Source: a virus (lineage: Duplodnaviria > Caudoviricetes). Taken from it: a stretch of DNA of 64,000 bases. How positions within the stretch are numbered: the stretch's first letter is position 1; every line of letters starts with the position of its first letter. The stretch lies in the IMG/VR virus record IMGVR_UViG_3300032321_001270, positions 141,189 to 205,188 of that record, one strand, 5' to 3'. Positions 1-64,000 of this stretch are shown here, in pieces. Made by a program: the position numbers and the translations under genes. The notes beneath the pieces are model-generated. The model saw only the letters and a program-made list of their open reading frames with translations. It made no database searches and was not told where the DNA came from.

Positions 1-209
1 TTGATGGTGTCGAGCCAAGCAGCTTTATCTGTTTCTGCAACAGAAATTGCAGAGCTGCGGCTAGCCGTCAACTTGACGATTTTTTTGTTGTCGCATTTGC
101 CGACGTTAGCAGCAGTCATGGCGATCATTTCAGCCGCCTTTCTGTCGGCAGCGTTGACAACAAATTGTTGGTTTTCGCTGTCGGTAATGTCGATGTGGTA
201 ATAAGGCAT
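1..209 (-). CDS. Hypothetical protein, runs off window edge (MPYYHIDITDSENQQFVVNAADRKAAEM...)
   Basis: ATG at 209 with GGAG 5 nt upstream; open to position 1; absent from the ORF track because truncated. Confidence 0.7.
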   Translation of the reverse strand, partial: MPYYHIDITDSENQQFVVNAADRKAAEMIAMTAANVGKCDNKKIVKLTASRSSAISVAETDKAAWLDTI

Positions 210-228
210 GTGTGCTCCAGTTAAATGA

Positions 229-262
229 GGAGGGCGCCGGGGCCGAAACCCCGACGCCCTCC
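229..262 (-). terminator. Stable intergenic hairpin (terminator or mRNA-stabilising/processing stem)
   Basis: GGAGGGCG-U-CGGGG / CCCCG-G-CGCCCUCC; the single mismatch is a G.U pair on the minus strand; loop UUUCGG; weak U-tract. Confidence 0.55.
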
Positions 263-296
263 ATGGCGTCAAAAGTAGTTACCTAGAGACGATAGT

Positions 297-635
297 TCAC
301 CGACAGCCGCAGCTGCTGCAACCACCGCGACAGGCGCGGCCGGCGCGAACAACGCGCACCGGAGCGGCGACGACCGCTACCGGAACTGCAATCGTCGCGC
401 GGGTTACCTTCCGCGTCCGTTCAATCGTGCGGCCAAACAGGGCGGGACGGCTCGAACTGCGGCAAGAGCTTTCCGTGCAACAGGTGCCTTCGGCGCACGC
501 CGTGACGGGCGCAGCCACAATTGCCGGCGCAACCACTACTGGCTGCTTCAGCACGCTCTGCGGTTCGCCGGCATCACCAGCGAGAGCCACGGACGAAACG
601 AACGCCAGAACCACCGCGACAAAACAAGACTTCAT
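297..635 (-). CDS. Small secreted-type protein: signal peptide plus Cys-rich segments
   Basis: MKSCFVAVVLAFVSSVALA signal peptide; CAEGTCCTESSC and CRGGCSSCGCR; strong AAGGAG RBS. Confidence 0.8.
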   Translation of the reverse strand: MKSCFVAVVLAFVSSVALAGDAGEPQSVLKQPVVVAPAIVAAPVTACAEGTCCTESSCRSSSRPALFGRTIERTRKVTRATIAVPVAVVAAPVRVVRAGRACRGGCSSCGCR

Positions 636-768
636 GTCAATCTCCTTGAACTACCGAACGAACGCTGCAGCACGCGCTGCAGCCACCCGACTGGTTGTAC
701 TACTTGTATAGCCAATCAGGATTTGGAATCAATCCCAATTTCAACCGTGAAATTAGGGTATTTTGAAA

Positions 769-1041
769 TTATGTGCCGTTTTGCACGACGCTCACGTTGT
801 GTTGCGTCATTTTTTCGTTGAGCCATTTATCCTCGGCCGCCAACGCCGCCGCCCGACATTTAAACCCGGTGAACAGCGGACCGCCGACTGGCGACAGGTC
901 TGCCATCCACTCTCCGGGCTTTTCTTCATTTGGTTCGACGTGGCTGGCCCTTTTGATATCAAGACTGCCCAGCGTAGACAAATCGATGTCTTCGCCGTAA
1001 AGGCACTGGGCGGTCCCATTTGGTCTGATGTAAATGTTCAT
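769..1041 (-). CDS. Conserved hypothetical protein (planctomycete-like, AAA/DUF3150 cluster associated)
   Basis: LYGEDIDLSTLG..I.RASHVEP...W.ADLSPVGGP motif recalled from Planctomycetota hypotheticals; coupled to upstream gene. Confidence 0.75.
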   Translation of the reverse strand: MNIYIRPNGTAQCLYGEDIDLSTLGSLDIKRASHVEPNEEKPGEWMADLSPVGGPLFTGFKCRAAALAAEDKWLNEKMTQHNVSVVQNGT

Positions 1042-2000
1042 ACGCCACCCATAGACATGAGACGTCTGGCTGGGACAAGCGCATCCATATTGACCGGCTG
1101 CGTTGTGGGCATCAGGTGGTTTAGCGCGCGGGCTCTTTGGCTCCGCGGTACATTATACGCCTGAAACTGATCGTATCGTTCAATGGTTGCCGCAGGGAAT
1201 ATTGCGTCCTCTGTGACCGAGATACGGTCGTAGCCGTTAGTGGATGTGGGCGGCCTGAAAATGATGCGGCCGCCAATCACCATGCAATGACCGCCAAATA
1301 CCAGCAGCGCGTTGATCGACTCGACATTTGCAATGACAGCAAAGTCAACGACCTTGAGCCGATTTTCGTCAAGTAGCGATGTGTCTGTGTTACCTTTGTA
1401 TAAAGACAGTTGATGCAGTTTGCTGGAAAGCACCTGCGCGTTGCCGGCGACAGTGACGTAACCCTGTAGCGTAGATTTGCACACGTGTGCGTCGCCTGCA
1501 ATATACGCAGCGCCCTCCATCGACGTCATCATGACAACCGCTTCGCCGGCAATCCTCGAATCGCCGCGCATGGTGCAGCTTTTAACCGTCGGGTTTCCGA
1601 GCACAATTGCACGATCCTGCAACACAGTGGAGCCCAGTAGCGTTCCGCCAATTACTCGCGCCATATGCAGCACGCGCGAATCATCAGCCGCCCGCGCTTG
1701 ACCACCAACATACGCCGTGTTTGTTACTTTTACGCGATCAGTGAGATGGGCATAACCACAAACCTGCGCTTTGTGCGTAATCTCTGCTCTACCTTCTACT
1801 ACTGCGTGGTGATATACCTGCGCAAATTTATTTACAAACGCTGTATCAGCTACTTTGGCTGTATCTGCAACCCAGCCGCCGCCGTTGGCGTGCCGGTGCG
1901 CAAAAACTCGACCAAGACCGTCTTTAAAATCGTGCTTGGACGCCCGTTTCTTTCGAATCTTCTTCGCGGTCGCCGTAGACGATGTTTCCTCCATTCTCAC
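1038..2000 (-). CDS. Hexapeptide-repeat (left-handed beta-helix) protein
   Basis: HRHANGGGWVADTAKVADTAFV followed by periodic A.V.G.A.[VIL] hexapeptides. Confidence 0.75.
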   Translation of the reverse strand: MRMEETSSTATAKKIRKKRASKHDFKDGLGRVFAHRHANGGGWVADTAKVADTAFVNKFAQVYHHAVVEGRAEITHKAQVCGYAHLTDRVKVTNTAYVGGQARAADDSRVLHMARVIGGTLLGSTVLQDRAIVLGNPTVKSCTMRGDSRIAGEAVVMMTSMEGAAYIAGDAHVCKSTLQGYVTVAGNAQVLSSKLHQLSLYKGNTDTSLLDENRLKVVDFAVIANVESINALLVFGGHCMVIGGRIIFRPPTSTNGYDRISVTEDAIFPAATIERYDQFQAYNVPRSQRARALNHLMPTTQPVNMDALVPARRLMSMGGV

Positions 2001-2941
2001 TCCATTCGCATGACGCGTCGGCGTGGCGCGTCGGTGATCAGGCTGTCGAGCGAAACCTTGAGATCGCTCATCTGAGTACGAAGGGTCTGCTGCATTTCTT
2101 CGTTCTTGCGCAGTTCCTTCGGGTCGACGCCGGCGACCAGCGCGTTGGCTTGATCAATCAACGCCTCAAGCTGCGCGTTCGACCGCACATTCATGTGACG
2201 GAAATTCTCGTAGAACTCTTTGAAGTTCTCGATTGTCGACGCGGTGAATACCTTTTTCTTGCCGTCCGGTTCTTCTGTGAGCCGCTCGATAAGATGCGTG
2301 ACAAGGCCCTGTAGCGTTTCTGCAAACGCGTCTTCGGCCATAGCCACGGCATTCTCAAATCGTCGTTGCACGCGGTTCTGCTCAGCCTGATAGACCCCCG
2401 GGTTGAGCGCCACAAGATAACGTGGCGGCTCGATCGGCGGGTACTCCCACGAGATATCAAAAACGCCTTCCAGCGTCGCCGGGTAATCGTTGGGATTAAA
2501 CAGGCTTCCAAGCTTTTCGCGGGCGGCATTTTTGATGGCGTCGTACTCAAGCTGCAGGTTTGCCACAGCGGCTGCGAGCTGATCTTTGTATCCGCTCATC
2601 GTTTCTTCAAAGCGCGCGACGTCTTCCTGCTTAATCAACCGCGTACCCTCTTGTGGATACGGCAGCGTAATACCGCGCCAAAAAGTCTGCGCCTGACTCT
2701 TGATCGCGGTGGCCGCGCGGTAGGCCGGATGCTTGGTGTCAATCAGTCTCTTCGACGCGGTGACCAGATCAGTCGCGGCGTCGAACGTGTCGGCAGCCTG
2801 CTTGGTCTGCGCATCTGAAAGCTTGCGCTGAGTGCCAAGCCACGAGAAGGAAAGCCGGACCGCGCCCATCGTCTGACGCAGATCGTTCGCTGTCTGCTCT
2901 ATTGAATTTGTTTCTGGTGTTGTAATTTCTGTTGTAGACAT
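1997..2941 (-). CDS. DUF3150-like protein
   Basis: AVRLSF.WLG..RKL...Q..AADTF.A....ASK.L.D..HP.Y pattern; helical C-terminus; cluster context. Confidence 0.65.
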   Translation of the reverse strand: MSTTEITTPETNSIEQTANDLRQTMGAVRLSFSWLGTQRKLSDAQTKQAADTFDAATDLVTASKRLIDTKHPAYRAATAIKSQAQTFWRGITLPYPQEGTRLIKQEDVARFEETMSGYKDQLAAAVANLQLEYDAIKNAAREKLGSLFNPNDYPATLEGVFDISWEYPPIEPPRYLVALNPGVYQAEQNRVQRRFENAVAMAEDAFAETLQGLVTHLIERLTEEPDGKKKVFTASTIENFKEFYENFRHMNVRSNAQLEALIDQANALVAGVDPKELRKNEEMQQTLRTQMSDLKVSLDSLITDAPRRRVMRME

Positions 2942-3520
2942 TCAGTCTTCCTCGTCTTCGTTAACCATCTCGTCAATATTGAACATTGTCACAAGATCTC
3001 GTGGCAGCGTACTTTCGACCGCGGCGACTGTGTCGGGTATTTCGTACTCCTGTATCGCGCCGTTGTCGTAGATGCCGCAGAAATTTAATCCCGGCTCAAA
3101 AAAGTACGCTTTGACATTAAAGCCGCGAGACTGTCGCATGTACTCAAAGAATTCAACCGGCGGGGACCACGCGGAATCAAACCGAAGATTTACACGAGTG
3201 GCTGTCGGTCGTAGCGCCTGCCGACGCGGAGCATCTTTTTCGCGGCCCACATCCCATTTTGTACCCCAGTGACCCACTTGCCATTCGTACCAGTTTCTAG
3301 CGCCGTAGAGCTGAATGTTTTGCTGCTCTTGCGCCTCTAACGTTATTTGCTCAGGCGATCCAGCCGGCCCAGCACAACCAGCTACGGTATTTTTTAGTTC
3401 TGGCGGGCACGGCATAAATGTGCCCATAAGTTGTCCGCTATTCCATGCGCGCACAATGTTATTTAATTCTTTCAGATCTTCGTGTTTAAACGTCACATAG
3501 TTGGTGCACCAGTTTGGCAT
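2942..3520 (-). CDS. DUF1281/YubB ferredoxin-like fold protein
   Basis: MPNWCTN start with GGAG RBS; NWYEW....WGTKWD and FDSAWSPP motifs. Confidence 0.75.
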   Translation of the reverse strand: MPNWCTNYVTFKHEDLKELNNIVRAWNSGQLMGTFMPCPPELKNTVAGCAGPAGSPEQITLEAQEQQNIQLYGARNWYEWQVGHWGTKWDVGREKDAPRRQALRPTATRVNLRFDSAWSPPVEFFEYMRQSRGFNVKAYFFEPGLNFCGIYDNGAIQEYEIPDTVAAVESTLPRDLVTMFNIDEMVNEDEED

Positions 3521-3544
3521 AGCGTCTCCGATCAGCAATCCGCA

Positions 3545-3570
3545 GCTGCGGGGCAGTGACGCCCCGCAGC
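3545..3570 (-). terminator. 10-bp GC hairpin downstream of the AAA ATPase
   Basis: GCTGCGGGGC-N6-GCCCCGCAGC; no clear U-tract. Confidence 0.4.
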
Positions 3571-3588
3571 CGCAGTATTGCCAATACT

Positions 3589-5073
3589 TTAGCCCTTGGC
3601 GGGCGCGGCCACGCGGCGGCGACCGGCGACCGGCACAGCGGCCTTACCGACACGCGTATAGATACCGCGCGTATCCGCAGACAGGCAGCGGCCCTCGGCC
3701 CACTGGCGCAAGCGCTCGATCTGCTCAGCAGACGTAACCGAAACCGGAACCACGTTCTGCGCCGCTTCGACGAGCGGGATGTCGAGCAGCGCCGCCAGAC
3801 GGCAGCAGCTCTTGATCTCGGCGCCAGTCCAGTTGGTGTCGTCGGGGCGCTCCTGTGAAGCGTCAACGCCAAACTGATTTAGATAGATATCCCAGATCGC
3901 CGACCGCTGGTCAGGGCCGGGCAGATCCACGAAGAAAATGCCGTCGAAACGCTCGGCGCGGGCGAACGGCGCGGGCAGCTGGCTCGCGTCATTGCAGGTG
4001 CCGATAAAGAACACGTCCGACGTGTGATCGTTCAACCACGTTAACAGCGTACCGAATAGACGCGCCGACACACCCGAGTCAGTCTGGCCGGAGCTACCGA
4101 CGCCCGCCAGACCCTTCTCGATCTCGTCGACGAACAGCACGCACGGCGCCATCGCGTCGACCTGTCGAAGCGCACGCCGCATGTTACCCTCGGACTCGCC
4201 CACGAACTTGCCCATGAGCGAACCGAAATCGAGCATGACGGTCGGACGACCTACTTCGTTACCAAGTGCCTTGGCAAACTGCGACTTGCCGCAGCCCGGC
4301 GGGGACAGCAGCAGTACACCCTTGGGGCGCTTGTCCACGTTCGTTTCGCCCTGACGCCGCATGGCGCGCAGGCAGAACGACTTGAGATTTTCAAGGCCGC
4401 CAAGGTTCTCGAAATTCGCGTCGCCGCGATACAGGGTCATGGTGCCGCTCTTTTCGAGCGTCTGCGCCTTGATGCCCCAGATCGTGTCCGGCGACAGTTT
4501 GTTATTACGCACCAGCGACAGCGCGTACGCGTTCTCGGCCTCCTGCCGTGTCAGACCGCGGGAAGCGTCTACGACAGCGTCAACTTCCTGCGCGGTCGGC
4601 TTGGTAAACGCGCAGCCTTCCGGGAACAGATCGTTGCATACCGTCGTGAGCTGCGAGAGATCCGGCAACTCGTGATGAACCACCGTGAACAGCTTTTCAA
4701 CCTCGGGCTGGAGCTGCAGAACCGGCGCCACAATGATGATGTGCTTGCCGTCGCCCTTGCCCTGCACAACCCGATTTGCCAGCGCCTGCAGAACCTCGGG
4801 GTTACCAAGGAACCGGTGGAAGTTCTTCAGCACCAGAAGCATCGGCTGCTTCGGCTGCGGCTGGTCAAGAAACCGGAGAGCCTGCAGCGGGCCGGGAGCC
4901 GGAGCAATACCCGAATATAACTGGCGGTCGATGTCCCAGACGTCGAAGCCCCATTCCTTCTCTTCGGTTACCCTGCGAATCGACGCAATCGCATCGTCGC
5001 ACTCCTGCGATTCAACCCAGATGCCGGAAAAGCCGGCGCAGACCAGCTCTTTGATTTCTTTTTCGAGTGACAT
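3589..5073 (-). CDS. AAA+ ATPase, Ycf46/SpoVK/Vps4-like (degenerate N-terminal AAA plus active C-terminal AAA)
   Basis: Walker A SPPGCGKS, Walker B VLFVDEIEKG, pore loop GKFVGESE, SRH-like ARAERFD. Confidence 0.9.
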   Translation of the reverse strand: MSLEKEIKELVCAGFSGIWVESQECDDAIASIRRVTEEKEWGFDVWDIDRQLYSGIAPAPGPLQALRFLDQPQPKQPMLLVLKNFHRFLGNPEVLQALANRVVQGKGDGKHIIIVAPVLQLQPEVEKLFTVVHHELPDLSQLTTVCNDLFPEGCAFTKPTAQEVDAVVDASRGLTRQEAENAYALSLVRNNKLSPDTIWGIKAQTLEKSGTMTLYRGDANFENLGGLENLKSFCLRAMRRQGETNVDKRPKGVLLLSPPGCGKSQFAKALGNEVGRPTVMLDFGSLMGKFVGESEGNMRRALRQVDAMAPCVLFVDEIEKGLAGVGSSGQTDSGVSARLFGTLLTWLNDHTSDVFFIGTCNDASQLPAPFARAERFDGIFFVDLPGPDQRSAIWDIYLNQFGVDASQERPDDTNWTGAEIKSCCRLAALLDIPLVEAAQNVVPVSVTSAEQIERLRQWAEGRCLSADTRGIYTRVGKAAVPVAGRRRVAAPAKG

Positions 5074-5086
5074 GTGTTTCCTTTAG

Positions 5087-5278
5087 TTAGTTGCTCTCGG
5101 CGATCTGCTCGTCGTTGCTGGCGTTGTAGAACTCGCCAGTCAGCTGCTCATCAACCTTGGCGCCCAGCGCCTGCTCCAACGCGCGGGTCGCATCCTGACA
5201 TGAACTACCGGTGTAGCCGCTCGTTTCGATCTTGGTGCCGCCCTTGGGGTCGACGATGATCTGGATAGTCTTGGTCAT
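5087..5278 (-). CDS. DUF2997 family protein
   Basis: I.IIVDPKG..KIETSGYTGSSC..AT.ALE.ALG motif; adjacent to AAA ATPase. Confidence 0.8.
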   Translation of the reverse strand: MTKTIQIIVDPKGGTKIETSGYTGSSCQDATRALEQALGAKVDEQLTGEFYNASNDEQIAESN

Positions 5279-5280
5279 GT

Positions 5281-5646
5281 TCAGAAACCTCCCGTCAGAT
5301 TGAGTTTGATGGAACCGTCCTGCAGCGTCTCTTCGTACACCGAATAGCCGCCCTTCTGAGCCTCGTAGATCGCCTTTTCAACCGCATACGCCTGCAGGAA
5401 CTTGTCCAGCTCCGCCTGCTTGCCCCACGCGCCGTTGTAGTTGTCGTAGTTTGCGGCGCCGGTCTCGGTATTAAACACGGCCGGATACTGCCAGCCGGGA
5501 AGCTTTACAGCCATGCCGTCGGCGCTCTGACCGGCGAACAGCACATGGTGCCCGGTCTTGGGCGCTTCCAGCCCTAGTCGACGGCACGCCGCTTCAACGG
5601 CCGCCGCATCCTTCACTTCCGTCTTGATCTGAACGATATGAGACAT
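5281..5646 (-). CDS. DUF1257 (Ycf35-like) protein
   Basis: MSHIVQIKTEVKD...AC.RLG N-terminus; DNY.G.WG; LQAYAVEKA..EA.K.GY.V.E. Confidence 0.8.
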   Translation of the reverse strand: MSHIVQIKTEVKDAAAVEAACRRLGLEAPKTGHHVLFAGQSADGMAVKLPGWQYPAVFNTETGAANYDNYNGAWGKQAELDKFLQAYAVEKAIYEAQKGGYSVYEETLQDGSIKLNLTGGF

Positions 5647-5648
5647 TG

Positions 5649-5969
5649 TTAGCCCCGTGTATCCTTTTTTGAAAGGTGATGTTGAAGTGCGCACATAATT
5701 GTGCTTTCAAATTGTTCGGGCGAGATGTAATCAGTGCCCGCAAAGTATTCCAATAAAGCAACCGCCGTTTTGCGGTCATATACAAACTTAAATTGCCTCG
5801 GTCCGCGCGGCGTGTCTAAATGGTATTCCGTGATGTCGTGCAACGTCACGACTTCAGGAATGGCCAACACGTCGCTGTATTCGCGGCGCAGCCTGTCTAA
5901 CGAGTCGAGCGCTGTTAAGATGCGCTCGCGATCTTCGTCTTGCAGTTTTTCTTCGTTGTATGGCGTCAT
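5649..5969 (-). CDS. Hypothetical protein
   Basis: Compact ORF in operon-like chain, 4-nt overlap with upstream gene. Confidence 0.6.
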   Translation of the reverse strand: MTPYNEEKLQDEDRERILTALDSLDRLRREYSDVLAIPEVVTLHDITEYHLDTPRGPRQFKFVYDRKTAVALLEYFAGTDYISPEQFESTIMCALQHHLSKKDTRG

Positions 5970-6307
5970 CGGTACGCCACAACCTCGGCGCGTGTTTCAA
6001 CCCAGACGTGCGCGCCACAAGAGAGCGGCGCGTCTGGCGAGTAGACAACCCGCGATTCTCCGCGGACGTCTACGTTTTTTGCTGCGTATGTTTTATTACG
6101 CCACTTTATGGTGAGCGGCGGTACGCGTATGTTTTGCTTTTTATTGTCTCGAATAATGTGCTGGTTAACGTGAATACGTTTAATTGTTCCAGCCGGCATC
6201 GTCATTTCATCGGCATCGCCCGGAAACCGGAGCGGAATGCGTGGTTCGAGCAGGCAGACATTGTCTGTCGCCATGGTCTGATCCTTTCGTCTGCAGAGGG
6301 CAGACAA
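5966..6307 (-). CDS. Conserved phage hypothetical protein (IHVNQHII family); start uncertain
   Basis: KRIHVNQHIIR.N and VVYSPD.PLSCGA.VW.ET motifs recalled from many phage genomes. Confidence 0.7.
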   Translation of the reverse strand: MSALCRRKDQTMATDNVCLLEPRIPLRFPGDADEMTMPAGTIKRIHVNQHIIRDNKKQNIRVPPLTIKWRNKTYAAKNVDVRGESRVVYSPDAPLSCGAHVWVETRAEVVAYR

Positions 6308-6377
6308 GATAAAGATATCTAACCCGCTGTGGTACCGGCCATCCGTGACCAGTACCTGCAGCGGGCAGATAATACGC

Positions 6378-7202
6378 TCAGCGGCTCATCATTGCGCCGA
6401 GCTGCTTGTGCGCGGTGAGAATTTCACCGGCCGTGTCGTAGCAACCATCGCAGGCTTCCAGAAACGCTGTCGCCGCTTTGAGCTGCCCCATCGGCAACAT
6501 CGTGGTCTTCGACGGCGCCGACTCGACGGCCCGATGCTTCGGAGTAACGCGAGGAGCCTCGGCCGCGCCGACGCGCTTGCCCTTTGCCGCAACGAAACTC
6601 TTTTCTTCCGATCCGGCCTTGACGCCGCGTTTGGTCGGCTTGACGCCGGCTTTCTTGAGCAACTGGCTCACCTGAGCCGGGCTCACAACAACGCGCTTCT
6701 TGGCGAGCGCCGCCACGATATCGACACCGCGCAGCGAGTCACCAGATTCCTGACGACGCTCGATTTCCTCGCGGATGTGATCGGCGCCACTCTTCTTATC
6801 AGCCATGGCATTCACTTTCTTTTTGGTGCCGGACGTTTCTTCGGCCGACACAGTGGGATCATCATCTTTGTCGCTCTCCACAACGGAGTCGACCTCATCA
6901 TCGCTTTCGTCAACTACCTCGTCGCCTTCTTCAGGTTCGTACTCAGTTTCGTCTTCGTCTTCTGTCGCGTCGCTTTCTTCAAGCTCAGCAGCTTCGACGT
7001 AGGCAGCTTCGTTATCATCTTCAAGGACCGCATCTTCTTCAAGCTCTGCATCGACGTCCAAGTCAATGTCGTCGTCTTCTTCGTTGGTCCGCATCCGTGG
7101 GGCCTTTTCTTCCTTCTTCTCTTTTGCTGGCTTGCTGGTAGATCCGGGCAGTGGTTTGCCCCACAGATTTGCGGGGCTGATCAGGTCATCAGCTTTCGCC
7201 AT
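6378..7202 (-). CDS. Bipartite protein: long acidic tract plus basic/helical C-terminus
   Basis: D/E-rich residues about 40-115; SGADHIREEI..RG.DIV.AL....SPAQVSQLLKK HTH-like segment; AGGAG RBS. Confidence 0.75.
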   Translation of the reverse strand: MAKADDLISPANLWGKPLPGSTSKPAKEKKEEKAPRMRTNEEDDDIDLDVDAELEEDAVLEDDNEAAYVEAAELEESDATEDEDETEYEPEEGDEVVDESDDEVDSVVESDKDDDPTVSAEETSGTKKKVNAMADKKSGADHIREEIERRQESGDSLRGVDIVAALAKKRVVVSPAQVSQLLKKAGVKPTKRGVKAGSEEKSFVAAKGKRVGAAEAPRVTPKHRAVESAPSKTTMLPMGQLKAATAFLEACDGCYDTAGEILTAHKQLGAMMSR

Positions 7203-7261
7203 AACGCTCTCTCCTAGTGCGCCGCGGCCGAAAACACTTCGGCTGTCCTGCGGCTAAATGA

Positions 7262-7289
7262 AAAATACATCCCAGAAAACAAAAAGCAA
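7262..7289 (-). promoter_or_regulatory. Possible sigma70-type promoter TTGCTT-N16-TATTTT
   Basis: AT-rich intergenic stretch upstream of the acidic protein gene. Confidence 0.3.
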
Positions 7290-7308
7290 CTCAACAGCAA
7301 AAATGCCG

Positions 7309-7671
7309 TTAATTACCTGTTTTATAGGCTTCGGGAATGTTGCCGTCGGCGTCCCGAAGTTTTCCGGCGTTTAGTTCTGGCCACTTCTGGTAAGAGTGGA
7401 TTGCGCCGAGCAGGTTCCAAGAAGCGTGCGCCAAATGGTTTTCTGAACGATCGCCGTTTAAAAAACTGTAGATGTGCGCGATCGCATGATTCAGCAGGTC
7501 CGAAACTGGCATTCCGTTTTCCCAGTTGTACGGACCAAATTTTTGCGCACCTTCGTGGTACGTTTCAGCTAAAGCGCGCAACGCCACCGGCGAGATCAAA
7601 TCGTATCGTACGGCATCACAGTCTGCGCTTCGAACGGCGCCAGTGTCGTACTCATGTCGCGCCGCGGTCAT
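7309..7671 (-). CDS. dATP/dGTP diphosphohydrolase N-terminal domain protein (DUF5664-like)
   Basis: TGAVR...RYDLI......GA.K.G..NWE.GMP......HA..H......D.SE.HLAHA.WN signature. Confidence 0.8.
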   Translation of the reverse strand: MTAARHEYDTGAVRSADCDAVRYDLISPVALRALAETYHEGAQKFGPYNWENGMPVSDLLNHAIAHIYSFLNGDRSENHLAHASWNLLGAIHSYQKWPELNAGKLRDADGNIPEAYKTGN

Positions 7672-7972
7672 GGTCAACCTTCGTGGGTTTGAATGAGAAA
7701 TAAAATCTCGGCTCGTCATTGAATGCGACGGTGCCGGCCAGCGCGTCACGTTTTCGAATCACGTGCACGTACGGCGGATCAAAGTGCGACACTTCGAATT
7801 CTTCTAGCAGTTGTTCGCTGTTCCACACCTGCTCGCCATATTGTTTTTTCAATACGTCTCGTATTTCGTCTGCGCCGCGTTTGGCTAATTGATCCTGCAG
7901 CACGTGAATCAGCGTCTGCCGCGCATTATCAAGCTTGATATGCGTTGCAAAATTTTCAACCTTGTTGGGCAT
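7652..7972 (-). CDS. Conserved hypothetical protein (planctomycete-like)
   Basis: YG.QVW....L.EEFEV..F..P.V.V.RK.D...G...F...PRFYF.F motif. Confidence 0.7.
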   Translation of the reverse strand: MPNKVENFATHIKLDNARQTLIHVLQDQLAKRGADEIRDVLKKQYGEQVWNSEQLLEEFEVSHFDPPYVHVIRKRDALAGTVAFNDEPRFYFSFKPTKVDHDRGAT

Positions 7973-8414
7973 TTGTGGTGTCGTCTGGTGCAAGCTTGTC
8001 CAGTGCGTCTTTCTGTGTTTTGATTTGTTCGGCAACATGCGCAGCATACTGGTCAAGCATACGAATCTGGCCAACGAGATCTTTGTGCACATCGACGCTG
8101 AATAGCGACAGCCGCCTGAGCAAGCTCAGAAGACTGGATGTAAACGGCGGTTCTTTGATGCGCAGGCTAAGAATGCCGGGAGGCGCGTTCTCGGGCTGCG
8201 AGTTCCATAACGGAACTAATGCAATCCCGTGTAGTTCAGGTACAGCAGCTAAGAGCGCGTCGCAAAATTCTTCACTGCGTTTCATAAACTCGACGTCAAA
8301 TGATAATCGCGTTTGCGCGTTTTCTGGTTGCTGATCTGTTTGCTGCGGCGCATCCATGTAGTAAAAATCCTTGTTATTGGGTATATCTCGATTCTTTCGG
8401 GAGAAGGCCGTCAA
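7956..8414 (-). CDS. Hypothetical protein
   Basis: ORF overlapping both neighbours; C-terminal coiled-coil-like segment; start uncertain. Confidence 0.6.
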   Translation of the reverse strand: MTAFSRKNRDIPNNKDFYYMDAPQQTDQQPENAQTRLSFDVEFMKRSEEFCDALLAAVPELHGIALVPLWNSQPENAPPGILSLRIKEPPFTSSLLSLLRRLSLFSVDVHKDLVGQIRMLDQYAAHVAEQIKTQKDALDKLAPDDTTNAQQG

Positions 8415-8721
8415 GCACGTTCCCGAGACGCGTGGCGGCCAGACTGTAGATCACCAGCCGGACGCACACGTCAAAAATACCGCCGATATTGTTTCCTGCC
8501 AAGAGCAGCAAAAACAGATAAAACGGCGCATGATATGACTTGCAGAACGGGCAGTTGATCAGTTCCAGTATTTTTCCGCGCAAACTGTCGTATGGGGTCA
8601 CATCTTGCCACGCCTGCGCGTACGCGCGAGCTGTTTCAAAAATAGATCCCTTGTGCCAAACTTCAATAATTGCGCCTGCGGCCAGCGTGACTGCAAAAAA
8701 ATCAAACAAAGTTATTGTCAT
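8374..8721 (-). CDS. Membrane protein, DUF1360-like
   Basis: Hydrophobic helices flanking ELINCPFCKSYH (CxxC) motif. Confidence 0.6.
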   Translation of the reverse strand: MTITLFDFFAVTLAAGAIIEVWHKGSIFETARAYAQAWQDVTPYDSLRGKILELINCPFCKSYHAPFYLFLLLLAGNNIGGIFDVCVRLVIYSLAATRLGNVLDGLLPKESRYTQ

Positions 8722-8900
8722 TGCCGCCTGCGTTTAGTTGATTCGGCTGTGTATCCGCCCATGAAACAGGCGCCGCTGTACACAACGCTTGCTGCAATCA
8801 GCAGACCAACTATACCAATTTCTGGAAGGGCGCATACCCCGCCAATGAGAGCAAGTGCGGCGTATCCAGCGAATGTTGTATTTGGATCTGACCGTGCCAT
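8718..8900 (-). CDS. Small membrane protein (60 aa)
   Basis: MARSDPN start; about 35-aa hydrophobic stretch; basic C-terminus KRRRQ; 4-nt overlap with downstream gene. Confidence 0.55.
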   Translation of the reverse strand: MARSDPNTTFAGYAALALIGGVCALPEIGIVGLLIAASVVYSGACFMGGYTAESTKRRRQ

Positions 8901-8901
8901 T

Positions 8902-9126
8902 TTATGTCGCTTGGTTGTCGCCGTGCGGCCACACCTGTGTACGTGTAGTATCCGGCGCGGCAGGGTTAAACTGGTACTGGGGTAGCGGCAACGGTGCCTC
9001 AAGTTTAAGATGGTTTACGGCGTTATCGGAGATGTGCAGCTGCGGACCGGGCCCGCGGCGTGTACCTTCCGTATAGTTTTGTTTACGCTCTTGATACAGT
9101 TTTGCTGAACGTCCAACGTTGGCCAT
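8902..9126 (-). CDS. Small hypothetical protein
   Basis: GGAGG RBS upstream of ATG; first gene of leftward unit. Confidence 0.65.
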   Translation of the reverse strand: MANVGRSAKLYQERKQNYTEGTRRGPGPQLHISDNAVNHLKLEAPLPLPQYQFNPAAPDTTRTQVWPHGDNQAT

Positions 9127-9338
9127 AAAACCTCCAATAAGTGAGCGACCGGGTCACCGTTTAGTATACCCAGTTGCTCACCGTTCACTTGCGAGTAGTT
9201 TCTTTCATGGCAGCTGTGGCTACTTCACACATGTAGCCCAATACATTTGCCAATCCAGCGAGTCCGTAGACGAAAACACATCCCGTATATTTGAGACTGT
9301 CTTCGACCCACTGAAACTCCCACTCGTTACCCGGGTTA
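9127..9338. promoter_or_regulatory. Divergent promoter region between leftward accessory operon and terminase
   Basis: Strand switch; TATACT -10-like hexamer on the minus strand at about 9164-9169. Confidence 0.45.
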
Positions 9339-11258
9339 TTGTGGTTCATGGTTAAACCTAATAAAGCAATTAAAGCGCTTGATATGCCCTCCGCGGGCGT
9401 ACAAACGCTTATACAAGAATTAATCTCAATCGACCCAACGGACGTGAAAGCTGTTCACGAGCGTGCGGTTGTTTTGCAGCATCTTGCAAACAAACATGCG
9501 TTTCCGTCGCTTGAACCCATTCTTCCGTTAGTCTTAAACCTTAATGGACGTCCGTACAGCCTACAGAACCATTTTCCGTTTGCCCCCCTATTCAGACTAC
9601 TCACCCCTAAAAATCAGGTGTGGTGTACAGGGCGGCAGGTATCAAAATCGACCAGCCTAGCAGCGCACGGAGTTGTAGTTGCCAACTCTATCCCGTTTTT
9701 CAAAACGTTATTTATCACGCCGCTCTATGAGCAGATTCGGCGTTTCTCGAACAACTATGTGCGCCCGTTTATTGACCAGTCGCCGGTGAAAGCGCAGTGG
9801 AGTGGTACGTCAACTGAAAACTCTGTGTTGCAGCGTTCGTTCAAGAACAATTCAATGATGTTGTTCAGTTTTGCTTTGTTAGACGCTGACAGAATCCGCG
9901 GTGTTTCCGCGGATCGTGTGTGTATTGACGAAGTGCAGGATATGGATCCAGATCACGTACCGATCATCCAAGAGACAATGTCTTACTCGCGCTGGGGGAC
10001 TAGTTATTACACGGGTACTCCAAAGACGCTCGATAACTTAATTTACGGTTTGTATAAACGATCCTCACAGGCCGAGTGGTTCATTCCGTGTCATTCTTGT
10101 AAACACTGGAATATACCAGCGCTTGAATATGACTTAAACGCAATGATTGGCCCATACAGCGATCACATCAGCGAGAAGTATCCGGGCACCGTATGCGCAA
10201 AATGTCAAAAGCCCGTAAGCCCACGACATGGTCGCTGGGTGCACAGATATCCCGAACGCCGCTGGCAGTTTGCCGGGTATCACGTACCGCAGATGATTCT
10301 GCCACTTCATTTCTCCGACCCTGAAAAGTGGTCTACGCTCTTGTTGAAACGAGAAGGCTTTGGGAACATGACCCAAGCCCAGTTTTACAACGAAGTTATG
10401 GGAGAAAGTGTTGATACCGGCCAGAAGCTCATCAGCGAAACTGATTTGAAAGCTGCGTGCGTACTAGACTGGGAAAACAAGAAAGAACCAGAACCCAAAT
10501 GCTTCGCAAATCTGTCGCATTACAAACACCGCATTTTAGCGGTCGACTGGGGCGGTGGCGGAGAAGCCGGTATTAGTTTCACCGTGCTGTCTGTGCTGGG
10601 ATTCCGGCCCGATGGAACAATCGATGTGCTATGGGCCAAACGGTTGCTCATTGGTGGCGACCACTTGGCTGAAGCCGTTGAATGTATGCGCTGGTCTAAC
10701 TTGTTTAATTGCGATTTTGTCGCTCATGATTACACCGGTGCAGGCACGGTCCGTGAGACGGTCATGGTGCAGGCAGGGTTTAATCTTGACCGAGTACTTG
10801 CGATGCGGCTCGTCCGTTCCGCGTCGCAAGATTTGATGGTGTATAAACCACCAACGGAAATCAATCACCGCGCACACTACAGCCTTGATAAGACGCGGTC
10901 GTTGCTGTACACGTGTCAGGCTATCAAACTAAAGCAGATCCGGTTCTTCCAGTATGACTGGTCGTCGCAGGACTCGCCGGGTTTGATATCAGATTTCTTA
11001 GCGTTGGTAGAAGAAAAAGCCGAATCCCGATTGGGCGGCGATATTTATACCATCACTAGAAACACACTATTGACTGACGACTTTGCGCAGGCTGTCAACT
11101 TGGGGTGCGCGGCGTTGTGGCACGTAAACAACGCGTGGCCAAACTTCGCCGAGATTGCCGGCGTTGCTCGACTAAGCGCGCGCGCCGTACAAGCCGAGAC
11201 GCCGATGGACGACGACTGGGCTGACGACGCAATCGGCAACAACTATTTTGGTTATTGA
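9339..11258 (+). CDS. terL: Terminase large subunit (lambda GpA-like, with Zn-ribbon insertion)
   Basis: GRQVSKST Walker A variant, RVCIDEVQD Walker B, GTPKT coupling motif, CHSC..CAKC Zn ribbon, ILAVDWG and DDFAQA nuclease acidic residues; true start may be a downstream ATG. Confidence 0.88.
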   Translation: MWFMVKPNKAIKALDMPSAGVQTLIQELISIDPTDVKAVHERAVVLQHLANKHAFPSLEPILPLVLNLNGRPYSLQNHFPFAPLFRLLTPKNQVWCTGRQVSKSTSLAAHGVVVANSIPFFKTLFITPLYEQIRRFSNNYVRPFIDQSPVKAQWSGTSTENSVLQRSFKNNSMMLFSFALLDADRIRGVSADRVCIDEVQDMDPDHVPIIQETMSYSRWGTSYYTGTPKTLDNLIYGLYKRSSQAEWFIPCHSCKHWNIPALEYDLNAMIGPYSDHISEKYPGTVCAKCQKPVSPRHGRWVHRYPERRWQFAGYHVPQMILPLHFSDPEKWSTLLLKREGFGNMTQAQFYNEVMGESVDTGQKLISETDLKAACVLDWENKKEPEPKCFANLSHYKHRILAVDWGGGGEAGISFTVLSVLGFRPDGTIDVLWAKRLLIGGDHLAEAVECMRWSNLFNCDFVAHDYTGAGTVRETVMVQAGFNLDRVLAMRLVRSASQDLMVYKPPTEINHRAHYSLDKTRSLLYTCQAIKLKQIRFFQYDWSSQDSPGLISDFLALVEEKAESRLGGDIYTITRNTLLTDDFAQAVNLGCAALWHVNNAWPNFAEIAGVARLSARAVQAETPMDDDWADDAIGNNYFGY

Positions 11259-11263
11259 CCGTT

Positions 11264-11587
11264 TTAATAGATGCGCCAACAGTATTTTTCTATCTTTTGC
11301 CGTAGCGCGGCTGAGTGCCGAATTGGAATGTCTTCAATGACATCAACTACGGCGCGCGCCGCTTTTTCAAGCGCCGCCGCAGCTTCGTCGCAATCCATTG
11401 ACGACGCGTACAGCTCCCATGCGGCGCCTGTACGAGGAACAGCGGGTGATTTTCCGTCGAGGGCGGCGTCCAGTAATCTTTGAAATATTCCGTCCGGTTC
11501 TGAGTCTCGGGCGCCGTACTTGCTGTATTTTTCCTGTGTCGCCTCGAAAGCTTTGATCAGCGTATCAAGCTTTTCCAGCGGGGTCAT
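11264..11587 (-). CDS. Hypothetical protein
   Basis: MTPLEKLD start overlapping upstream stop; convergent with terL. Confidence 0.6.
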   Translation of the reverse strand: MTPLEKLDTLIKAFEATQEKYSKYGARDSEPDGIFQRLLDAALDGKSPAVPRTGAAWELYASSMDCDEAAAALEKAARAVVDVIEDIPIRHSAALRQKIEKYCWRIY

Positions 11588-12020
11588 CGTATTCGCTGAC
11601 AACGTGCATACCCTTTTCAGTAACCGAGAAAGCAAAAGCATCTTTCTCGAAATCATATTCGGCGTCGAGGAGTCCTTGTTTCACGCCAGCCGCCATGACG
11701 TTCGACAGCAACCGGGCACCGAGAGCGCGGAACAAACCAAGCATCTTTTCTTTGTACTCTTCAAACGAGTTGGCGCCGATGCCGTACATACCGTCATGCG
11801 AAACATCGCTAAGCTCTTTTACGATGTTTTCAACCTCCCAAATCTCTAAGAACTGACGCTGATGCTCTATTGCGTCAGTTACGTTTTGACCACTCACGTG
11901 AGACAGAAAATGGCCAAACACGCACAGAACGTGATCGCGTAAACCTTCGATTGAGTTGCACACGTGGTGCTGCACGTCGTCATCGTCGTCACCGGCTTTG
12001 TTTTCAAAATCCTCAAACAT
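11565..12020 (-). CDS. Hypothetical protein
   Basis: MFEDFEN start with GAGG RBS just after upstream stop. Confidence 0.65.
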   Translation of the reverse strand: MFEDFENKAGDDDDDVQHHVCNSIEGLRDHVLCVFGHFLSHVSGQNVTDAIEHQRQFLEIWEVENIVKELSDVSHDGMYGIGANSFEEYKEKMLGLFRALGARLLSNVMAAGVKQGLLDAEYDFEKDAFAFSVTEKGMHVVSEYDDPAGKA

Positions 12021-12027
12021 TTGAACC

Positions 12028-12339
12028 TCACTTGGTTTCATTGCTGAGCCGGGCACGTGCCAGCGCGGCATCATACGAGCCGCGGGCCAAAATACGATTC
12101 TCGACGGCGATGCGCAACTGGGCGAGATAATCGGCGTACTGGCTGTCACCGTGAACACCGGCCTCTGCGCTGGAGAAGCTGTGCGGCTTGCCGGTCAGCG
12201 GGTTGTCTCCAGCGCTCATGATGCGGCCGATGGCGCCAAACTTGACATTGTGACGGTTGTCTTCCATTTCCATCTCGGTCTTGACGGCGACAGCCAACCG
12301 CTGGGCTGCTGTCTCAATTTCTTTTGCAAAATCAGCCAT
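12028..12339 (-). CDS. Hypothetical protein
   Basis: MADFAKE start with GGAG RBS. Confidence 0.65.
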   Translation of the reverse strand: MADFAKEIETAAQRLAVAVKTEMEMEDNRHNVKFGAIGRIMSAGDNPLTGKPHSFSSAEAGVHGDSQYADYLAQLRIAVENRILARGSYDAALARARLSNETK

Positions 12340-12610
12340 TATCAGTTCTCCTTGCAAGGTGGTCCCGCACCGCGGTCAAATCGCGGATAGCGGTGTCGAT
12401 CATGTGCACGGCTTCTTCTCGGTCGCCGGCATCGGACATTTCAAATATCAAAAACGCGAAGAGAGTGTCGCCACACTGGCGAATTGCGTTTTTGCTTTGG
12501 CGGTTGATGTAGTCGTGAAAGGACTCGCCAACTTCCGGCGGATCTATGCCTAGCAGATCTGAAACCGGGTATGAATCGTAAACTTCTTTTGGTATAACTG
12601 GGTTACTCAT
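12332..12610 (-). CDS. Hypothetical protein
   Basis: Overlap-coupled ORF. Confidence 0.6.
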   Translation of the reverse strand: MSNPVIPKEVYDSYPVSDLLGIDPPEVGESFHDYINRQSKNAIRQCGDTLFAFLIFEMSDAGDREEAVHMIDTAIRDLTAVRDHLARRTDNG

Positions 12611-12812
12611 CCTCTTTCCATCGTTGACGCTCTTTCCGGGTTGGAATGCGTTTGGGGAATTTTTCCGGGTGACACAGCTGGCATGAGGCGCGGTTACAGC
12701 CGTTGTGGGTTTTGCGGTAACGACCCGGTGCGCCGTATTCTCCGCCGTTTAGCTGGCGGGCTTCTTCCCGGCGGCGGAAGATGATGTGTTTTTCTTCGTG
12801 GTAGCGTTTCAT
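12603..12812 (-). CDS. Small basic Cys/His protein (possible Zn-binding)
   Basis: GRYRKTHNGCNRASCQLCHPEK motif. Confidence 0.6.
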   Translation of the reverse strand: MKRYHEEKHIIFRRREEARQLNGGEYGAPGRYRKTHNGCNRASCQLCHPEKFPKRIPTRKERQRWKEDE

Positions 12813-12813
12813 G

Positions 12814-13254
12814 TTATGGATCGCAGTAAGTGACAACGTTGCAGCCGCATTTGCTCGCTAGCTTTATGACGTCATGTGCGTAGACAGCCACGACCTTGTT
12901 TCGGTCTATGTGTCCGGCCGCAATGAGCGCTGTCAGCCCAAGCTTTGCAATTCCGCGGCGGCGATAGTCTGGGTCAACAAAACATTCCACGGTTTGTACA
13001 ATTGTCTGGCGCCCCTTGAATTTTTCAGGCCACGGGCGTGTACCCACCCAGCCAGCAAGTACATCATCCAGCCAGACTAGAGCTAGCGCCATTTCTGGGT
13101 GTGGGCCGGGTTCTGGCTCGCCGTACCGCTTGTGCAACTCTTTTTGAATCGAGCTGCTGCTGCCAGAATCAGGCCACGAAAGCCGCGACATAAGCGCGGT
13201 GACATCAATTAACGCAAGCTTGTTGATGTCTTTGATTTTGATAACAAATTCCAT
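12814..13254 (-). CDS. GNAT-family acetyltransferase
   Basis: Motif A: CFVDPDYRRRGIAKLGL; GGAGG RBS; TATAAT upstream. Confidence 0.75.
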   Translation of the reverse strand: MEFVIKIKDINKLALIDVTALMSRLSWPDSGSSSSIQKELHKRYGEPEPGPHPEMALALVWLDDVLAGWVGTRPWPEKFKGRQTIVQTVECFVDPDYRRRGIAKLGLTALIAAGHIDRNKVVAVYAHDVIKLASKCGCNVVTYCDP

Positions 13255-13288
13255 GGGCAGCCTCCGCGCTTACCCATGAATTATACAA

Positions 13289-13361
13289 AGCCGGCGGTCG
13301 GACTCGAACCGACGACCTACTGATTACAAATCAGTGGCTCTACCAACTGAGCTACACCGGC
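13289..13361 (-). tRNA. trnT: tRNA-Thr(UGU), no encoded CCA
   Basis: GCCGGTG acceptor stem, TAGCTCAGTTGGTAGAGC D arm, ACTGA-TTTGTAA-TCAGT anticodon arm, GGTTCGAGTCC T arm. Confidence 0.95.
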
Positions 13362-13367
13362 GTCACA

Positions 13368-13835
13368 TCAAACTGGTTCTGCTACCAACCCTGCGGGCCA
13401 GTAGTATGGCAGATCAATTGGCTCTAGCCAACCAAACCGCGAATAGTGGCGATAGTCTTTTCGCAGTAGGTTGCTGCGGTGACTCGCGTGAAATGTTTCG
13501 TCGCCCACCCACGGCGGGTAGCGATTAACTGTTATTTGTGCCCGCAACTGAACGTAGCTGCGCATGAATTGCGGGCACAGTGTGTCGTTGAAGCCGCGGT
13601 GAATCCACTCGCGGCAAACTACTATGGCGTATACAGTCAGCGCGGTTTCAAAACCCAACCACATTCGAACAGCCGGGTGATTGCGCCAGCTTGATGTGCC
13701 GGGCTCGTGCTCGCCGACTGGTACGCCCAAGCAGAGTAATATCTGCTTGCATTCAACCCTTTGCTTGCCTAGACGTTTATTATCCAAGCAGGCAGCCGAG
13801 GTTTTAAACCGCGGCAGCGGCAAAAAGGTTTGCAT
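13368..13835 (-). CDS. Pyrimidine-dimer DNA glycosylase/endonuclease V-like protein (MSMEG_6728 family)
   Basis: MQTFLP......LD.KRLGKQRVE..QIL, NHPAV.MW, H.SHRSNLLRKD, Y.WP. Confidence 0.85.
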   Translation of the reverse strand: MQTFLPLPRFKTSAACLDNKRLGKQRVECKQILLCLGVPVGEHEPGTSSWRNHPAVRMWLGFETALTVYAIVVCREWIHRGFNDTLCPQFMRSYVQLRAQITVNRYPPWVGDETFHASHRSNLLRKDYRHYSRFGWLEPIDLPYYWPAGLVAEPV

Positions 13836-13844
13836 GTATGCCTA

Positions 13845-14183
13845 TTAGTCCTCGTCATCAAAATTGTCGTTCTCGTCTACTTCAAAGTTTTCGTCATATG
13901 ACGGCTCGTCTTCATCTTCATCTTCATAGTCTTCGTCGTCGTCCCAGTTCTCATCGTCTTCATCGGTTTCTTCTTCGTCGTCTTCGTAGTCTTCGTCGTC
14001 GTCCTCTTCTTCTTCCTCGTCATCAAAGAAGTAGTTTGGTTTCGGCGTATCCATGAGACTGTCGTCGTCATCGTCTTCGTCGTCAACGAATTGCCATTCT
14101 TCTTCGATAAAATCGTCGTCAAGGCCGTCGTCACGTTTCGATTTAGCGTCACGGCGAAAAGAAGCTGGCTCAAGATAGCGCAT
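13845..14183 (-). CDS. Extremely acidic small protein
   Basis: More than half D/E with spaced aromatic residues (W, F, Y). Confidence 0.7.
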   Translation of the reverse strand: MRYLEPASFRRDAKSKRDDGLDDDFIEEEWQFVDDEDDDDDSLMDTPKPNYFFDDEEEEEDDDEDYEDDEEETDEDDENWDDDEDYEDEDEDEPSYDENFEVDENDNFDDED

Positions 14184-14185
14184 AA

Positions 14186-16819
14186 TTATCCGATTTCCCG
14201 GGCGGCGTTTAGATCAGACAACAAGTACTGGTCGCACAATTCTGTTGTTACAAGAATGCCGGGCATGCCGTGAACAATAGCTTCGCCTTTAAAAGCGTCG
14301 TTAGCCGTCAGCTGCTCGACAATCTGTAACCAGTTTGGTGGCAATGCTTTGCAACTATAAAAATAACGATCAATGGCCCTTTGATTCAACCACCAGTGTT
14401 CTTTTTTTCGCAAAATGTAATTTGTCGGTTGATCTTTTTTGCGCGGTTGCGGGAGTACGTCGATTTTTCCGGTTTGTATACCGGCGTAAACAGCGGCTAA
14501 AAACGCGGTATCAGCAGTGGTTTGCGTACTTAACCTGCCGGCGGCGTACTCCAGCTGGAACGTGGCGCCATACGCTGTGTTCAACCACTCCGAAACGTCT
14601 GCCAGTACCGCGAGGGTTGTGTTTTGGTCGAGGAGGCTGAGCCGCATCCTATTTTTGAGGGTGTGTTGGATGTACGCCGGCAGAACGTAACGTAGAACGG
14701 AAAAATCAGTTGATTTGCTGCTCGCGCGACCGTCAACCACTTGCCACCCGTAACTTTGCGCGGCGGCCGCGGCGATTGAGGATAGTTTTACGAGTAGCGG
14801 GCGGTTGTGGCATTTCGGAACGATTGGACTCACGCTTGTATCGTCAAACGTGCTCGATACAAATGTTGGCCACAGGCATTCGTTTGTTTTGTCGTAGATG
14901 TGTTTGCTGACGTCGGCGCGGCGCAAAATAGCTGCCTGCAAATGCTCGCAGCCCAGCATCTCACCAATTTTTACGGCAGTGTCGAAGTTTTCGCCTGTGA
15001 CGGCGGTAGCAACATGTTCGCGGCGCAAGATCGGGTTGATTAGCCCGGCGGCAACTGAAGCAAAAATACTCCACGTGAACGCATTCTCAGGACTGGGTGT
15101 GAGTAACGTTCGGATGCTTGGCGGGGCGACTTTTACCGGTTCAGGAAACGTCACGCGGCGGTGTTTTTTTGTAGGCGACAGCGTCTCTGCTGTTGTGCCG
15201 TCGTTTTTAATTTCGTAGTTAGCGAAACGAAAAACGTTTGCTTTGTCATCCCACCCAAGCCGATTTGAAACGTTGATGAATTCCGGGTTGTTCAGCTCTA
15301 TGGATATTAAGTGGCTGCGCCGATTCCATGTTCGATCAAAAACCAGCAGTTTGCGATACTGCGCGACGTGTGCTTCCGCAAACGCTAATAATCCCATGCG
15401 CTCAATTTTGTTGGCGCTGTCTGAGAACGGGAACTCTTCGCCGGCAAGATAGATGACGCCGCTGTACGTTTTTTCGCCGTCGTCTGAATGCACGATCTTA
15501 TTGATGACGACGTTCGCCGAGCATATGCGTTGATTCGTCACGCTCCACCAGCCGTCGCTACGCGGAGTGACCAACCAGCGCCACGACAGTTTTGGCGTCG
15601 TGGCCGACGGCATGGTGTTCACCTGCGACAGCACGCGATCAGCAAATCCGGCAGAAAACCGTTCTGATATCTTTTTCAGAAACACGGTCAGTTTGTCCGG
15701 CGTGATCGTCAGGCGGGAGGCGAACGAGTGCGCGGCAATCTCGCTCATACTACTCATGGCGCGGTACAAGCTTGTTTGCCATGTTTCTGCGTTTACGCGC
15801 ATGGCGGTGAGTCGGCTCAGCGCGTCTGTACTTAGCCGGCGCTGTAACCGCTGCGTCTGCGACATAATCGTTACGTAACCGCGGGCTGTGCAGGCGCGGC
15901 TTACAAGTTCTGGATTTATGGCGCGACTCTGGAAGATTCGGCTCAATGGCGGAAAAGAATGCCAGTTCAACCCGTAGCTGTTGGCTTCATGTCCGGTATA
16001 GCTGCACATTAACGGGAGCAGGGGTAGTCCACGCTGCAGGTGCTCGCATTGCATGCTCAGCGCCCAGAACGGATTGTCGACAATGAACTGGGTATTTTTT
16101 AACAGCTCTCCGACTGGTTGCAGCGCGGTCTTGAGCAGGAAGTACCCGGCTTCTGGTCGGCGGCGTTTGTACCCGGTGGTTGGCACGAAAGTTTGTTTGG
16201 CTTCAAACTCTTCGGTGTATTGCACAAGTAAGACGCCGGTAAGCCGTCCGGGCAAGTCGTAATATGGAAAGACAAGACTCGTGCCTTTTGGGCGGACGCT
16301 TCGCGGTTTTGCCCTGCCAAGCGCGCGGCAGATCTTTTCAATCTGATCCGGGTACGCCACGCCAACTAGTCCGGCCGCGTTGATCTCATGTTGCACGCCC
16401 AGCTCGCGGAGGCGGCACGCGATTAAGTCGTCGCTGTGGTTCCATATCTGCGCTTCGGCGTCAAACCAAAAGTTCTCTATTTCACGGTGCCGGGTTATGG
16501 CGCGGTCGTACTCGCCCGCCATATTGTCTTTTTCGCCGTGATTTACGAGATTTAGGTCAGCGAACCTGTTAAGCGCGTCGGGTAGGCTTGTATTCCATAA
16601 TGACGCGCCAAAGGTTATGATATCTCCATGGACTTGACACGAATTACAGTGCAGCCATATACCGTCTGTGGCTAGGTCGTCAAACAGGTGCAGAGTATTC
16701 TGTTGACATAACGGACAATTCACGACGGCCGGAAAAGTCACATTTTCTGGCGCAACGCCCAACGCCGATAGGGCGCTCACATGGTGTTGTCGGCTGACTA
16801 AACAGGTAGGAAAACCCAT
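14186..16819 (-). CDS. Primase/helicase-like protein: N-terminal Zn finger, DnaG-like core, DUF927-like C-terminus; catalytic motifs appear degenerate
   Basis: CPLC..CNSC zinc-binding domain; LVFPYYDLPG; LGWD....F; no intact TOPRIM E/DxD or Walker A seen. Confidence 0.55.
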   Translation of the reverse strand: MGFPTCLVSRQHHVSALSALGVAPENVTFPAVVNCPLCQQNTLHLFDDLATDGIWLHCNSCQVHGDIITFGASLWNTSLPDALNRFADLNLVNHGEKDNMAGEYDRAITRHREIENFWFDAEAQIWNHSDDLIACRLRELGVQHEINAAGLVGVAYPDQIEKICRALGRAKPRSVRPKGTSLVFPYYDLPGRLTGVLLVQYTEEFEAKQTFVPTTGYKRRRPEAGYFLLKTALQPVGELLKNTQFIVDNPFWALSMQCEHLQRGLPLLPLMCSYTGHEANSYGLNWHSFPPLSRIFQSRAINPELVSRACTARGYVTIMSQTQRLQRRLSTDALSRLTAMRVNAETWQTSLYRAMSSMSEIAAHSFASRLTITPDKLTVFLKKISERFSAGFADRVLSQVNTMPSATTPKLSWRWLVTPRSDGWWSVTNQRICSANVVINKIVHSDDGEKTYSGVIYLAGEEFPFSDSANKIERMGLLAFAEAHVAQYRKLLVFDRTWNRRSHLISIELNNPEFINVSNRLGWDDKANVFRFANYEIKNDGTTAETLSPTKKHRRVTFPEPVKVAPPSIRTLLTPSPENAFTWSIFASVAAGLINPILRREHVATAVTGENFDTAVKIGEMLGCEHLQAAILRRADVSKHIYDKTNECLWPTFVSSTFDDTSVSPIVPKCHNRPLLVKLSSIAAAAAQSYGWQVVDGRASSKSTDFSVLRYVLPAYIQHTLKNRMRLSLLDQNTTLAVLADVSEWLNTAYGATFQLEYAAGRLSTQTTADTAFLAAVYAGIQTGKIDVLPQPRKKDQPTNYILRKKEHWWLNQRAIDRYFYSCKALPPNWLQIVEQLTANDAFKGEAIVHGMPGILVTTELCDQYLLSDLNAAREIG

Positions 16820-17993
16820 GACAAATATCCCGCTCGATCAGTCACACGATGTCAGTGGTTGCGAAACGCACCGGCTTACCACTCTGTACCCGCAGCCCGA
16901 CTTTGTTAAAAGTGCCGCGCATGACAGACTCACCGGCGGCTCTGAGTTAGCACGCCATTTGTATGCTGATCAGCGCAATAAACTTTATCCGTGTCACACG
17001 GCGCCCGCAACATGGATGTCCGCGCTTTTCTTCGCGGACAAGCAAGCGCAGTTTGACCCGCGCGACGCCGACACTATTAAAACTAGGATACACCAAGCGG
17101 CTGAATATTTTGGCATTGCCGGTGCTGTGGCGGAACTAGAAGAAAAGGTCGCCGCGGCCAACAGCCATGACATTAATGCGCTGCCAGACTCCGAGTTTGC
17201 GATTGTCTGGGTCAGCGACATGGGCGGTAAAGAACGGCACTGGCCGCTACGCAACGCCTCCGAAGTCAAGTTTGCCGCAGCCCACTTCAAGGAATTTCGC
17301 GACAACTTTGTGTTTGCCGACCGTCATATCATCGCCAGCAAAATCCTCGAAAAGGCGGCTGAATACAGCGCAGATGTTTCTGAGGCTGACGGCTCGCTTG
17401 AACTTGCTGCCGGCCTTGGTGCTTGTGCCGCCAAGGTTGCCAGCCAAATGCTTAAAGACCGCGTACGGCTCACCCAACGGCAGCACGCCGATCTGGCCGC
17501 TGAGTTGTCCAAGTTGGCTGAGGTCATTGACCAGAACCCCGAAAGGGCTCGCGAGGTTGAGACCCGGTTGAAGTTGGCGAGCGCGGTCGACAATTTTGAT
17601 AGGAATACCCAGCTTTACCGGCTATACGACGCCGGCGGGCTTCCACGGCCTGAAGAAGTATTATTTGCAATCACCGAAAAGGTAGCCCGCGAGTTCATGA
17701 ACCAGAACGTCGAAACCACGACCGGCAACGTCTACGCCCTCGAAGATCTTGAGAAGCTGGCGGTTGAAGACGTGCGTGAGTGGCTTGGCGACGAGTTCGC
17801 TGATGCCGTGAGCGCCGGCGGAGTGTACATGGACCGGGACAAGCTCGCGGCCATTGTGCCCACGCTTGACCGCGGTATGGCCGCCACGCTGGACCGACTG
17901 GTGCAGCAGAAGACGGCCGGCGCTGTTGTTAAGTCAGCGGCGGCGGACAGTCTTCTTTCGCTTGAGCGCCTTCGCGAACTTGCCCGGGGCTGA
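16818..17993 (+). CDS. Hypothetical protein, possible internal head/virion protein rich in K-x-A motifs
   Basis: LYPCHT and RHWPLRNASEVKFAAAHF motifs; AGGA RBS; 391-aa ORF. Confidence 0.75.
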   Translation: MTNIPLDQSHDVSGCETHRLTTLYPQPDFVKSAAHDRLTGGSELARHLYADQRNKLYPCHTAPATWMSALFFADKQAQFDPRDADTIKTRIHQAAEYFGIAGAVAELEEKVAAANSHDINALPDSEFAIVWVSDMGGKERHWPLRNASEVKFAAAHFKEFRDNFVFADRHIIASKILEKAAEYSADVSEADGSLELAAGLGACAAKVASQMLKDRVRLTQRQHADLAAELSKLAEVIDQNPERAREVETRLKLASAVDNFDRNTQLYRLYDAGGLPRPEEVLFAITEKVAREFMNQNVETTTGNVYALEDLEKLAVEDVREWLGDEFADAVSAGGVYMDRDKLAAIVPTLDRGMAATLDRLVQQKTAGAVVKSAAADSLLSLERLRELARG

Positions 17994-18467
17994 AAGCTTT
18001 TTCTTAGGTTTTCGCTTTGGCTTTGGTTTCGACTGCGCAAACAATTTTGTAATACGCCCAAGCACGGCGTTCGCCGTCGTTTTTTTGTAGTCGACTTTGT
18101 CCCACGCTTGGTGCGTTTCTTTTGCCAGCCCGCGGCGGCTCGCTTCAAGGTCGTGAAACAGGCTGTACTGTGGGTTGTACCACTTGTAAGCGCTGCCCTT
18201 GCCCTTGCAGCTTACGTAGTCGCAAACCGAGATTTCAAAAACAGTGCTTGTCACACTGTCCATGATGATCTGCGCGCCGGCAATAAACCCGGTTGCGCGC
18301 GGGTCATCTTTTTGCGGACGCGGTCCGATGCGAGACGCGTCGATTATTACGGCGTTCCGCCCATAACAATCCCAGCAGTATTTTTCGGCGCTATCAATCG
18401 TGTACTTGCACGCTTGGAAAAAGCGTGCAAGTTGTTCAAACCCGCAGTGGTCAATTTTTGTCGACAT
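17934..18467 (-). CDS. Conserved phage hypothetical protein
   Basis: KYCWDCYG.NA, V.EISV.DY, YKWYNP motifs recalled from large phages; basic tail overlaps the plus-strand gene end. Confidence 0.65.
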   Translation of the reverse strand: MSTKIDHCGFEQLARFFQACKYTIDSAEKYCWDCYGRNAVIIDASRIGPRPQKDDPRATGFIAGAQIIMDSVTSTVFEISVCDYVSCKGKGSAYKWYNPQYSLFHDLEASRRGLAKETHQAWDKVDYKKTTANAVLGRITKLFAQSKPKPKRKPKKKLSAPGKFAKALKRKKTVRRR

Positions 18468-18696
18468 GTGCGATATGTTTTATCCGTTTGACAAGTTCGC
18501 GCAACGCCGCAAGCGCTGGGTTTTCGCGAACCTTGGGCGTGAGAGCGCCCGGGTCGATGTTTTGAGATGAGAGGCCGCTAAGTTCTTCTTGGCGGCAAGA
18601 TTCTAAATAGTGATGCCAGTTATCGTAGGCGTCACGGTCTTCGTCTGATTCGTACGGTCTGTATGGTTCGTCAAGAAGTCTGTCGTTCCAACCCAT
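18451..18696 (-). CDS. Small hypothetical protein
   Basis: Overlap-coupled to csrA. Confidence 0.55.
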   Translation of the reverse strand: MGWNDRLLDEPYRPYESDEDRDAYDNWHHYLESCRQEELSGLSSQNIDPGALTPKVRENPALAALRELVKRIKHIAHVDKN

Positions 18697-18865
18697 CTTT
18701 CTTTTTGTCCTCGTTTTTGACTAATAGTTCACCGCGCACGATGGACGTGGCTTTGGGCGCGGTTAAGCCGATCTTTACTCTATCGCCGGTAATCCCCAGC
18801 ACTTTGACGACAATGCCGTTACCAATTACGACTTCCTGTTCCTTCTTCCTTGAGAGTACAAGCAT
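18671..18865 (-). CDS. csrA: Carbon storage regulator CsrA/RsmA
   Basis: MLVLSRK...V.IG..I.V.VL...GDRVKIG..APK...I.R.EL signature. Confidence 0.92.
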   Translation of the reverse strand: MLVLSRKKEQEVVIGNGIVVKVLGITGDRVKIGLTAPKATSIVRGELLVKNEDKKKDGLERQTS

Positions 18866-18875
18866 GATGGCTCCA

Positions 18876-19547
18876 TCATTCTGTTGCAGATTTTTGCAGT
18901 AACTCAACCACGGACTTCGTGTTGCCGTTTTGCAAATCTAACGCCGCGAGTTGTTTGATAAGTAATCCAGTTTTCAAACGAATTGACTGGTTAATGTCTT
19001 CTGTTTTTCCGGCCTCTACGTCATACACAGCGTTGAACATCTCAGGATCATCCGAGAAGTCTTGAATGGAGGGCGACACGCGGGCGGCTCTGAGTGCCAC
19101 GCGCAGGATGTCGGGGGCGTTGATGATTCCTTCACTGTCGAGCACGGAACCGATGTAGGCGCGTATCTCATCTGTAAACGGTTCCGGGTCTTCATCGTCG
19201 GGCGGGGAGATTAGCAAGGCTTCTGTAATCCCCCACGCCACTTCTTCGGCGTCAGCGGGATCCCACATATCTGGTCGGTATGTGTCGCCGCCTAGAACGT
19301 TGCAAAAATTAATGAAATCGGGCAGGCTTTTAAAGAACTGATCTGTGGTGAGAAGCTGAATGGCGACCAGCAGCTTGTCGAGTGACAACTGGGGAAGCTC
19401 GACGTCAAACTCTTCTTCAATTTCGAGGGTGATGGTGGCTGGGTCCCAGTGCAACGCTTCCATCCCAAATTTGTCAAGAAACAGCGTCAGTAGTACTGTC
19501 GCAAACGTCTCCCGGCTCTTCCACGCTTCCTGCATTATTTTTGACAT
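18876..19547 (-). CDS. Hypothetical protein
   Basis: Acidic helical protein; start uncertain (19547 or 19535). Confidence 0.7.
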   Translation of the reverse strand: MSKIMQEAWKSRETFATVLLTLFLDKFGMEALHWDPATITLEIEEEFDVELPQLSLDKLLVAIQLLTTDQFFKSLPDFINFCNVLGGDTYRPDMWDPADAEEVAWGITEALLISPPDDEDPEPFTDEIRAYIGSVLDSEGIINAPDILRVALRAARVSPSIQDFSDDPEMFNAVYDVEAGKTEDINQSIRLKTGLLIKQLAALDLQNGNTKSVVELLQKSATE

Positions 19548-20019
19548 TGAGGCCAGCCCTGTTCTCAATCAGCCGCACACCCCGGTGGCGCAGCTCGACT
19601 AGATTATACGCGATTGTCTCTAGCGGCGTCCTTGGAAGAGTCGTAACCCGTTCTCCAGACTCAAGATCCGTCCAGCCAAATTGCCCGCTCCACGTGGCAA
19701 ACCGCCCATCCGCGAAAGCGATCTGTTGGGCGCAGCACGGGTGGTTGTCTGCCGTCTCAGGCCAGTCTTCCATGTGCCGCGACGCCCACATCAGCTCTAG
19801 CAGCAGCAAGCGCTGTTCTGCAGACAGAAACGCAAGGTTTTCCATCATGTCAGCGATCAGGATGTAAAACACCGCATCTTCGGCAAGCGGGGCGTCTGGA
19901 GCCGGGGCCGTCTTTTTCATTACAGCCGAAAAAAGATTGCGTATTTGCAACTTGCTAAGTTTTACGACCCGCATTACCATATCGAGCGTCAGGTCTTTTT
20001 TCACTTCGGAGGTAGCCAT
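19474..20019 (-). CDS. Hypothetical protein with possible N-terminal HTH
   Basis: LTLDMVMRVVKLSKLQIRNLF helix-turn-helix-like; 3' portion of track ORF 19474..20241. Confidence 0.55.
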   Translation of the reverse strand: MATSEVKKDLTLDMVMRVVKLSKLQIRNLFSAVMKKTAPAPDAPLAEDAVFYILIADMMENLAFLSAEQRLLLLELMWASRHMEDWPETADNHPCCAQQIAFADGRFATWSGQFGWTDLESGERVTTLPRTPLETIAYNLVELRHRGVRLIENRAGLNVKNNAGSVEEPGDVCDSTTDAVS

Positions 20020-20296
20020 GTCTGTTTCCATCATCGACAACCTTTCTAACATTACGTCTGGTCGCGCTGAATTCGTCGTCAGCGCCAATGGTATCGAAGA
20101 ACTTCTGTCGTCGGCAACTGCAAACGTCGTGCTGCAAAAAGCTGCGGAAGCCGGACTGAACCGCCCGGGGGTTTCGAGCGCGAGCGGCCCATATCCGGTT
20201 GACGCTGACGGCAAGACCGACGACGAGTTGATGATGGGCAAGCGCGGCCCGGTCGCCGGTTACCGTCGAGATTTTGTTATCTTAGCTTCGATTTGA
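20018..20296 (+). CDS. Small hypothetical protein (92 aa)
   Basis: Strong GGAGGT RBS at 20008-20013 before ATG 20018. Confidence 0.7.
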   Translation: MSVSIIDNLSNITSGRAEFVVSANGIEELLSSATANVVLQKAAEAGLNRPGVSSASGPYPVDADGKTDDELMMGKRGPVAGYRRDFVILASI

Positions 20297-20635
20297 TCAG
20301 GCGTCGTCTGGCCGGTCGACGATGAGCATATCCGTAGGTTTGCCGTTATCAAATCCGACAACGGCAAAACATATTGGTGTGCCGCAATCTATATCGAGTT
20401 TCTTGGCGGCAGCGTATGCGGCGCGGCGGCTCATTGACGTTGCCGCGTGGCACGCCGCGGTAAGTGTGCCAAATAGGCCGACAGGCACGTCGTCCATTGT
20501 GTGCCGCCAGACGACAAGATAGCCCGACAGCGCGTGCTTCTTTTGGTACTCGGGGCCGTACGGATTCTTTTTTGGCGTACCGGAGGCGCGCGACGCGCGC
20601 CTCTTCTTTTGCGTTTTTGATATTTTTGTCGTCAC
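20297..20635 (-). CDS. Hypothetical protein, basic N-terminus
   Basis: ORF abutting the convergent gene; 4-nt overlap with upstream gene. Confidence 0.6.
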   Translation of the reverse strand: MTTKISKTQKKRRASRASGTPKKNPYGPEYQKKHALSGYLVVWRHTMDDVPVGLFGTLTAACHAATSMSRRAAYAAAKKLDIDCGTPICFAVVGFDNGKPTDMLIVDRPDDA

Positions 20636-21105
20636 TCTTCTACTCCAAACGTGTCGATATGCGCCAACCGGGCGCAGTAGAATTCTGCGACCATCCCGGC
20701 TGCTTTTTGAAACCGCTTGACGATATCCGGGATCACTTGCTCATTAAAGACGCGAATGATCACCTTACGAAACTTCGCGATTGCTTCTGGTGTGTAGCCT
20801 TCTTCGCGGGCTTTTTCTGCCGCCCGGCGGACATCTTGATTGCCGTCGAGCTGGACTTGGAGGAAGGCTGGGTTAAGAAATTCAATAATGTGGCCATACG
20901 TCTGACGAACTTCGTACGGGTACGTAACGTCAAACACGCCGGGCCCGGGCCATCGTTCTCCATCGATTATCTCCTCGGATAAATATCTCAGTTTGCCGAG
21001 CGTCCACCCGAACGCAGCGGCATCGTCATTTGGGTCAGCCATTACAAAAGCTGGTTTTGGACCAGCCGGTGGCTTGTCGAGTTTTGCTTTGCTTTTGCGT
21101 GCCAT
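20632..21105 (-). CDS. Hypothetical protein
   Basis: MARKSK start chosen; track ORF extends to 21177. Confidence 0.6.
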   Translation of the reverse strand: MARKSKAKLDKPPAGPKPAFVMADPNDDAAAFGWTLGKLRYLSEEIIDGERWPGPGVFDVTYPYEVRQTYGHIIEFLNPAFLQVQLDGNQDVRRAAEKAREEGYTPEAIAKFRKVIIRVFNEQVIPDIVKRFQKAAGMVAEFYCARLAHIDTFGVEE

Positions 21106-21224
21106 TGTGTAATAGCTAAGGAAAATTGGAAAAGGTTTAGTTCTGACTGCGTAGCCGGGAATCACATCAGCCGTCATAAGACGAATAGATGTGTCCCGAC
21201 TACACAGTCAGAACACGCCGGAAA

Positions 21225-21599
21225 TTAATCTCCGGCGGTGCAGGCAAGGTACGCATGATATTGCGCAGTAACCTCAATACGAGGATCGATCTCTTTAAAC
21301 ACTGGCTCATCCTCCATGGATGCCAGTTCACCACGCAGCAATGCCGCAGTGTACTCGTTGTACAACCGCGCCATATGCCCGCGTAACTTTCGCGTGGTGC
21401 GCTTAAGCACACGTTCCCGCAGAAACGCTGCTCGCTCCCAGAAGTTCGCTAGCCCCGAGATTTCATCTGCGAACTTCTCTGCAGTCCTGTCGAACAAACG
21501 ATGCGCCTTTTCATCTACGATCTGAAACTCCGGCGCTCGTTTCTTGCAACGAGTGGTGACTGCTAGGCGGATTTTCTCCGCGGTAGCCGAAAGAGACAT
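21225..21599 (-). CDS. Hypothetical protein preceded by a long structured leader
   Basis: AAGGGAG RBS; 124-aa ORF. Confidence 0.65.
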   Translation of the reverse strand: MSLSATAEKIRLAVTTRCKKRAPEFQIVDEKAHRLFDRTAEKFADEISGLANFWERAAFLRERVLKRTTRKLRGHMARLYNEYTAALLRGELASMEDEPVFKEIDPRIEVTAQYHAYLACTAGD

Positions 21600-21604
21600 G
21601 CGTT

Positions 21605-21634
21605 AACTCCCTTGTAACGCGTGGAAAGGGAGCT
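21605..21634 (-). promoter_or_regulatory. RBS-sequestering hairpin
   Basis: Minus strand AGCUCCCUU...AAGGGAGUU 9-bp stem (one G.U) that buries the SD of 21225..21599. Confidence 0.55.
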
Positions 21635-21778
21635 ACTGATACGATACAGTAGCGACAATAAATATGCCGCGTTTTTGGGAAAAATTTAGCGTCGTCTGGA
21701 ATTCGCGAATTGCGAACATCGTTGCAATTAAACGACTTACGGCGCAAAGTATCGTGTTCTAGAAAATGGAAAATGCAA

Positions 21779-21857
21779 CCGCCGCCCCGCGCTGACCTAG
21801 GGCATGGAGCCCGTTGGCCGCGTGGAACGCAGCCGTTCAGTCAGCGCAGGGCGGCGG
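21779..21857 (-). ncRNA. Candidate structured RNA (three-way junction)
   Basis: 18-bp outer stem enclosing two hairpins; both plus-strand C.A mismatches are G.U on the minus strand. Confidence 0.55.
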
Positions 21858-21887
21858 AAGATCGCAGCCTACACGTGGCAGGTGCGG

Positions 21888-22190
21888 CTAGAACGTGAGC
21901 TGTACAGTTTGCCCGCCAGCGTTCACATAGACCACGCGAATTTTACTGGCGTCAAGTAACGATTTGAGAAGTGTCTTTTTCTCGGAACTCATTCCGGCAA
22001 GGCACGATTTAATTTGCGCCATCGCACTTCGTTGCTTTTCTTGTTTTTTACGGGCACATGCGCCACACCCGCCAGCCTCAGTGCGGAACAAATCTTTTTT
22101 GTTGAACAGGCAGGGAATGCTTTGCGCGTATTCCGGGTTGTTCATCATTGAGATAATTGTACTGTCTTCAAGTACTACCATGTCGCGCAT
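21888..22190 (-). CDS. Small CxxC protein, possible fibre assembly chaperone
   Basis: GGCGACA motif; last gene of the structural operon; similar pattern to 23004..23372. Confidence 0.6.
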   Translation of the reverse strand: MRDMVVLEDSTIISMMNNPEYAQSIPCLFNKKDLFRTEAGGCGACARKKQEKQRSAMAQIKSCLAGMSSEKKTLLKSLLDASKIRVVYVNAGGQTVQLTF

Positions 22191-22197
22191 AATAACC

Positions 22198-22725
22198 TCA
22201 CGGTGAAACTGGCGCAGGACCGATCCATACCGCGCCGCCGGGCAGCAGGTGGTCTGCCGTGTCTAGCGTGCTCTTAAGCCGCTGAACATCCTCGACAACG
22301 TTTTCAATAAATTCTTTAACTTCGGATCGCGACCTGAGCAGCACGTCTACGTAATTCAACCGGAACCACGCCGGACGGTCATTTGGAATCGGATCGTCTT
22401 CGGGATACTCTTCCAGATCCGTCGGCGAACAGACGTGGTCAAATGCGCCTACGCGGGCTTCGGCGCCCGGCTTGAGGGGCAGCAGTTGATAGGCGAAGAT
22501 TTTATCGGACATGTCTACGGGATCGCTCGCTGTAATGCGCACCCGAATGCCGTCTGTCGAATGGAAGTTGTAACGACTCACGCTCCATGTCAGTTTTACA
22601 CGGCGACTGCTGGTAGACGGCGGCGGAGGATTTAACTCCGGCGTATAAAAATTGAGTCCCAGCGTATCCGGCAAATTGATAATTGGGTCAAGTGGGTCTG
22701 GTTCGCAACTTGAGCAGTTTGACAT
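22198..22725 (-). CDS. Hypothetical virion-associated protein
   Basis: MSNCSSCEPD N-terminus; in structural operon. Confidence 0.65.
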   Translation of the reverse strand: MSNCSSCEPDPLDPIINLPDTLGLNFYTPELNPPPPSTSSRRVKLTWSVSRYNFHSTDGIRVRITASDPVDMSDKIFAYQLLPLKPGAEARVGAFDHVCSPTDLEEYPEDDPIPNDRPAWFRLNYVDVLLRSRSEVKEFIENVVEDVQRLKSTLDTADHLLPGGAVWIGPAPVSP

Positions 22726-22728
22726 GAC

Positions 22729-23007
22729 TTATCCTTGTAGAGGCAAGACGCGCGCAGTGATGTTTACAGGCCCCGGGGTTGTCGAACGCACATAGGCCAG
22801 CGCCAAACCCTCGTCGTCTGTGATCCCCGGTTGTGTGATTTGTACGGTGTTGACGTCCGCTATGATTTCAGCCTGTCGCCCTGCTACCGGCCGATCCCAA
22901 GGATCTCGTAGTCTGATTTTGATGACAGCGGCGTGCGTACCGTCGGCCAACACATGCGGTTTTGCGCCGTGCAAAAGTTTTGAACGTTCTGGGCTGACGC
23001 AACTCAT
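22729..23007 (-). CDS. Single Ig-like (Big_1-like) domain protein
   Basis: IKIRLRDPWDRPVAG....TDDEG.A.A.VRST.PG.V.ITA pattern. Confidence 0.65.
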   Translation of the reverse strand: MSCVSPERSKLLHGAKPHVLADGTHAAVIKIRLRDPWDRPVAGRQAEIIADVNTVQITQPGITDDEGLALAYVRSTTPGPVNITARVLPLQG

Positions 23008-23372
23008 GGAAACGTGTGCCTCTGGGGCGCGGAGCCGTCTGGGGGCGAGTAATATATTGTAACGCCAGTCGTTTCAATGTTAGGCGTTTTGGCTACAAAT
23101 TGAATAAATTGCCGCATTGTTTCTTGGTCGTTTTCTTTGGCGTGCAGCAGTGCTTCGATAAATGCCGTCATGCACGGAGAAAGAACATTGTTGTCGGCGC
23201 GGCATCGGCAACCGCGTTCGCTGGCTGATTTGTCGTAGGCGGCGCGACAGGCTTCAAACTGTGGTTGAAGATTTGCTAGTCCGGGAACAGCGTCAAAAAA
23301 CGGCTGCTGTTGTGCAAACTGCATAATGTTATCGCGGCTGATTGAAATCATGCGTGTAATACGCTGCGTCAT
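23004..23372 (-). CDS. Small CxC protein, paralog-like to 21888..22190
   Basis: GCRC plus a further Cys; matching N- and C-terminal patterns; GAGGA RBS. Confidence 0.6.
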   Translation of the reverse strand: MTQRITRMISISRDNIMQFAQQQPFFDAVPGLANLQPQFEACRAAYDKSASERGCRCRADNNVLSPCMTAFIEALLHAKENDQETMRQFIQFVAKTPNIETTGVTIYYSPPDGSAPQRHTFP

Positions 23373-23425
23373 AGATAGTCCTCGCGTAAGTGCGATCGCA
23401 TTCTAGCCGTGTATTAAAAACAACG

Positions 23426-24328
23426 CTACGCTAACGCCGCCGCTTTTATGGCGGCTCGTAGTGTCGCGTTAGTTTGAATTGCGGCAATAAGCTGCGCGAT
23501 AGTCAGTTCACCTTGCGGACCTGTGGGGCCGGTTGGCCCTACGTTGCCGCACGGGCCTGTAGCGCCCGTATGACCGACACCTGACGCGCCTGTTGCGCCG
23601 TAGGGTCCGGTAGGTCCAGCTGGTCCGCGCGGACCTGTGGCGCCACGCGCACCTGTAGATCCTGTATCGCCTTTTGAGCCTCTGGAGCCCGCCGGCCCAG
23701 ATGGTCCTTGCGGCCCCTGTCCGCCGACCGAGCCGGCAACGCCTTGCGGCCCCATTAAACCCTGCGGGCCAATTAAACCTTGTAGCCCCTGTGCGCCCTG
23801 CAGTCCGCGGTCTCCTTTCGGGCCGGTGGCTCCGCGCGGCCCTGTGGCCCCTGTAGCCCCGTTAACGCCCGTAATACCTCTGGGCCCTGTCGGGCCAGTC
23901 GCGCCTTTTGGGCCCGTTATACCGTTCGCGCCGGCCTTGCCTTGCGGCCCGGTAGCCCCCGTCGCGCCTTTGACCCCGGTTGCGCCGGTGGCTCCTTTTA
24001 AACCTGTTGCGCCGGTAGCCCCGGCGACACCTGTAGCGCCTGTCGCGCCTACCGGCCCCGTCGCGCCTTTCGCTCCAGTAGCACCTGTTTTTCCTTGTGG
24101 ACCGCTAACACCAGTGGCGCCTTTAGGGCCAGTCATGCCTACATTGCCCTGCGCGCCTTGCGGTCCGCGGGCGCCAGCTGGCCCGGCAGGACCTTGCGGG
24201 CCGTCATTTCCTTGTGGGCCTTGTGGGCCAGCTGGACAGACGCCACAGCCGCCGCCGCTGTCGGCCATTGTGATGCCGTCGTACGGCACCATCTCGACTG
24301 GCGCGTCGTTATTTAATGGGTCGGTCAT
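23426..24328 (-). CDS. Collagen-like fibre protein
   Basis: About 80 Gly-X-Y triplets, N-terminal CGVC, C-terminal helix. Confidence 0.9.
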
Positions 24329-24334
24329 GGTGGT

Positions 24335-27300
24335 TTAGTTATTTAAAACGGCGCGGACAGCGTTACGCAGGTTCGTGTTTGTATTCAATTGCGCGATAAA
24401 CTCGTTTAAAAACGCGCCCGAGCGGACTAACTCGGCAATATTGATGTTAATGTTTCCGTTAATCGCCGACGTGGTTGCTGTAATTGTGCCGCTACCCACG
24501 GCAGATGGTGTAAATGTAATTGTACCACCGGCGGGTATTACTCCGGTTGCACCTTGCGGACCCGCTGCGCCTGTAGCGCCAACATTGCCACACGGCCCTG
24601 TCGCACCTTCTGGACCCGTCGCTCCGGCGGTACCAGTGGCCCCCTGCGGGCCAGTAACGCCGCGTGGGCCTGCAACACCTGTTGCGCCGGCAACGCCTGT
24701 GGCGCCCTGTAAACCGCGTTGGCCGGTTGTTCCCGCCGGTCCTTGTGGTCCCGTAGCGCCTTGAATACCTGTTGCGCCGATTTGACCGTTTTGACCGTTT
24801 TGACCGCTTGGCCCAGTTGCTCCGCGCGGGCCAGTAGCACCAGCCACGCCGGTTGAGCCTGTATCGCCCTTTGGGCCGGTGGCGCCGCGCAAACCCTGCG
24901 CGCCTGTAACACCACGCGGTCCGGTTGGGCCAACCGGGCCTGTAATACCGCGCGGGCCGGTAGCGCCAGCTGCGCCCGTAGCACCAGCAGAACCAGCAGC
25001 GCCAGCAGCACCCGCAGCGCCAGCTGGGCCAGTTACGCCGGTCGCACCACGAGCACCTGATACTCCAGCGGCTCCAGCAGGGCCGACTGGACCAGTTGAG
25101 CCTGTATCGCCCTTGGGGCCCACAGGACCTATTGGGCCGGTTACACCGCGGGGACCGATCGGGCCTGTTACGCCTTTTTCGCCTTTGTCGCCCTTCTGGC
25201 CTTTCGCGCCAGTGGGTCCGGTATTGCCTGTATCGCCTTTGGCGCCGGCGGGACCTTGCGGGCCAGATTGACCGGGATCGCCTGTGCAACCAGTCGGACC
25301 CATCTCGCCTTGAGGCCCGATAATACTTGCACCCGGAAGACCCTGCGGCCCGATGTCGCCGTTCTCGCCTTTCTCGCCTTTCTCGCCTTTCTCGCCTTTC
25401 TCGCCTCTGTCGCCCTGATTGCCTTGCATGCCGCCAAAGCCTGCAGGGCCGCGCGGGCCTGCAGGACCAGCCGGACCTTGTGGCCCGCCGGCGCCGGCGG
25501 GACCTTGCGGACCCTGTACGCCCGGTTCACCTTTTTCGCCTTGCGGCCCCTGTTGACCGACGCCGTCTTCACCCGGCTCACCCGGTTCTCCTTTGTCTCC
25601 CTTGTCGCCCTTCTCGCATGATCCGCTTCCACCGCCGCCGCTGCCACTGCCGCTGCCACTGCTCGTTGCAGGGCACTCGGTTGTGTTTAAGTCAATGTTG
25701 ATGGTGAGCTGACCTGTTTCCGTATCAACTTCAATGCTGCCGGTTCCGACACCGCTGGGTTTGATATTAACCGTGCCGCCCGAGATACCTGTCGGGATGT
25801 ATGCATATCCTTGCACTTCATATTTGCACGTAGTTGTCTCAACGATGTCGACATGTATTTCCGGTGTGCCGCCGCCGTACGGTCGCATCTCCAAACTGGC
25901 GCCCGTAAACTCTGGTACGCACGGTACGGGTACGCCGATAGTTAACTCAATGTCGTACGTACATACGCCCGGCTCGTCACCGCTACTGCCGCCTACCTGT
26001 GACGGCGTGACGTAACCGTAACCATACGGATACTCAGATTCGACAACATCAATGTTGACCTCTATCTGCGGGCACGGTTGCGGCGGGCATTTAGGGATCC
26101 AGATGTACGGCGTTATTTTGAATTCGCATAGATCGAGCTGTTCAACAAGAATCTCTGCGCGCGGTTCTATGCCGCAACCAGTAAGAGCAATTCCCTCGCC
26201 GCCTTGAATTTTCGGGATGCACGGCTTCGGGATGCCGATATAAAACGGTATGACTACGTCGCAGTAGTAACCCTCGTCAAAATTGAATATCGGGGAACTG
26301 GCGAACGCATACGGATCTGCCTGTGGTGGCAGAACGCGCATATCAACCATCATGGAGACAGTCGTGCACGGCGGCTTTGGAATCTGAATATCGATTTCAA
26401 AGTCAATCTCGTAGCAGCAAACCGGCGGATCATTTGTGCCGCGCTTTTCGTCGTATTCCGGGCATTTTTGAATTTCAAACTTGAACTTAGGTGGCACGTC
26501 ATAGCCAACCTGATGTTCAAGGTTTTTGACGCGTACTGTCGTGCACGGCGGCCGAGGTTGCGGAACGTCAACGTGGATATCAAATAGAAATGTGCATGAC
26601 CCCGGATCATTACACGTAGCCGGGGTTGTAGTTGCAATAAGATTGAAAAAACTCGGCGTATTGTTGAGCCGACCAGCCGGGCCATCTTTGTAATGGCTGT
26701 TGACGGTCATGAACTTCATCAACGTCGGGCATTTTGGTCGCGGAATCGGAATAACTAGATCTAGGTAGACATTGAAATCGCATGTCTCTGGTTGATCGCA
26801 GCCCGAGGCCGGCGTCACTTCCGTGACAATTTCAAATTTAGACGACCCGCTTACACACGTAGTGCCGGTGTAACCAACTTTCTGGGTAAACGATTTTTTT
26901 GTAATTTTTATGCATGGTGGCGGCGGAATTGGCACCACAATTTCAAGATCGATATCAAAATCACACTGGTCTGGTGTGTTGCAATTACCGGGCGTAATAG
27001 TCGAGGTAATTTCAAACTTGTTCGATTTGCCCTGCACGCATGTCGAGTCAGCGTAACCACTCGTGACCTCAAACGAATTAACGTTGATATTTGGGCACGC
27101 TGGTTTTGGAATCGGAATTGAAAGCGTCAGATCAAAATCAAATTCGCACTGATCGGGCGTATTGCACCCACCCGGGATTGAGCGCGATGTGATGGTGAAA
27201 GATGAGTCACCGCCCGCGCCGCACGTCGGGTCGTCATAGCCGACCGCAAGCTTGAACGTCGGCGAATTAAGAATTGGGCATGGCGTTCGCGGGATCGGTA

Positions 27301-28876
27301 CAACAATTTCAAGATCAACATTAAACTCACACTGTCCCGGGTCGTCGCACGAGCCCGCGGTGTGGCTTGTTGTAATCTCAAATTTTGAACCACCTTGCGC
27401 GCACGTTTGATCGGCGTAACCTGTTGTGATTTTAAATGTTGGCGAATTGATGATTGGGCATGGCGGACGCGGAATTGGAATATTGATCTCTAACTCAACG
27501 TCAAATTCGCACTGGTCGGGTGTCTTGCAGTCGCCGGGCGTGTGCTTAGGCGTGATAGTGAACTTTGAATCAGGCTGCGTGCAGTTCTGATCGTTGTAGC
27601 CGGTTTTTACAGTCAGTGCAGGTGAGTTGATGATCGGGCATGGCGGCCGTGGAATTGGGATATTGATTTCAAGATTAACGTCAAACTCGCACTGATCCGG
27701 CGTGTTGCAGTCGCCGGCCGTATGTTTTGTTGTGATCGTGAAAATCGAATCTGGCGGCACACAGGTTTGATCGTCAAAGCCGGTGTTCACTACAAACGTT
27801 GGCGAGTTGATGATCGGGCAGGGCGGTCGCGGAATTGGGATGACGATTTCTAAGTCAAAATTAAATTCGCACTGGTCGGCGTTATTGCAGTCACCGGGTA
27901 TAACGCGCGTTGTGATTTCAAACCGGTTCTCGCCCGTGATGCACGACGAGTCGTCATAACCGGAGGTAACTTTTAATACTGGCGGGTTGAGCGTCGGACA
28001 CGGCGGGCGCGGTATTGGAATGGCAATCTGCAGGTCAACGTCAAATTCACATCGCGCGGGCGTATTGCAGTCGCCCGGTATTTCGCGGCTGGTGATATTG
28101 AAGTAGTTCTGTTTGCCCAACAAGCAATCGCCGTCCGAGTAACCACTGTCGACGGTAAAGTTTGTCAGGTTAATAAGCGGGCACGGCGGCCGAGGAATTG
28201 GCACCGCAATTTCAAGCTCTATTTCAAACCGGCACTGATCAGCGGTGTCGCAATCGCCGGCCGTGATTACCGGCGTTAACGTGAATTTGTTTTGCGCGTC
28301 CGTCATGCACGAGGAATCGGCATACCCAGAATTGACGGCAAAATTAGTAATGACGATTTGCGGGCACGGCGGTTTCGGCACCGGGATCTTTAGATCCAAA
28401 TCAATGACAAATTCGCAGCTGTCTGGCGTGGTACAATCGCCGGGCGTGATAATTGGTGTGATGCGTATTTCGCTGGTTTGCGTGACGCAATCCTGATAAC
28501 CGACTTCCAAACCAAACTCGCCGGCGGTAAGCGTGCTGCACGGTATGCGCGGAACAGGAATGTTCAGGTCGAGCGTGACTTCGTATTTACACGGATCGAT
28601 ATCTGTTTGTTCAATCTTGAGCTCGTTTTTAGCGGAGTCGCACGCGCCTGTTCCGCTGGTATCTACAAAGTTGACGCCCAGCGTCGTCACTGCCGAGAAG
28701 TCTGGGCAGCGAATGCCCACTTCGGTCGGCGGCTCGCGCGGGATGATCGGCGCCTGACAGCCGTAGATCGGCGGCGGCAGCGGCGCAATCTCGCACACCG
28801 ACGAAATAAAATCGAAATCCGCTTTTGGTACGGGTTCGATCGGGCACTGCGAGTCTTTGAAAAGATTTTCAGCCAT
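24335..28876 (-). CDS. Giant fibre protein: about 17 Cys-rich ~60-aa repeats plus ~115-120-triplet collagen domain
   Basis: Repeat PRPPCP..GYxDxxC..GDCxxPxQCEF; Gly-X-Y region about 24540-25612. Confidence 0.85.
25362..25406. repeat. Perfect 9-bp tandem repeat (TTCTCGCCT)x5 encoding GEK triplets
   Basis: Read directly from sequence. Confidence 0.9.
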
Positions 28877-28877
28877 G

Positions 28878-29792
28878 TTATGTGCAGTTTACCTGCGCGT
28901 TTGGTTTCTTCTGCACCTTGATTGTTCCGTCGTCAATCAAAATGTTAATTCCAGCGCCGCCAATGATATTGATATTTGTACCGCCAACACCGTTTACTGT
29001 CGTGATGAGTTCGTCACAGGCCGGACCACCGCTAAAAAATTTGCTGTCTGCCGCGAGCGGTTCTGCCGGGTACAGCGGTATTTCGCTTCCGTGCGCACAC
29101 AATTCTGCGCTCGTTGACCCGGCTCCAGCGCCTTTAGTCGCGCTGACACTCAACTCATTGGCGCGGTCTGTTTGTGTAATTAAGCAGTTATAACCTTCTT
29201 TGAGCCGAATGTCGCCCTTTATGCAGCGCGCATTTAGGATGATTGGCCGGTTATCGTTCGTGCCGGTGACGCCGCAAGCTGGCACACGAACGCGGTCGTA
29301 ATTTCCAACACTGATTGAACGCAAATATGCCTTGTTTAAATTTTGAATAAGCGCCGGTTCAACGCGGTAATCATTGTCGGTAAAAGACCACGTGCCGGAT
29401 GAAAAAACATCACGAAGCGCGCCGAGCGGGCCGGTAGCAATAAACCCAGACCAAATTGGTTCTTCGGCGCATTGTTTGCTGTTAAGCGGCGCGGACTCGG
29501 CATACTCGTTTAACCACTCGTTAGATTCTTGCTCGCGAAAAAATGACAGTGTGGCACTACTGGCATTTGTTTTAAACACAAACTCAAACACCGGCACCGT
29601 ATCAACCACAACGCTGTTAATTGCCGACAACCAAACGGTGTGCTGCGTCTCGTCAAAATACGCGTCGAGACCCATTACAAAACCGGCGTCAACAATTACG
29701 CTCGTTGGCAGCGGGGGCAATGTGGCTGGTTTGTCGTAAACGAACGGATACGCGCGGTATTCGTTATCGTTGTAAAATCCGGGACGAGGCAT
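28878..29792 (-). CDS. Putative baseplate/fibre-associated protein, paralog 5
   Basis: FYNDNEYRAYPF N-terminus; TTVNGVGG..INI C-terminal motif. Confidence 0.6.
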   Translation of the reverse strand: MPRPGFYNDNEYRAYPFVYDKPATLPPLPTSVIVDAGFVMGLDAYFDETQHTVWLSAINSVVVDTVPVFEFVFKTNASSATLSFFREQESNEWLNEYAESAPLNSKQCAEEPIWSGFIATGPLGALRDVFSSGTWSFTDNDYRVEPALIQNLNKAYLRSISVGNYDRVRVPACGVTGTNDNRPIILNARCIKGDIRLKEGYNCLITQTDRANELSVSATKGAGAGSTSAELCAHGSEIPLYPAEPLAADSKFFSGGPACDELITTVNGVGGTNINIIGGAGINILIDDGTIKVQKKPNAQVNCT

Positions 29793-30571
29793 TACACAAC
29801 GCTCCTACCAACGGTATCGACGACAATTGTCTCGCCGTCAACATAAATTCGCAACACGGCGTCGTTGACCAGTTGATTTGTAGCAGTAAACGTAAAACTG
29901 CCGTATTCGTCGGGGCCGCAGCCGTTGATGGTTTTTAAATAAGGTTTGGACGGAAAATTCTCGCCTTGCGGTTCACACAGGAATCTTTTAAATAGCGGGA
30001 CGCCGATAATGTCAAATCGAATCACATGCGGGCCGTCTTGGCGCAGCACAACGCCTTGATCGCCAACCAGCCAGATGTCGCCTGTTAAGAACTGCTTTTT
30101 TTCTGTTTGGATAGCGCGCACACCGGGTTCATTCGCCGGGATCACTACCGTAGATACAAACTCTGTTTCGCCCTGCGTAAACGGATAGGCGCCAATTGCC
30201 CACGCAGAAAAACGCGCAAGCGCTATTGGAGTTGATAGCAACATTCCGGCCGGGCGACCATAGATATCTGAAAACAACAGTATCCCGTCCGCCGGTGGCG
30301 ACAGCGGATTGTAACGCGAAAAAATTCGGCTTGTTAGATCAGAATCGCCAACCGTGATCGTGACTTGTTGCGCCGTTACGTCTATCGACGAGATATACGC
30401 GCGAGTACCACCACCGATCGCAAAGAATGACGCGTCAATAAAAGTGTCTGGCGCAATTTGAATTGTTTCAGCTGCCGCGCTTTGCAGCGTGGCTGTATCT
30501 GCAAACGGGTAACGTGACGTCAACTGTTCGTCGCGAAACTCTGGAAATAAAATACGCGCGTCGGTCATCAC
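29792..30571 (-). CDS. Putative baseplate/fibre-associated protein, paralog 4
   Basis: FRDEQLTSRYPF; KTINGCGPDEYG. Confidence 0.6.
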   Translation of the reverse strand: MMTDARILFPEFRDEQLTSRYPFADTATLQSAAAETIQIAPDTFIDASFFAIGGGTRAYISSIDVTAQQVTITVGDSDLTSRIFSRYNPLSPPADGILLFSDIYGRPAGMLLSTPIALARFSAWAIGAYPFTQGETEFVSTVVIPANEPGVRAIQTEKKQFLTGDIWLVGDQGVVLRQDGPHVIRFDIIGVPLFKRFLCEPQGENFPSKPYLKTINGCGPDEYGSFTFTATNQLVNDAVLRIYVDGETIVVDTVGRSVV

Positions 30572-32301
30572 TGCACCACAAATTTGTTAAAAAACGTATA
30601 AGACTGGTTTGTAAATAAACCAACAGAACCCGTAACCTCGCCGGGATTGGTGATGCTTGTGAAACCAGTTGCAGCGTGCGTGCCGTCAAGTTCTGATACA
30701 GAAAAATTTACAGTAAGCGCATTACCGTTGAGATTTAAACTTGTATACAGGCGATACCACGTGTTTACTTTTGCGTTGTAGTTTACCGACAGCTCTTCGG
30801 TAAATATGTCGTTGTTGTAACGCAGCACACGGATTTTTGCTCGGGTAGCATCAACAAGTACAACAAGGTACCGGGTAACGACTTGGTTTAATTCAAGTGT
30901 CTGCAAATAATTCAGCACAACGCCGCCGTTACGCGCGATGCCGTTCGTACCGATTTTGAATTCTGTCATGATTGTGCGACTTAGCGCCCAATCTGTTGCG
31001 CAGTTTTTCAGTGCCGCTACGTTCACTCCGCCTATGCCGGCGGAGGCGTATGTGCCGTGATTAGTCAGCGCGCTTCCGATATTTGGATTGAATTCTGCAA
31101 TCGAGCAGTTTCCACAAACCGGCGGCGCTTTTGTTTCGGCGGCTGAGAACACCCCTGTTTTTGTTTCAAAGTAAGCGCTTGGCTGGCACGAGCTAAAGTC
31201 GGCACACAGCGGTATTGGAAGACACGCGTAATCGCGGTCTGTCAATGTTTCGTCAACAATAAGATCTATGGCTGTTGTCGGGTCCGGCCAGCAATATTCA
31301 TCGATAACAATATCGGTTTCGTTGTAATTGCTGCCTTCCCAGCGATATACCTTGTTTGTGTCAAACGCCAGATATAATTTATTTAGTTCGCCGGCTGGCG
31401 GAAAAGCTGCAACATTAGCAAACGTATAAATGTTTTCGCCGGTGAGCGTGCAACACAAATCTTTGAACTCTTGCGGTTTTTTTGGTGTATTGGCAGCGCA
31501 CACTGACGTCAGGCCAACATCTGTCACGATGTCGGCGCCACCGCAACCAGCGAAATTGATATTTGTAAAACCATCAAATACGATGTTGATGTTTCCGGCA
31601 CAATCTGGCGCAACACCGTTGATAGTTTCAATTGGTGTTTTTGGGCAGGTACCGCTTTCTGGTCGTTGGCCGCAGGGACCAATAAATGTCTGTAATGGGT
31701 TGTATTCGCCCGTGATTAACGCCGCGTCTAATCGAAATACAACAGCCGGGTAATCGACGCCCTCGTATTGAATAGTTTCGTATTTAGCGGTAACGGGCGA
31801 AGATCCTATTAGATTGACGACGCCCTGTAGCGCTGTACCAAGATTTATTTTGCCGATAGTAGGGATCGGCAGTGGTCGGTAGGGGCGTGCGTTTCTAGTC
31901 TGAATTAGTGTCTGCGTTGGCCGACTATATCTACCGGCAAACGCTGTATCTACGCCGGGGCCAAAAGCAACCCAGCCAGAAACTCCCGGCACAAGTGGCG
32001 TCACACTGTAATTAACATAAGGCGAAGCTGGTTGCGGTACAGACACCGCGCAGATTGTTTGCCCCTGCGTGTCAGCCGGTGATTCAACGACACCAAAAAC
32101 GACTGTAACAATTCCAGCAGATACAGTTAAACCCTGCACGTATAAATACTGACCGAGCGGCCGCGGAAACCTAATATGGCAATCAACAAGAATGTCGTCG
32201 CGAATAAATGCGCCGTTGTTGTCGAGACCGCTAGACAGATCGTCAAGCGGGTAGCGCCGCGTTGACTGGAGGTTGTACCAATTCTGGTTGCGTATAGACA
32301 T
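30568..32301 (-). CDS. Putative baseplate/fibre-associated protein, paralog 3, with C-terminal beta-sandwich (lectin-like) domain
   Basis: WYNLQSTRRYPL; ETINGVAPDCAGN; NTWYRL...V....G.VGLF C-terminus. Confidence 0.6.
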   Translation of the reverse strand: MSIRNQNWYNLQSTRRYPLDDLSSGLDNNGAFIRDDILVDCHIRFPRPLGQYLYVQGLTVSAGIVTVVFGVVESPADTQGQTICAVSVPQPASPYVNYSVTPLVPGVSGWVAFGPGVDTAFAGRYSRPTQTLIQTRNARPYRPLPIPTIGKINLGTALQGVVNLIGSSPVTAKYETIQYEGVDYPAVVFRLDAALITGEYNPLQTFIGPCGQRPESGTCPKTPIETINGVAPDCAGNINIVFDGFTNINFAGCGGADIVTDVGLTSVCAANTPKKPQEFKDLCCTLTGENIYTFANVAAFPPAGELNKLYLAFDTNKVYRWEGSNYNETDIVIDEYCWPDPTTAIDLIVDETLTDRDYACLPIPLCADFSSCQPSAYFETKTGVFSAAETKAPPVCGNCSIAEFNPNIGSALTNHGTYASAGIGGVNVAALKNCATDWALSRTIMTEFKIGTNGIARNGGVVLNYLQTLELNQVVTRYLVVLVDATRAKIRVLRYNNDIFTEELSVNYNAKVNTWYRLYTSLNLNGNALTVNFSVSELDGTHAATGFTSITNPGEVTGSVGLFTNQSYTFFNKFVVQ

Positions 32302-32304
32302 GGC

Positions 32305-33912
32305 TCAGCACGGCCCCTCGGTTTTACCGTCAGCATTACAGTGTAACGTCTGCACTGTCTCTGATACGGCCGCAGGTGGTGGAAAACCATCAGCGAGATT
32401 AACGCCGCAATTTGTCAGAATAGGCGAGTTATCGCTTAGGAGAGCTCCGGTTAAAACACCGGTAATTACATAAGGACCGCGGGCTCGTGTTTCAACCGAC
32501 GGCGTTTGCGTGTCATCTAGTTGAGTAAATTTTACGCGAAATTGTACATAAGCAGACGACCCCGGTTTAAGTTGTGGAAATGCTGCTGTGTAGTTGCGCC
32601 CGTCGCTGCTGACCGTGATGCCGATTGCGCCGCCGCGGATGCCGGGCGCGTACATAGCCGTGTGACCGCATTCTAATGACGGCGTCACGTGTACCGGTGT
32701 TTGTTGCCCCGGCAGCGCCACTAAATCACCGGATACGTCCAGAGTTACAGTCAGACGAGACGGATTAACACATGTTTCGCAGGGATTGCACAACATCATT
32801 ACGACGTCCATGTATGCACAACGCTGCGGAACAAGAAACAGCCGTAGCGGACGTTGCACGCTGCATGCGCGCTGGTCAAGCCACCGCGCTATATTGTTTT
32901 CGTGCTCTGTGCGCACTTTGTCCGCCCGCTGGCCAATAAGCCGGTATCTGTAGCTCGTATCGTTCATGTATTTTGCTGTAGCGGCGTAGTCGTTGCAGCT
33001 GCAGCACGGCTCGCAGTCGGCGCCAATCTGCTGATGTGCTGTAGTAGAAGGATTTACCGCATACGGCGGCGATATCCCGACAGACACGGGGCGGCGGGCC
33101 CACAAGCAATCAGTGCCAGAAATTCGAAAATCGCCGTTGTCGCTGCTGAGTCCGTTAATTTTTGTAAGCGGTACACCTACGTTGCCGCCGCAATTTCCAT
33201 ATCGTCCCAAACCGGTACCGGCAACAGCGGTAAAATTTATTTTTGTGTTGTTACGGAAGTTTTTTGTTTCTGCTGTACCGGCCACAATTTCTGTGTTGTA
33301 CCCATTCACAAATTTTATTGATTCGGTATACCGCGGACTGATTGCGTTGCCGTTGCGTACGCGTAGCGTTAACAACCGTTTAGGCATTTTGTAAACAGCG
33401 CGTTCATCTAACCGCGCGTTCGACGGGGCGAGATATTTATCGTATTGCCGTCGCGTGTCATCATCTATTTGTTGGTTGTCGTCGTTTGGCCACGTGGTAT
33501 AGGTAACAAGGCGGCATACAGCGCGCGCAGTCTTCCACTCGTAAATACGGTAATCGGCGCCCCACGCGCTGACGTTAAACAATACGTCCTCGTGATTTGT
33601 GTCAAGAATGACGCGGTTATGGGAATCCACAACAACGATGTCTGCCGCGTGGACTGAAACCGGAAAACCGGGGGCTGGAGTATTCTCAACACATCCGATG
33701 CCGTATAGATATTTAATTCGCAGCGGGTGGGTTGCTTTCGGGGCGCCGGAGTCGTATTCGCCAGCGTCGTCATACGACAGATGTAGGTCAGCGACAAGAT
33801 ATTGAATATCTTCTGACGGCGAGACTAAAGGATAATCTAAGCCGCTTTGCGGTTGCACTACGCCGAGCCCGCTGCGGCCGGATTTTGATGTGGTGTAGTC
33901 GGGGCACGTCAT
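32305..33912 (-). CDS. Putative baseplate/fibre-associated protein, paralog 2
   Basis: SGLDYPL; TKINGLSSDNGD; CEPCCSC followed by a helix. Confidence 0.6.
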   Translation of the reverse strand: MTCPDYTTSKSGRSGLGVVQPQSGLDYPLVSPSEDIQYLVADLHLSYDDAGEYDSGAPKATHPLRIKYLYGIGCVENTPAPGFPVSVHAADIVVVDSHNRVILDTNHEDVLFNVSAWGADYRIYEWKTARAVCRLVTYTTWPNDDNQQIDDDTRRQYDKYLAPSNARLDERAVYKMPKRLLTLRVRNGNAISPRYTESIKFVNGYNTEIVAGTAETKNFRNNTKINFTAVAGTGLGRYGNCGGNVGVPLTKINGLSSDNGDFRISGTDCLWARRPVSVGISPPYAVNPSTTAHQQIGADCEPCCSCNDYAATAKYMNDTSYRYRLIGQRADKVRTEHENNIARWLDQRACSVQRPLRLFLVPQRCAYMDVVMMLCNPCETCVNPSRLTVTLDVSGDLVALPGQQTPVHVTPSLECGHTAMYAPGIRGGAIGITVSSDGRNYTAAFPQLKPGSSAYVQFRVKFTQLDDTQTPSVETRARGPYVITGVLTGALLSDNSPILTNCGVNLADGFPPPAAVSETVQTLHCNADGKTEGPC

Positions 33913-33915
33913 ATG

Positions 33916-34857
33916 TCACCCCGTTGAACAACCAGAGTCGCCGAGCTGGCTACCGAGCACGACGAGGCTCATTTGCGTTACTTCAGATCCAAGTCGCGTG
34001 ATAAAGTTCTGTAGCGTAGTGACGCCGTCGCCAAAGCGATTAATCTGGTCGACGATTGCGTCCAGCTCTGTGCAGCCACAACAAGGTTGCGCACACGTAT
34101 CTGCAAATTTTAATCCGTTACTCATCGGCGTAATCTGAATACAGTCGTCGGGCGCGATAATAAAATTGCCGTCTGAACTGCATACACCGTTGATACACCG
34201 AATACACTCGCCGGTTGTTGGTGTATCGCAGTAACACTCTTCATTCAGATTTGTGTTCGCAATAGCGTCAAAAACAATTTCTGTTTCAGCGCCAAAATTA
34301 GCGGCCGTAATCCGAATGTTGTTTCCGGCGACAAGCGTGACATCGCCGTAAATGGGAGCACTAAGTTCGCTGTTGTTTGAGACGCGCAGTCGGGTTACGG
34401 CCCGCAACATTGGCCGAATAGCGTCTGTCTCTAGCTCGCCGTCTGCGGGTTCAAACTCGTACAACCCCGGCGGAAGTAAATCAACCTCGTCTAGTACGCC
34501 GAGCACGACGCGGCCCACGCAGTCGTCGAAGTCGCCTAGACCGCCGAGCGCGTAAGACCGGTTTGGTTGATAGTTGCTGCGAATAATATTGGCAGCGGCG
34601 ACGTCTACGGTTTGACCGCCAGCGGCATAGCCAACTGTGATATTAAAACCGGTTGGCGCAATCAGTATGCTTTTGATGTAAAAGTTATTTGGCGCAAACG
34701 ACAGGCCAGAGTGGATAGGCAGGTACAAGCCAACAATAAAGCTGTCTGGCAGCCTAATCGTTTTGCTGACGTCTGTTTTTGTGGCGCGCTCTGTCAGCGG
34801 GTATGACCGCTGCGAGTTGTGATTGAGCCACTGTAGATTCCAGTTTCCAATTGGCAT
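33916..34857 (-). CDS. Putative baseplate/fibre-associated protein, paralog 1
   Basis: WLNHNSQRSYPL; CINGVCSSDGN; CAQPCCGC followed by coiled coil. Confidence 0.6.
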   Translation of the reverse strand: MPIGNWNLQWLNHNSQRSYPLTERATKTDVSKTIRLPDSFIVGLYLPIHSGLSFAPNNFYIKSILIAPTGFNITVGYAAGGQTVDVAAANIIRSNYQPNRSYALGGLGDFDDCVGRVVLGVLDEVDLLPPGLYEFEPADGELETDAIRPMLRAVTRLRVSNNSELSAPIYGDVTLVAGNNIRITAANFGAETEIVFDAIANTNLNEECYCDTPTTGECIRCINGVCSSDGNFIIAPDDCIQITPMSNGLKFADTCAQPCCGCTELDAIVDQINRFGDGVTTLQNFITRLGSEVTQMSLVVLGSQLGDSGCSTG

Positions 34858-34870
34858 GGCGGCTCACCTA

Positions 34871-36799
34871 TTATGTTGCGCTATAGACGATACCTGTGAC
34901 GCGCAACACGCCAATTTCTCCGTATACGTTATCTTCTGTGCGTCCAATCGTGACGAGCACGGTGTCGCCTTCTTCCACAGAAAACTCCGCGCTGTCGCGC
35001 TGAATTGCGTGATCGATGAACAAGTTAGCGCTCGAATCAAAAATCAGTGGTACGTCGGCTGTTTCCAGCTTTTCACCGTCTGTTGCCGTCGAAGCCGGTT
35101 CTGAAAGAATGCGGCGCGTCATATACAGCGACGGCATAACTTTACGTGCGCCTAGTGGTGCCGCGCCGCCGTCGCGACCAAATAGCTGCACGCGAATTTT
35201 CATCTTTAAGTTATCGCCAATATTGCTTCCGGGCACGTTAAACCGCAACCGCAATAGCGCTTCTTGCCCGCTCGGAAAACCCAAGTACGGAATATCCATG
35301 TACAGGCGCTCAACGGTGTCGCTAAGGCGAATAATTTGCGGTGAAATTTCGCGTTCAACCAGTTGATCAGTGTAGTCAATTTTCAAAATACCCTGATGCA
35401 GGGTAATCGGCGCGGTGGTAGTCAGATCGAACTGTTGCTTTTCGCTGGTTGTCAAGTTGCGCGGCGCACCACGAGAACCTGTAATTGAAATTTGATTTGA
35501 TGTGGTAAAGGCACCCTCGGCAATCCAACCGCGCGTTAACTGGTGCCGATTGATCACACCCTTAATAGCCTGTCCGCCGCTGGCTTCTTCCGCAGCAATT
35601 TGCAGATCCAAATTTAACTGTAAGTCGCCAGTCGATGCCGGCATATCTGCGCAGTTTGTAATAGCAATCGGGCTGTTGACCGTGGCAGCAGCTGGTGTTG
35701 TTGTCGTGGCAATGTTATTTGACGCAGCAACGTCTTTAACAACACTTGTCACTGACTTACGATCGTTGCCGACCAGCATGCGTAGGTAGACCACAGCGAG
35801 GCGCAGAGTTTCGTTGCGCGGGCACTCACCTGTCGGCGGCGGATCTTCTTCGGTGACTGGGGTTTCCGACCACGGTACGTCTCCCGTGCAATTGCTCATC
35901 CACCAAATGCCGTTGGTATCGCAAATTGCCAAGCCATTGCGGCCGAGCGGGATTTCTGTGGCGCCAACGTGGTCAGCTCCTTTGTCCCAGAGCATGGCCA
36001 CTGATTGAATCGGCAGGGGCGGCCACACATTAGCCAGCGCTGAATGCTGGCTCAGGTTGTAACCAAACAGCGCGCCGTTCGGGGCCTTGCCGTTAAAAAC
36101 AGAATGACTTGCTGGCAGCCATCCGGGCAACGCTGGGTTTGGGTTGGTAATAACGCGATGACTTGCGCCGTTATGAACGATTGCGGCTGTCGTACCGGCG
36201 GGCTGGGCAACAAGATCAAAACGATAGTGCGTGTGCTCGTCGATGAAGTCTCGAATGTGCGGCATAACCACAACGCGCGGCACACTGGAACAGTTATTTT
36301 TTGGTCCTTGTACGTGGCAAACGCTAACGGTAACTGCCGGTTTCTGCCGGACTAGTTTTCCGGGCTCAGCCGACGACAGGTAATAACGCCCCGGCTCAAT
36401 TGGGCCGTCGATCGCGTTCTGCAAATCCGGCACATTAACAATGCCGCGCAACACGATATCGCCGAGCGTTTCAGATCGTTTGGTGAGGCAGATCCCGACG
36501 CAATCCGACGACGGCTGAACTGCAAGCGCCTGCGTTTCGCTGTTGGTCGTTACGGCTGCCAGCGCCTTTTCGTAACGATGCTCGACCCAGTTCCAATACA
36601 CCGGCTGGCCGGGAAGTACGTCTGAGCAAATCGTCGCGCCGTTGTCTACGAGCGCCTGCCCGAGAGCCGCTGCGTCGAGACGGTCTTTGAGATAGTCAGT
36701 GCGGTCCTCTAGCGTACGGTCTGGGCGGGAAACAATGCCCGCTTGGACCGGCTCGCCGGGATTGACGTGTTTGATATTATGCAGCCAGTTACCGGACAT
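34871..36799 (-). CDS. Tail fibre/baseplate attachment-like protein
   Basis: NRPDRTL..RTDYLK.RL-type fibre N-terminus; GRYYLS..EPG.L motif; position after baseplate wedge. Confidence 0.55.
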   Translation of the reverse strand: MSGNWLHNIKHVNPGEPVQAGIVSRPDRTLEDRTDYLKDRLDAAALGQALVDNGATICSDVLPGQPVYWNWVEHRYEKALAAVTTNSETQALAVQPSSDCVGICLTKRSETLGDIVLRGIVNVPDLQNAIDGPIEPGRYYLSSAEPGKLVRQKPAVTVSVCHVQGPKNNCSSVPRVVVMPHIRDFIDEHTHYRFDLVAQPAGTTAAIVHNGASHRVITNPNPALPGWLPASHSVFNGKAPNGALFGYNLSQHSALANVWPPLPIQSVAMLWDKGADHVGATEIPLGRNGLAICDTNGIWWMSNCTGDVPWSETPVTEEDPPPTGECPRNETLRLAVVYLRMLVGNDRKSVTSVVKDVAASNNIATTTTPAAATVNSPIAITNCADMPASTGDLQLNLDLQIAAEEASGGQAIKGVINRHQLTRGWIAEGAFTTSNQISITGSRGAPRNLTTSEKQQFDLTTTAPITLHQGILKIDYTDQLVEREISPQIIRLSDTVERLYMDIPYLGFPSGQEALLRLRFNVPGSNIGDNLKMKIRVQLFGRDGGAAPLGARKVMPSLYMTRRILSEPASTATDGEKLETADVPLIFDSSANLFIDHAIQRDSAEFSVEEGDTVLVTIGRTEDNVYGEIGVLRVTGIVYSAT

Positions 36800-36823
36800 C
36801 CTTGTCCTCCGGCAGTTAGTTGA

Positions 36824-37456
36824 TTACAGGAATGCGATATCCCAAGTGATGCCGATTTGCGACGACGCTTCCTTGGTCACCTGATTATTTTCGGCAAACA
36901 CCGTGCGCGCAAAAACAACGTCCTTCGACCGGTCACTCATTACCGGCGCAGCCACTAATGCCGCCGCATAGACGCGGCTATTACTGCTGGCACGAAATGC
37001 TTTATTTTCGCCTTCGTACACCACGCGTGCTTCGGACGTTTGCGCAAAAAACGTTAATTGATTGCCAGATTGATTCACCGGCAGATTGGCCTCGTAGCCT
37101 GTAGACACGCTCAGCGCCGGTTCAATGGTCAGCGGCACGCGTATAAAATTTCGCGTTTCCGAGTCGACGAGCGAGTTGTAATACGATATGTCAGCGCTAC
37201 GGCCAAGCGACACGGGCGAGATGGTTAGTTCTGGGTCTAGGTTTTCGTACTCGATGTACATCGCCGAAATGTGGTAATCGAGGCGGTCTGGTTGGCGTTG
37301 GTAGCCGAGCTGCCTTGCGGCGATAAAACCCCAGCCGTATTGAATCTGGTTGGGCTGCGACCACAACGGCAGCTTCAGACCGGTTTTTTCATCTACACGC
37401 CACAAAGACACGTGTCCGCGAACGCCGAAGATAGGGTCAATGTTATCAGCAGCCAT
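36824..37456 (-). CDS. Baseplate/tail-collar-like structural protein
   Basis: VRGHV.L....N.I N-terminus; FAR..F....TK....IGITW.I.F C-terminus. Confidence 0.5.
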   Translation of the reverse strand: MAADNIDPIFGVRGHVSLWRVDEKTGLKLPLWSQPNQIQYGWGFIAARQLGYQRQPDRLDYHISAMYIEYENLDPELTISPVSLGRSADISYYNSLVDSETRNFIRVPLTIEPALSVSTGYEANLPVNQSGNQLTFFAQTSEARVVYEGENKAFRASSNSRVYAAALVAAPVMSDRSKDVVFARTVFAENNQVTKEASSQIGITWDIAFL

Positions 37457-37465
37457 TGTTCTTCC

Positions 37466-39208
37466 TTATTGACAGGTGCCAGACACCAGCCGAGCAGACG
37501 CGCCAAGATCTTGTACAAGTTCTACGGGTATGGCGTCTCCCAGCGGTTCTGCTCCGGTAAATTTCGAGATGGCCTCAGAAATGGCGTTTTCGGGGATTAT
37601 GTTATCTTTGTCGGCAGTTAACTCGAAAATTACGATCATTGCCGTTTGCGGCGGCAATAATCTACGTAGGTGCCTAATATTGTACAATCCGAGCTGATTT
37701 AACCCTAGGGCGCTCACGGAAATTCTGACGACAAACACGTTATTGCGTAGCACATTTTCTACGAGAAAACGCAATGGGTTAATTGTCTTCGGTAAATGCG
37801 CGGCAGACGGCTCTGTTTCTGCGTTTGCGCGCCTGTCAAACAGGTGGGCTAACGTCCCAATACGGCGTTTTGCGGCGCACGGGTCTTGCGCTTTTCGTGC
37901 CGTCGCGGCAGCAATACCGCGGGCGTGTACTTCGTCAAAAAAGCGTTCGAGGTCGGCGGGGTAGCCGCCAAGTTGAAATTTTACATACGTATACCCGCTT
38001 GGGTGAGCTGTATCAATCTCAAGCGGAACGACCTTGTTTTCGAACACAATATCGCCATAAAAACAAGCCGACAAGAAACCGCTATCGAGGGCAAGGGCGG
38101 CGATATTTTTTCGAACCGGCTGGCACGGCTCCATATTCGGATCGAGCAGCAAGTCGTCGTCGGTTTCGGTGGTGAGATTCTCCCACGCGCTATTGGTCAA
38201 GATATCGTTTGGGGGTGGGCAACAAATAACCGGCTGCGCGTTGTCGCTCCGGGCATAAACGTTACCGACAAAAAACTCGTGAATATCAACGCCGTATATT
38301 AATTGCGTACCAGCGGTGATAACCTGTTCAACTTCAACGCGCGGTACTGCGTTTTCTGTGAAACGGTAAACAGCTTTATCCGTGACTATGAGTAATCCGC
38401 GGGCGTCAGTGTCCACGAACTCCACGGTTTCGACCGGACCTACGCTTACCGGTATACCACAGATAGCCGCCAACGCGCTGTCAAGAATCGCCGCTGTCGC
38501 GCCGCCTTCTACCAACCCAGAGATGATGGCGTTCGTCAAGTCTTTGTAACCTTGACTTGTTCGCAGCTTTACACCTACGGCATACGCAAACTGATTAAAA
38601 ACGTTGTCGTAATCAAACTTGCCGCAGAACGCCCATAGAGTAAGTTCCGTGTCGCCCGGATTGTCTGGCGCGACGCGTTTTGTAAACAGCGTGTTTGCAA
38701 ACGGGTCTTGCGCAAAAACAATTACTTGACGGTCTAGGTCGATCAAGAAATCTGTATTTTTAATCAGCGCGCCAGTTGGAAACGTAATGCGATTAAACAG
38801 TTGGGTTACGTCCGCGAGATTGTCGGGGAGCGGGAACGAAAAAAACCGAGACGCGGGCGCGCGGTCAAAGCTTATCGTGTCATTATTAAAAGTCGTGGTT
38901 GTTTTATCGAATCTGACGCTGCTCGTGCGCAGTGTGTTGCACTCTGATTTTTTGAGCACGACAGGCGATAAAAATTCAGTGTGAAACAGTGGCACATCGT
39001 ACCGACTCATCGACTCCACAGCTTCGATCAAATTTTGATAACTTTGATTGACAAGCTGTGCGGTAGCCAGCGTGTACGAGTGCACCTGATCGACGCCGTC
39101 GTAGAGCTTAGACCAGAAGCTACCTAGCGCCGCGATAAGGTTGCGACTGCGGTCGAGGTCTGAGCCGGGATAGACAAACTCTGGTTTTTTCATTGTTAGC
39201 TCGCCCAA
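37466..39208 (-). CDS. Baseplate wedge protein (gp7/I-like)
   Basis: Follows J-like gene; LGSFW N-terminus, ..LLPPQT..I C-terminus. Confidence 0.5.
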   Translation of the reverse strand: MGELTMKKPEFVYPGSDLDRSRNLIAALGSFWSKLYDGVDQVHSYTLATAQLVNQSYQNLIEAVESMSRYDVPLFHTEFLSPVVLKKSECNTLRTSSVRFDKTTTTFNNDTISFDRAPASRFFSFPLPDNLADVTQLFNRITFPTGALIKNTDFLIDLDRQVIVFAQDPFANTLFTKRVAPDNPGDTELTLWAFCGKFDYDNVFNQFAYAVGVKLRTSQGYKDLTNAIISGLVEGGATAAILDSALAAICGIPVSVGPVETVEFVDTDARGLLIVTDKAVYRFTENAVPRVEVEQVITAGTQLIYGVDIHEFFVGNVYARSDNAQPVICCPPPNDILTNSAWENLTTETDDDLLLDPNMEPCQPVRKNIAALALDSGFLSACFYGDIVFENKVVPLEIDTAHPSGYTYVKFQLGGYPADLERFFDEVHARGIAAATARKAQDPCAAKRRIGTLAHLFDRRANAETEPSAAHLPKTINPLRFLVENVLRNNVFVVRISVSALGLNQLGLYNIRHLRRLLPPQTAMIVIFELTADKDNIIPENAISEAISKFTGAEPLGDAIPVELVQDLGASARLVSGTCQ

Positions 39209-40911
39209 CCGCCTGATACAACGGAAATAGAGATATCTTCCGGTCGTGTTAAAAACGCGGTTGTGCGCCCGGTGACTAAACGCGCAACATCGTCCGGTAT
39301 TTGCAGAATTGTATTGTCTCGAATACGGGCGGTAGTGCCGTCAGGCCGCCGAATCCGACCGAACATGTCAACGCTACCGACGGCTTGACGCCCGCTCAAA
39401 TACCTATGCACTACGTTTGTGATAACAGACGCGTGCAACTGGCCAGAGAACCCAATCGCCCCAATGGCTGTGCTGATGCTTTTTTTGATAGCCTCAAGAT
39501 TTGGCGCGGCTTCGGCAGCTGGCTTGCGGATTTCAAACGAAATCTTTGTAAAACACGGCACCGGCGCTTTAACCAGTATGTCAGTCGCACGCGGTCTCGT
39601 TTCTCGACCCGTCAAGTAGTCCTGCAGTTCGGCGATTAGCGGCATACCTACAGTTGTTACACCGTACAGCTTTTTTGTCTGGCCGGCGACGAGTGTCGGA
39701 TTCGGCTGTATATCGGTATTCACAAAACGAATAACCGCAGTTTGGTATCGCGTGTATGCACTTTCGGGTATGTACATGATGTCAGGCACAAAATCTAACT
39801 CTGAAAAATCGACGTGGCGCGTGTCGAGCAGCACAGAGTAATTCACGGGTTGCGCCACAGTCGGATCGACGACACTGACAACTTCATAAAAACCCGGCGC
39901 GGCTTCGCGGTTGATCGACACCTGCCACACAGTGCCGGTCGTCGTTCCGCCCACCAGCGCGCGTTCAGCGCAGTCGCCCGAAGAGTTTGTTGGCGGCAAA
40001 TATGGTTCGACGTACGTGGCCGTCAACATGTGTTCTTTTTCTTGCGCATACATATTGGTCTGCGCGTAAATATCTATTTTGCCGCCGCCTGATACAGGAA
40101 ACAGCGTGTGTTGGTCGCGCTGCTGCTCAGCATCACCGCAGCCTAGAATCGATAGGTTTTTGATATTAGAAAATGCTGACTGCGTAGTCAGCGCGGCTTC
40201 GTAGCTTTGCCGGCTGCCAATTGTTTTGGCCGCCAGCCCGCTCGCCAACCGTTGTAGGTATTGAGAGTTTGTGGCCGCATCAGAACCTTCGATGAAGTCA
40301 GTGGCGGCGTACGCGGCGGCGACATTATTGATCACGCTATTTGGCGTTAGGTTTACGCCGCGCTTAATGTTCCCAGCTGAGCCAACTGACAGCGCGATCA
40401 CTGTGATTGTTGCGGCGAACGTTCCGTCGCCGACTGGAATCATTTTTCTTTGGTTTGTTTCTGTAGCCTTGTCTGCTGAAGCTGCAGAAAAAACAACAAA
40501 CGAGTTTGTCGGCACAAAAACGACGCCGGCGTCTTCGGCAGCAAACCGTACGGCGCTGGAAATCTCTGTTCGTGTGTCGGAGTTGAAAATGATTGTTAGC
40601 GCGCCTGTTGCTGGCGTACCGTTGTCGCGCGTCAGGTTGAAATTGGACAGAACCTGATCAACCAAGTCGGCGTCAGCGAGTTCCGGGTTTTCGGTTATTT
40701 TGAGCAGGCTTTTGCTCTGCTGCACGCGGTCGATATTTTCTTGAATGGCGGCATTCAACAAGCCGTCAAAATAAAGCACTAGATCGTGAAATACGCCGCG
40801 CGTTAATTCCACTTCTGGGTGACGTTCCGCCATAAGCTGCGACAACGTCGCAACCATTGCTTGCACCTTTTCTGGGTTTAACTGCGTCAGGCTTGAAATT
40901 TCAATTGGCAT
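39196..40911 (-). CDS. Baseplate J-like wedge protein
   Basis: A..G..GN, GSDA.TN.QYL.R, Y.A.L baseplate-J patterns. Confidence 0.75.
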   Translation of the reverse strand: MPIEISSLTQLNPEKVQAMVATLSQLMAERHPEVELTRGVFHDLVLYFDGLLNAAIQENIDRVQQSKSLLKITENPELADADLVDQVLSNFNLTRDNGTPATGALTIIFNSDTRTEISSAVRFAAEDAGVVFVPTNSFVVFSAASADKATETNQRKMIPVGDGTFAATITVIALSVGSAGNIKRGVNLTPNSVINNVAAAYAATDFIEGSDAATNSQYLQRLASGLAAKTIGSRQSYEAALTTQSAFSNIKNLSILGCGDAEQQRDQHTLFPVSGGGKIDIYAQTNMYAQEKEHMLTATYVEPYLPPTNSSGDCAERALVGGTTTGTVWQVSINREAAPGFYEVVSVVDPTVAQPVNYSVLLDTRHVDFSELDFVPDIMYIPESAYTRYQTAVIRFVNTDIQPNPTLVAGQTKKLYGVTTVGMPLIAELQDYLTGRETRPRATDILVKAPVPCFTKISFEIRKPAAEAAPNLEAIKKSISTAIGAIGFSGQLHASVITNVVHRYLSGRQAVGSVDMFGRIRRPDGTTARIRDNTILQIPDDVARLVTGRTTAFLTRPEDISISVVSGGWAS

Positions 40912-40918
40912 GTGTCAC

Positions 40919-41386
40919 CTATGGCAGCGTGGCTACCGGTAAAATAACGGCGCGCTCGTCGCCGGCTAAACTTGTAATCATAACACGCATGTTCAGATAT
41001 CCCGGCAATATGGCAACAGACAGTAATTCTGCGTCATCAAAACGCTCGTCGTCTGGCATGCCGTCGTATTCTTCAGCTTGCAGTGTGACTCGTACGCGTA
41101 GATTTGCGGCATTAAAACTTTGGGTAACGTCTAGTTGCGTGCGCAGCATTCCCTGCCGCAACAGCGTCATAAAGTCGCTGCCGCGGGCGGGCAGGCCGGG
41201 CATGGAACCTTTTTCAGTTAAAAATTCAAGCGCCCACCGCTGGGCCAGTTTTTGTATACCGGCGCAAATTTTGCCGCTGTTATCTTCGTCATATAGCACA
41301 AGTCCCAGCTTGCTCTCCCGTAACGTGTTAACGTTTTGCAAGGCGAGAAAGTCGTATTTACGCTCAGCGAAATCTTGAAGACCCAT
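40919..41386 (-). CDS. Baseplate wedge gp25/W-like protein
   Basis: GIQKL.Q.....LT.KGS.P..P..GS motif; size and position. Confidence 0.65.
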   Translation of the reverse strand: MGLQDFAERKYDFLALQNVNTLRESKLGLVLYDEDNSGKICAGIQKLAQRWALEFLTEKGSMPGLPARGSDFMTLLRQGMLRTQLDVTQSFNAANLRVRVTLQAEEYDGMPDDERFDDAELLSVAILPGYLNMRVMITSLAGDERAVILPVATLP

Positions 41387-41393
41387 AAATCAC

Positions 41394-41915
41394 CTATGCC
41401 AGTCCGGCAGCTCCGCCGGGATTGATGTCGCCCGTAAAACCGTCAGATCCGCCGGCGGCCCCGGCGTCGATATGTGACTGAACATTGTCTTTGAAAAACG
41501 AGAAGACGCTCTTTTTTGCCATACCGTGACCGTGCAGCCGGCCGTGCATAAACGACATACAGCGAGCATAGCTAGCGTGCCGTGTCCGCCACGCCCGTTC
41601 CTCGACGGCCATAAAGTCTGCCTGCCACTTCATGGCAATCAAATCACCCGTTGTCCCGCCTTGCTTTTCTGGTCCTGCAAGAACGCTTTCCGAGTAGATT
41701 TGATTGATGTTGTTTCTGTCCCAGCTGGGAAAGCTCATACCGGGGACGTCCATCAACTCTTTTGTTTTAATTTCATCGGGGGTGTGCCACGGCCGCCAAT
41801 CAGTCATATAGGTGTCGAACACCTCGGCCATTTTTTTAGCCCGCTCTTCGAGTTGGTTGATACGGGCTTCAAATTTCCCGTCGACCTGTCCTTTACTTGC
41901 GCCAATGCCAGCCAT
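41394..41915 (-). CDS. Hypothetical protein
   Basis: AAGGAG RBS; ORF in tail operon. Confidence 0.7.
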   Translation of the reverse strand: MAGIGASKGQVDGKFEARINQLEERAKKMAEVFDTYMTDWRPWHTPDEIKTKELMDVPGMSFPSWDRNNINQIYSESVLAGPEKQGGTTGDLIAMKWQADFMAVEERAWRTRHASYARCMSFMHGRLHGHGMAKKSVFSFFKDNVQSHIDAGAAGGSDGFTGDINPGGAAGLA

Positions 41916-41930
41916 AGTTACGTCTTCTCC

Positions 41931-42752
41931 TTAAAATCCACCTTGGGTGTACTGTTTATCGAGCAGGGACTGAATCTTGGCGGCACGTTGGCTGACGGCA
42001 CCCGGCGTGATATTTAATCGGCGCGCAATGTCTTGCGTGCTGGCTTTACGCCGGCCATTACGTCCTAACGTCATATCGGCAATCAACTTGTCGACCGGCC
42101 CAAGATCGTCATAGACAAAGTTGAACCATGCATCCGCAGAGCGTGTGCTGTTTGGAATGTTACTAGCTACATCGCCGCCGTACGCTTCATCGTCGCCAAC
42201 TTCGCGCGTCGTCATGCCCTCGGATACCGGCTGGTTGAATGCGCGAATTTTTTGTATCCGTTTTTTTGACAACCCGGTTTGGTCCGCGAGTTCGTCGTCT
42301 GTCGGGTCGCGCCCAAGTTGATCGCGCAGTTCGCCTTCACTTTCGTTGAGTCGCGAATAATCCAAACCGACTTGCTCTGGGATAGTTATGATATTTTGTG
42401 CCTGCGCTGACAGTCGCCGTAAGCTCTGCAGTTGAGACAGAAGATGCGTGCGCACATTCCCGCGCTTGGGGTCGTACGTGTCGAGCGCTTTTAAGGCCAT
42501 CATTTTCGCGCGAGACCGAATGGTTGGGCTCGCGTTCTGTCCGGCATAGCTCATGACGGCTGTGTCTATAACGGGCTGCAGCGTCCCCAACAACGCCGTA
42601 TTCGTTTCGGGCGTTTTGGTCGTCTGCCACGTTTGGTACGCCGTATCAAAAGCTGAGCTGACACCTGTCGGTTTTTTGTCAGAAAAAGGGGCAGGAATAT
42701 CGCCCAAAATGGACGGCATGCCAGTAGGTTTTTTTACAGTATCGTTTTGCAT
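41931..42752 (-). CDS. Sigma-70-family RNA polymerase sigma factor (FliA/group 3-like)
   Basis: Region 2 YDPKRG..THL; region 3 LGRDPTDDELA..TGLS; region 4 TQDIARRLNITPGAVSQR; TAATG coupling to hub gene. Confidence 0.85.
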   Translation of the reverse strand: MQNDTVKKPTGMPSILGDIPAPFSDKKPTGVSSAFDTAYQTWQTTKTPETNTALLGTLQPVIDTAVMSYAGQNASPTIRSRAKMMALKALDTYDPKRGNVRTHLLSQLQSLRRLSAQAQNIITIPEQVGLDYSRLNESEGELRDQLGRDPTDDELADQTGLSKKRIQKIRAFNQPVSEGMTTREVGDDEAYGGDVASNIPNSTRSADAWFNFVYDDLGPVDKLIADMTLGRNGRRKASTQDIARRLNITPGAVSQRAAKIQSLLDKQYTQGGF

Positions 42753-44392
42753 TATTCTGGTTTCCGTAATGGACCACCCGGCCATTTCGTGCCCTCTACG
42801 TACAGCGGCGCGTACTCTTTCGACACAAGCGTCGTGTCTTTGTCTTCTTCCTCAGTGCGCAGATACGACAGCGCAAACGACGTGCCGGCAAGCGCACGTT
42901 CAGCGTTAATTGCATACGACACTTGCGTTACTGCGCCAATCATCGACCCGTCTGACTGAATTTCTGACGTCGGCATTTCAATTTTAACAATACTGCCCGG
43001 TGCGATGTCGAAACGTAATTTGCCGGATAGTTCGCCGTACCGCTGGCTTAAAAACTCGGTCTTGTAGAAATGTTCAGCAAAACGCGAGCACACCTTGTCC
43101 GACATGGCGTCTGCGATATCTGGAGCAGGTAACCAGTCAGGTGGTGGATTTTCTTCGCCTGTTTGCGGCGCTAAACAGCAGCCGCCGCGTTTGCCGTTCA
43201 CGCTGGTTGTGGCCGCACTAAAAATAGGCCACGGCGACATGTTTGTCAGCCATGTCGGTAAATCTTTAAACAGCTTCAACCCGTCACGCTCTGTGTCGCC
43301 TTTTGGCGGATACTGGCCGGCTGGCTGCGTGTAGCTATCGGTAGTTCGAACTTGCCCGCCAACTTCAAGCATTGGGTCGAGTTGGCTTGGCCAGAACACT
43401 ACAACACTGTCAATAAGCTGACTTAGCGACGCGTTAAAATTTGCGTAACTGTATTCGTCGCCTTTGATCACGTACTTTTGATTTCCGTCGTGTTGAAGCC
43501 CGCCAAAAAACGGAATCACACACGCATGTTCAATACTTGGGGATACCGCAAAGAAAAATTGTGGTGCATACTCCCCAACAAGTTTTCCCCAAAACGATGT
43601 GTAAGCAAACGACTCCAGCGCGTCTTTTGTTAGCGCTGTACGCACCGATTGCTCAATGTTGTGCCCGGGTAAATCGGTCACGTCAATGGCTAGTGGTGTT
43701 GTTTGTACGGAAGCTGCTTGCGCGCCCATGGGGTCGCCTTTGGGCATTCTTTCAAGCGCTTTTAACGCAGCATTATTTGGTTTTGCTTGCGGTAGATCCC
43801 ACTCAGCGATCTTTTTAAAGATAGGTTTGATGACCTTGGCCCACAGGTCGCTGCCGATGTTTGCTTTGGTAACAAGTTCTTCGTCAGAGTCGATCACTGG
43901 CACACTAGAGTGCGTAGTGCCCTCTGTCGTCTGCAGCGCCACGAAAGCCGCGTTGGTCGCCATCAGGAACGGCGCGTTTTGAAACCACTTGCCGTTGAGC
44001 GCCGACGAGTTATTTAAGTTGTCGAGCCAGTGAATCAGCTGCACGACGTAGTTTGCGCTGTTGTGCGACCGTTGATATCCGACACCAGCCACCATACCTT
44101 CAAATATCAAAAACCGGCCCGACTCCATTTTTGATGTTTTACCGGCTTCCGGTGTAATTGTGAGCCAGACTTTGGCTTCGTCGCGCGGCTTGATCTGTTT
44201 TCGCAGCGTATGAATCGTCGCTTCTTTTTGACGTCCTGTGCGCGCGTCGTGACCTACCGCCATAGTGAGTGACGCGGTCGGAATACTATTCAAACCGAAA
44301 GTAGCTGAAATCGCCACGATATCGTCGAACTTACGTCCGGCAATTTCGGCGTCTATTTTGAACTTTGAGTATACGTACGGAATTTCAGCCAT
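42752..44392 (-). CDS. Baseplate hub (gp27/gpD-like)
   Basis: I.A.FGLNSIPTA.L N-terminus; LRFDIAPGS.V.I C-terminus; position after tape measure module. Confidence 0.6.
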   Translation of the reverse strand: MAEIPYVYSKFKIDAEIAGRKFDDIVAISATFGLNSIPTASLTMAVGHDARTGRQKEATIHTLRKQIKPRDEAKVWLTITPEAGKTSKMESGRFLIFEGMVAGVGYQRSHNSANYVVQLIHWLDNLNNSSALNGKWFQNAPFLMATNAAFVALQTTEGTTHSSVPVIDSDEELVTKANIGSDLWAKVIKPIFKKIAEWDLPQAKPNNAALKALERMPKGDPMGAQAASVQTTPLAIDVTDLPGHNIEQSVRTALTKDALESFAYTSFWGKLVGEYAPQFFFAVSPSIEHACVIPFFGGLQHDGNQKYVIKGDEYSYANFNASLSQLIDSVVVFWPSQLDPMLEVGGQVRTTDSYTQPAGQYPPKGDTERDGLKLFKDLPTWLTNMSPWPIFSAATTSVNGKRGGCCLAPQTGEENPPPDWLPAPDIADAMSDKVCSRFAEHFYKTEFLSQRYGELSGKLRFDIAPGSIVKIEMPTSEIQSDGSMIGAVTQVSYAINAERALAGTSFALSYLRTEEEDKDTTLVSKEYAPLYVEGTKWPGGPLRKPE

Positions 44393-45278
44393 ATGTATGC
44401 GTTCTAACGCTTTCTATTCTGTAAATAAAAGCTGTGACTAAACCGGCCAGTCGGTAGGCCGGCAATGGGTGATCAAACCACATGTTTTTAAACGTAGCGT
44501 ACGGTTCTTCGTCTGTCACCCCAAATAGCTCAAGAAACAGCGGTTCGCCGAGCAATTCTAGTGCTGGCAAAAGTGTTGTAATTGCCGGAGCTGGATTTGA
44601 GTCTAAAACTACGTACCACCGACCCGTAAGTGTTAGCGGGTCGGTAGACAAGCGTTCCATACGTAATCGCACCTGTGTTTCAGGTAAGGTGATCGGGGGT
44701 AATTCGACGGCAAACTCCGCGGTAGTATCTGATTCAGGTGTGGAAACCGTTTGCGCTGTTAAAAATAATTCTGTGTCTGGTTCTAGTTCTTCTGTCACCA
44801 CGCCGTTGCCCTCTTCAAGCGTCAAGTTGGCCAGCTGCTCGGCGGCTAGCGCATCTGGATTGGCGGGGTACAGACCAACTGTGTACAAACGTGTGGCGCG
44901 ACCGATATTGTTATTGGCCACAAAATCGCCGCCTACAGCCACAGACCTTTTTGCGCCGTCAACTTGCGTTATGCGTATCGCTGGCTGATATTTAAAAACA
45001 GTTTCTGATATCTCCGGCCAGTATGTTATGCGTGAATCAAGTTTGTATAGGTAGTCGGCCAGCGGCGTCTGATGTATGTAACTCAGAAGTTCGCGGCTGC
45101 GCAAATTTAAAAAGCGCTGGTCGGGATTGCTGCCAAATAGAATTTTACGGACGGTTTTTAGTGCAGTTGGAAGCACAAGGGGTCTGTATGAGTTGGAAAT
45201 GTACTCATAGCCTGCTTGCTGTTTCTGCGCGCTTTGCGCCCAGATATTCAATAGTAGTGTGCGGCCGTGATTGATCAT
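44385..45278 (-). CDS. Hypothetical tail protein
   Basis: Overlap-coupled ORF in tail operon. Confidence 0.65.
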   Translation of the reverse strand: MINHGRTLLLNIWAQSAQKQQAGYEYISNSYRPLVLPTALKTVRKILFGSNPDQRFLNLRSRELLSYIHQTPLADYLYKLDSRITYWPEISETVFKYQPAIRITQVDGAKRSVAVGGDFVANNNIGRATRLYTVGLYPANPDALAAEQLANLTLEEGNGVVTEELEPDTELFLTAQTVSTPESDTTAEFAVELPPITLPETQVRLRMERLSTDPLTLTGRWYVVLDSNPAPAITTLLPALELLGEPLFLELFGVTDEEPYATFKNMWFDHPLPAYRLAGLVTAFIYRIESVRTHTYG

Positions 45279-45280
45279 GA

Positions 45281-45739
45281 TTATTTCTTTGGCAGGATGT
45301 TAAAGCGCAACGACCACTGCCCAACGAGTGTTTGCGGATCTTGAAGTTCGAGGCGCATACCTGTGAGAAACGCCCAAAAATTTGCATCTGGACAATCGCC
45401 AATCTGTACTGACAAGTCGCCTTTTTCTTTAATGCGGTTGTCCTGATAGAACTTAAAAACATTGCACAGTTTTGCGTCTTCAGCGCCGGCGCATGTTTTT
45501 GTAAAACCAAAACCAGACACTGTCAGCTCACCGATGCGATCGCCAAAAGCGTACACGTAAATAAAATCATTTACTGTGTGTAGAAACTGATAATTACCGT
45601 TTAACTCCATGGCAAATCCGGCCATTGGCGCAGTTAGTTTTCCTTTTGCGCCGTTGAATTTGATAGAGAATACAGATTCTTCGCTGCATCCTTTAATTTT
45701 TGCAACCGCACCCACGCACGGACTAAACACTGTTGGCAT
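45281..45739 (-). CDS. Tube-like tail initiator protein (paralog-like to tube)
   Basis: YQFLHTVNDFIYVYAFGDRIGELTVSG resembles the tube YEIGSNNIYYVGNRRQG segment. Confidence 0.5.
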   Translation of the reverse strand: MPTVFSPCVGAVAKIKGCSEESVFSIKFNGAKGKLTAPMAGFAMELNGNYQFLHTVNDFIYVYAFGDRIGELTVSGFGFTKTCAGAEDAKLCNVFKFYQDNRIKEKGDLSVQIGDCPDANFWAFLTGMRLELQDPQTLVGQWSLRFNILPKK

Positions 45740-45742
45740 ATA

Positions 45743-48700
45743 TCACCTACCTTGCCGTGAGCCAGTAGCATTTGCCATGTCGACGGGTGGCCCACCGTCG
45801 GGCGTGTCTTCCATACGCCGGCCGGAAGCTGCAAGCACAGCTTCAGACAGACCCTGCAGCACAAGTGTGCCGTTGATATTCATGTCGCCTCCGCCGGCCC
45901 CACCCATCCCAGCTGCTCGACGTTCTTGTTGAGCAACTTGATCTTTGAGGAAGTTGTAACGTACTTGATCCTTCTCGTCGGCGAAGTACTCCTGACCGTT
46001 CCAGCCGCGTTTCTTTTTACCTTCAAGGTCGTGAAGACGCTGCGTCGCTGCCTGCAGCGGATCTTCAGACCCAGCATTCAGCATCGCCTGTTCAGCCAAC
46101 AACTTGATGTGCGGTTTCTGAACGACTTGCGAAACGCTACCGTCGGGGTTTGTGACGTTAACGCGTTTCGCGCCGTTCTTTTTGAAATCTGCTTTTTCTT
46201 GTGCCGTGCCGTAACGTTCGACGTCGAGAGCGGCCTGCTCTTCTGTGTAGTTTGGATTGTGCGGTATAAACACACGTTCAGATGCGTCCTGCGTGCCGCC
46301 AAACATAGTCCACGTCGCTTCGCCGCGCACCTCGCGCATTGAGATATCTAAACCGGGCAGTTTGCCCTTGGCGCCAAACGGATCGTATGTTGTGATTTGA
46401 TCGCCGGTTCGCGGCGCAGAAATGCTTTGCCGGCGAGACTGCAGCTCTTCCCACTGTTTTTGGTCTTCCGGGTTATCAAATTTTGTTTCTGTTCTTCCCC
46501 TGCCGCCAGCTGACCAATACGTTTTGCCGCGTTTCTGCAACGCTGCCATTTCGGCGTCGACCTCTTTCAGCGCGTCAGCTTTGCTCGTTACGTGTGTTGT
46601 GGCTTGGCCGACGCCGCCGGCAGAAACTGGTCCGCCCGTCGCTGGGCCGTGGCCGCGGCGATTGAGCTGTTGCACTTGCTCCGGCGTCAGATTCTGCGAC
46701 GACACGCCCTGTTGCGCGGCGTTGCTTTCGTTGATCGCGTCTTTAATGCGTCCCACGTTTGCGCGTTCAGACTCGTCAAGACGCCACGAGTACAAGCCGT
46801 TTTGTGCGCTCTCTAGCGCCGCCATACCTTCACGCTGCGCTTCCGGCGTGAACTTTTTAAACAACGATACGGCGTCGGCGTTCGGTAGCGTTAGCAATAG
46901 CTGCCGTTTTGTTTTGTCCATCATCGCGGCTTTCATGCCCGCGCCAGACGGATCGGATCCGACCTCGTCTAATAGTTTTTGCTGTTCAGTCGTAACCTTA
47001 TCGGTGGCTTCGGCCACACCCATGCCGCGCTCGCGCTTTGCGTTGTTAGCGCCAGTTAGAATATTGTTTAACCGCTCTGTCACTTTTTCTGGGTCAGAAC
47101 CCATGACGGCGACTAATTCTTTACGCGCCTGCGCCTGAGCCTCTTCGGGGTCCATACCCTGTAGTACAAATTGCTGCGCGAGCTGGGCTGTTATTTTTTT
47201 GCCCATAATCTCGGCGCGCTTTTCGGCTGTTTCTCCGGCGGTCCCGCCCATCTGGTTCACCGCGACTTCAGCTGCGGCGACGCTGATCATGCGCATGCGC
47301 TTTTTACGTTGCGTCTCAAACTGCGCGTCCGACATACCCTTTGGACGCAACTTCTCATATTCAGCGCGGTCGTAGCCTTGTTCCATCTTGTCATAGACGG
47401 CTTTGCCGACATCGCCAACGACGGCATTAGCTTTCGCGGTTGGCCGCTTTTGCGCCTTGGCTACATCTTCCGGTGTTTGTTCAAGGCCGGCGCCAGCTAA
47501 ACCACCAATGTCTTGCGCAACCCGCAACGATTGCGCGATGGCGCGCGCCTGCGCTTGCTTCTCGTCGCTAAGTCCGCCGCCAAACAACCCGCGCTTCATT
47601 TGATCTTCAAACGACTTGGAGTCTGAGCTGAGCGCCGCGGTGGCAAACTTTTCAATCTGCTCTTTAGACGCCCCCGGCCCGAACATTTGCTCTGCCATGG
47701 CGCGAGCCGCAGCGTTTACGTCTTCTTTGTTACCGGTATTGAACCCCTTCATGATCAATTCGGCTTGTTTGCGCTGCTGCTCGCTTTGTTTCTTTTCAGC
47801 GTCAGTTGTGCCCTTGGCCGTATCGGCAGACTTCATGATGGCGCGATTTTTAATCTCGTCGATTTTGGCCGGGTCGAGCGGTTCTTTTGCATCAACCCCC
47901 GCAAGTTTTTTCAACTGCGTCGCCTCGGCGCCGGCAGGGTTTTTTTGCGCAGCTTCTGCCAGCTTTTCAATCTGGCTCGGCGTGATCGTCGCCTGCGTGT
48001 ACATTTTGGCTGCTGCGACCAAACCTTCTTGCATATCTGGGGCGTAACTCTGCAGCAAGTCGTCTTCCGACGTAACATTAAAAATAGCTTTCAACGCGTC
48101 GGACCGCGTCCCGGCGTTATCGTCGGCGAGTTTTTCAAGCTCCTCGCCAACGCGCTGCATAGTTGTTGATTCTTTACCCTTGGCCGACGCCGCAAATCGT
48201 TTTGCTCGGCGCTGATTGACTACCATCTTTGTGTCGGCTTCAGACAGCGCGTCTTTGTCGTACTGTTGTTTCAACGCCTCTATGCTGACGCCAGTACGCT
48301 GCTGGGCGATCGCACTTGTTTCAGAATATGTTGCAAGCAAGTTGTCGCGGCGTTTTTCAGCCGTGTCGCCGTAAATAGCCTCAAAGTACTGATTAGCGGC
48401 CTTCTCCGCCGCGCCCTGTTTCATGTTGCCGCCAGCGCTGCTCTTGAAGTATTTAACTAACTCTTCTCGTCCGCGCTTCTCTAACGTTGCAACGCGTTCC
48501 TCAGAAGACATGTCGGCCGTCTCGTCGATCATTATGCCAGTCATCGCATACGACAACCCGCCGGCCAACGCCGTGTTTTTTGATCTAAAGTCTGCGTCTG
48601 ACATACCCGCGGGTTTGAGCTTTTTAAACTCTGCGCTGCCCATGCGATCTTGAATAACACCCTCGTGCGCGCGCGACAAATTCCTCTGCAACTCAAAACG

Positions 48701-50425
48701 TTGCGCCTTATAGGCGTACCCGGCATTGAGATATTCTTCTGTACCAATCTGGTCATTTTGATAAGCGCGGAAAAGTCTGTCGTCCGCACCACCCTCGCGG
48801 GCCATGTTATAGATGGCCTTCATGCCGCCACGACCTGCCTGCTCAGACAGGTTGTAAGATTTTCCCTTATACTCGTATGTGTCGGAACCGGTGCGATACG
48901 CCTGCATCGCCGCTTCAAGTTGTGTGCCTTTGTATTTGTCTGGGTTTTCAGACACCATGCGATTCAATACTGCCATGCCGCGGCCAACCGCGGAAGCGTC
49001 GGCACGGGTAGACAAAGCGGCAGATCTCGATTCGGCTTCTGCGCGATTCAGCTTCCCGAAACCCGGCTTTTCAAACACACCCGCGTCGGCCATCGCTTGC
49101 CCGCGCATCAGATCGCTAGTCATGCCTTTTTCGGCTGTTACTTCTGATAATCCAAGTTGCCGCGCCTGTGCTTTTTTCTCGTACATCAAGGCGTTTAGAT
49201 TTTTCAGATCTGTATTTGAATCGCGCGCGGCCATACGCATCTCACGCACGAGCGATTCAACCTTACCGGCACCCATGCTGCTTTGCGCCCCGTTTGTCAG
49301 GTGCTGCAAATTTGCAATGAGTTCTTGAATCGGCGCGTTGGGGTTGCCGTTGTCGCCGAATATTTCACGAATAGCCGACACTGCGCCGTTGTATTCTTTG
49401 ACAGCTTTTGAAACGTTCTTAGCGTCGAGCGCGTTAGCGGCGAGACCGAACCCTTCCATCTGTTCGATTTCTTCGGCCGACTTTGCCCGTTTGTCGCCGG
49501 CTTTGTACTTGTCGATTTCCGAGAACGTATCGCCGAGGCGTTTTTTAAACTCGGGAAGTTTGTCCGCGAGCATAATTTTGCGTTCTTCGTCTGACGCGTT
49601 GGCGTAGTCGTAGTCGCGTTCCATTAGTTCTGAGTGGCCGAACTGCTGCGCAAGACTCGTCATGGTCTTGTCATCGCGCTTACCGCGGCCGATCGCTTTT
49701 ACCCGGTCTGCCGGCTTGAGCGCGCCGATACTCTGCGGAAGCCGGCCTTGCTGAAACAACACGTCCATCATCTCGCCGCTGGCCACTGCACCAAACCCAT
49801 GCATCTCGTCTAGATTGGCATCGGGTCCGTACAAGTTTTGATACATATTCTGCGAGAACTGCTGCAGCGATTCAGATGACATCCTGCGGCCGCCAGTTGC
49901 GGCGTCTGGCCTAAAAAAACCAACCCGCGAGGCGGCAGACGCAAGCGCGGTCGGATCGCCGCGCCGACCAAACATAATCCCCTCTAAATTTTCAGCACCA
50001 ATCTGCGCGGCAGCAAACTGTTTAAATATCGGGTTATTCAGTACCGCAGCGCCGACATTGGCATGCTCTCGGTCGAGCCGCGTTAATTCTTGTCCGCCGT
50101 TAACAACCCGCTGAAACCCAAGCAATTTTTTAGCGACTTGCTCGTTGCCGGCCATATTAGCTGCTTGCACGGCGGCGGCACCGTGGCGCTGGTAGCGGGC
50201 TGCTGTATACTGGTCCAGCCGCGCTTGTCCGGGCGCCTGATGCGCCAAAAAGGCGTCCTCGCCGAACAGCCCCTGTACGATCCCGGGGCCGTATAAATTA
50301 GCCATATACCCGAACGCGTCGTCAACGTGGGCGGCGTTCTGAAACGGCGAATAAACAGGCGGTGCGTACGGATTATTGGTGTCGTTTTGTACGTACCCGG
50401 CGGCGCCGTACTGGCTTGCTTTCAT
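45743..50425 (-). CDS. Tape measure protein
   Basis: 1560 aa, Ala/Lys/Gln-rich helical, C-terminal MNINGTLVL; downstream of chaperones. Confidence 0.8.
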   Translation of the reverse strand: MKASQYGAAGYVQNDTNNPYAPPVYSPFQNAAHVDDAFGYMANLYGPGIVQGLFGEDAFLAHQAPGQARLDQYTAARYQRHGAAAVQAANMAGNEQVAKKLLGFQRVVNGGQELTRLDREHANVGAAVLNNPIFKQFAAAQIGAENLEGIMFGRRGDPTALASAASRVGFFRPDAATGGRRMSSESLQQFSQNMYQNLYGPDANLDEMHGFGAVASGEMMDVLFQQGRLPQSIGALKPADRVKAIGRGKRDDKTMTSLAQQFGHSELMERDYDYANASDEERKIMLADKLPEFKKRLGDTFSEIDKYKAGDKRAKSAEEIEQMEGFGLAANALDAKNVSKAVKEYNGAVSAIREIFGDNGNPNAPIQELIANLQHLTNGAQSSMGAGKVESLVREMRMAARDSNTDLKNLNALMYEKKAQARQLGLSEVTAEKGMTSDLMRGQAMADAGVFEKPGFGKLNRAEAESRSAALSTRADASAVGRGMAVLNRMVSENPDKYKGTQLEAAMQAYRTGSDTYEYKGKSYNLSEQAGRGGMKAIYNMAREGGADDRLFRAYQNDQIGTEEYLNAGYAYKAQRFELQRNLSRAHEGVIQDRMGSAEFKKLKPAGMSDADFRSKNTALAGGLSYAMTGIMIDETADMSSEERVATLEKRGREELVKYFKSSAGGNMKQGAAEKAANQYFEAIYGDTAEKRRDNLLATYSETSAIAQQRTGVSIEALKQQYDKDALSEADTKMVVNQRRAKRFAASAKGKESTTMQRVGEELEKLADDNAGTRSDALKAIFNVTSEDDLLQSYAPDMQEGLVAAAKMYTQATITPSQIEKLAEAAQKNPAGAEATQLKKLAGVDAKEPLDPAKIDEIKNRAIMKSADTAKGTTDAEKKQSEQQRKQAELIMKGFNTGNKEDVNAAARAMAEQMFGPGASKEQIEKFATAALSSDSKSFEDQMKRGLFGGGLSDEKQAQARAIAQSLRVAQDIGGLAGAGLEQTPEDVAKAQKRPTAKANAVVGDVGKAVYDKMEQGYDRAEYEKLRPKGMSDAQFETQRKKRMRMISVAAAEVAVNQMGGTAGETAEKRAEIMGKKITAQLAQQFVLQGMDPEEAQAQARKELVAVMGSDPEKVTERLNNILTGANNAKRERGMGVAEATDKVTTEQQKLLDEVGSDPSGAGMKAAMMDKTKRQLLLTLPNADAVSLFKKFTPEAQREGMAALESAQNGLYSWRLDESERANVGRIKDAINESNAAQQGVSSQNLTPEQVQQLNRRGHGPATGGPVSAGGVGQATTHVTSKADALKEVDAEMAALQKRGKTYWSAGGRGRTETKFDNPEDQKQWEELQSRRQSISAPRTGDQITTYDPFGAKGKLPGLDISMREVRGEATWTMFGGTQDASERVFIPHNPNYTEEQAALDVERYGTAQEKADFKKNGAKRVNVTNPDGSVSQVVQKPHIKLLAEQAMLNAGSEDPLQAATQRLHDLEGKKKRGWNGQEYFADEKDQVRYNFLKDQVAQQERRAAGMGGAGGGDMNINGTLVLQGLSEAVLAASGRRMEDTPDGGPPVDMANATGSRQGR

Positions 50426-50434
50426 ATGCCACCG

Positions 50435-50830
50435 TTAATTGCCGTGAAGTTCTTTGTAGCGTTTAATCAATTCCTGCGCCGAACTATCCAGTATTGTATC
50501 TTCTTGCACCGCCTGATTTGCAGCCGCGGTGTCGGTTTTATCGGCCACTAGCCACGGATACACCAATTTTTGAATAAGCTGTAACAGGTCGTTTGCGTGT
50601 TTTTTGGCGTCTTTAAAGCTATCTTCCGTCAGGTTGCCGTGAGATAACAGCGCCAGCCAATGCTTGTGCGCGACCGTCAGCAGTTCATAATCTTCCCGAC
50701 GCTCCATTTCTTGCAGTAACAGTAAGTGCTTAATTCGCCATTTTCTGTCTTGGGGATCGGCACTGGTGTAATCAATTGCACCGGTGACGGCGGCTCGCAC
50801 CATTAAGGCCGCTACCCGATCCCGTTCCAA
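50435..50830 (-). CDS. Tail assembly chaperone C-terminal (GT-like) ORF, probably reached by -1 frameshift
   Basis: No ATG or RBS at its 5' end; overlaps upstream ORF in the -1 frame at a T5 run. Confidence 0.6.
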   Translation of the reverse strand: MERDRVAALMVRAAVTGAIDYTSADPQDRKWRIKHLLLLQEMERREDYELLTVAHKHWLALLSHGNLTEDSFKDAKKHANDLLQLIQKLVYPWLVADKTDTAAANQAVQEDTILDSSAQELIKRYKELHGN

Positions 50831-51825
50831 AAACTTGGTTCAAGCGTCATGGCTTCTAGGGCCTCGACGAGTCTTTGGAATTTGCGTAAATGTGTCGCAG
50901 CTAGGCGGCGTGTGACTTCGTGCGCCAGCGCCTTTGAATGAACAAATTCTCTGGCGGCGGGCAGCGCTGTTTGATTGGGTTTGTCTTTTACCGGTTCAAA
51001 CTTGATTTCACTCAACTCAGGAATGATAACCAGCGGTTTTTTATTTCCGTCATACACGGCTTCCAGCGAGCAAGCCATCCGGTACTCTAACATGCGCAGA
51101 AACCATTCGGCTTCTGACAAGATTAAACCGTCGTTTTGATCTAGGAGCAGCTGCCGCTGAACGAGGAAGTTTTCGTCGGCCAGCATGCTGCGCAGTCGAA
51201 TCACAAACTTGCCGCCCGCCAGTTCGTAGTCTCTTTTGAACCGACCACCACCGAGCAACGTCGTTAAAAAATCTTCCTTATCTTTGTCGGTAACGTTTGT
51301 GTCGTACTCCTGCTGCATATCCCAGCCGCAGCGCGGGCAAAACGGCATGACAATCATCGGCGCTGAAATACCAGCTTCTTCTACCGCGGGCACGTCGGCC
51401 GGCGATACAGGCTGTTCCGTTACAGTTGTTTTCGGCTGCCCGGGTTCAGACGCTGCTGGTGTCGGATCTGCGGTCTCGCGGTCATCGATGATTTCAGCGC
51501 TATTTGTGTTAACAAGCTTTTCGTACATATCGCGCACGGAGTCAGACATGCCGGCGGTGTCTTGGTCTAGTTGCTCTCGCTGCGCGATTTTATTAGCGGT
51601 GCCTTTCGCAGCTGCTAGCATTTCTTTGATCTGGCTGACGTCTTCTTCTTTCATGGCGTCTTTATCAATAAGGACGTCAACACGGGACGACGCCGGCAGA
51701 CGATCTTTGATCTGCAGCATAAGCTGTCCCAGATCCGCGGGAATAGGGTCGTTATTTCGCCAACCGAACTGTTCCAGCGTCTTCTTTGTGAAATCCGAGA
51801 CGTAGGGATTTTCTACCAACTCCAT
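50812..51825 (-). CDS. Tail assembly chaperone-like protein with CPRC motif
   Basis: Position before tape measure; GGAG RBS. Confidence 0.55.
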   Translation of the reverse strand: MELVENPYVSDFTKKTLEQFGWRNNDPIPADLGQLMLQIKDRLPASSRVDVLIDKDAMKEEDVSQIKEMLAAAKGTANKIAQREQLDQDTAGMSDSVRDMYEKLVNTNSAEIIDDRETADPTPAASEPGQPKTTVTEQPVSPADVPAVEEAGISAPMIVMPFCPRCGWDMQQEYDTNVTDKDKEDFLTTLLGGGRFKRDYELAGGKFVIRLRSMLADENFLVQRQLLLDQNDGLILSEAEWFLRMLEYRMACSLEAVYDGNKKPLVIIPELSEIKFEPVKDKPNQTALPAAREFVHSKALAHEVTRRLAATHLRKFQRLVEALEAMTLEPSFWNGIG

Positions 51826-51839
51826 AACCGACTCCTTGG

Positions 51840-54722
51840 TTAGTTACGCGGAACGATGGGATAATTGCCGTTAATTTTTTTCGGCTCGTTGGATTTGAAT
51901 TCTGGTTCTTTGTATTCACCCGCAAGACCCGGCGCCTCACCGCGTTCTTTGTCGATATAGCCGCCCTCAAGCTGCACAATCTTGAAATCTTGTTCGACGT
52001 ACGCGGGCTCAGAGTTAAGCCACTTATCGCCGGGAAACGGGAATGTCTTACCACACGACTTCGCGGTAACCGGGCGCTCTGTCCACCTTTCGGGAATTTT
52101 TCCGTCGAGCCGGCCCATCTGCTGCCAACGGTCCTCGTACAGCATGAAGTCGGGGATGTTGTAATCTTCGTCGCGCCGGAACGAAAACTCCATGATGGTC
52201 ATGACTTTTTCATTACCAGCGCGTTTGTCGACATACCATGTTTGCTGCACTTTTTCATTGTCGATCATGTCGCCGATGGCTGGGATGTCGACATCAATAA
52301 GCGACTTGAACAGCTCAACCGCCGCTTTGACCTGAGACTGGCAATCTCCGTCGCAGGGGCCCACGAAGATAGCGCCCTTGGCGGCTTGTTCCGTGAGGAT
52401 GTGACCCTTCGCTACAAGAACGCTGCCGTCGCACAGTACGTTGCCGTCGCAGAAGATATCGCCGTCAGTGCCGATCGGGCCGCAGAGGCAGGTAAGAGTC
52501 TGGCGAAACAGGTTTGCCTTATTTGTGCCGCCGATTTTCTGACCGCCAAAGAAGTGATAAACCTCGCCGTCTTCTTTAAGATAGTTGTACAGATTTGTCG
52601 ACTTCGTGATGATATCTTCTTCACCCTGCGAGGCGTCGAGCATGATCATTCCTTGCTCGATCTCGCCACCGCCTGTGCGTAAGTAAATCTGCTTTGCCAG
52701 CCCCACTACGTTTGAATGCGGCGCCCGAGCAACAACACCAGCAAACTTAATTTCGTCGCCGCATGTTTCAAAGTCGTACTCGATGGTCTTGCCGCGCGAC
52801 TCCAGCAAGATGCCGCCTTCGCGATCAGTCGAGTCGTTGCCGGCCAGTACCAGAACGTTACGCTCGGCTTTGATGCGGATGTTTTTCTCTGTAGCCGAGA
52901 TATCGACTGTTTTATTCGCGCGCGCAATAACGTCATTACCAGCCCACGCTTGCACGTCTCGGCCGCCCTTGAGCCACACGTCACCCGGCGCTGAGATAAA
53001 CACGCAACCGCCAACCATCCGAATCTCGCCGCCGTAACCATCACCAATACATACGCCGCCATCTTCCAGCAACGAGATGTACGATTCCTGCTCGTAAAAC
53101 TTTTGTTCGTTATAGCGGTGGTCGATTTTCCACATCTTGGGCTGCGGTTCTTTCAAATACATAGAACCCTGCAACTCGCCAAACGTCGGAATTTTTTGAT
53201 TTACGTCGGCATAACCCTCAGACTTTAAATCCTGTTCTTCCCACGTTTTGTAGTCCTTCTCGTGCCAATAGAAGGCGTGTAACCCGGAGTAGTTGAATAG
53301 GTAACCGTGCAAATCAAGAACAGCCGTGGCGCGCTGTAAATTGGGCCACTTACTGTCCGTGGTTTTGATGTCGCCAGTGATTTTGTGGTCAGGCCCAGAG
53401 CCGAACATGCTCGCGGCTTTATAATTCCGCTCTGTGTCGTCGCCTTCGCCGGATTCGGGGCGGCGGAGCCTCTGCGGGATTGGCAGCAGAATACGTTTAG
53501 ATAACACAATGCCCTTGGACGACGTAATGAATCGCCGGCCGTCTAGCGCCGTGTTATCCTCTTGCAGGCCGTATACGGGCTTCTCTTCGTGATCCTGTGT
53601 TTTTGATCCGCCACCGCAATCGGGCGAGAACCCGTGCTTGCCGCGAATGCTGGACTCATACGGCGGTATAGCTTCCCCAGCGCTCCCCGGCTTATACGTC
53701 CAGCGCTGTACGCCTTTGGGCGGCGCATGTATCACCGTGCGCGAACCTTGCCCCAAATAGCCAAAGAATTTTTGTGTCCGGTGATAGGGTTGCTGGAACT
53801 CGTTGTCGTTTTCCCAGTGCGTGTAATATGGCACGGCGAGCGGGCACAGGTAGTCCTTTGGCTGGAACTCCTTGATCATCGGCATGCCGATTTCTATGTT
53901 TCCAGCAGCTTCCCACGGGTACGGCGAATAACCAGTGCTGTCGTTACACTCGGCTTGGTCCATATACGAATCGCGCTCGCTACCCGCGGTCCAAACCTGC
54001 ATGTTCCAGCCGGCTACCCGCAACATCTGATCGTGATAAAACCCATATACACCGCAAAACTCGTTCACCGAGGCGCGGAACATGAAGTCGTCAACGGAAA
54101 TACCGACGCCAGTTGTCGTGATCGCGCCCCACTCGCTGGCTAGCGTGGCGTCCATAGGCCGCCAACACGACCAATCAACCATCTGCCCGTTAAGCTTCTC
54201 TTTGAGATACTTTTTGTGGCAGTCGTCAACTCGCTTCCGGGTAGCTTGCGAGATGTAGTCGTGGTAAGCACGCTTTCCGATATCTAAAACACTCGGGACA
54301 GATCCGATGATGTACGCTTGCCCGATCTTGTCGTGAACCATCACGATCACTGGCGTACCGGGCGCGTATGTGTTCAGCGCCGACGCGCCGAAACAAACTT
54401 GACTCGTCGTCGAGAGCGCGGATGCAATAATCGGCGCACGAGATTTTTCTACAAAAACTTTGTAGCAATTGGCAATCGATGTGCCGTCTACAATTGTGCC
54501 CGTAACAAGCTTACCGGTGTCCTGAAAGCCTTGTTTAAATCCGGCCAGTTTGCTAAACGGGTCGGCAACAGCCTGAACCTGCGCTGCATAAGCGCCGGTA
54601 CCGGTGCGACTAGAGAGCTGTTTTTGGGCGACAACGCGAGCAGCTTGAGATTGATCGACTGAGTGCTGCTGCCCTGTTTGCGGAGTATTACTTACCGGCT
54701 TGCCCGGGGGCGTCCGTGACAT
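51840..54722 (-). CDS. Baseplate central spike (gp5/VgrG-like): OB-fold plus beta-helix
   Basis: GTIVD...KV.V...PGTPV.V OB-fold pattern; periodic I.I.A..DV.L.G beta-repeats. Confidence 0.65.
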   Translation of the reverse strand: MSRTPPGKPVSNTPQTGQQHSVDQSQAARVVAQKQLSSRTGTGAYAAQVQAVADPFSKLAGFKQGFQDTGKLVTGTIVDGTSIANCYKVFVEKSRAPIIASALSTTSQVCFGASALNTYAPGTPVIVMVHDKIGQAYIIGSVPSVLDIGKRAYHDYISQATRKRVDDCHKKYLKEKLNGQMVDWSCWRPMDATLASEWGAITTTGVGISVDDFMFRASVNEFCGVYGFYHDQMLRVAGWNMQVWTAGSERDSYMDQAECNDSTGYSPYPWEAAGNIEIGMPMIKEFQPKDYLCPLAVPYYTHWENDNEFQQPYHRTQKFFGYLGQGSRTVIHAPPKGVQRWTYKPGSAGEAIPPYESSIRGKHGFSPDCGGGSKTQDHEEKPVYGLQEDNTALDGRRFITSSKGIVLSKRILLPIPQRLRRPESGEGDDTERNYKAASMFGSGPDHKITGDIKTTDSKWPNLQRATAVLDLHGYLFNYSGLHAFYWHEKDYKTWEEQDLKSEGYADVNQKIPTFGELQGSMYLKEPQPKMWKIDHRYNEQKFYEQESYISLLEDGGVCIGDGYGGEIRMVGGCVFISAPGDVWLKGGRDVQAWAGNDVIARANKTVDISATEKNIRIKAERNVLVLAGNDSTDREGGILLESRGKTIEYDFETCGDEIKFAGVVARAPHSNVVGLAKQIYLRTGGGEIEQGMIMLDASQGEEDIITKSTNLYNYLKEDGEVYHFFGGQKIGGTNKANLFRQTLTCLCGPIGTDGDIFCDGNVLCDGSVLVAKGHILTEQAAKGAIFVGPCDGDCQSQVKAAVELFKSLIDVDIPAIGDMIDNEKVQQTWYVDKRAGNEKVMTIMEFSFRRDEDYNIPDFMLYEDRWQQMGRLDGKIPERWTERPVTAKSCGKTFPFPGDKWLNSEPAYVEQDFKIVQLEGGYIDKERGEAPGLAGEYKEPEFKSNEPKKINGNYPIVPRN

Positions 54723-54785
54723 TTTTATCCACCAAAAGGTGTGGTTACGGGCAAATATGCCCAAGGCTTTTCAGCCTAATACCAT

Positions 54786-54822
54786 AAGCGGCGGCTGCGT
54801 TTTGCGCAACCGCCGCTTACTT
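54786..54822 (-). terminator. Hairpin downstream of the tube gene
   Basis: AAGCGGCGG...CCGCCGCTT inverted repeat. Confidence 0.55.
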
Positions 54823-54844
54823 GATTACCGATATGTCGTTATTA

Positions 54845-55288
54845 TCACGAATCTTCAAGATCCGCGAAGATAAACGACAGGTTTTCTGTCAGCACGATCT
54901 CTTGGGCCGTGACACTGGCGCCAATCGACGTGAGGGTGGCAGACGTCATTCGATACGTGCGCTTCGCTTGCGCGCACTTACCGCCGCCCTTGCCTGTGGC
55001 CTCAAGTTTTAGTTCTTTGGGATTACACATATCTCCGTAATCCTTAACAAGCGTAGCCATAGACGAGTTGCCGCCTACAACGCGGCTCATCTGGCACTGC
55101 CCCTGCCGGCGGTTACCGACGTAATAAATGTTGTTTGAGCCGATCTCGTACAACATGTTTACGGTGCGGTTTACCGTGAACTGCACTTGCTGCACCAGCA
55201 CACCAGCCTTGCCGCCGATCGTCAGATTAAAATCTTCGGCGCGGAAAGAACCTGTGTGCTTTTGCTCTGTACCGAAATTAAATGGCAT
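54845..55288 (-). CDS. Tail tube protein
   Basis: 147 aa directly after sheath; VQQVQF.V.R....YEIG pattern. Confidence 0.75.
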   Translation of the reverse strand: MPFNFGTEQKHTGSFRAEDFNLTIGGKAGVLVQQVQFTVNRTVNMLYEIGSNNIYYVGNRRQGQCQMSRVVGGNSSMATLVKDYGDMCNPKELKLEATGKGGGKCAQAKRTYRMTSATLTSIGASVTAQEIVLTENLSFIFADLEDS

Positions 55289-55317
55289 AGCTCACCTTTG
55301 TAATAGAAGTTCCAGAA

Positions 55318-58300
55318 TTAGACAACTAAGTGCAGCTCAATGTTGTTGAGCGGCGCCGGGACAGTAAGGTCGAGCACGATTTCGATCCGATCCTTCAGCA
55401 GCGGGTGGATCTGCAGCGTACGGATAGATCCGTCGATGAGCTGCGAGCCCAGTTCTTCCGTGTTGCCGTTGGTCTTCAGGAAGTCGATGATCGCCTGTAC
55501 TTCGTACGACAGACGACGCACCATACCGTCCTGCGCGTTCGTACGGCCGATGAACGGCTTCAGACGGCGGTAGAACAGGTACGACATGCTGTCAACGTTA
55601 CGACGAATCATTTCTTCCCTACGATTCAGATCGAGGTTATCGGTCGTGAGGCCGTGCCGTGTGAACGGTGTACCGTCACGATCCTCGGTCACAATCCACG
55701 TACCAGCTTCCGCCAGTCGGTTCAGCTGTGTCTCGTTGAAGTACTTGTAAGAACGCGTGTAGTCGTCAAAACCAGCAACCTCAACGTTTGTCAGCGGTTG
55801 GTGCGGAACCACGCCGGAGACAAGGCCGGCCAGCGCGGCAGCAAGGTAGTAACCCGGCTGCACGACACCAGCTTCTCCAACCTGATCGGGCCACACGGCG
55901 CACACACGACGGTTCGAGAGCGAACCGGCTTGCTGCACAATGTCTTCCACAACCTCGTTGCGATCTCGGTTGTGGAAGATTTCAACGCGCTGCGGCACCG
56001 TCACGGCGAAATCGCCGCCGGAATACAGCAGAAGTGTCGACTCGGAAATAACCTGATCAACAACGTACTCTTCGTACTGCTCTTCACCGAAACCGTCGAC
56101 CGTGTAGTTGTAACGGACGAGGTCGCCGGGGCGAACATCGTTGGTGATGAAGTAACCGTTGCCCGTCGTGACTGTTAGCCGCGTGTATTGCGTGTTGGTC
56201 GCGTTCGGGTCGTCAGACAGCGTCGCCAAAACCGGCTCCGCTACTTCCTCACCGAGCACACCCTGCACAGCAACACCTTGACCAGCAACCTTCGCTACCG
56301 GGTGCGACTTCAGCGCGAAGAAACCGGCCTTCCAGTTGTTGGCATACTCGTTCGACTCGCCGCCGATGTGCGCTGCCCACAGGTTTTGAATTCTGCGGTC
56401 AAACGTCATCGGAACGAGGTTGTACATATCGTCTCGGCCCTTGATGCGCTCAAGAACCTGTACCCACTTGTCGAGGTCCGGCCCGAGCGAGCGACCTTCC
56501 TCGTCAAATTTCTCGGGATCGGCGACGGCTGTGTACTTAACCACGGTGCCGTTGCTGTTGGAGAGCGCCTTGTAAACGCCCCACTTCAGCGGGTTATCGG
56601 GGTCAAGCTGGCCTTTGATGTTGTCGAGATCGGCAACGTCGCTGATCGAGTTGACCTCGTCGGCCAGCTCAGACAGCCATTCGCGATATTCGACATACAC
56701 TTTGCCGGACATGACGTTAAGGGGTTGCTCAGCGCCAGCGCTTGTCCACTCAGGGTGGTAAGCAACGATGCCTTCCTGCACGCAAATCTGCGTATCCTCG
56801 TACCAGAAGTTCGTCATCGGCGCAAAGCCGATTCGGTTCTTCGAGATTTGGATATCGTCTTTGATGAACAACTTAAGATCCATATCTTCGCCGCTGATCA
56901 GCTGGCAGGTCGCCGAAGCGCCTGCGCCAGCTTCGCTCGGAGCCGCAATCGTGATCGTCGGGGCCGATGTATAACCAGAACCACGGTTTGTAACCACAAT
57001 AGCGACAACCTTGTCGTTGTTCGTACCGACAATGCTGCCGAGTACCGCGTAGCCGGTAGCCCGAACATTTTGCACGAGGTTGCCAGTCGGGGCCGAGAAC
57101 GTCACAGGCGGTGCGACAGTGTAACCACCACCGGCGGCTGTGATGCTGACCGGACCAACTTTGTCAACCGGCGAGTTATCCTGCGTAAGCAGCGACGTCG
57201 GGAGGTCATCGCGGAGGATGAGTTTGCGCACCGGGCCAGCCTTGCTGGAGTTCACGGTGATGTACCACTTGTCACCCTTTCGCAGGCCGGGAACAGCGTA
57301 GCTATCTTCTTGGTCTGAAACAGCCGCAAAAAGAACCTTAACGCCATTTGTACCGATCGACACCGAGACGGCGTTTTCGCCGACTCCGTCGCCGGTTACT
57401 TCGGTCGGGCCAGAGAAATCGAGACCCTTGACCGTGCGTACAGTGATTTCCGGCAGTTCGGACCAGAGGCCGCCCTTGGTGCACTCAATCACATACGTAT
57501 CGTTCTTGGCGCCCGTATACTTGCCAAGAATATCAACGTGGCCCATCACGCCGTCCACCGACGTTTCAGTCGAGTAAACGCCGTCAGCGTCCGATACCGC
57601 TTTGACTTTTTCATATGTCTGATGGATGTCAAATTTCCACTTCTGGCCGACCACAAACTGATCAGCGCCCGAAGTTGTGAAACGAACTGACAGGCCGCGT
57701 GTACCGACAAATGTCACGCCGTCAGCGTCGTCAAAGTCGTTTGGCTGGATTTCGGCTACGTCGTCTGTGCCGCTACCGGAGATAACCCGGAGGCGGGCAG
57801 CGTTGCAACCCAAAATTGTGCTCTTGATAACTTCAACAACGTACTCTTCTTCAACGTAGCCAGAAACAAGGCCGTTGTAGTCGTTAGCACCTTCGTCATC
57901 GGAGGTCAGCACGGTGACCGCAACAGCGTTGTCAACACCCTCGATCTGCGTGACACTTACGTCAACGCCACTGGGGCTTTGAGCGCTATAGCTGTCTTGG
58001 TTATTAACGTCCGATACAGCCGGAAGAATACGCGACGGAACAAGGTCGCTGGCGAAACCGGTAACGTAAGTCTCCAGTACCGTCTCTTCACAGTCGTTGT
58101 CGGCGCTAACAGTGCGCAGACGCACAACGTCGCCGAGCTGAACATCACGATCAAAAAACACACCCGTCGAGCGCGGGTAGGCAACGCCGTTCGACTTGAA
58201 CGACAGCGTGCTCGACTGGATCCAGTTCATCTTGCCGGGAACGGCAGTGATTGTGGTGTCGCTCTCGCCCATGTTGTGGGCATAGTACTGCAGCATGGCG

Positions 58301-58551
58301 TCGTCGATGTAGACCTTGACGTAAGGCAGGTCGACAACGGAACCGGGCAGCCGCTGCGGCCACGGGTAGCAGGTGTCAGCAAGCCGGTCATACTGACCGA
58401 GCATCGCGTGCTTCTTTTCATCAGCAACGCTATAGCGATGAAGAACAGCGTGCGGGCCAGCGATGTGGGCGCGCAGCGGCTCCGTGATCTCCGTGGGGAC
58501 GATACGGAACTCTTGGAAGACTAATACTTGTGGTTTAACGTAGCTCGACAT
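55318..58551 (-). CDS. Tail sheath protein with multiple inserted domains
   Basis: C-terminal HGLTT...EEMI.RNVD...FIGR.N...P.PLNNI.L; GGAGG RBS. Confidence 0.85.
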   Translation of the reverse strand: MSSYVKPQVLVFQEFRIVPTEITEPLRAHIAGPHAVLHRYSVADEKKHAMLGQYDRLADTCYPWPQRLPGSVVDLPYVKVYIDDAMLQYYAHNMGESDTTITAVPGKMNWIQSSTLSFKSNGVAYPRSTGVFFDRDVQLGDVVRLRTVSADNDCEETVLETYVTGFASDLVPSRILPAVSDVNNQDSYSAQSPSGVDVSVTQIEGVDNAVAVTVLTSDDEGANDYNGLVSGYVEEEYVVEVIKSTILGCNAARLRVISGSGTDDVAEIQPNDFDDADGVTFVGTRGLSVRFTTSGADQFVVGQKWKFDIHQTYEKVKAVSDADGVYSTETSVDGVMGHVDILGKYTGAKNDTYVIECTKGGLWSELPEITVRTVKGLDFSGPTEVTGDGVGENAVSVSIGTNGVKVLFAAVSDQEDSYAVPGLRKGDKWYITVNSSKAGPVRKLILRDDLPTSLLTQDNSPVDKVGPVSITAAGGGYTVAPPVTFSAPTGNLVQNVRATGYAVLGSIVGTNNDKVVAIVVTNRGSGYTSAPTITIAAPSEAGAGASATCQLISGEDMDLKLFIKDDIQISKNRIGFAPMTNFWYEDTQICVQEGIVAYHPEWTSAGAEQPLNVMSGKVYVEYREWLSELADEVNSISDVADLDNIKGQLDPDNPLKWGVYKALSNSNGTVVKYTAVADPEKFDEEGRSLGPDLDKWVQVLERIKGRDDMYNLVPMTFDRRIQNLWAAHIGGESNEYANNWKAGFFALKSHPVAKVAGQGVAVQGVLGEEVAEPVLATLSDDPNATNTQYTRLTVTTGNGYFITNDVRPGDLVRYNYTVDGFGEEQYEEYVVDQVISESTLLLYSGGDFAVTVPQRVEIFHNRDRNEVVEDIVQQAGSLSNRRVCAVWPDQVGEAGVVQPGYYLAAALAGLVSGVVPHQPLTNVEVAGFDDYTRSYKYFNETQLNRLAEAGTWIVTEDRDGTPFTRHGLTTDNLDLNRREEMIRRNVDSMSYLFYRRLKPFIGRTNAQDGMVRRLSYEVQAIIDFLKTNGNTEELGSQLIDGSIRTLQIHPLLKDRIEIVLDLTVPAPLNNIELHLVV

Positions 58552-58651
58552 GCGTCAGCCTCCGTGCCTAAAAAACTTGTGTGCGGTATGGCGTTCAGGT
58601 CGTAGTATACACAACTACTTATTTGCAAAAAACACCCCACCGTAAATTTCA

Positions 58652-59362
58652 TTAACAAGACAGTAAATCTGATGCCTTGAAGACAATCCGCTTTAGGCGC
58701 GGCGCATACGGCTGGAGCGTCCAAGCTTCCTCGGCAACGTATGCAACAGTCACAGGAACGGCATATCCCTGAACGACCTCTTGAACTTCTCCTATGCCGC
58801 CTACCTCGGCGACGTAAAAACGGAATAAATCCATTTGTTCGCGAATCAGCGGCGAAAAGTTTACGAGAAACTTTATAACCTCTGTCGCCAAAAATTCTGT
58901 TTCTGCGCCGGCGGAACTAAGGCAATACAACGTATGACTGCCTTCCCAAATTCCGGCGTAACTTACAGCTCCAGTATAATCGTTTGACGTTACGATGTCA
59001 CCAATAGTTTGTTTTTGCCATTTCCAGCCGTTTCTTTTAATAAGTACAGCCGGACGTTTATCGGCGGTATTTGGCGCCCAGCGGGTGATACTTTCAATCA
59101 AAAGACCGCCTTTGTTATCACCAGCGTCTGACGGTCGCCACGCCCCCAGCGTTTCTACGTGCCGGCGAATGCGCGGCTCTTCTATATTATCTGGGTCCGA
59201 AAAGTGCCCAATTAATAGTTGGCGTAACAAACCCGTCATGACGTGCGGCCGCATGCCGTAAGAGCACAGCGAACTGACCCTATCGACCCGGTTTTCTGGT
59301 TGACTGCCGGCCGGGAACTGAGATTCAATTTCCGGCGGATTTGGTTCGTCGCAGGTACTCAC
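58652..59362 (-). CDS. Tail terminator/neck protein (gp15-like)
   Basis: RPA.LIKR pattern; position between neck and sheath; start uncertain. Confidence 0.5.
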   Translation of the reverse strand: MSTCDEPNPPEIESQFPAGSQPENRVDRVSSLCSYGMRPHVMTGLLRQLLIGHFSDPDNIEEPRIRRHVETLGAWRPSDAGDNKGGLLIESITRWAPNTADKRPAVLIKRNGWKWQKQTIGDIVTSNDYTGAVSYAGIWEGSHTLYCLSSAGAETEFLATEVIKFLVNFSPLIREQMDLFRFYVAEVGGIGEVQEVVQGYAVPVTVAYVAEEAWTLQPYAPRLKRIVFKASDLLSC

Positions 59363-59480
59363 TGAGTTTGTCCTTTTTATTGACCAGCGAAACTATCACT
59401 TTTTCAAACAGTTTGATTTTACCGGGCCGGATGTCGACCTTGTCTAATTTTGGCTCAGCCGGGTTTTTACGCTTAGCCAT
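59325..59480 (-). CDS. Small basic protein (51 aa, MAKRKNPAEPKLDKVDIRPGK...)
   Basis: TAATG coupling with upstream stop; below the ORF-track length cutoff. Confidence 0.5.
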   Translation of the reverse strand: MAKRKNPAEPKLDKVDIRPGKIKLFEKVIVSLVNKKDKLSEYLRRTKSAGN

Positions 59481-60784
59481 TAGATATCCCAAAAGCTATC
59501 AGGATTGGGGTTGTTATCGCAAAGTTTGAATTCTTCGGGTGTTGCAAGTGGGCGGCCACTTTCTGTCATTAACAGTATCGGGTCTCCGTCGTCTGTAGTA
59601 TCTCCGAGTGCGGCGGTTGGCGTCCACGTACAAGCAAGGGTTGCGCCGGGGGCCGAAACATTAATAAAGTCTACATCGGGCCCGTACTCGCCGAGCTTTT
59701 CATATACAACAGCGTAGTCACCGGGATCCAGCGCAATAGATTGCGCCCAGCGCCCGTTTGCCGTTGTGGTTGTTGAACCCAACGCAAGATTTTTTGGTGT
59801 CGCCAGCCCGGTTACATCAAATACGTCTTTCAAAAATACGTATAACGTCGCGCCCTGAATTGGGCAGCCGGCGGAATCTGTGTACGCGTAACGGTCATTG
59901 CCGCTGTGATTCTGGTCAACCGGCACGGAACCGCAGCCAGCGATCGGTAACGTCGGTCCTACACGTTCCGCTGGTTCGCCGCCAACTTCGATTGCGTACG
60001 CTGTGTTACTGAGCGGCAACAAGCCCATCTGAATTTGATAAATAATCGGCACGTTACGGATAGCCGCTGCAATTTGAATCGTCTCAACTAGCCACCGCTC
60101 ATCGCTTGAGCCATTAACCCATATGTCGTTTTTGTTAATTGCCGGAAAGCCGATTACCCGAGCTGTAATGTACGGGTTTTCGCGTGTGATGCCCTTTAAC
60201 TGCGCGTCTACACCTTCTTGAACTGTCTGGGTTGATAAGTCCCAGCACTGCATAGAGAGTGGCGGGTGATAACCTACTTCAAAGCCTGTTCCGTTGCATA
60301 CAGGGCAATCAGAATCAATCACTTCTTGTGTTAGCTGATCGCGGCAACGGGCGCACGGATTCCCGAAACGATATGGCTTTAAAAGATAGCCGGGCACAGC
60401 GACGTATTTAAAACGCAGCTCTTCCTTGCGGATAACTTCGCGCGCAATTAACCAATCACGCTCGGGTAAGTCGCCATAGCAGTTAGCCGCTTGCGAAACG
60501 TATACGTCTGTCGGCGTGGTGAGAACGACGCGGTAGTGGTCAAGCAGGTCATAGCCGGCTTCACGCCACAACGGGTCATATGCCATGTACCCGTTTACAA
60601 CTGGTGCGCCGACGTTCACCCAGTCTACGGCGTCACGCAGGCCGGTTTTCCCGATCTGCAGCTGAAAGACATACGGGCCCGAGTCTTTAAAGTCGCGCTC
60701 AAGTTGCCACCAAACACGGGTAGTTCCGCGGACCATGTGATCCACCGAAACCCGGCGAAACGGAAAGATACGCGCCTGTGGCAT
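59480..60784 (-). CDS. Neck/head-closure protein with Zn finger and C-terminal Ig-like domain
   Basis: PCARC...SDCPVCNGTGFEVGY motif; head-tail module position. Confidence 0.6.
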   Translation of the reverse strand: MPQARIFPFRRVSVDHMVRGTTRVWWQLERDFKDSGPYVFQLQIGKTGLRDAVDWVNVGAPVVNGYMAYDPLWREAGYDLLDHYRVVLTTPTDVYVSQAANCYGDLPERDWLIAREVIRKEELRFKYVAVPGYLLKPYRFGNPCARCRDQLTQEVIDSDCPVCNGTGFEVGYHPPLSMQCWDLSTQTVQEGVDAQLKGITRENPYITARVIGFPAINKNDIWVNGSSDERWLVETIQIAAAIRNVPIIYQIQMGLLPLSNTAYAIEVGGEPAERVGPTLPIAGCGSVPVDQNHSGNDRYAYTDSAGCPIQGATLYVFLKDVFDVTGLATPKNLALGSTTTTANGRWAQSIALDPGDYAVVYEKLGEYGPDVDFINVSAPGATLACTWTPTAALGDTTDDGDPILLMTESGRPLATPEEFKLCDNNPNPDSFWDI

Positions 60785-60840
60785 AGTTTGACGTTACGGT
60801 CGGTTTAGCGTAATAAAAGTCTGTCAATCCACGCAAAACA

Positions 60841-61833
60841 TCAATAACGGATACGAAGCGCATCCGTATATCCGGCATACTTATACGCCGAAGAAACTTC
60901 TCCGTAGCAGCTCTCTAGATTGATGCTTGCCTTTGTAGCTCGCACCCAGTCGCGATAAGCTTGCCACCGAGCTTGGCCAGCACGTTCATAGCTGGCCTCT
61001 TTATTTTGGTCGTTAATTGACATACCGGCGGCTGTGTAATCGAACTGGTTACGCCGGAATTGTTCAGCGACCATCATGAACAGGTTGGCGCAAATTCCTT
61101 CGAGCCAATGATATCTAAAAGGAAACGACTGGGTATTAAACACAGCGTCGATCGGGGGCGGTACTTCATTCCAGTACATAACTGGCCGCGAAATAGCCAG
61201 CGCAATTTCAGCGTCGTCAAACATTAAATTATCTAACAAGAAACTTTCGCCGGGCGCAGAGTCACGCAGATGCAATCTAATTTCCGCGATACTTGGCGGC
61301 CCACCCGGCTGACCTACGCTGTCAAATGTGCTGCGAGAGATAACAACAGAAAACGTGTTTGAAAAAATGACGCATGGTTGGCCGTTTAACTGTGCGGGTA
61401 CGCTAACAAGCGCAATTTCTCCGTAATAAATACCCGGGACGCTCGTCATACCGGCGGTGAGCTGTACCGCAACCTTTCCGTTTTGCGGCTCTACCATAGT
61501 AGCCGGTAACTCCAAGGGCGCGTTTTGATTTCCGAGCGACAGCTGCTCTTTTAGCCGCATCACGATGACAAAGTCTTCGGACCCGGCGCAACTTGATAAA
61601 TCGACTGGTTTGCCGTCGCGGTCGTGCATAACCCACTCAACTGTGGCGCACTGACCTTGAGTCAGCGTGATTGCGCGCATGCGCGTTTGCAGCGGGCGGC
61701 CGTTAATCGTTGATACGGCGGCACTAATAACGTTCTGCCCGGCGCACGAAACCGGTGTGCTGTCTGCGCCGACGGTGCTGCCGTTGCAACACGGCACAAT
61801 GGGATGCTCAGCGGGAGTGGCAATGACGACCAT
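60841..61833 (-). CDS. Head-tail adaptor (neck 1) with N-terminal BppU-like beta domain
   Basis: IRLHLRD.....LL....F.D.EI; Q.DY.A.G.SI.D motifs; GGAGG RBS. Confidence 0.6.
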   Translation of the reverse strand: MVVIATPAEHPIVPCCNGSTVGADSTPVSCAGQNVISAAVSTINGRPLQTRMRAITLTQGQCATVEWVMHDRDGKPVDLSSCAGSEDFVIVMRLKEQLSLGNQNAPLELPATMVEPQNGKVAVQLTAGMTSVPGIYYGEIALVSVPAQLNGQPCVIFSNTFSVVISRSTFDSVGQPGGPPSIAEIRLHLRDSAPGESFLLDNLMFDDAEIALAISRPVMYWNEVPPPIDAVFNTQSFPFRYHWLEGICANLFMMVAEQFRRNQFDYTAAGMSINDQNKEASYERAGQARWQAYRDWVRATKASINLESCYGEVSSAYKYAGYTDALRIRY

Positions 61834-61865
61834 ATGTACCTCCGTGTGACAACTACAGTATAAAC

Positions 61866-61898
61866 AAAAAGGGCTGGCCGCTTACGCAGCCAGCCCTT
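61866..61898 (-). terminator. Rho-independent terminator after the capsid cluster
   Basis: GGGCTGGCTGC-GTAA-GCGGCCAGCCC-TTTTT (GNRA loop, U-tract). Confidence 0.85.
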
Positions 61899-61923
61899 CG
61901 TGAGTCAAACAGCTAAGTTAAAC

Positions 61924-62247
61924 TCAATTCCAACCCGTCGGCGGCGTAGTAGTGCCGAGAGTGTTGTTGTCGAGTTTAAGCTGGTCGCGGCTGCCGTCAG
62001 TCGCGTCCGTCAGGTAAACAGCCGGCGAGCTTACAATGTCGATCTTGTTCGTCTCAAGTGCTTTTTCAAGCGCCTTGAACTGCCGCTGGCCGCCGCGGCC
62101 GCCCTTGCCAAGCGTCGCCACGAGGTCGCCCGGAACCGTGTAGGTTTCGTTCGCCGCGAGACGCTTGCCATGAGCGCCGAGAAAACCGAACACGCGAGCA
62201 GCGCCCGACGTGTTCTTAACTGTCGTGTATAAACCGGGTACTGCCAT
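61924..62247 (-). CDS. Small virion protein
   Basis: GGAG RBS; downstream of MCP. Confidence 0.7.
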   Translation of the reverse strand: MAVPGLYTTVKNTSGAARVFGFLGAHGKRLAANETYTVPGDLVATLGKGGRGGQRQFKALEKALETNKIDIVSSPAVYLTDATDGSRDQLKLDNNTLGTTTPPTGWN

Positions 62248-62265
62248 TGTTATTTACTCCATTCT

Positions 62266-62652
62266 TCAAGATGCGCTTTGCAGAGCCGCAGCAGCCGCGG
62301 CCTGCAGGGTTAGCACGGCCTGAGCGATCTCAGGTGTGTTGGCCGCTACGTTAGCCGCGCCGCCGAAAGCAGCCGCCTTTTCAACTGTGCCGCCAAGGCC
62401 CGCGGCCGCAAGCATCTCGTCAAGCTGCTTGTTAGCAGCGTTGAGCGAAGATGCTTGCGCAGCCGCGACCTTTTCTTGCTCCGCCGTGTAGAGCACATGA
62501 AGCTTGGAAGCGGCCGACCACATTTCTGCGGCCTCGCCTTCCGAGCGCGGGGCAATCCCGTGCGCGGCAAGCTTCTCGAAGAAATACGGCGCGGCAAGTT
62601 CCGCCACGATGGTGGCATATGCTTGCTCTGCCGCCTCTTTAACGTTATCCAT
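62266..62652 (-). CDS. Ala-rich helical protein with K-x-A-A motifs (possible head internal/assembly protein)
   Basis: KEAA, KLAA, KVAA, KAAA; AAAGGAG RBS. Confidence 0.7.
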   Translation of the reverse strand: MDNVKEAAEQAYATIVAELAAPYFFEKLAAHGIAPRSEGEAAEMWSAASKLHVLYTAEQEKVAAAQASSLNAANKQLDEMLAAAGLGGTVEKAAAFGGAANVAANTPEIAQAVLTLQAAAAAALQSAS

Positions 62653-62687
62653 AACGTGCTCCTTTGGGTGTTAAATCCTACACGACA

Positions 62688-63614
62688 TTACTTGAAGTCA
62701 ACGCGGGCGAGACCGTTCGTATGGCCGAACGAGCCGCCGGACGTCTGGTACGCAAAGTACTCAAGCATGTAAGCCTCACGACGGATGTACATCGTGGTGG
62801 GCTCCAGCTCATAGTTCTTGCCGATAAACTTCGGCGAAGCGAACATGAACAGCGAATCATCAGGTACAAGATCCCGCTTGATCGTGACGATCCAGCGGCA
62901 GTTGAGGAAGTTGGTTTCCGCCCAACCGTTTTTGATGATGTCCTGCGAGAAGTCACCGCCCATTTCGTCGCGGCCGAACTTGAGGAGTTCCTTGATCGTG
63001 ATGTTATTCACGAGGCAAGTTTCAACCTCAAAGTGCGACGGCGTGCGCGGCATGACCTTCAGGGCGTCCACCAGCGTTTCGCGGGTGATACCACCGCTGA
63101 TCTCCTCGTACTGCACAACGCCGCTAGCGACGTTAGCAACACCAGCAGTCGGCAGCACGGCGTTGAAGGCGGCAATAAACTTGCCGTCCTCTTCAGCCAG
63201 CATGTCCTTGATCATGTTGTCGCTGAGAACCTGACGGATGTCGATGACATACGTGCGCAGTTCGTCGACGTCCTTCACAGCGCGGGGCGACACGATCCGG
63301 TCAAACATGACGCGGTAACGCGGGCCACGGATGTAAAAGTTGATCGGGAGTGTCGCAAACGGAAGCGACACAGCCGCCGGGGAATCGGGCTCCTTGTCCA
63401 CAACCTTGACGGGCTTGTCAGTGTCAACCTGACGGTCCAGCTCGTCGTTGGTGATGGTCAGCGGGGGCATAATCCGCCGATAGAACCCGTCTTCACGCAT
63501 CTTGGTGCGCGTGAAGTCGTTAACCGCATCAATGGCCTGCTTCTGCATGCCGGGGGTATCGAGCTGCTCAAACAGTGTCTCGTTGAGCAGTTGTACTTCT
63601 TGCTGTGTGGGCAT
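62688..63614 (-). CDS. Major capsid protein (compact HK97-fold)
   Basis: REDGF.RRI.PP; K...ELRTY..DIR.V..D...KD....ED.KF; position after decoration gene; GGAGG RBS favours start at 63614. Confidence 0.75.
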   Translation of the reverse strand: MPTQQEVQLLNETLFEQLDTPGMQKQAIDAVNDFTRTKMREDGFYRRIMPPLTITNDELDRQVDTDKPVKVVDKEPDSPAAVSLPFATLPINFYIRGPRYRVMFDRIVSPRAVKDVDELRTYVIDIRQVLSDNMIKDMLAEEDGKFIAAFNAVLPTAGVANVASGVVQYEEISGGITRETLVDALKVMPRTPSHFEVETCLVNNITIKELLKFGRDEMGGDFSQDIIKNGWAETNFLNCRWIVTIKRDLVPDDSLFMFASPKFIGKNYELEPTTMYIRREAYMLEYFAYQTSGGSFGHTNGLARVDFK

Positions 63615-63652
63615 TGTTGGAACCTCCATGTTCCTAGTAGTTAGTGGTTAAG

Positions 63653-64000
63653 TCAGTCGATAGTGGCAGCAGTGCCAGCGGGCAGGTAAACGCTCCAGAA
63701 CGAAAGCGTCTGGACACCGTTGTGGTTATTCGACGCGCCGCTGGAAACAACACCGCAGACCGCGTTGACATACTGGACAGCGCTTTGGTTCGTCAGAACG
63801 CCACCAGTGGACAGCGCGCTGGTCGATGTACCAGCTGTGAGCAAGTCACCCGGGGCATACGTCTGAGCCGTGTCGAATTCAGTCGTCGCAATCTCGTAAC
63901 CGCCGGTGGCAACAAGACCCGACAGCTTGCCGGACGGCGAAACTGCCTGATGCATGAATTTGCCGCCAGCTGTCGTGCCGGGGTTGCTGACGTCGGCATC
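63653..64000 (-). CDS. Head decoration/cement-like protein (5' truncated)
   Basis: Frame open to window edge (DADVSNPG...); YEIATTEFD..Y.PGD.L motif; directly upstream of MCP. Confidence 0.6.
   Translation of the reverse strand, partial: DADVSNPGTTAGGKFMHQAVSPSGKLSGLVATGGYEIATTEFDTAQTYAPGDLLTAGTSTSALSTGGVLTNQSAVQYVNAVCGVVSSGASNNHNGVQTLSFWSVYLPAGTAATID

Follow-up and report, generated by a model that had tools for sequence, protein, structure and literature searches.

Ycf35 and Ycf46 have been known for decades as conserved ORFs of plastids and cyanobacteria, and a mechanism is lacking for them. In cyanobacteria, ycf35 was described in a DUF2997-ycf35-fed7 cluster (PMC4284462), and ycf46 belongs to a separate stress operon, slr0373-slr0374(ycf46)-slr0376 (PMC7496141), whose S. 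elongatus counterpart starts with a copG-like gene (PMC13683863). An earlier note on the DNA analysed here had taken the DUF1257 (Ycf35), DUF2997 and Ycf46 genes to form one established, stress-induced operon. The DUF2997-ycf35 cluster and the ycf46 stress operon are both documented, but they are separate loci, and a single operon is not stated in these papers.

The window that we analysed, a stretch of 64,000 nucleotides, comes from an uncultured virus record of 205,188 bp estimated to be 100% complete. Its genes include one for the large subunit of a terminase (E 1e-54) and others that match tail-sheath and tail-fibre proteins, so that the description of the locus as phage-borne is right. 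The seven genes previously singled out between positions 769 and 5646, on the minus strand, are all present where they had been placed. Two of the partners of the ATPase belong to the same Pfam families as in the Ycf46/Ycf35/DUF2997 systems, and the Met-Ser-His start of Ycf35 is retained. The length and layout of the phage ATPase are similar to those that we take Ycf46 to have. In contrast with the separate loci described in the papers cited above, the phage genes form one operon, which also includes a DUF3150 gene and a gene for a 90-aa protein. Searches with DUF2997 and DUF1257 yielded no cyanobacterial relatives among the best 120 matches of each.

Organization of the operon and its AAA+ ATPase

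The tight coupling of the seven genes is borne out by 4-nt overlaps and short spacers. The DUF1257/Ycf35-like gene (5281–5646; this and all following coordinates are on the minus strand) has 2-nt spacers on either side, and the DUF2997 gene (5087–5278) is separated by 13 nt from that of the AAA+ ATPase (3589–5073). They are followed by a DUF1281_C-like gene (2942–3520), the ORF of which reaches upstream to a TTG at 3538, and, with a 0-nt spacer at 2941/2942, by the gene of a DUF3150-family protein (1997–2941). The genes for a putative left-handed beta-helix protein (1038–2000) and for the 90-aa protein (769–1041) complete the series, with 4-nt overlaps at 1997–2000 and 1038–1041, respectively. 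Promoter and terminator scans revealed nothing that exceeded shuffled expectation.

Two additional coupled genes, for proteins of 106 and 113 aa, are found just upstream (5649–6307). They are restricted to the close phage clade, being present in 32 and 46 viral loci, respectively, and in no distant locus and no Planctomycetota locus, with the exception of L081, a 94%-identical copy of the phage that was binned as a MAG. They are probably outside the core of the module.

The ATPase (494 aa; PF00004, E 2.4e-27) has the attributes of a classical-clade AAA+ enzyme. Among 24 sequences, G260, G262 and K263 of the Walker A motif (residues 260–263), the sensor-1 Asn N361 and the arginine fingers R372 and R375 are invariant, and D316/E317 of Walker B are nearly so. 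A KFVG pore-loop is also seen in the translation. In some relatives, the AAA gene is interrupted at its Walker B codons by a group I intron; group I introns usually occupy expressed genes under selection.

The nearest solved relatives of the ATPase are the D2 rings of Cdc48/p97 (E 5e-43 over residues 220–431). The likeness to Cdc48, p97 and VAT includes the ATPase domain with its Walker motifs, sensor-1, arginine fingers and pore-loop, and it extends to the presence of small dedicated partners and of a conserved C-terminal tail, which is Arg-rich in the phage protein (RRRV). Unlike those proteins, the phage ATPase has a single ring and a private N-terminal region of about 225 residues without solved relative, its partners are unrelated to known cofactors, and its operon is devoid of a ubiquitin-like system. 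An Atlas feature search with residues 1–225 returned cyanobacterial fragment clusters (0.97–0.98) and a ycf46-named cluster (0.85), which we consider as a lead only.

Conservation of the gene set in phages and Planctomycetota

The DUF3150 protein of the window (314 aa) scores below the cut-off of PF11348 (13.2 versus 24.9 bits; E 0.056), and we assigned it to the family through its relatives, on the basis of a homology that spans its full length with proteins above the Pfam threshold, and of a shared fold. Thus, 9 of its 20 aligned relatives match PF11348, with a best E value of 1.3e-20, and its AF2 model (pLDDT 84.7, pTM 0.75) resembles that of an Atlas cluster in which 18% of the members carry PF11348 (TM 0.78/0.75 over 290 residues). 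The protein is predicted to comprise an alpha/beta N-terminal part, a long helical hairpin and a C-terminal helical bundle, and it ends with the tail PRRRVMRME. The family is very large, with 12,003 representative clusters that match at E ≤0.001, and a single paper mentions it in the literature that we searched.

The earlier note had envisaged a machine for protein or membrane remodelling. The membrane part of this idea finds no backing, as the core proteins have no hydrophobic segment and the DUF3150 model has no ESCRT-III-like or other informative match. An ESCRT-III/Vps4-like relationship between DUF3150 and the ATPase was considered and rejected, with no Foldseek match at E ≤0.001; VIA-align retrieved generic helical bundles only (Z ≤9.5). 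Neither the DUF3150 nor the DUF1257 model matches a characterised fold, and hence nothing points to a substrate.

The 90-aa protein, which harbours a RASHVEP motif, matches no described family in Pfam, PHROG or NCBIfam. In Planctomycetota, as in several phage lineages, genes coding for its relatives adjoin those of DUF3150. A 4-nt overlap of the stop codon of DUF3150 with the start of the 90-aa gene is usual in Planctomycetota contigs; it is seen in half of the genome loci (19/38), and the distance is between -4 and +23 nt in 33 of them.

A survey of 69 viral loci and 80 genome loci with iterative HMMs revealed the set in many arrangements. We counted co-occurrences in the 61 related loci in which the ATPase gene is flanked by 6 kb or more on each side. 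DUF1257-like and DUF2997-like genes are each found in 57 of these loci, DUF3150 in 51, the 90-aa gene in 48, the beta-helix gene in 21 and DUF1281 in 3. When the loci are grouped into AAA lineages at 70% identity, DUF1257-like and DUF2997-like genes are each present in 18 of 19 lineages, DUF3150 in 14 and the 90-aa gene in 11. The co-occurrence of DUF3150 and the 90-aa gene with the triad elsewhere had been named beforehand as a point on which the extended module stands or falls; both do accompany DUF1257, DUF2997 and the AAA gene elsewhere, be it in Planctomycetota or in other phages.

In distant phages (L054, L058, L066 and L068), the gene order is shuffled and the set is kept together. DUF3150 is missing from a deep phage lineage (L046, L048 and L051). 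Profile searches did not find it in the cultured phages L338C, Corndog and Javan368 or in two viral genomes, nor did hhalign comparisons of the neighbouring ORFs in cultured phages, and tblastn with a Pfam-type DUF3150 member gave no relatives in cultured phages or plasmids. The 90-aa gene is present in just 2 of 10 deep AAA lineages. These absences indicate that the periphery of the machine is variable and that its parts may not all touch. The AAA gene and that of DUF3150 can also be parted by variable genes, over up to 7 kb. As unrelated phages and mobile islands of Planctomycetota have the same set, it probably represents one machine. We found no description of this five-gene module in the open literature searched.

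The DUF1257-DUF2997 pair and the Arg-rich tails

The DUF1257-like protein (121 aa from the ATG) falls just under the cut-off of PF06868 (22.1 versus 22.2 bits), with a match that covers its C-terminal 44 residues alone, and some of its close relatives carry PF06868 in their precomputed annotation. All of 26 aligned sequences have M1, S2, H3, G63, D68 and Y87 in common; the Met-Ser-His N-terminus corresponds to the motif reported for Ycf35 (PMC13060386). The AF2 model (pLDDT 82.8) matches DUF1257-named clusters with TM values of 0.87/0.86. Membership in the DUF1257/Ycf35 family is thus indicated by the invariant Met-Ser-His and the shared fold. A tautomerase-like role of the N-terminal Pro/Ser was also considered; it was given up, with no Foldseek match and a best VIA match to TA0095 (Z 6.0), followed by KA1-type domains (Z 5.7), both within noise. 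The DUF2997 protein (63 aa) matches the whole PF11211 profile (positions 1–47 of 47) with 54.2 bits for a cut-off of 24.1 (E 1.3e-14), and its G13, C27 and G39 do not vary among 16 sequences.

Phages that seemingly have just the AAA and DUF3150 genes hold two small conserved genes that we identified as cryptic DUF1257-like and DUF2997-like genes. Their hhalign probabilities against the DUF1257 and DUF2997 profiles are 93% and 76%, respectively, with cross-controls below 3%. The cryptic pair has Cys3 and His26 in place of the usual invariant His3 and Cys27. This swap represents one evolutionary event only.

At the sequence level, the replacement of His3/Cys27 by Cys3/His26 suggests that DUF1257 and DUF2997 share one Cys/His site. 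This residue swap in cryptic homologues is new here, and so is the Arg-rich tail, which is common to several proteins of the module and co-varies between two of them. In addition to those of the ATPase and DUF3150 given above, such a tail ends the beta-helix protein (ARRLMSMGGV). In one clade, the motif is at the extreme C-terminus of both the ATPase and DUF3150, e.g. ...RKLDI and ...RAIDF. Of the 233 crude genes of the genome, 5 have the motif within the final 13 aa (0.8 expected), and three of these belong to the module. It is found in 33 of 133 in-module cargo proteins compared with 19 of 854 flanking ORFs, an enrichment that comes mainly from one cargo family (beta-helix) and one small family and thus reflects few independent events. 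No Pfam family was found for a tail-bearing 174-aa protein or for the small tail-bearing cargo family. The AAA and DUF3150 tails co-vary by lineage, and those of the same locus are more alike than shuffled ones (observed score equalled or exceeded in 37 of 20,000 permutations).

A short C-terminal peptide common to a motor and its putative clients is reminiscent of the ssrA-ClpX and HbYX-PAN/Rpt systems. In contrast with these, the phage motif is Arg-rich and unrelated in sequence, and there is no nearby gene for a protease or a 20S-like partner; the tail may have a role in recruitment.

Candidate functions and cargo genes

We consider it somewhat probable that the genes of this region work together as one module of mobile DNA, composed of a hexamer-type AAA+ unfoldase and two sets of partners. 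At its centre, a hexamer-type classical AAA+ ATPase would unfold proteins. The first set of partners, DUF1257 and DUF2997, would probably form a heterodimer with one shared Cys/His site, which could bind a metal, sense the redox state or be catalytic. The second set, DUF3150 and the 90-aa RASHVEP protein, would be co-produced by translational coupling. These components may form a physical complex, and the Arg-rich tail might serve as an address label by which proteins are directed to the motor or a shared docking site, much as ssrA and HbYX tails do for other AAA+ machines. The two cargo genes were inserted in the operon in the phage clade, where the beta-helix protein gained the tail and the DUF1281-like protein did not. 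A more specific version is tentative and rather doubtful: a DUF1257-DUF2997 heterodimer with one intermolecular Cys/His site would gate a tail-reading AAA+ unfoldase, and the tail-bearing DUF3150, the motor itself and captured cargo, such as the beta-helix protein, would be its clients. A role in host takeover or counter-defence is speculation.

The genetic surroundings of the module in Planctomycetota bear on another reading, that of a mobile-element conflict system in which the ATPase would be the sensor or effector of a counter-defence or of an anti-phage or anti-plasmid defence, by abortive infection or exclusion of competitors. The neighbours include SNF2/DEAD helicases, a WYL regulator, a PD-(D/E)XK nuclease, a D12 methylase, an MmeI-type enzyme, an IS91 transposase and a serine recombinase, and one MAG has at least four copies of the module. 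However, such an island context fits an ordinary integrated element equally well, and in many lineages the module lies within long co-directional operons of large lytic-type phages. The AAA domain resembles that of IetA, with weak matches to models of this defence ATPase (E 2.6e-15; NCBIfam IteA, 1.3e-13), and IetAS is likewise found on mobile DNA. These matches nevertheless span the generic AAA domain only and reach 50.9 bits for an NCBIfam cut-off of 510; moreover, the set of partners is different, and there is no IetS-like serine protease. A search of PADLOC-DB returned generic IetA AAA matches and a weak ZorA coiled-coil match (E 0.0017), with no second component of either system. With a core that has no recognisable effector, be it a nuclease, a protease, a TIR or a pore domain, we regard a conflict system as fairly unlikely.

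It is distinctly unlikely that the unfoldase helps the element to replicate or maintain its genome, by remodelling or unloading a DNA-bound clamp, a helicase loader or a partition protein. The set does adjoin a replicative helicase in Rhizobium phage L338C, the Corndog ATPase is encoded near ParB-like and Ku-like genes, and on a Tepidisphaeraceae chromosome helicases flank the module, with a faint DNA_pol3_delta2 match. However, none of the five core proteins shows a DNA-binding or replication domain, and the nearest identified gene in the window is that of the terminase. The tail motif does not fit what we take to be the clamp-binding consensus, which also counts against this role. There might also be no single machine, with DUF1257-DUF2997 and DUF3150-90-aa as independent pairs that share an operon with an AAA+ chaperone. 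Either pair can be incomplete or absent (DUF3150 in the L046 clade and L338C, the 90-aa gene in most distant phages), the stretch of variable genes between the AAA gene and that of DUF3150 can be long, and the cyanobacterial DUF2997-ycf35 genes are described beside fed7, an ATPase being unmentioned (PMC4284462). The chances of this arrangement appear slim, as the association outlasts gene-order shuffling at 29–35% AAA identity, the ATPase occurs with DUF1257-like and DUF2997-like genes in 18/19 lineages and with DUF3150 in 14/19, and the ATPase and DUF3150 have shared and co-varying tails. Finally, a tail-bearing beta-helix protein encoded within the operon, and the position of the module, which closes a long minus-strand array with tail genes in it, might evoke a chaperone for virion assembly that is particular to this group of phages, e.g. 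one that folds the beta-helix protein as a component of a fibre or depolymerase. This is highly improbable, since Planctomycetota islands and distant phages commonly have the core set without the beta-helix gene, and no structural-protein family matches any core member.

If the module is indeed the gated, tail-reading unfoldase of that rather doubtful version, phages and integrated elements would have in it a portable system for tag-based protein remodelling, and it could explain the role of the orphan Ycf35, DUF2997 and Ycf46 proteins of plastids and cyanobacteria. The N-terminal Met-Ser-His, the swapped Cys/His pair and the shared tail are handles that make the Ycf35/Ycf46 question accessible to simple biochemistry. 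The module is among the more widespread uncharacterised multi-gene sets of large freshwater phages.

The DUF1281-like and beta-helix genes had been proposed to be swappable cargo. Both are indeed insertions confined to particular lineages, 1 of the 19 AAA lineages in either case. The beta-helix protein (320 aa) has matches to Pfam Hexapep (at E 0.2 only) and phrog_5070 (E 7e-20), as well as partial matches to YdcK, Svx, LpxD and LpxA (1e-12 to 2e-3; NCBIfam ~1e-12 for the YdcK/Svx-like assignment) that are far below whole-protein cut-offs. Its gene is restricted to the phage clade in which AAA identity is 68% or more, where it is inserted exactly between those of DUF3150 and the 90-aa protein. 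As it bears the C-terminal tail motif of the module, this protein resembles a recruited client, not a neutral passenger. The other cargo protein (192 aa from the ATG) has an acidic C-terminus and matches phrog_20518 (E 3e-15); its PF18406 score is below the cut-off (19.8 versus 22.8 bits; E 7.5e-4), and we therefore call it DUF1281_C-like only. The idea that it is a DUF1257 paralogue was discarded (hhalign probability 0.3%). Its gene occupies the same position in just 10 close relative loci, and L020 has a partial copy 5.6 kb further downstream.

A compact gene array in a phage genome

The window comes from a virus record of 205,188 bp, by estimate a complete genome, that encodes a terminase and a tail fibre and also yields tail-sheath matches. 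The module is thus phage-borne, as the earlier note had stated. Its genes belong to a closely packed run on the minus strand of the window (769-6307). In transcription order, this array starts with genes for proteins of 113 (5966-6307) and 106 residues (5649-5969). These are followed by genes for a DUF1257-like protein of 121 residues (5281-5646; 0.1 bit below the Pfam cut-off), a 63-residue DUF2997 protein (5087-5278) and a 494-residue AAA+ ATPase (3589-5073), the latter two with clear Pfam matches. Next come a DUF1281_C-like protein of 192 residues (2942-3520; 3 bits below the Pfam cut-off), a DUF3150-like protein of 314 residues (1997-2941), whose own Pfam match (E 0.056) is only a hint, and a 320-residue beta-helix protein (1038-2000), with NCBIfam beta-helix matches near 1e-12 and a Hexapep match (E 0.2) that is only a hint. 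The last gene (769-1041) codes for a 90-residue protein devoid of matches in Pfam, PHROG or NCBIfam. Consecutive genes overlap by 4 nt or are separated by 0-13 nt, with the sole exception of a 68-nt spacer after the ATPase gene, which confirms the tight packing first noticed at 769-5646.

Two further minus-strand genes flank the module in the phage clade of the window and elsewhere lie outside the core. One, downstream (297-635), codes for a protein rich in Cys whose start resembles a signal peptide and is kept in 29 of the 69 viral loci. The other, upstream (6378-7202), codes for an acidic 274-residue protein with a weak winged-helix hint and is kept in 45 viral loci.

The families of the two borderline core proteins were assigned from their relatives and models. 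The 314-residue protein and its relatives from viral contigs (n=20) align over their full length, up to a conserved Arg-containing tail, and Pfam DUF3150 matches nine of these 20 sequences (best E 1.3e-20). Its AF2 model (pLDDT 84.7, pTM 0.75) matches, at a TM of 0.78, an Atlas cluster with DUF3150 in 18% of its members, and the alignment profile matched 12,003 representative clusters in a search of 1.84 billion proteins. The DUF1257-like protein begins with Met-Ser-His, the motif of essentially all Ycf35 proteins (PMC13060386); M1, S2, H3, G63, D68 and Y87 are invariant among 26 sequences, and its model (pLDDT 82.8) matches DUF1257-named clusters at a TM of 0.87. Neither the DUF3150 nor the DUF1257 model matched any characterised fold.

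Core, frequent and clade-restricted members

We collected 69 viral loci with the ATPase (identity from 94% down to 29%) and 80 loci from species-representative genomes, nearly all Planctomycetota MAGs (ATPase identity 46-67%), including a 6.9-Mb Tepidisphaeraceae chromosome. Partner genes were sought by ORF calling and iterative HMMs seeded with the proteins of the window. Co-occurrence was counted over the 61 loci with a full-length ATPase gene and at least 6 kb on either side, and over 19 AAA lineages defined at 70% identity. DUF1257-like and DUF2997-like genes are each present in 57/61 loci and 18/19 lineages, DUF3150 in 51 loci (14 lineages) and the 90-aa gene in 48 loci (11 lineages; 2/10 when lineages are defined at 50% identity). 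These counts support the proposal that DUF3150 and the 90-aa gene extend the DUF1257-DUF2997-AAA triad. In distant phages whose ATPases are 29-34% identical (L054, L058, L066, L068), the order is rearranged and the set retained. Searches for DUF3150 were negative in a deep phage lineage (L046, L048, L051; one genome 92% complete) and in three other elements: mycobacteriophage Corndog, the streptococcal satellite Javan368 and Rhizobium phage L338C (vB_RleS_L338C). L338C does encode the ATPase, DUF1257 and DUF2997, together with a relative of the 90-aa gene. Because DUF3150 and the 90-aa gene are missing from some lineages, the firm core is limited to the ATPase and the DUF1257-like/DUF2997-like pair; DUF3150 very often joins it as a fourth member, and the 90-aa gene is a fifth whose distribution is clade-restricted.

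Several near-complete viral genomes at first showed only the ATPase and DUF3150, and a Pfam search of them for DUF2997 gave no match. De novo ORF clustering revealed that exactly these loci have two small genes in common. The first codes for proteins of 89-158 residues that always start with Met-Pro-Cys, the second for proteins of 68-93 residues in which one His is invariant and, in most cases, a His-rich tail comes after it. In profile-profile comparisons, the first matched DUF1257 (probability 93%, E 2.6e-7, 92 columns) and the second DUF2997 (76%, E 2.2e-5, 46 columns), against 2% and 0.2% for the swapped pairings. His26 of the cryptic DUF2997-like protein aligns with the invariant Cys27 of DUF2997, and Cys3 of its partner stands where DUF1257 has His3; the pair thus keeps one Cys and one His, with the partners exchanged. 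Since both residues are kept, on opposite partners, we infer that DUF1257 and DUF2997 may jointly build a shared Cys/His site, although a swap that represents a single evolutionary event is a lead and not proof. Such a putative site could serve in metal binding, in redox sensing or as a catalytic dyad. Some cryptic DUF2997-like proteins (L061:10219-10428, L057:10401-10613, L060:4840-5055) end in alternating-His runs, a feature that would fit metal binding.

Planctomycetota loci run from DUF1257 through DUF2997 to AAA and, after a variable interval that can reach about 7 kb, continue with DUF3150 and the 90-aa gene. Between these two genes there is an overlap of exactly 4 nt in 19/38 loci, and their spacing falls between -4 and +23 nt in 33/38. 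In the phage clade of the window, the beta-helix gene (about 1 kb) separates them, with 4-nt overlaps at both ends. It has been inserted between two genes that are otherwise translationally coupled. The beta-helix gene occurs in 21/61 loci and the DUF1281-like gene in 3/61, each within one of the 19 lineages; the suggestion that both are swappable cargo was right. A second cargo family, of 85-94 residues and devoid of a Pfam family, sits between the AAA gene and DUF3150 in some relatives (L019:8971-9228, L028:8566-8850, L033:8557-8838, L040:9774-10034).

The ATPase and a shared C-terminal tail

The nearest relative of the AAA domain is the Cdc48/p97 D2 ring (E 5e-43). The Walker A and Walker B motifs, sensor-1 and the two arginines are all conserved, and the translation contains a KFVG pore-loop. 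No solved relative was found for the first ~225 residues, which a feature search places near cyanobacterial clusters, as a lead only. None of the core proteins has a hydrophobic segment. In several close relatives (L036, 7939-8721; L037, L039, L040, L050 and L052), a group I intron (RF00028, 68.6 bits, E 5e-17) interrupts the Walker B codons of the AAA gene following ...FVD. The intron encloses a 186-aa HNH-like ORF; the AAA gene of the window is intron-free.

An Arg-rich C-terminal motif is common to the ATPase (...GRRRVAAPAKG), DUF3150 (...PRRRVMRME) and the beta-helix protein (...ARRLMSMGGV) in the clade of the window. In another clade, it lies at the extreme C-terminus of the ATPase (...GRKLDI, ...LRKIDM) and DUF3150 (...KRAIDF). 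Among the 233 crude genes of the phage genome, five have the pattern RR[VLI][MVIAS] within their 13 C-terminal residues, for 0.8 expected, and three of these are the module genes for the ATPase, DUF3150 and the beta-helix protein. An RR-x-hydrophobic tail is found in 33/133 non-core genes within modules compared with 19/854 same-strand flanking genes; the tailed cargo consists almost entirely of beta-helix proteins and of the 85-94-residue family, which ends in RRRLLPFE. Moreover, ATPase and DUF3150 tails of the same locus resemble each other more than shuffled ones (mean score 12.05 vs 9.83; 37/20,000 permutations reach the observed value, with 21 lineage representatives).

The fourth gene with the motif lies outside the module, about 6 kb before the start of the window (G000:C1:134616-135140 in the phage genome, minus strand; L164:1117-1641). 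It codes for a 174-residue protein ending in ...KRRVVAMAE that has no Pfam family and may be a further client.

Chromosomal settings and known systems

On Planctomycetota chromosomes, the neighbours of the module include helicases, a WYL regulator, a nuclease, methylases, an IS91 transposase and a serine recombinase. Such sites represent integrated mobile elements or islands. This setting agrees with a Planctomycetota host for the phage of the window. The island context would fit element establishment and conflict with other elements equally well. In PADLOC, the module shows only generic matches to IetA. In the literature, DUF2997, ycf35 and fed7 form a cluster (PMC4284462), and ycf46 belongs to a separate stress operon (PMC7496141, PMC13683863). 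These papers do not confirm the single cyanobacterial triad that the earlier note took as established. No description of the module was found in the open literature searched, where DUF1257 or DUF2997 is named in five papers and DUF3150 in one, and it appears to be undescribed there; any mechanism assigned to it is a deduction.

One Planctomycetota MAG carries at least four module copies (L123, L125, L136, L159), and two copies lie within about 15 kb of one contig (L122 and L127), which suggests a repeated mobile element. The cultured planctomycete Anatilimnocola floriformis has a reduced copy (L163, JAMLFW010000001.1:3675408-3695605) made of a 94-aa ORF, DUF2997 and a 519-residue AAA protein, with no DUF3150 family annotated nearby; it lies ~1.5 kb downstream of a large serine recombinase gene. 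On another Planctomycetota chromosome, a ThiF-family (E1-like) gene (L162:15331-16038) is found ~4 kb downstream of the module, followed by genes for an SNF2 helicase and an MmeI-type enzyme.

What the first reader, a model, noticed from the sequence alone, without database searches (positions are those of the whole stretch)
16808..20030. Two divergent gene pairs whose start codons share one CATG tetramer
Seen: at 16817-16820 CATG gives both the ATG of the minus-strand primase-like gene and the ATG of the plus-strand 391-aa gene (AGGA RBS inside the partner CDS). The same occurs at 20017-20020 (plus gene with GGAGGT RBS; minus gene MATSEV with GGA upstream). Two of only three plus-strand genes in the window show this zero-spacer head-to-head layout. 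Inference: each promoter and 5'UTR lies within the opposite gene, so the transcripts are antisense over both RBSs. That would form a mutually exclusive (excludon-like) switch, possibly early versus late.
Basis: partly seen in the sequence, partly recalled or inferred. Interest (0 to 1): 0.72.

Follow-up and report, generated by a model that had tools for sequence, protein, structure and literature searches.

The report
Head-to-head phage genes sharing CATG
In a 205-kb uncultured phage that reads almost entirely in one direction, each of the three backward-facing genes in this window begins on the same four letters (CATG) as a forward-array gene; dozens of related phages keep this layout, and it probably sets the paired genes against each other, though no expression data exist.

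Summary
Both CATG junctions are real. At 16817-16820 the two ATGs are the first possible starts of a 391-aa plus gene and an 877-aa primase-like minus gene. CATG is kept in 38 of 38 distinct relatives at 60% identity or more, and in about half of those at 31-45%; most of the rest that could be read clearly have spacings within a few bases.

At 20017-20020 the suggested downstream start (MVM) is not the family's start. The stretch above it stays open, its length changes only in whole codons, and five relatives lack that ATG. The exact start (20019, 20031 or 20034) stays open.

The terminase gene (ATG 9348) shares CATG 9347-9350 with a conserved 54-aa minus gene; relatives have CATG or CATATG. 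So all three plus genes in the window show the layout.

A promoter-like motif lies on the plus strand 32 nt before the 92-aa gene, inside its partner's codons. Three synonymous sites under it never vary.

The layout matches noncontiguous operons and excludons. Mutual exclusion and early/late timing are untested, and plain genome compaction is a serious rival. This scan has reported CATG head-to-head pairs in other genomes before.

The parts
9185..9349 (-). 54-aa small gene with a hydrophobic stretch that may span the membrane and an E-[FL]-Q-W motif; partner of the terminase gene
   Evidence: ORF and translation. tblastn finds it (35-89% identity) in the relatives that share the CATG junction, and direct reading shows the E-[FL]-Q-W motif with changed codons in distant L172 and L185.
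9347..9350 (.). Junction 3: CATG shared by the terminase ATG (9348) and the 54-aa gene ATG (9349-9347)
   Evidence: As first tallied over 55 distinct loci: CATG 21, CATATG 28, CAT-N4/N11/N22-ATG 3, none 3. At least five picks (L155, L180, L149, L159, L160) took an upstream ATG; three of them (L155, L159, L160) visibly read CATATG, so they are probably CATATG. In L172, by my reading of the printed frames, both ATGs are the first start after an in-frame stop.
9348..11258 (+). Terminase large subunit gene; no Shine-Dalgarno sequence before ATG 9348 (alternative TTG at 9339)
   Evidence: PHROG 675, E 1e-54. SD score 0. The N-terminus aligns from this ATG in relatives.
14186..16819 (-). 877-aa gene: zinc ribbon plus a primase-like region (Toprim / DUF927 by language-model features only)
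   Evidence: Weak Zn_ribbon_DnaG hit in Pfam. Atlas feature score 0.96 to Toprim_2 / Zn_ribbon_DnaG / DUF927 clusters. The N-terminus MGFPTCL... is conserved, with an in-frame stop 6 codons upstream.
16804..16811 (+). RBS of the 391-aa gene (AGGTAGGA), written in codons 4-6 of the minus gene
   Evidence: Nearly invariant, including synonymous sites. In distant relatives the same place reads GGGAGG, which gives S-S-L in the minus protein.
16817..16820 (.). Junction 1: CATG shared by ATG 16818 (+) and ATG 16819 (-)
16818..17993 (+). 391-aa gene of unknown function, mostly helical, from a very large and well conserved metagenomic family
   Evidence: 1152 clusters at E<=0.001. AlphaFold model pLDDT 93. 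No PDB fold match. No PHROG or NCBIfam hit.
19474..20019 (-). 181-aa gene of unknown function; start at 20019 (alternatives ATG 20031 or 20034, which would overlap the plus gene by 14 or 17 nt)
19953..19985 (+). Promoter-like site for the 92-aa gene (TGCTAAGTT, 16 nt, CATATCGA), lying in codons 12-23 of the minus gene (counted from ATG 20019)
   Evidence: 13 of 17 matches at the fixed spacing; one of only 3 plus-strand matches in 205 kb. The synonymous sites of GTA, AGC and AAG are invariant in 31 distinct relatives, against a mean of 1.7 bits elsewhere.
20008..20013 (+). RBS of the 92-aa gene (GGAGGT), which encodes T-S in the minus protein
20017..20020 (.). Junction 2: CATG shared by ATG 20018 (+) and ATG 20019 (-)
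20018..20296 (+). 92-aa gene of unknown function with a small alpha/beta fold; abuts the stop of the next minus ORF (20297)
   Evidence: 63-91% identity in 36 distinct relative sequences. Model pLDDT 89. No named fold match.
21659..21691 (-). Nearest strong minus-strand promoter-like site (CGCTAAATT, 16 nt, CATATTTA), in a gap between genes
   Evidence: It is one of 9 strong copies, 8 of them in gaps of my rough gene call.

Best explanation
This window holds three conserved 'backward' genes set into a one-directional jumbo-phage genome. Each is joined start-to-start with the forward-array gene next to it, so the two start codons share CATG.

Shown: both starts are real and are conserved together. 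The RBS of the 391-aa and 92-aa genes is written in the first codons of the partner. At the 92-aa gene a promoter-like site also lies there.

Inferred: the minus strand is read in long transcripts that cross each backward gene in antisense, or starts inside it. Each backward gene fires from a promoter buried in its partner. The two RNAs are then complementary across both translation start regions, and the polymerases collide. As a result, expression of the backward gene and of the minus genes downstream of it oppose each other, as in noncontiguous operons and excludons.

What the switch times (for example packaging genes against replication genes) is not known.
For: The genome is about 98% minus strand.

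Junction 1 is conserved as CATG in 38/38 distinct loci at >=60% identity and in 14/29 below 45%. Most of the other distant loci have starts within about 30 nt of each other, for example CATATG, CAT-A-ATG and GTG-N-ATG. A few (L074, L090) could not be read reliably.

Junction 2: the minus frame is open in 21/21 sequences, while the other two frames carry stops in 19/21 and 10/21. Spacer lengths of 37, 40, 46 and 49 nt all keep the frame. Five relatives lack the downstream ATG, and in L045 and L054 the next possible start cuts or lies beyond the conserved LKLDKLQ motif.

Junction 3 (terminase / 54-aa gene) reads CATG or CATATG in at least 49 of 55 distinct loci.

The plus genes carry an SD and their minus partners do not.

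A promoter-like match lies at 19953-19985, with invariant synonymous sites under it.

No conserved plus-strand terminator follows the 391-aa gene, and no minus-strand promoter-like site lies inside the plus genes. Both fit read-through.

Known analogues: noncontiguous operons, including four in phage 80alpha (PMC11034616), and excludons (PMC12288877, PMC7154746).
Against: There are no transcript, TSS or protein data of any kind.

No plus-strand promoter was found for the 391-aa gene or the terminase gene.

The promoter-like motif is itself only inferred from nine copies, eight of them in gaps between genes, and the site-2 match is weak (13/17).

The junction drifts among relatives (CATG, CATATG, TATG plus an upstream ATG, overlaps of 7-30 nt). 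So selection seems to act on tightness, not on the shared tetramer.

The functions of the paired proteins give no obvious reason for antagonism.
Confidence: 0.45

Rival explanations
1. Plain genome compaction. The phage has lost nearly all spacer DNA, and a divergent pair squeezed to the limit ends up with abutting or overlapping start codons. Once there, both ATGs are held by ordinary purifying selection. The layout then has no regulatory meaning beyond two genes that happen to share DNA.
For: Coding density is 91% even with rough gene calls. Among same-strand neighbours the commonest spacing is a 4-nt overlap. The backward genes are also packed tightly at their 3' ends: stop 20296 abuts 20297, and 17993 overlaps 17934. 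The junction drifts in small steps among relatives (CATG, CATATG, CAT-N-ATG), as expected if only tightness matters.
Against: The fourth backward gene in the same genome keeps a normal 190-nt non-coding spacer. About 46 same-strand gaps exceed 100 nt. So compaction is not absolute. Even under this view the transcripts must still overlap, so some interference is hard to avoid.
Confidence: 0.33
2. Abutting leaderless (or nearly leaderless) transcripts. Both RNAs begin at or next to their ATGs and run apart, so the RNAs hardly overlap. The two promoters overlap on the DNA instead, and only one polymerase can sit there at a time. This would apply mainly to the terminase / 54-aa pair, and perhaps to the SD-less minus partners.
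For: The terminase gene has no SD. A TANNNT hexamer sits at a fixed 5 nt (CATG type) or 7 nt (CATATG type) before its ATG in 19 of 55 loci. By eye, many further loci carry near-consensus forms such as CATAAT at the same place. The minus partners at all three junctions lack a good SD.
Against: The hexamer coincides with conserved N-Y-N codons of the 54-aa protein, so it cannot be separated from coding constraint. No -35-like partner was found. The 391-aa and 92-aa genes have clear SDs, so their RNAs are not leaderless. About a third of this phage's genes lack a recognisable SD anyway.
Confidence: 0.15
3. Start-codon misassignment. The minus genes really begin further downstream, leaving ordinary divergent spacers.
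For: The ATG at 19980 is present in 31 of the distinct relatives found. Public gene callers place the primase-like start downstream in L024 and L026. The minus partners lack an SD.
Against: Site 1: a stop lies 6 codons upstream, there is no other conserved start, the N-terminal peptide is conserved, and the zinc ribbon begins at residue 35. In L024 and L026 the called starts cut off the zinc ribbon, while the CATG ATG is in frame. Site 2: the frame is open, indels keep the frame, the L-T-L codons change synonymously, and five relatives have no MV ATG. The invariance of ATG-GTA there is explained by the overlapping promoter-like box.
Confidence: 0.05

Closest known systems
Noncontiguous operons (Staphylococcus aureus menE operon; four cases in phage 80alpha; PMC11034616)
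   Same: One gene lies in the opposite direction inside a run of same-direction genes. The resulting antisense overlap is expected to give mutual repression. A phage example is on record.
   Different: Here co-transcription of the flanking minus genes across the backward gene is only inferred. The backward genes are core genes (terminase; a 391-aa protein with over a thousand 50%-identity clusters), the spacer is zero, and three such genes occur in one genome.
Excludons (Listeria; reviews PMC7154746, PMC12288877)
   Same: Divergent neighbours whose transcripts overlap, giving transcriptional interference and RNase III cleavage and hence mutually exclusive expression.
   Different: Classic divergent excludons have a spacer and a long 5' UTR that runs over the neighbour. 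Here the coding sequences themselves overlap, and each RBS is written in the partner's codons. No transcript data exist.
Face-to-face promoter switches of coliphages P2 (Pe/Pc) and 186 (pR/pL) (my own knowledge; not tested here)
   Same: Promoters fire towards each other over a short distance, so that one direction suppresses the other.
   Different: Those switches are driven by repressors encoded on either side and decide between lysis and lysogeny. No regulator-like protein was recognised here, this phage shows no sign of lysogeny in the window, and only one of the six expected promoters has a candidate.
Short divergent gene overlaps in prokaryotes (331 divergent against 12,737 co-directional overlaps in 58 species; phase 123:213 commonest; PMC2174442)
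   Same: A 2-nt CATG overlap is in phase 123:213, the commonest phase of this rare class.
   Different: In surveys these overlaps are scattered and often suspected to be annotation errors. Here three occur in one genome and are conserved in dozens of related phage contigs (down to about 31% protein identity at junction 1).

Membership tests
Noncontiguous operon | One or more genes transcribed opposite to the other genes of the unit, embedded between them | tested here: met
   Single plus genes at 9348-11258, 16818-17993 and 20018-20296 are flanked on both sides by minus genes with no spacer.
Noncontiguous operon | The flanking same-direction genes are co-transcribed as one RNA across the antisense gene | not testable with these tools
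   Only indirect hints. No minus-strand promoter-like site lies inside the plus genes, and the nearest is at 21659-21691. Only weak terminator-like hairpins lie on the minus strand.
Noncontiguous operon | Mutual repression of the overlapping transcripts | not testable with these tools
   Needs expression data.
Excludon (divergent type) | Neighbouring genes on opposite strands, pointing away from each other | tested here: met
Excludon (divergent type) | Transcripts overlap at their 5' parts | tested here: inconclusive
   Geometry forces an overlap for any RNA that carries an SD leader (391-aa and 92-aa genes). A promoter-like site at 19953-19985 would give a leader of about 26 nt that is complementary to the partner's first codons. 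No RNA ends are known, and leaderless RNAs would avoid overlap.
Excludon (divergent type) | Opposite expression of the two genes | not testable with these tools
   No expression data.
Face-to-face promoter switch (P2 / 186 type) | Two mapped promoters firing towards each other | tested here: inconclusive
   One candidate plus-strand promoter was found at site 2. No candidate was found for any minus partner inside the plus genes.
Face-to-face promoter switch (P2 / 186 type) | DNA-binding regulators encoded on either side that set the switch | tested here: inconclusive
   No Pfam, PHROG or NCBIfam family was found for the 391-aa, 92-aa, 181-aa or 54-aa proteins. The folds of the 391-aa and 92-aa proteins match no named regulator. 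Absence of a match does not exclude one.
Short divergent coding overlap, phase 123:213 | Both start codons real and sharing bases | tested here: met
   Site 1. Terminase junction. Site 2: met for the family; the exact start in the window could be 20019, 20031 or 20034.

The most novel reading that the evidence does not exclude
A large lineage of uncultured 200-kb phages uses zero-spacer head-to-head junctions as built-in timing switches. The promoter and ribosome site of each backward gene (terminase, a core 391-aa protein, a 92-aa protein) are encoded within the first codons of the opposing gene. Firing one direction then shuts the other, separating for example packaging from replication without any dedicated repressor.
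Probability: 0.25. Interest if true: 0.65.

Novelty: new member of a known kind. Interest (0 to 1): 0.45.

Why it matters
Divergent coding overlaps are the rarest kind of gene overlap and are often dismissed as annotation errors. Here three of them are shown by comparison to be real, and junction 1 is old enough to be kept at about 31% protein identity. They involve core genes of a large family of uncultured jumbo phages.

There is a practical point too. Public gene callers misplace at least one of these starts, cutting the zinc ribbon off the primase-like protein.

If the antagonism is real, it would be a repressor-free way for a one-directional phage genome to keep a few genes on a separate schedule. 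The junctions are small enough to test with a two-colour reporter.

Tried and rejected
1. Sigma-70 consensus scan of 13000-22000: no more sites than in shuffled sequence, and none at the junctions.

2. A full-width weight matrix built from the seven strongest promoter-like sites, then used to scan: over-fitted to their spacers. It gives poor scores upstream of all plus genes, so only the two-block match was used.

3. Search for a plus-strand promoter for the 391-aa gene. The perfect TTGACA hexamers at about 16703 and 16633 are simply the reverse of Cys-Gln codons of the zinc ribbon and have no -10 partner. The invariant TATGATATC at 16614-16622 fits the motif's second block (6/8) but has no first block. 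This remains open.

4. Conserved plus-strand terminators after the backward genes: not found. The hairpin at 18064 is not conserved.

5. Function of the 391-aa protein: Pfam (only a sub-threshold DUF6582 hit), PHROGs, NCBIfam, PDB by sequence and by fold, BFVD, and tblastn against cultured phages all gave no name.

6. Function of the 92-aa protein: Atlas, PDB and AlphaFold DB clusters gave no name.

7. Cultured relative: Salmonella phage Arash is the nearest by terminase (29% identity), but its terminase is co-directional with its neighbours, so it does not share the layout.

8. Codon-position periodicity cannot tell the two strands apart at these junctions. In the CATG phase the third codon positions of both strands coincide, so I used frame openness, stops in relatives and in-frame indels instead.

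9. A larger palindrome around the CATGs, such as an operator, looked for by eye only: none convincing.
Full report
**Where the window lies.** The window is the last 64 kb of a 205,188-bp IMG/VR virus record. A rough codon-usage gene call on the whole record gives about 210 genes on the minus strand and 6 on the plus strand. Only four of the plus calls look credible: a thioredoxin-like gene outside the window, the terminase large subunit, a 391-aa gene, and a 92-aa gene that the rough call missed.

**Site 1 (16817-16820).** The sequence reads cc-CATG-ac.
- The 877-aa minus ORF (14186..16819) and the 391-aa plus ORF (16818..17993) each begin at the first start codon after an in-frame stop.
- In 22 related viral contigs (64-85% identity for the 391-aa protein), CATG is present in every one.
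- The minus N-terminus, MG[FL]PTCL..R.HH..ALSALG, is conserved. A stop lies six codons upstream, and no other conserved start lies before the zinc ribbon at residue 35.
- A profile search brought in 80 loci down to 31% identity. Among 70 distinct ones, CATG with the minus ATG in frame with a 730-925-aa homologue is found in 38/38 at >=60%, 3/3 at 45-60% and 14/29 below 45%.
- Most of the others are minor variants: CATATG, CAT-A-ATG, a GTG one base from the ATG, or overlaps and gaps of up to about 30 nt. A few distant loci (for example L074 and L090) could not be read reliably. I found no relative with a clearly normal divergent spacer.
- In two public assemblies the gene caller put the minus start 45 or 186 nt downstream. 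The CATG ATG is in frame there, and the skipped stretch encodes the zinc ribbon.
- The minus protein's residues 3-7 are the reverse complement of the plus gene's Shine-Dalgarno sequence: AGGTAGGA gives F-P-T-C here, and GGGAGG gives S-S-L in distant relatives.

**Site 2 (20017-20020).** The plus gene has GGAGGT five bases before ATG 20018 and encodes a 92-aa protein that is 63-91% identical in relatives. The minus ORF runs from 19474 and has in-frame ATGs at 19980 (MVM), 20019 (MATSEV), 20031 and 20034. Four results count against that.
- The frame between 19980 and the plus ATG is open in all 21 sequences, while the other two frames carry stops in 19 and 10 of them.
- The length of this stretch takes the values 37, 40, 46 and 49 nt, all in the same frame.
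- The L-T-L codons in it change synonymously.
- Five relatives have no ATG at the MV position. In L045 and L054 the next possible start cuts or lies beyond the conserved LKLDKLQ motif.

In the wider clade, CATG (minus N-terminus METS...) is the commoner state. The window's closest relatives have TATG, but they keep an ATG 9-12 nt further into the plus gene. The starts therefore overlap across the family. In the window, 20019 cannot be told from 20031 or 20034; the ATG at 20031 has a weak AAGG before it. One caveat applies. In this phase the third codon positions of both strands coincide, so substitution periodicity cannot separate the strands inside the plus gene. I relied instead on stops in relatives (L003, L015, L036) and on the uninterrupted, better conserved plus frame.

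**A third junction.** The terminase large subunit (PHROG 675, E 1e-54) has ATG 9348 within tt-CATG-gt. The complementary ATG opens a 54-aa minus gene (9185-9349) with a hydrophobic segment and an E-[FL]-Q-W motif. The small protein is conserved (35-89% identity), and in distant relatives the motif is kept with different codons, so it is a real gene. As first tallied over 55 distinct loci, the junction reads CATG in 21 and CATATG (starts abutting, no overlap) in 28. The rest are CAT-N4/N11/N22-ATG, or loci where my script picked an ATG too far upstream. At least five picks were of that kind: two counted as CATG and the three counted as 'none'. Three of these five visibly read CATATG, so they are probably CATATG. 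In L172, by my reading of the printed frames, both ATGs are the first start after an in-frame stop. So all three plus genes in the window have the layout, not two of three.

**A control.** The fourth plus gene of the genome also has C before its ATG. Its upstream 190 nt are not conserved as coding sequence, contain stops in relatives, and read TATG in three of seven relatives. A chance CATG therefore looks different from the three conserved junctions.

**Signals.** Of 135 ATG genes of 80 aa or more, 64% have an SD match of four or more bases, against 12% at random positions. The 391-aa and 92-aa genes have one. The terminase gene and the minus-partner starts at 16819 and 20019 have none, while the 54-aa gene and the alternative start at 20031 show only 4-base matches.

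In the gaps between genes I found a two-block motif, AGCTAAATA, 16 nt, CATATCTA. Nine strong copies occur, all on the minus strand. Eight lie in gaps of my rough gene call and one at a called gene's edge, and many sit just after terminator-like hairpins. One copy lies in the window at 21659-21691. That it is a promoter is my inference.

At a threshold of 13 of 17 matches, the plus strand of the whole genome has three hits. One is at 19953-19985, ending 32 nt before the 92-aa ATG. It lies in minus-gene codons M-V-x5-L-S-K. In 31 distinct relatives the synonymous sites of GTA, AGC and AAG never change, while third positions elsewhere in the gene average 1.7 bits. The five relatives without MV were not in that set. 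This explains why the ATG at 19980 is so well kept without being the start.

I found no comparable site before the 391-aa gene or the terminase gene, and none on the minus strand inside any plus gene. An invariant TATGATATC at 16614-16622, covering synonymous sites of codons 66-68 of the primase-like gene in 39 distinct sequences, remains unexplained. The terminase ATG is preceded at a fixed 5 or 7 nt by a -10-like hexamer in many relatives. That hexamer coincides with conserved N-Y-N codons, so a leaderless terminase RNA is only a possibility.

**What the genes are.**
- The 877-aa protein resembles zinc-ribbon / Toprim / DUF927 primase-type proteins by language-model features only (score 0.96). 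Pfam gives just a weak zinc-ribbon hit.
- The 391-aa protein belongs to a family of 1152 clusters at 50% identity. It folds confidently (pLDDT 93) into a mostly helical structure with no named match. It has no relative in cultured phages.
- The 92-aa protein is a small alpha/beta fold without a named match.
- A csrA gene (18671-18907; Pfam E 1.5e-19) lies between junctions 1 and 2.

**Reading.** The anatomy is that of a noncontiguous operon or excludon: lone antisense genes inside a co-directional array, here with zero spacer, so that each partner's translation start region is complementary to the other RNA. The literature describes such units, including in phage 80alpha, as mutually repressing (PMC11034616, PMC12288877, PMC7154746). 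It also reports that divergent overlaps are strongly under-represented: 331 against 12,737 co-directional overlaps in 58 species (PMC2174442). I rate the antagonism reading at 0.45. Nothing about transcription is measured, and the junction drifts by a few bases among relatives, which fits selection for tightness or plain compaction (0.33). Abutting leaderless transcripts with overlapping promoters are a third option, mainly for the terminase pair (0.15). Misassigned starts are unlikely (0.05).

**Novelty.** This scan has already reported CATG head-to-head pairs in other genomes, mostly prophage accessory cassettes. What differs here is three junctions in one genome, core genes, and conservation across dozens of related uncultured jumbo-phage contigs. 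I file it as a new member of a known kind.

Noticed in passing
window 21659-21691 (-); genome positions 48308, 49133, 50653, 53154, 53535, 54880, 63434, 97473 (-): A two-block promoter-like motif (AGCTAAATA, 16 nt, CATATCTA). Nine strong copies, all on the minus strand. Eight lie in gaps of my rough gene call, and many follow a hairpin plus a T-run and TTAGCTAT. It may be the phage polymerase's own promoter class.
   Followed up: partly
window 16614-16625: Synonymous sites of codons 66-68 (GAT ATC ATA) of the primase-like gene are nearly invariant in 39 distinct relatives (third-position entropy 0.17-0.29 bits against a mean of 1.44). This points to an unexplained nucleotide-level element about 195 nt upstream of the 391-aa gene.
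   Followed up: partly
window 18671-18907 (-): A phage csrA gene (Pfam CsrA, E 1.5e-19) lies between the two junctions of the finding. Both plus-gene ribosome sites contain GGA, but that is true of any SD, so no link is shown.
   Followed up: no
window 16818-17993 (+): The 391-aa protein belongs to a very large, purely metagenomic family (1152 clusters at 50% identity). Its model is confident (pLDDT 93) and matches no solved fold. It is a core jumbo-phage protein of unknown role.
   Followed up: partly
L024:4816-5002 and L026:2986-3031: Public gene calls start the primase-like gene 186 and 45 nt too far downstream, cutting off the zinc ribbon. The in-frame ATG of the CATG junction restores it.
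   Followed up: yes
genome 52149-52700 (outside the window; locus L187): The thioredoxin-like plus gene lies between a minus-strand terminator/promoter-like region (about 52668) and the start of a 497-aa minus gene (52148). That gene's leader may therefore run antisense through the whole plus gene. The plus gene has a -10-like TGGTATAGT about 50 nt upstream, with similar hexamers in several relatives.
   Followed up: partly
window 9328-9347: The terminase gene has no Shine-Dalgarno sequence. A -10-like hexamer sits at a fixed 5 nt (CATG type) or 7 nt (CATATG type) before its ATG in many relatives, so the RNA may be leaderless.
   Followed up: partly
window 13289-13835 (-): A tRNA-Thr (TGT) gene at 13289-13361 sits next to a pyrimidine-dimer DNA glycosylase gene at 13368-13835 (Pfam Pyr_excise, E 3e-18).
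   Followed up: no

Follow-up and report, generated by a model that had tools for sequence, protein, structure and literature searches.

A cysteine-repeat shaft fused to collagen in a putative tail fibre of an uncultured jumbo phage

Phages with collagen-like fibres are already known, and so are phages with disulfide-linked tails. In the freshwater cyanophage Pam3, the available part of the published account describes fibres tied by disulfides to Cys-rich regions of the wedge and set free by DTT (PMC9942802). Milano has a disulfide-crosslinked sheath and baseplate, and both Milano and Q-beta are cited as disulfide cases in the accessible portion of a second report (PMC13576161). As far as these excerpts go, the three phages weaken the premise of an earlier note on the locus studied here, namely that virion disulfides need the phage's own oxidase. 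The locus belongs to a 205-kb uncultured jumbo phage, and all positions given, unless stated otherwise, are those of the window, the whole 64,000-nt stretch that was analysed.

The fibre gene, P0001 (24335..28876, minus strand, as for every feature of the window located below), encodes 1513 aa and is divided, based on its ORF and translation, into an N-terminal domain, a Cys-repeat shaft, a collagen region and a C-terminal tail. The N-terminal 106 aa (28559..28876) are acidic, contain 6 Cys and the first degenerate unit, and are presumed to form the baseplate-attachment end. Ten canonical four-Cys repeats of 58–61 aa follow (residues 107–709; 26750..28558), all in register and with spacings of x18, x17 and x5 between the four Cys. 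Next come degenerate repeats and a Gly/Ser linker (residues 710–1089; 25610..26749), with a Cys at 1087 directly before the collagen. There are ∼7 degenerate flanking units in all (34–106, 710–1090), and a repeat HMM picks up 13 units in the protein. In the collagen (residues 1090–1447; 24536..25609), 118 Gly-X-Y triplets fall into three runs (6, 25 and 87), and a GPCG motif close to the C-terminal end contributes a Cys; the segment matches PF01391 at 160 bits (cut-off 27.2, E 1e-47). A 66-aa tail, comprising a β segment and an amphipathic helix, ends the gene (24335..24535, stop codon included) and is presumed to be a trimer-registration domain. Translation and repeat counting bear out the earlier description of a 1513-aa protein with ∼17 tandem ∼60-aa repeats, ∼10 of them with four Cys, and ∼115–120 triplets. 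In homologs, the repeats begin at about residue 45–50 or 105–119, the collagen-capping Cys are kept, and the tail after the collagen measures 27–79 aa.

P0001 contains 67 Cys, 65 of which lie within residues 1–1090. Cys makes up 4.4% of the whole protein and 5.8% of the repeat region, compared to 1.5% of the phage proteome, making P0001 the most Cys-enriched of this phage's proteins of at least 300 aa. This enrichment is not due to chance. At the DNA level, just ∼2.5 copies are recognisable as a 180-bp repeat (76% match); the array is thus old, and selection has kept its Cys residues in place.

The 60-aa repeat has no match in Pfam, PHROG, NCBIfam or solved folds. At E ≤ 0.01, Collagen is the sole Pfam family reported for P0001, with no match to Sushi/CCP (PF00084). 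Profile searches with the repeat, which the earlier note had called for, likewise matched no described fibre family. Among 1.84 billion proteins, just 75 representatives carry the repeat, all of them unnamed and encoded on ∼200-kb phage contigs; the P0001 homologs form 67 clusters. P0067 had no close relative among viral contigs. The family is restricted to one lineage of ∼200-kb uncultured phages. Within it, repeat number ranges from 7 to 26 and collagen length from 0 to 202 triplets, and this wide variation suggests an adjustment of fibre length to the host surface.

P0001 is the last gene of a baseplate module, in which a Baseplate J-like gene (39196..40911; PF04865, E 2e-11) is followed by five paralogous baseplate-distal genes directly upstream of the fibre (28878..34857), three of them encoding Cys-enriched proteins (2.8–3.8%). 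The upstream gene order is kept in 6 of 6 loci around fibre homologs. PHROG tail-fibre families match the collagen part of P0001. A homolog, P0008 (76% identical), has a PF12708 pectate-lyase-like domain (residues 1321–1517) embedded between collagen segments, and this domain, together with the position of P0001 after the baseplate genes, points to a tail fibre. In other viruses, head and neck fibres too can be collagen-like, and P0001 could instead form such a fibre, or be a whisker or a decoration that binds matrix, its Cys shaft facing outward. The tiny C-terminal tip would fit such an appendage, as would the fact that no receptor-binding or host-surface-degrading domain was recognised in P0001 itself by Pfam, PHROG or NCBIfam. 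We nonetheless regard this as very unlikely, given that the gene closes the baseplate module right after Baseplate J and the five distal paralogs, that a close homolog carries a domain of the tailspike type, and that the stretch downstream of the fibre is, in related phages, a site where large variable proteins are exchanged or inserted in the manner of host-range modules.

To assess Cys conservation, we used 795 full-length repeat copies from the first 68 proteins; junctions between repeats were tabulated from a larger set of about 950 copies drawn from all family proteins. The earlier note had staked its reading on the Cys being conserved in homologs, and Cys7 and Cys50 proved to be ∼100% conserved in the 795 copies. 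Exactly four Cys are present in 77% of these copies and three in about 12%. Across junctions, presence of Cys26 in repeat n is tightly coupled to presence of Cys44 in repeat n+1 ([[718,14],[1,48]], phi 0.86). The same pair within a single repeat gives a phi of 0.33, and the reverse neighbour a phi of –0.05, both comparisons serving as internal controls of identical phylogeny. Pairing of Cys26 with Cys44 inside one repeat is superseded by the cross-junction pairing. The 48 joint losses span at least 12 sequence contexts, with many of them representing one inherited event at the terminal junction. At 14 of the 15 discordant junctions, the zone-B Cys is retained but Cys44 is missing from the next repeat. 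In most of these 14, a different pair is present, made up of one Cys ahead of strand 2 and a new one at position 59; the members of this pair are likewise strongly coupled (odds ratio 113). Cys7 and Cys50 are missing together from two copies whose neighbouring repeats retain theirs.

An AF2 model of the repeat (pLDDT 82) contains three β-strands per repeat, and the predicted strand order would place all four Cys at the repeat junction. A three-repeat model retrieved nothing usable from the PDB with Foldseek (best E 3e-3, TM ≤ 0.23), and a Foldseek-independent scan of the PDB gave Z ≤ 3.2. Matches among AFDB clusters were confined to generic rows of the tandem-Ig or adhesin kind (TM ≤ 0.29), and TM was 0.18 against BFVD.

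The predicted convergence of four Cys at each junction raises the alternative that they bind Zn or Fe as a Cys4 site, giving a metal-stapled shaft. Metal sites can form in the reducing cytoplasm, and metal ions do occur in other phage fibres, as in the iron sites of T4 gp37 and the zinc of gp12. Gain and loss of Cys is strictly pairwise, however. At junctions where both Cys26 and Cys44' are gone, Cys7' and Cys50' remain invariant, a pattern in keeping with two separate pairs rather than a single Cys4 site. Substitute pairs at new positions suit a two-residue bond, lost ligands are never replaced by His or Asp, His is nearly absent from the canonical repeats (3 in 603 aa), and the x18, x17 and x5 spacings are unlike those of zinc knuckles. 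Metal binding at the junctions is thus quite unlikely in our estimation. From sequence covariation, the pairwise logic indicates that the Cys would form disulfides rather than four-ligand metal sites, arranged as an interlocked ladder along the shaft. Of the two kinds of staple entertained in the earlier note, it is the disulfide that the Cys covariation favours and the metal that it disfavours. One caveat here is that covariation is blind to whether pairing in a homotrimer is intra-chain or inter-chain. The three-Cys copies (∼12%) and the odd Cys count of P0001 imply that some thiols are free or engaged in inter-chain links.

We consider it probable, if well short of assured, that P0001 is a baseplate-attached trimeric tail fibre with a disulfide-ladder shaft and a collagen region, oxidised without a dedicated enzyme. 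In this model, the proximal shaft would be built from ∼17 copies of the 60-aa three-stranded β repeat with P-I-P-R-P-P linkers between them. Cys7–Cys50 would be the intra-repeat bond that closes each repeat, and a bond from Cys26 of repeat n to Cys44 of repeat n+1 would bridge each junction. As bonds within and between repeats would then overlap in sequence, they would make up one continuous interlocked ladder of ∼32 disulfides per chain. The ladder shaft would be a stiff acidic rod (pI about 4.2). Beyond it, the Gly/Ser linker and capping Cys would lead into ∼354 residues of collagen triple helix, predicted to be about 100 nm long, closed by the GPCG Cys and by a short C-terminal domain, the probable determinant of trimer register. 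Oxidation most likely needs no dedicated enzyme and takes place once the assembled protein meets oxidising conditions, by analogy with other disulfide-linked phage tails, for which the same has been inferred; about 100 disulfides per trimer are assumed to form spontaneously. The proposal first made for this locus, of a phage appendage that joins an undescribed Cys repeat to a ∼100-nm collagen stalk, is supported.

Downstream of P0001 lie five smaller genes, and the gene calls agree with the set listed earlier (a second collagen, an Ig-like protein, an MxxCxxC protein and two small Cys proteins). P0002 (23426..24328) is the second collagen, 300 aa with about 80 triplets and an N-terminal Cys cap (PF01391, 125.9 bits versus 27.2). 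It shares with P0001 a GPCGNVG motif, which holds the GPCG Cys, and a similar terminal helix, and it is found in most related loci, being absent from L003, L005, L015, L023, L024 and L035. P0003 (23004..23372) encodes 122 aa with four invariant Cys (C-x12-C-x-C-x9-C). P0004 (22729..23007) is a 92-aa Big_1 Ig-like domain (PF02369, 41 bits versus a cut-off of 34.9, E 2e-10); it is fused to a P0005 homolog in 7 related loci, which suggests that P0004 and P0005 act together. P0005 (22198..22725; 175 aa) has the N-terminus M-S-N-C-S-S-C and a strongly conserved core with a single conserved Cys (FDHVCSP). P0006 (21888..22190; 100 aa) contains a C-G-A-C motif and four invariant Cys (C-x14-C-x2-C-x17-C). 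The earlier note had seen P0003 and P0006 as paralog-like; both are indeed small four-Cys proteins, but paralogy itself is weak (BLASTP E 0.42; hhalign 30%, with the Cys unaligned). P0003, P0004, P0005 and P0006 are conserved lineage-specific genes with a putative role at the fibre.

One possibility is that P0006 and/or P0003 install the fibre disulfides in the cytoplasm, acting as thiol oxidases, isomerases or Cys-specific chaperones. About 32 disulfides per chain would represent a heavy folding load, and the four Cys of each protein are invariant across 93 (P0006) and 37 (P0003) clusters. In a model of P0006 (pLDDT 84.5), which has an alpha/beta fold, a long basic helix has the CxxC at its N-terminus, a placement shared by many redox-active dithiols. 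Cys45 and Cys63, 18 residues apart, both fall on helix 43–65 of the model, a predicted arrangement that argues against a single four-Cys metal site. In 34 of 35 distinct related loci, the window counted among them, the genes for P0003 and P0006 both come after the fibre. The genomes are syntenic throughout, so this adjacency carries little weight, and in four loci the small genes stand 2.5–7.5 kb away from the fibre, with other genes in between; in L038, which holds a distant fibre homolog, P0003–P0006-type genes are absent within 10 kb downstream.

P0003, P0005 and P0006 matched no thioredoxin, DsbA, glutaredoxin or other family in Pfam, PHROG or NCBIfam, and P0003 and P0006 have no recognisable cofactor-binding family or signature. 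For the P0006 model, no thioredoxin, DsbA or Erv-ALR fold was among the matches listed (Foldseek against the PDB, E ≥ 0.95; VIA, Z ≤ 4.1), and AFDB and Atlas returned uncharacterised proteins alone. In an ESM Atlas feature search, P0005 and P0006 had no matches and P0003 had only chance-level HECT rows. A cytochrome c555 match to the P0006 profile (E 0.0017) was rejected, as P0006 lacks a CxxCH motif. In the phage genome, no DsbA was found, and the sole thioredoxin-fold gene lies about 110 kb away (G000 52407–52652). An Erv/ALR search of the genome gave no response, and its controls likewise gave none. The dedicated folding or redox pathway of the earlier note is currently unsupported, with the P0005 MxxCxxC occurring in just 2 of 34 loci and no oxidoreductase match for P0003 or P0006. 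A dedicated system built on P0006 and/or P0003 is in our view unlikely. Quite unlikely, too, is the combined proposal of an unprecedented interlocked-repeat rod and P0006, perhaps with P0003, as a new-fold thiol oxidase or chaperone making ∼100 disulfides per fibre in the cytoplasm; if true, this route would be the first pathway in phage dedicated to virion disulfides, analogous to those of poxviruses and giant viruses. Published disulfide-linked phage tails are described without such an enzyme, at least in the part of the account available (PMC9942802).

No description of a long shaft of unrecognised repeats with an overlapping intra- and inter-repeat disulfide ladder was found in the libraries or literature searched. 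If confirmed, it would represent a new fibre fold and a new means of stiffening rods at the nanometre scale, of interest to protein engineers, and would show the extent to which environmental phages rely on extracellular oxidative cross-linking. The Cys coupling names the precise bonds to seek.

P0001 resembles the collagen-like phage tail fibres (PHROG 6320, 5073, 819, 8745) in its long Gly-X-Y region and its late, baseplate-adjacent gene. The strong PHROG matches start only at about residue 1070, however, and nothing in PHROGs, Pfam or NCBIfam corresponds to the 1090-aa Cys-repeat shaft. Sushi/CCP domains are also ∼60-aa β modules with four invariant Cys, strung as rods. Their bonds (1–3, 2–4) are intra-module, whereas in P0001 one bond per unit is predicted to reach into the next repeat, interlocking the modules. 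Cnidarian minicollagens have ∼12–16 triplets, with polyproline and a six-Cys CxxxC-type domain on the flanks. As in these proteins, the P0001 collagen helix is Cys-capped at both ends, but with 118 triplets it is ∼8 times longer, it comes from another organism and cellular context, and its Cys position list contains no i/i+4 pair, hence no CxxxC-type domain. The minicollagen likeness raised earlier is therefore superficial. The G5-E repeats of SasG and Aap (PDB 4fum, 5dbl, 8deo) are, like the P0001 repeats as predicted, flat three-stranded sheets that continue as a long rod, and were the top rows of the Foldseek-independent search at Z 2.5–3.2, which is below the reliable level (for the best Z, rmsd 5.7 Å over 109 residues). 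They lack disulfides, and Aap has Zn between molecules, in contrast to the disulfides predicted for the P0001 shaft. No sequence relationship was found between the P0001 system and Pam3 or Milano. Judging from the available parts of the Pam3 and Milano reports, the systems share disulfide-held tail parts and Cys-rich baseplate-distal proteins, the upstream paralogs being the Cys-enriched ones here. But where Pam3 and Milano have a handful of bonds joining subunits, P0001 would have ∼32 per chain, running along its repeat shaft.

P0001, the 1513-aa product of a minus-strand ORF at 24335–28876, is a phage tail fibre of the collagen-like kind; its shaft domain is undescribed and probably unusually cross-braced. 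It contains 67 cysteines, 65 of them before residue 1090, and its Cys fraction (4.4%, versus a proteome mean of 1.5%) is the highest among the phage's proteins of at least 300 aa. Cut at the P-x-P...C anchors, residues 107–709 fall into ten units of 58–61 aa, each with four in-register cysteines, and degenerate units lie on both sides of this canonical region (residues 34–106 and 710–1090). The repeat consensus reads P-I-P-R-P-P-C-P ... G-Y-x-D-x-x-C ... F-x-I-T ... [13 protein letters not shown]-x-D-L-E-I. The canonical region has a pI of 4.2 and nearly no His (3 per 603 aa). Similarity at the DNA level is left in only ∼2.5 repeat copies, which argues that the array is old and that its cysteines have been kept by selection. 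The shaft is followed by 118 Gly-X-Y triplets (residues 1090–1447) and a 66-aa tail. ORFs, Cys positions and triplet count together confirm the arrangement listed in the earlier note, in which the repeat–collagen protein precedes five genes on the same strand: a second collagen, P0002 (23426–24328), the four-Cys protein P0003 (23004–23372), the Big_1 Ig protein P0004 (22729–23007), P0005 (22198–22725) and the four-Cys protein P0006 (21888–22190).

When P0001 was compared with Pfam, PHROGs and NCBIfam, the collagen part alone was matched and the repeat shaft was not, placing the repeat outside the well-described fibre families, as had been supposed. A word-indexed search with residues 100–1085 matched 67 clusters, all "hypothetical" and all from metagenomic contigs (length up to ∼213 kb), and when 1.84 billion representatives were searched exhaustively with a profile, only 75 proteins had the repeat. 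Members of the family have 7–26 repeats and 0–202 collagen triplets. One homolog, P0008 (76% identical to P0001; L002:8001–13892), carries at residues 1321–1517 a pectate-lyase-like domain (PF12708) of the kind found in tail spikes, with collagen on both sides of this enzyme-like β-helix.

An AF2 model of three repeats (pLDDT 81.7, from an alignment of 103 sequences) depicts the unit as a three-strand meander (strands 14–21, 32–40 and 49–62), the last strand continuing into the next unit. In this arrangement Cys7, Cys44 and Cys50 lie at one end of the unit, the bottom, with Cys26 at the top, and four cysteines would meet at each repeat junction. No meaningful match to the model was seen in any of the fold libraries. 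The best rows of a Foldseek-independent scan were G5/E repeats of Aap/SasG, which are flat and three-stranded (Z 2.5–3.2); they offer a suggestive analogy for a continuous-sheet rod but no evidence of kinship with the P0001 repeat. In strand 3, hydrophobic residues take turns with four acidic ones, and the hydrophobic face of the strand may be buried in a three-chain prism.

Because the modelled topology puts four cysteines at each junction, we tested for coupling across junctions. Conservation was scored in 795 full-length repeat copies from the first 68 proteins, and junction coupling in ∼950 copies, a wider sample taken from every protein of the family. Cys7 and Cys50 proved essentially invariant over the 795 copies. 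Cys44 is found in 89% of them and Cys26 in 73%, though in most copies scored as lacking Cys26 the residue is only displaced by one or two positions, and exactly four cysteines occur in 77%. Cys26 of one repeat and Cys44 of the next are strongly coupled (2 × 2 counts [[718,14],[1,48]], phi 0.86, odds ratio ∼2,460). For internal controls of equal phylogenetic structure, we compared Cys26 and Cys44 within the same repeat ([[787,44],[79,40]], phi 0.33) and Cys26(n+1) with Cys44(n), the reverse neighbour ([[643,33],[103,2]], phi −0.05). The 48 joint losses of Cys26(n) and Cys44(n+1) are spread over 41 proteins and at least 12 distinct contexts (single-linkage clustering, 40% identity), with 33 at the terminal junction that probably reflect one inherited event. 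At 14 of the 15 discordant junctions, the zone-B Cys is kept and Cys44 of the next repeat is absent. Most of these 14 have a different pair instead, made up of a Cys directly before strand 2 and a new Cys59 where strand 3 ends; the two substitutes lie at the top of the same unit and are themselves strongly coupled (odds ratio 113, p 5e-24).

In two repeat copies Cys7 and Cys50 are missing together, though present in the repeats on either side, which points to an intra-repeat Cys7–Cys50 pair. Conversely, wherever Cys26 and Cys44 of the next repeat are both lost, Cys7 and Cys50 of that next repeat are kept, a pattern that fits two independent two-residue bonds and not a four-ligand metal centre. 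These sequence patterns make it probable that the repeats are disulfide-bonded as Cys7–Cys50 and Cys26(n)–Cys44(n+1). As the two spans overlap in sequence, the predicted bonds would form a continuous interlocked ladder. Under this scheme 64 of the 65 shaft cysteines of P0001 can be paired, the exception being Cys1087, directly before the collagen.

The collagen helix rises ∼0.29 nm per residue, and the 354 collagen residues of P0001 would thus form a helix of about 100 nm. Among 42 collagen-bearing homologs, 30 have a Cys no more than 8 residues before the helix and 28 have a GPCG-type Cys in the last 36 residues; these flanking cysteines are candidate inter-chain knots. Tails past the helix are only 27–79 aa. 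A GPCGNVG motif and a terminal amphipathic helix are common to P0001 and P0002, the latter being missing from several related loci.

The earlier note had also envisaged that the small Cys proteins provide the fibre with a dedicated folding or redox pathway. The gene order fibre, optional second collagen, P0003-like, Ig, P0005-like and P0006-like is shared by six loci around homologs of the fibre and by 29 viral loci reached through P0006, but in a lineage whose genomes are syntenic along their length such adjacency is weak evidence, leaving a redox partnership conceivable yet unsupported. P0003 (37 clusters) and P0006 (93 clusters) each have four invariant cysteines and are limited to the phage lineage of the fibre. 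Of 34 loci, only 2 have the N-terminal CxxC of P0005; a single Cys or "CC" is found in most, and 12 have none. Neither P0003, P0005 nor P0006 matched a family in Pfam, PHROGs or NCBIfam. The P0006 model is α/β (pLDDT 84.5, pTM 0.73), and no oxidoreductase fold appeared among its structure-search matches, its sole credible neighbours being two uncharacterised ∼100-aa proteins (TM 0.56–0.58). The model places the CxxC at the N-terminus of helix 43–65 and Cys63 at its far end, which would argue against a single Cys4 site. DsbA was not found in the phage genome, where the only thioredoxin-fold gene (PF00085, E 1.7e-10; 52407–52652 of the whole-genome record G000) lies outside the window, ∼110 kb from the fibre. 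Finally, the most distant locus, L038, has a collagen-less fibre (P0067) and no small genes within 10 kb downstream. We therefore regard a dedicated redox partnership as unlikely: the structural half of the earlier interpretation is supported and sharpened to a testable bond map, and the redox half is unsupported.

A different association is suggested by gene structure. In seven loci (L003, 15150–15947; L029, L030 and L032–L035) the Big_1 Ig and P0005-like proteins are fused (265–282 aa), indicating that they work together; in L005, L015, L023, L024 and L031, the Ig gene is absent and the P0005-like protein is without its N-terminal ∼35 residues. In related phages, a CsrA homolog (PF02599) is encoded a few kb 3′ of the cassette (L002:18932–19126, L003:18957–19181).

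In four relatives the small genes do not follow the fibre directly, 2.5–7.5 kb of other genes intervening (L020:2575–8780, L025:3917–8775, L026:6044–8773, L027:1165–8787). These encode hyper-Cys proteins (for example one of 494 aa with 55 Cys and another of 830 aa with 65), of which several contain poly-Ser tracts, along with a ∼178-aa CxxC...CxxC protein weakly matching DUF5535 and a ∼635-aa family-9 glycosyltransferase (PF01075, E 7e-12), and may constitute a glycosylated second fibre system. The host-range module of L038 is entirely different: 3′ of P0067 (L038:14771–22118) comes an 876-aa protein that has 70 Cys and ∼22-aa C-x-C-x-C-P-type repeats; next are a 55-aa ORF with a match to Mtd_N, the domain at the N-terminus of the tropism determinant of Bordetella phage, and a 1339-aa protein.

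The source is an uncultured phage barely over the 200-kb "jumbo" size (a record of 205,188 bp, rated complete by CheckV, the window being bases 141189–205188), and identity between its gpA-type large terminase (9339–11258) and those of catalogued phages does not exceed 29%. One long late operon on the minus strand encodes a baseplate protein, Baseplate J (39196–40911) and, inside the baseplate/tail module, a 284-aa sigma-70 region 3 protein with a C-terminal helix-turn-helix (41931–42785). Just upstream of the fibre, five consecutive minus-strand genes (28878–34857; 304, 259, 577, 535 and 313 aa) encode proteins that match no Pfam family and look paralogous, having in common an N-terminal motif, R-x-Y-P-[LF], and a further one, I-N-G-V..D..G-N. 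Three of these baseplate-distal proteins are Cys-enriched (2.8–3.8%) and contain Cys clusters (CxC...CxxC and CxxCCxC, for example), which makes it plausible that the distal tail as a whole is cross-linked oxidatively.

Our literature search found no paper combining "collagen-like", "tail fiber", "cysteine-rich" and "phage". Disulfide-linked tails are documented for phages in two reports, whose accessible text describes no dedicated oxidase for either system. Pam3, a freshwater cyanophage, has twelve fibres attached through disulfides to Cys-rich regions of the wedge, from which DTT frees them (PMC9942802), and a siphovirus tail tube, in a paper that also cites phage Milano and Q-beta, is crosslinked via inter-ring disulfides (PMC13576161).
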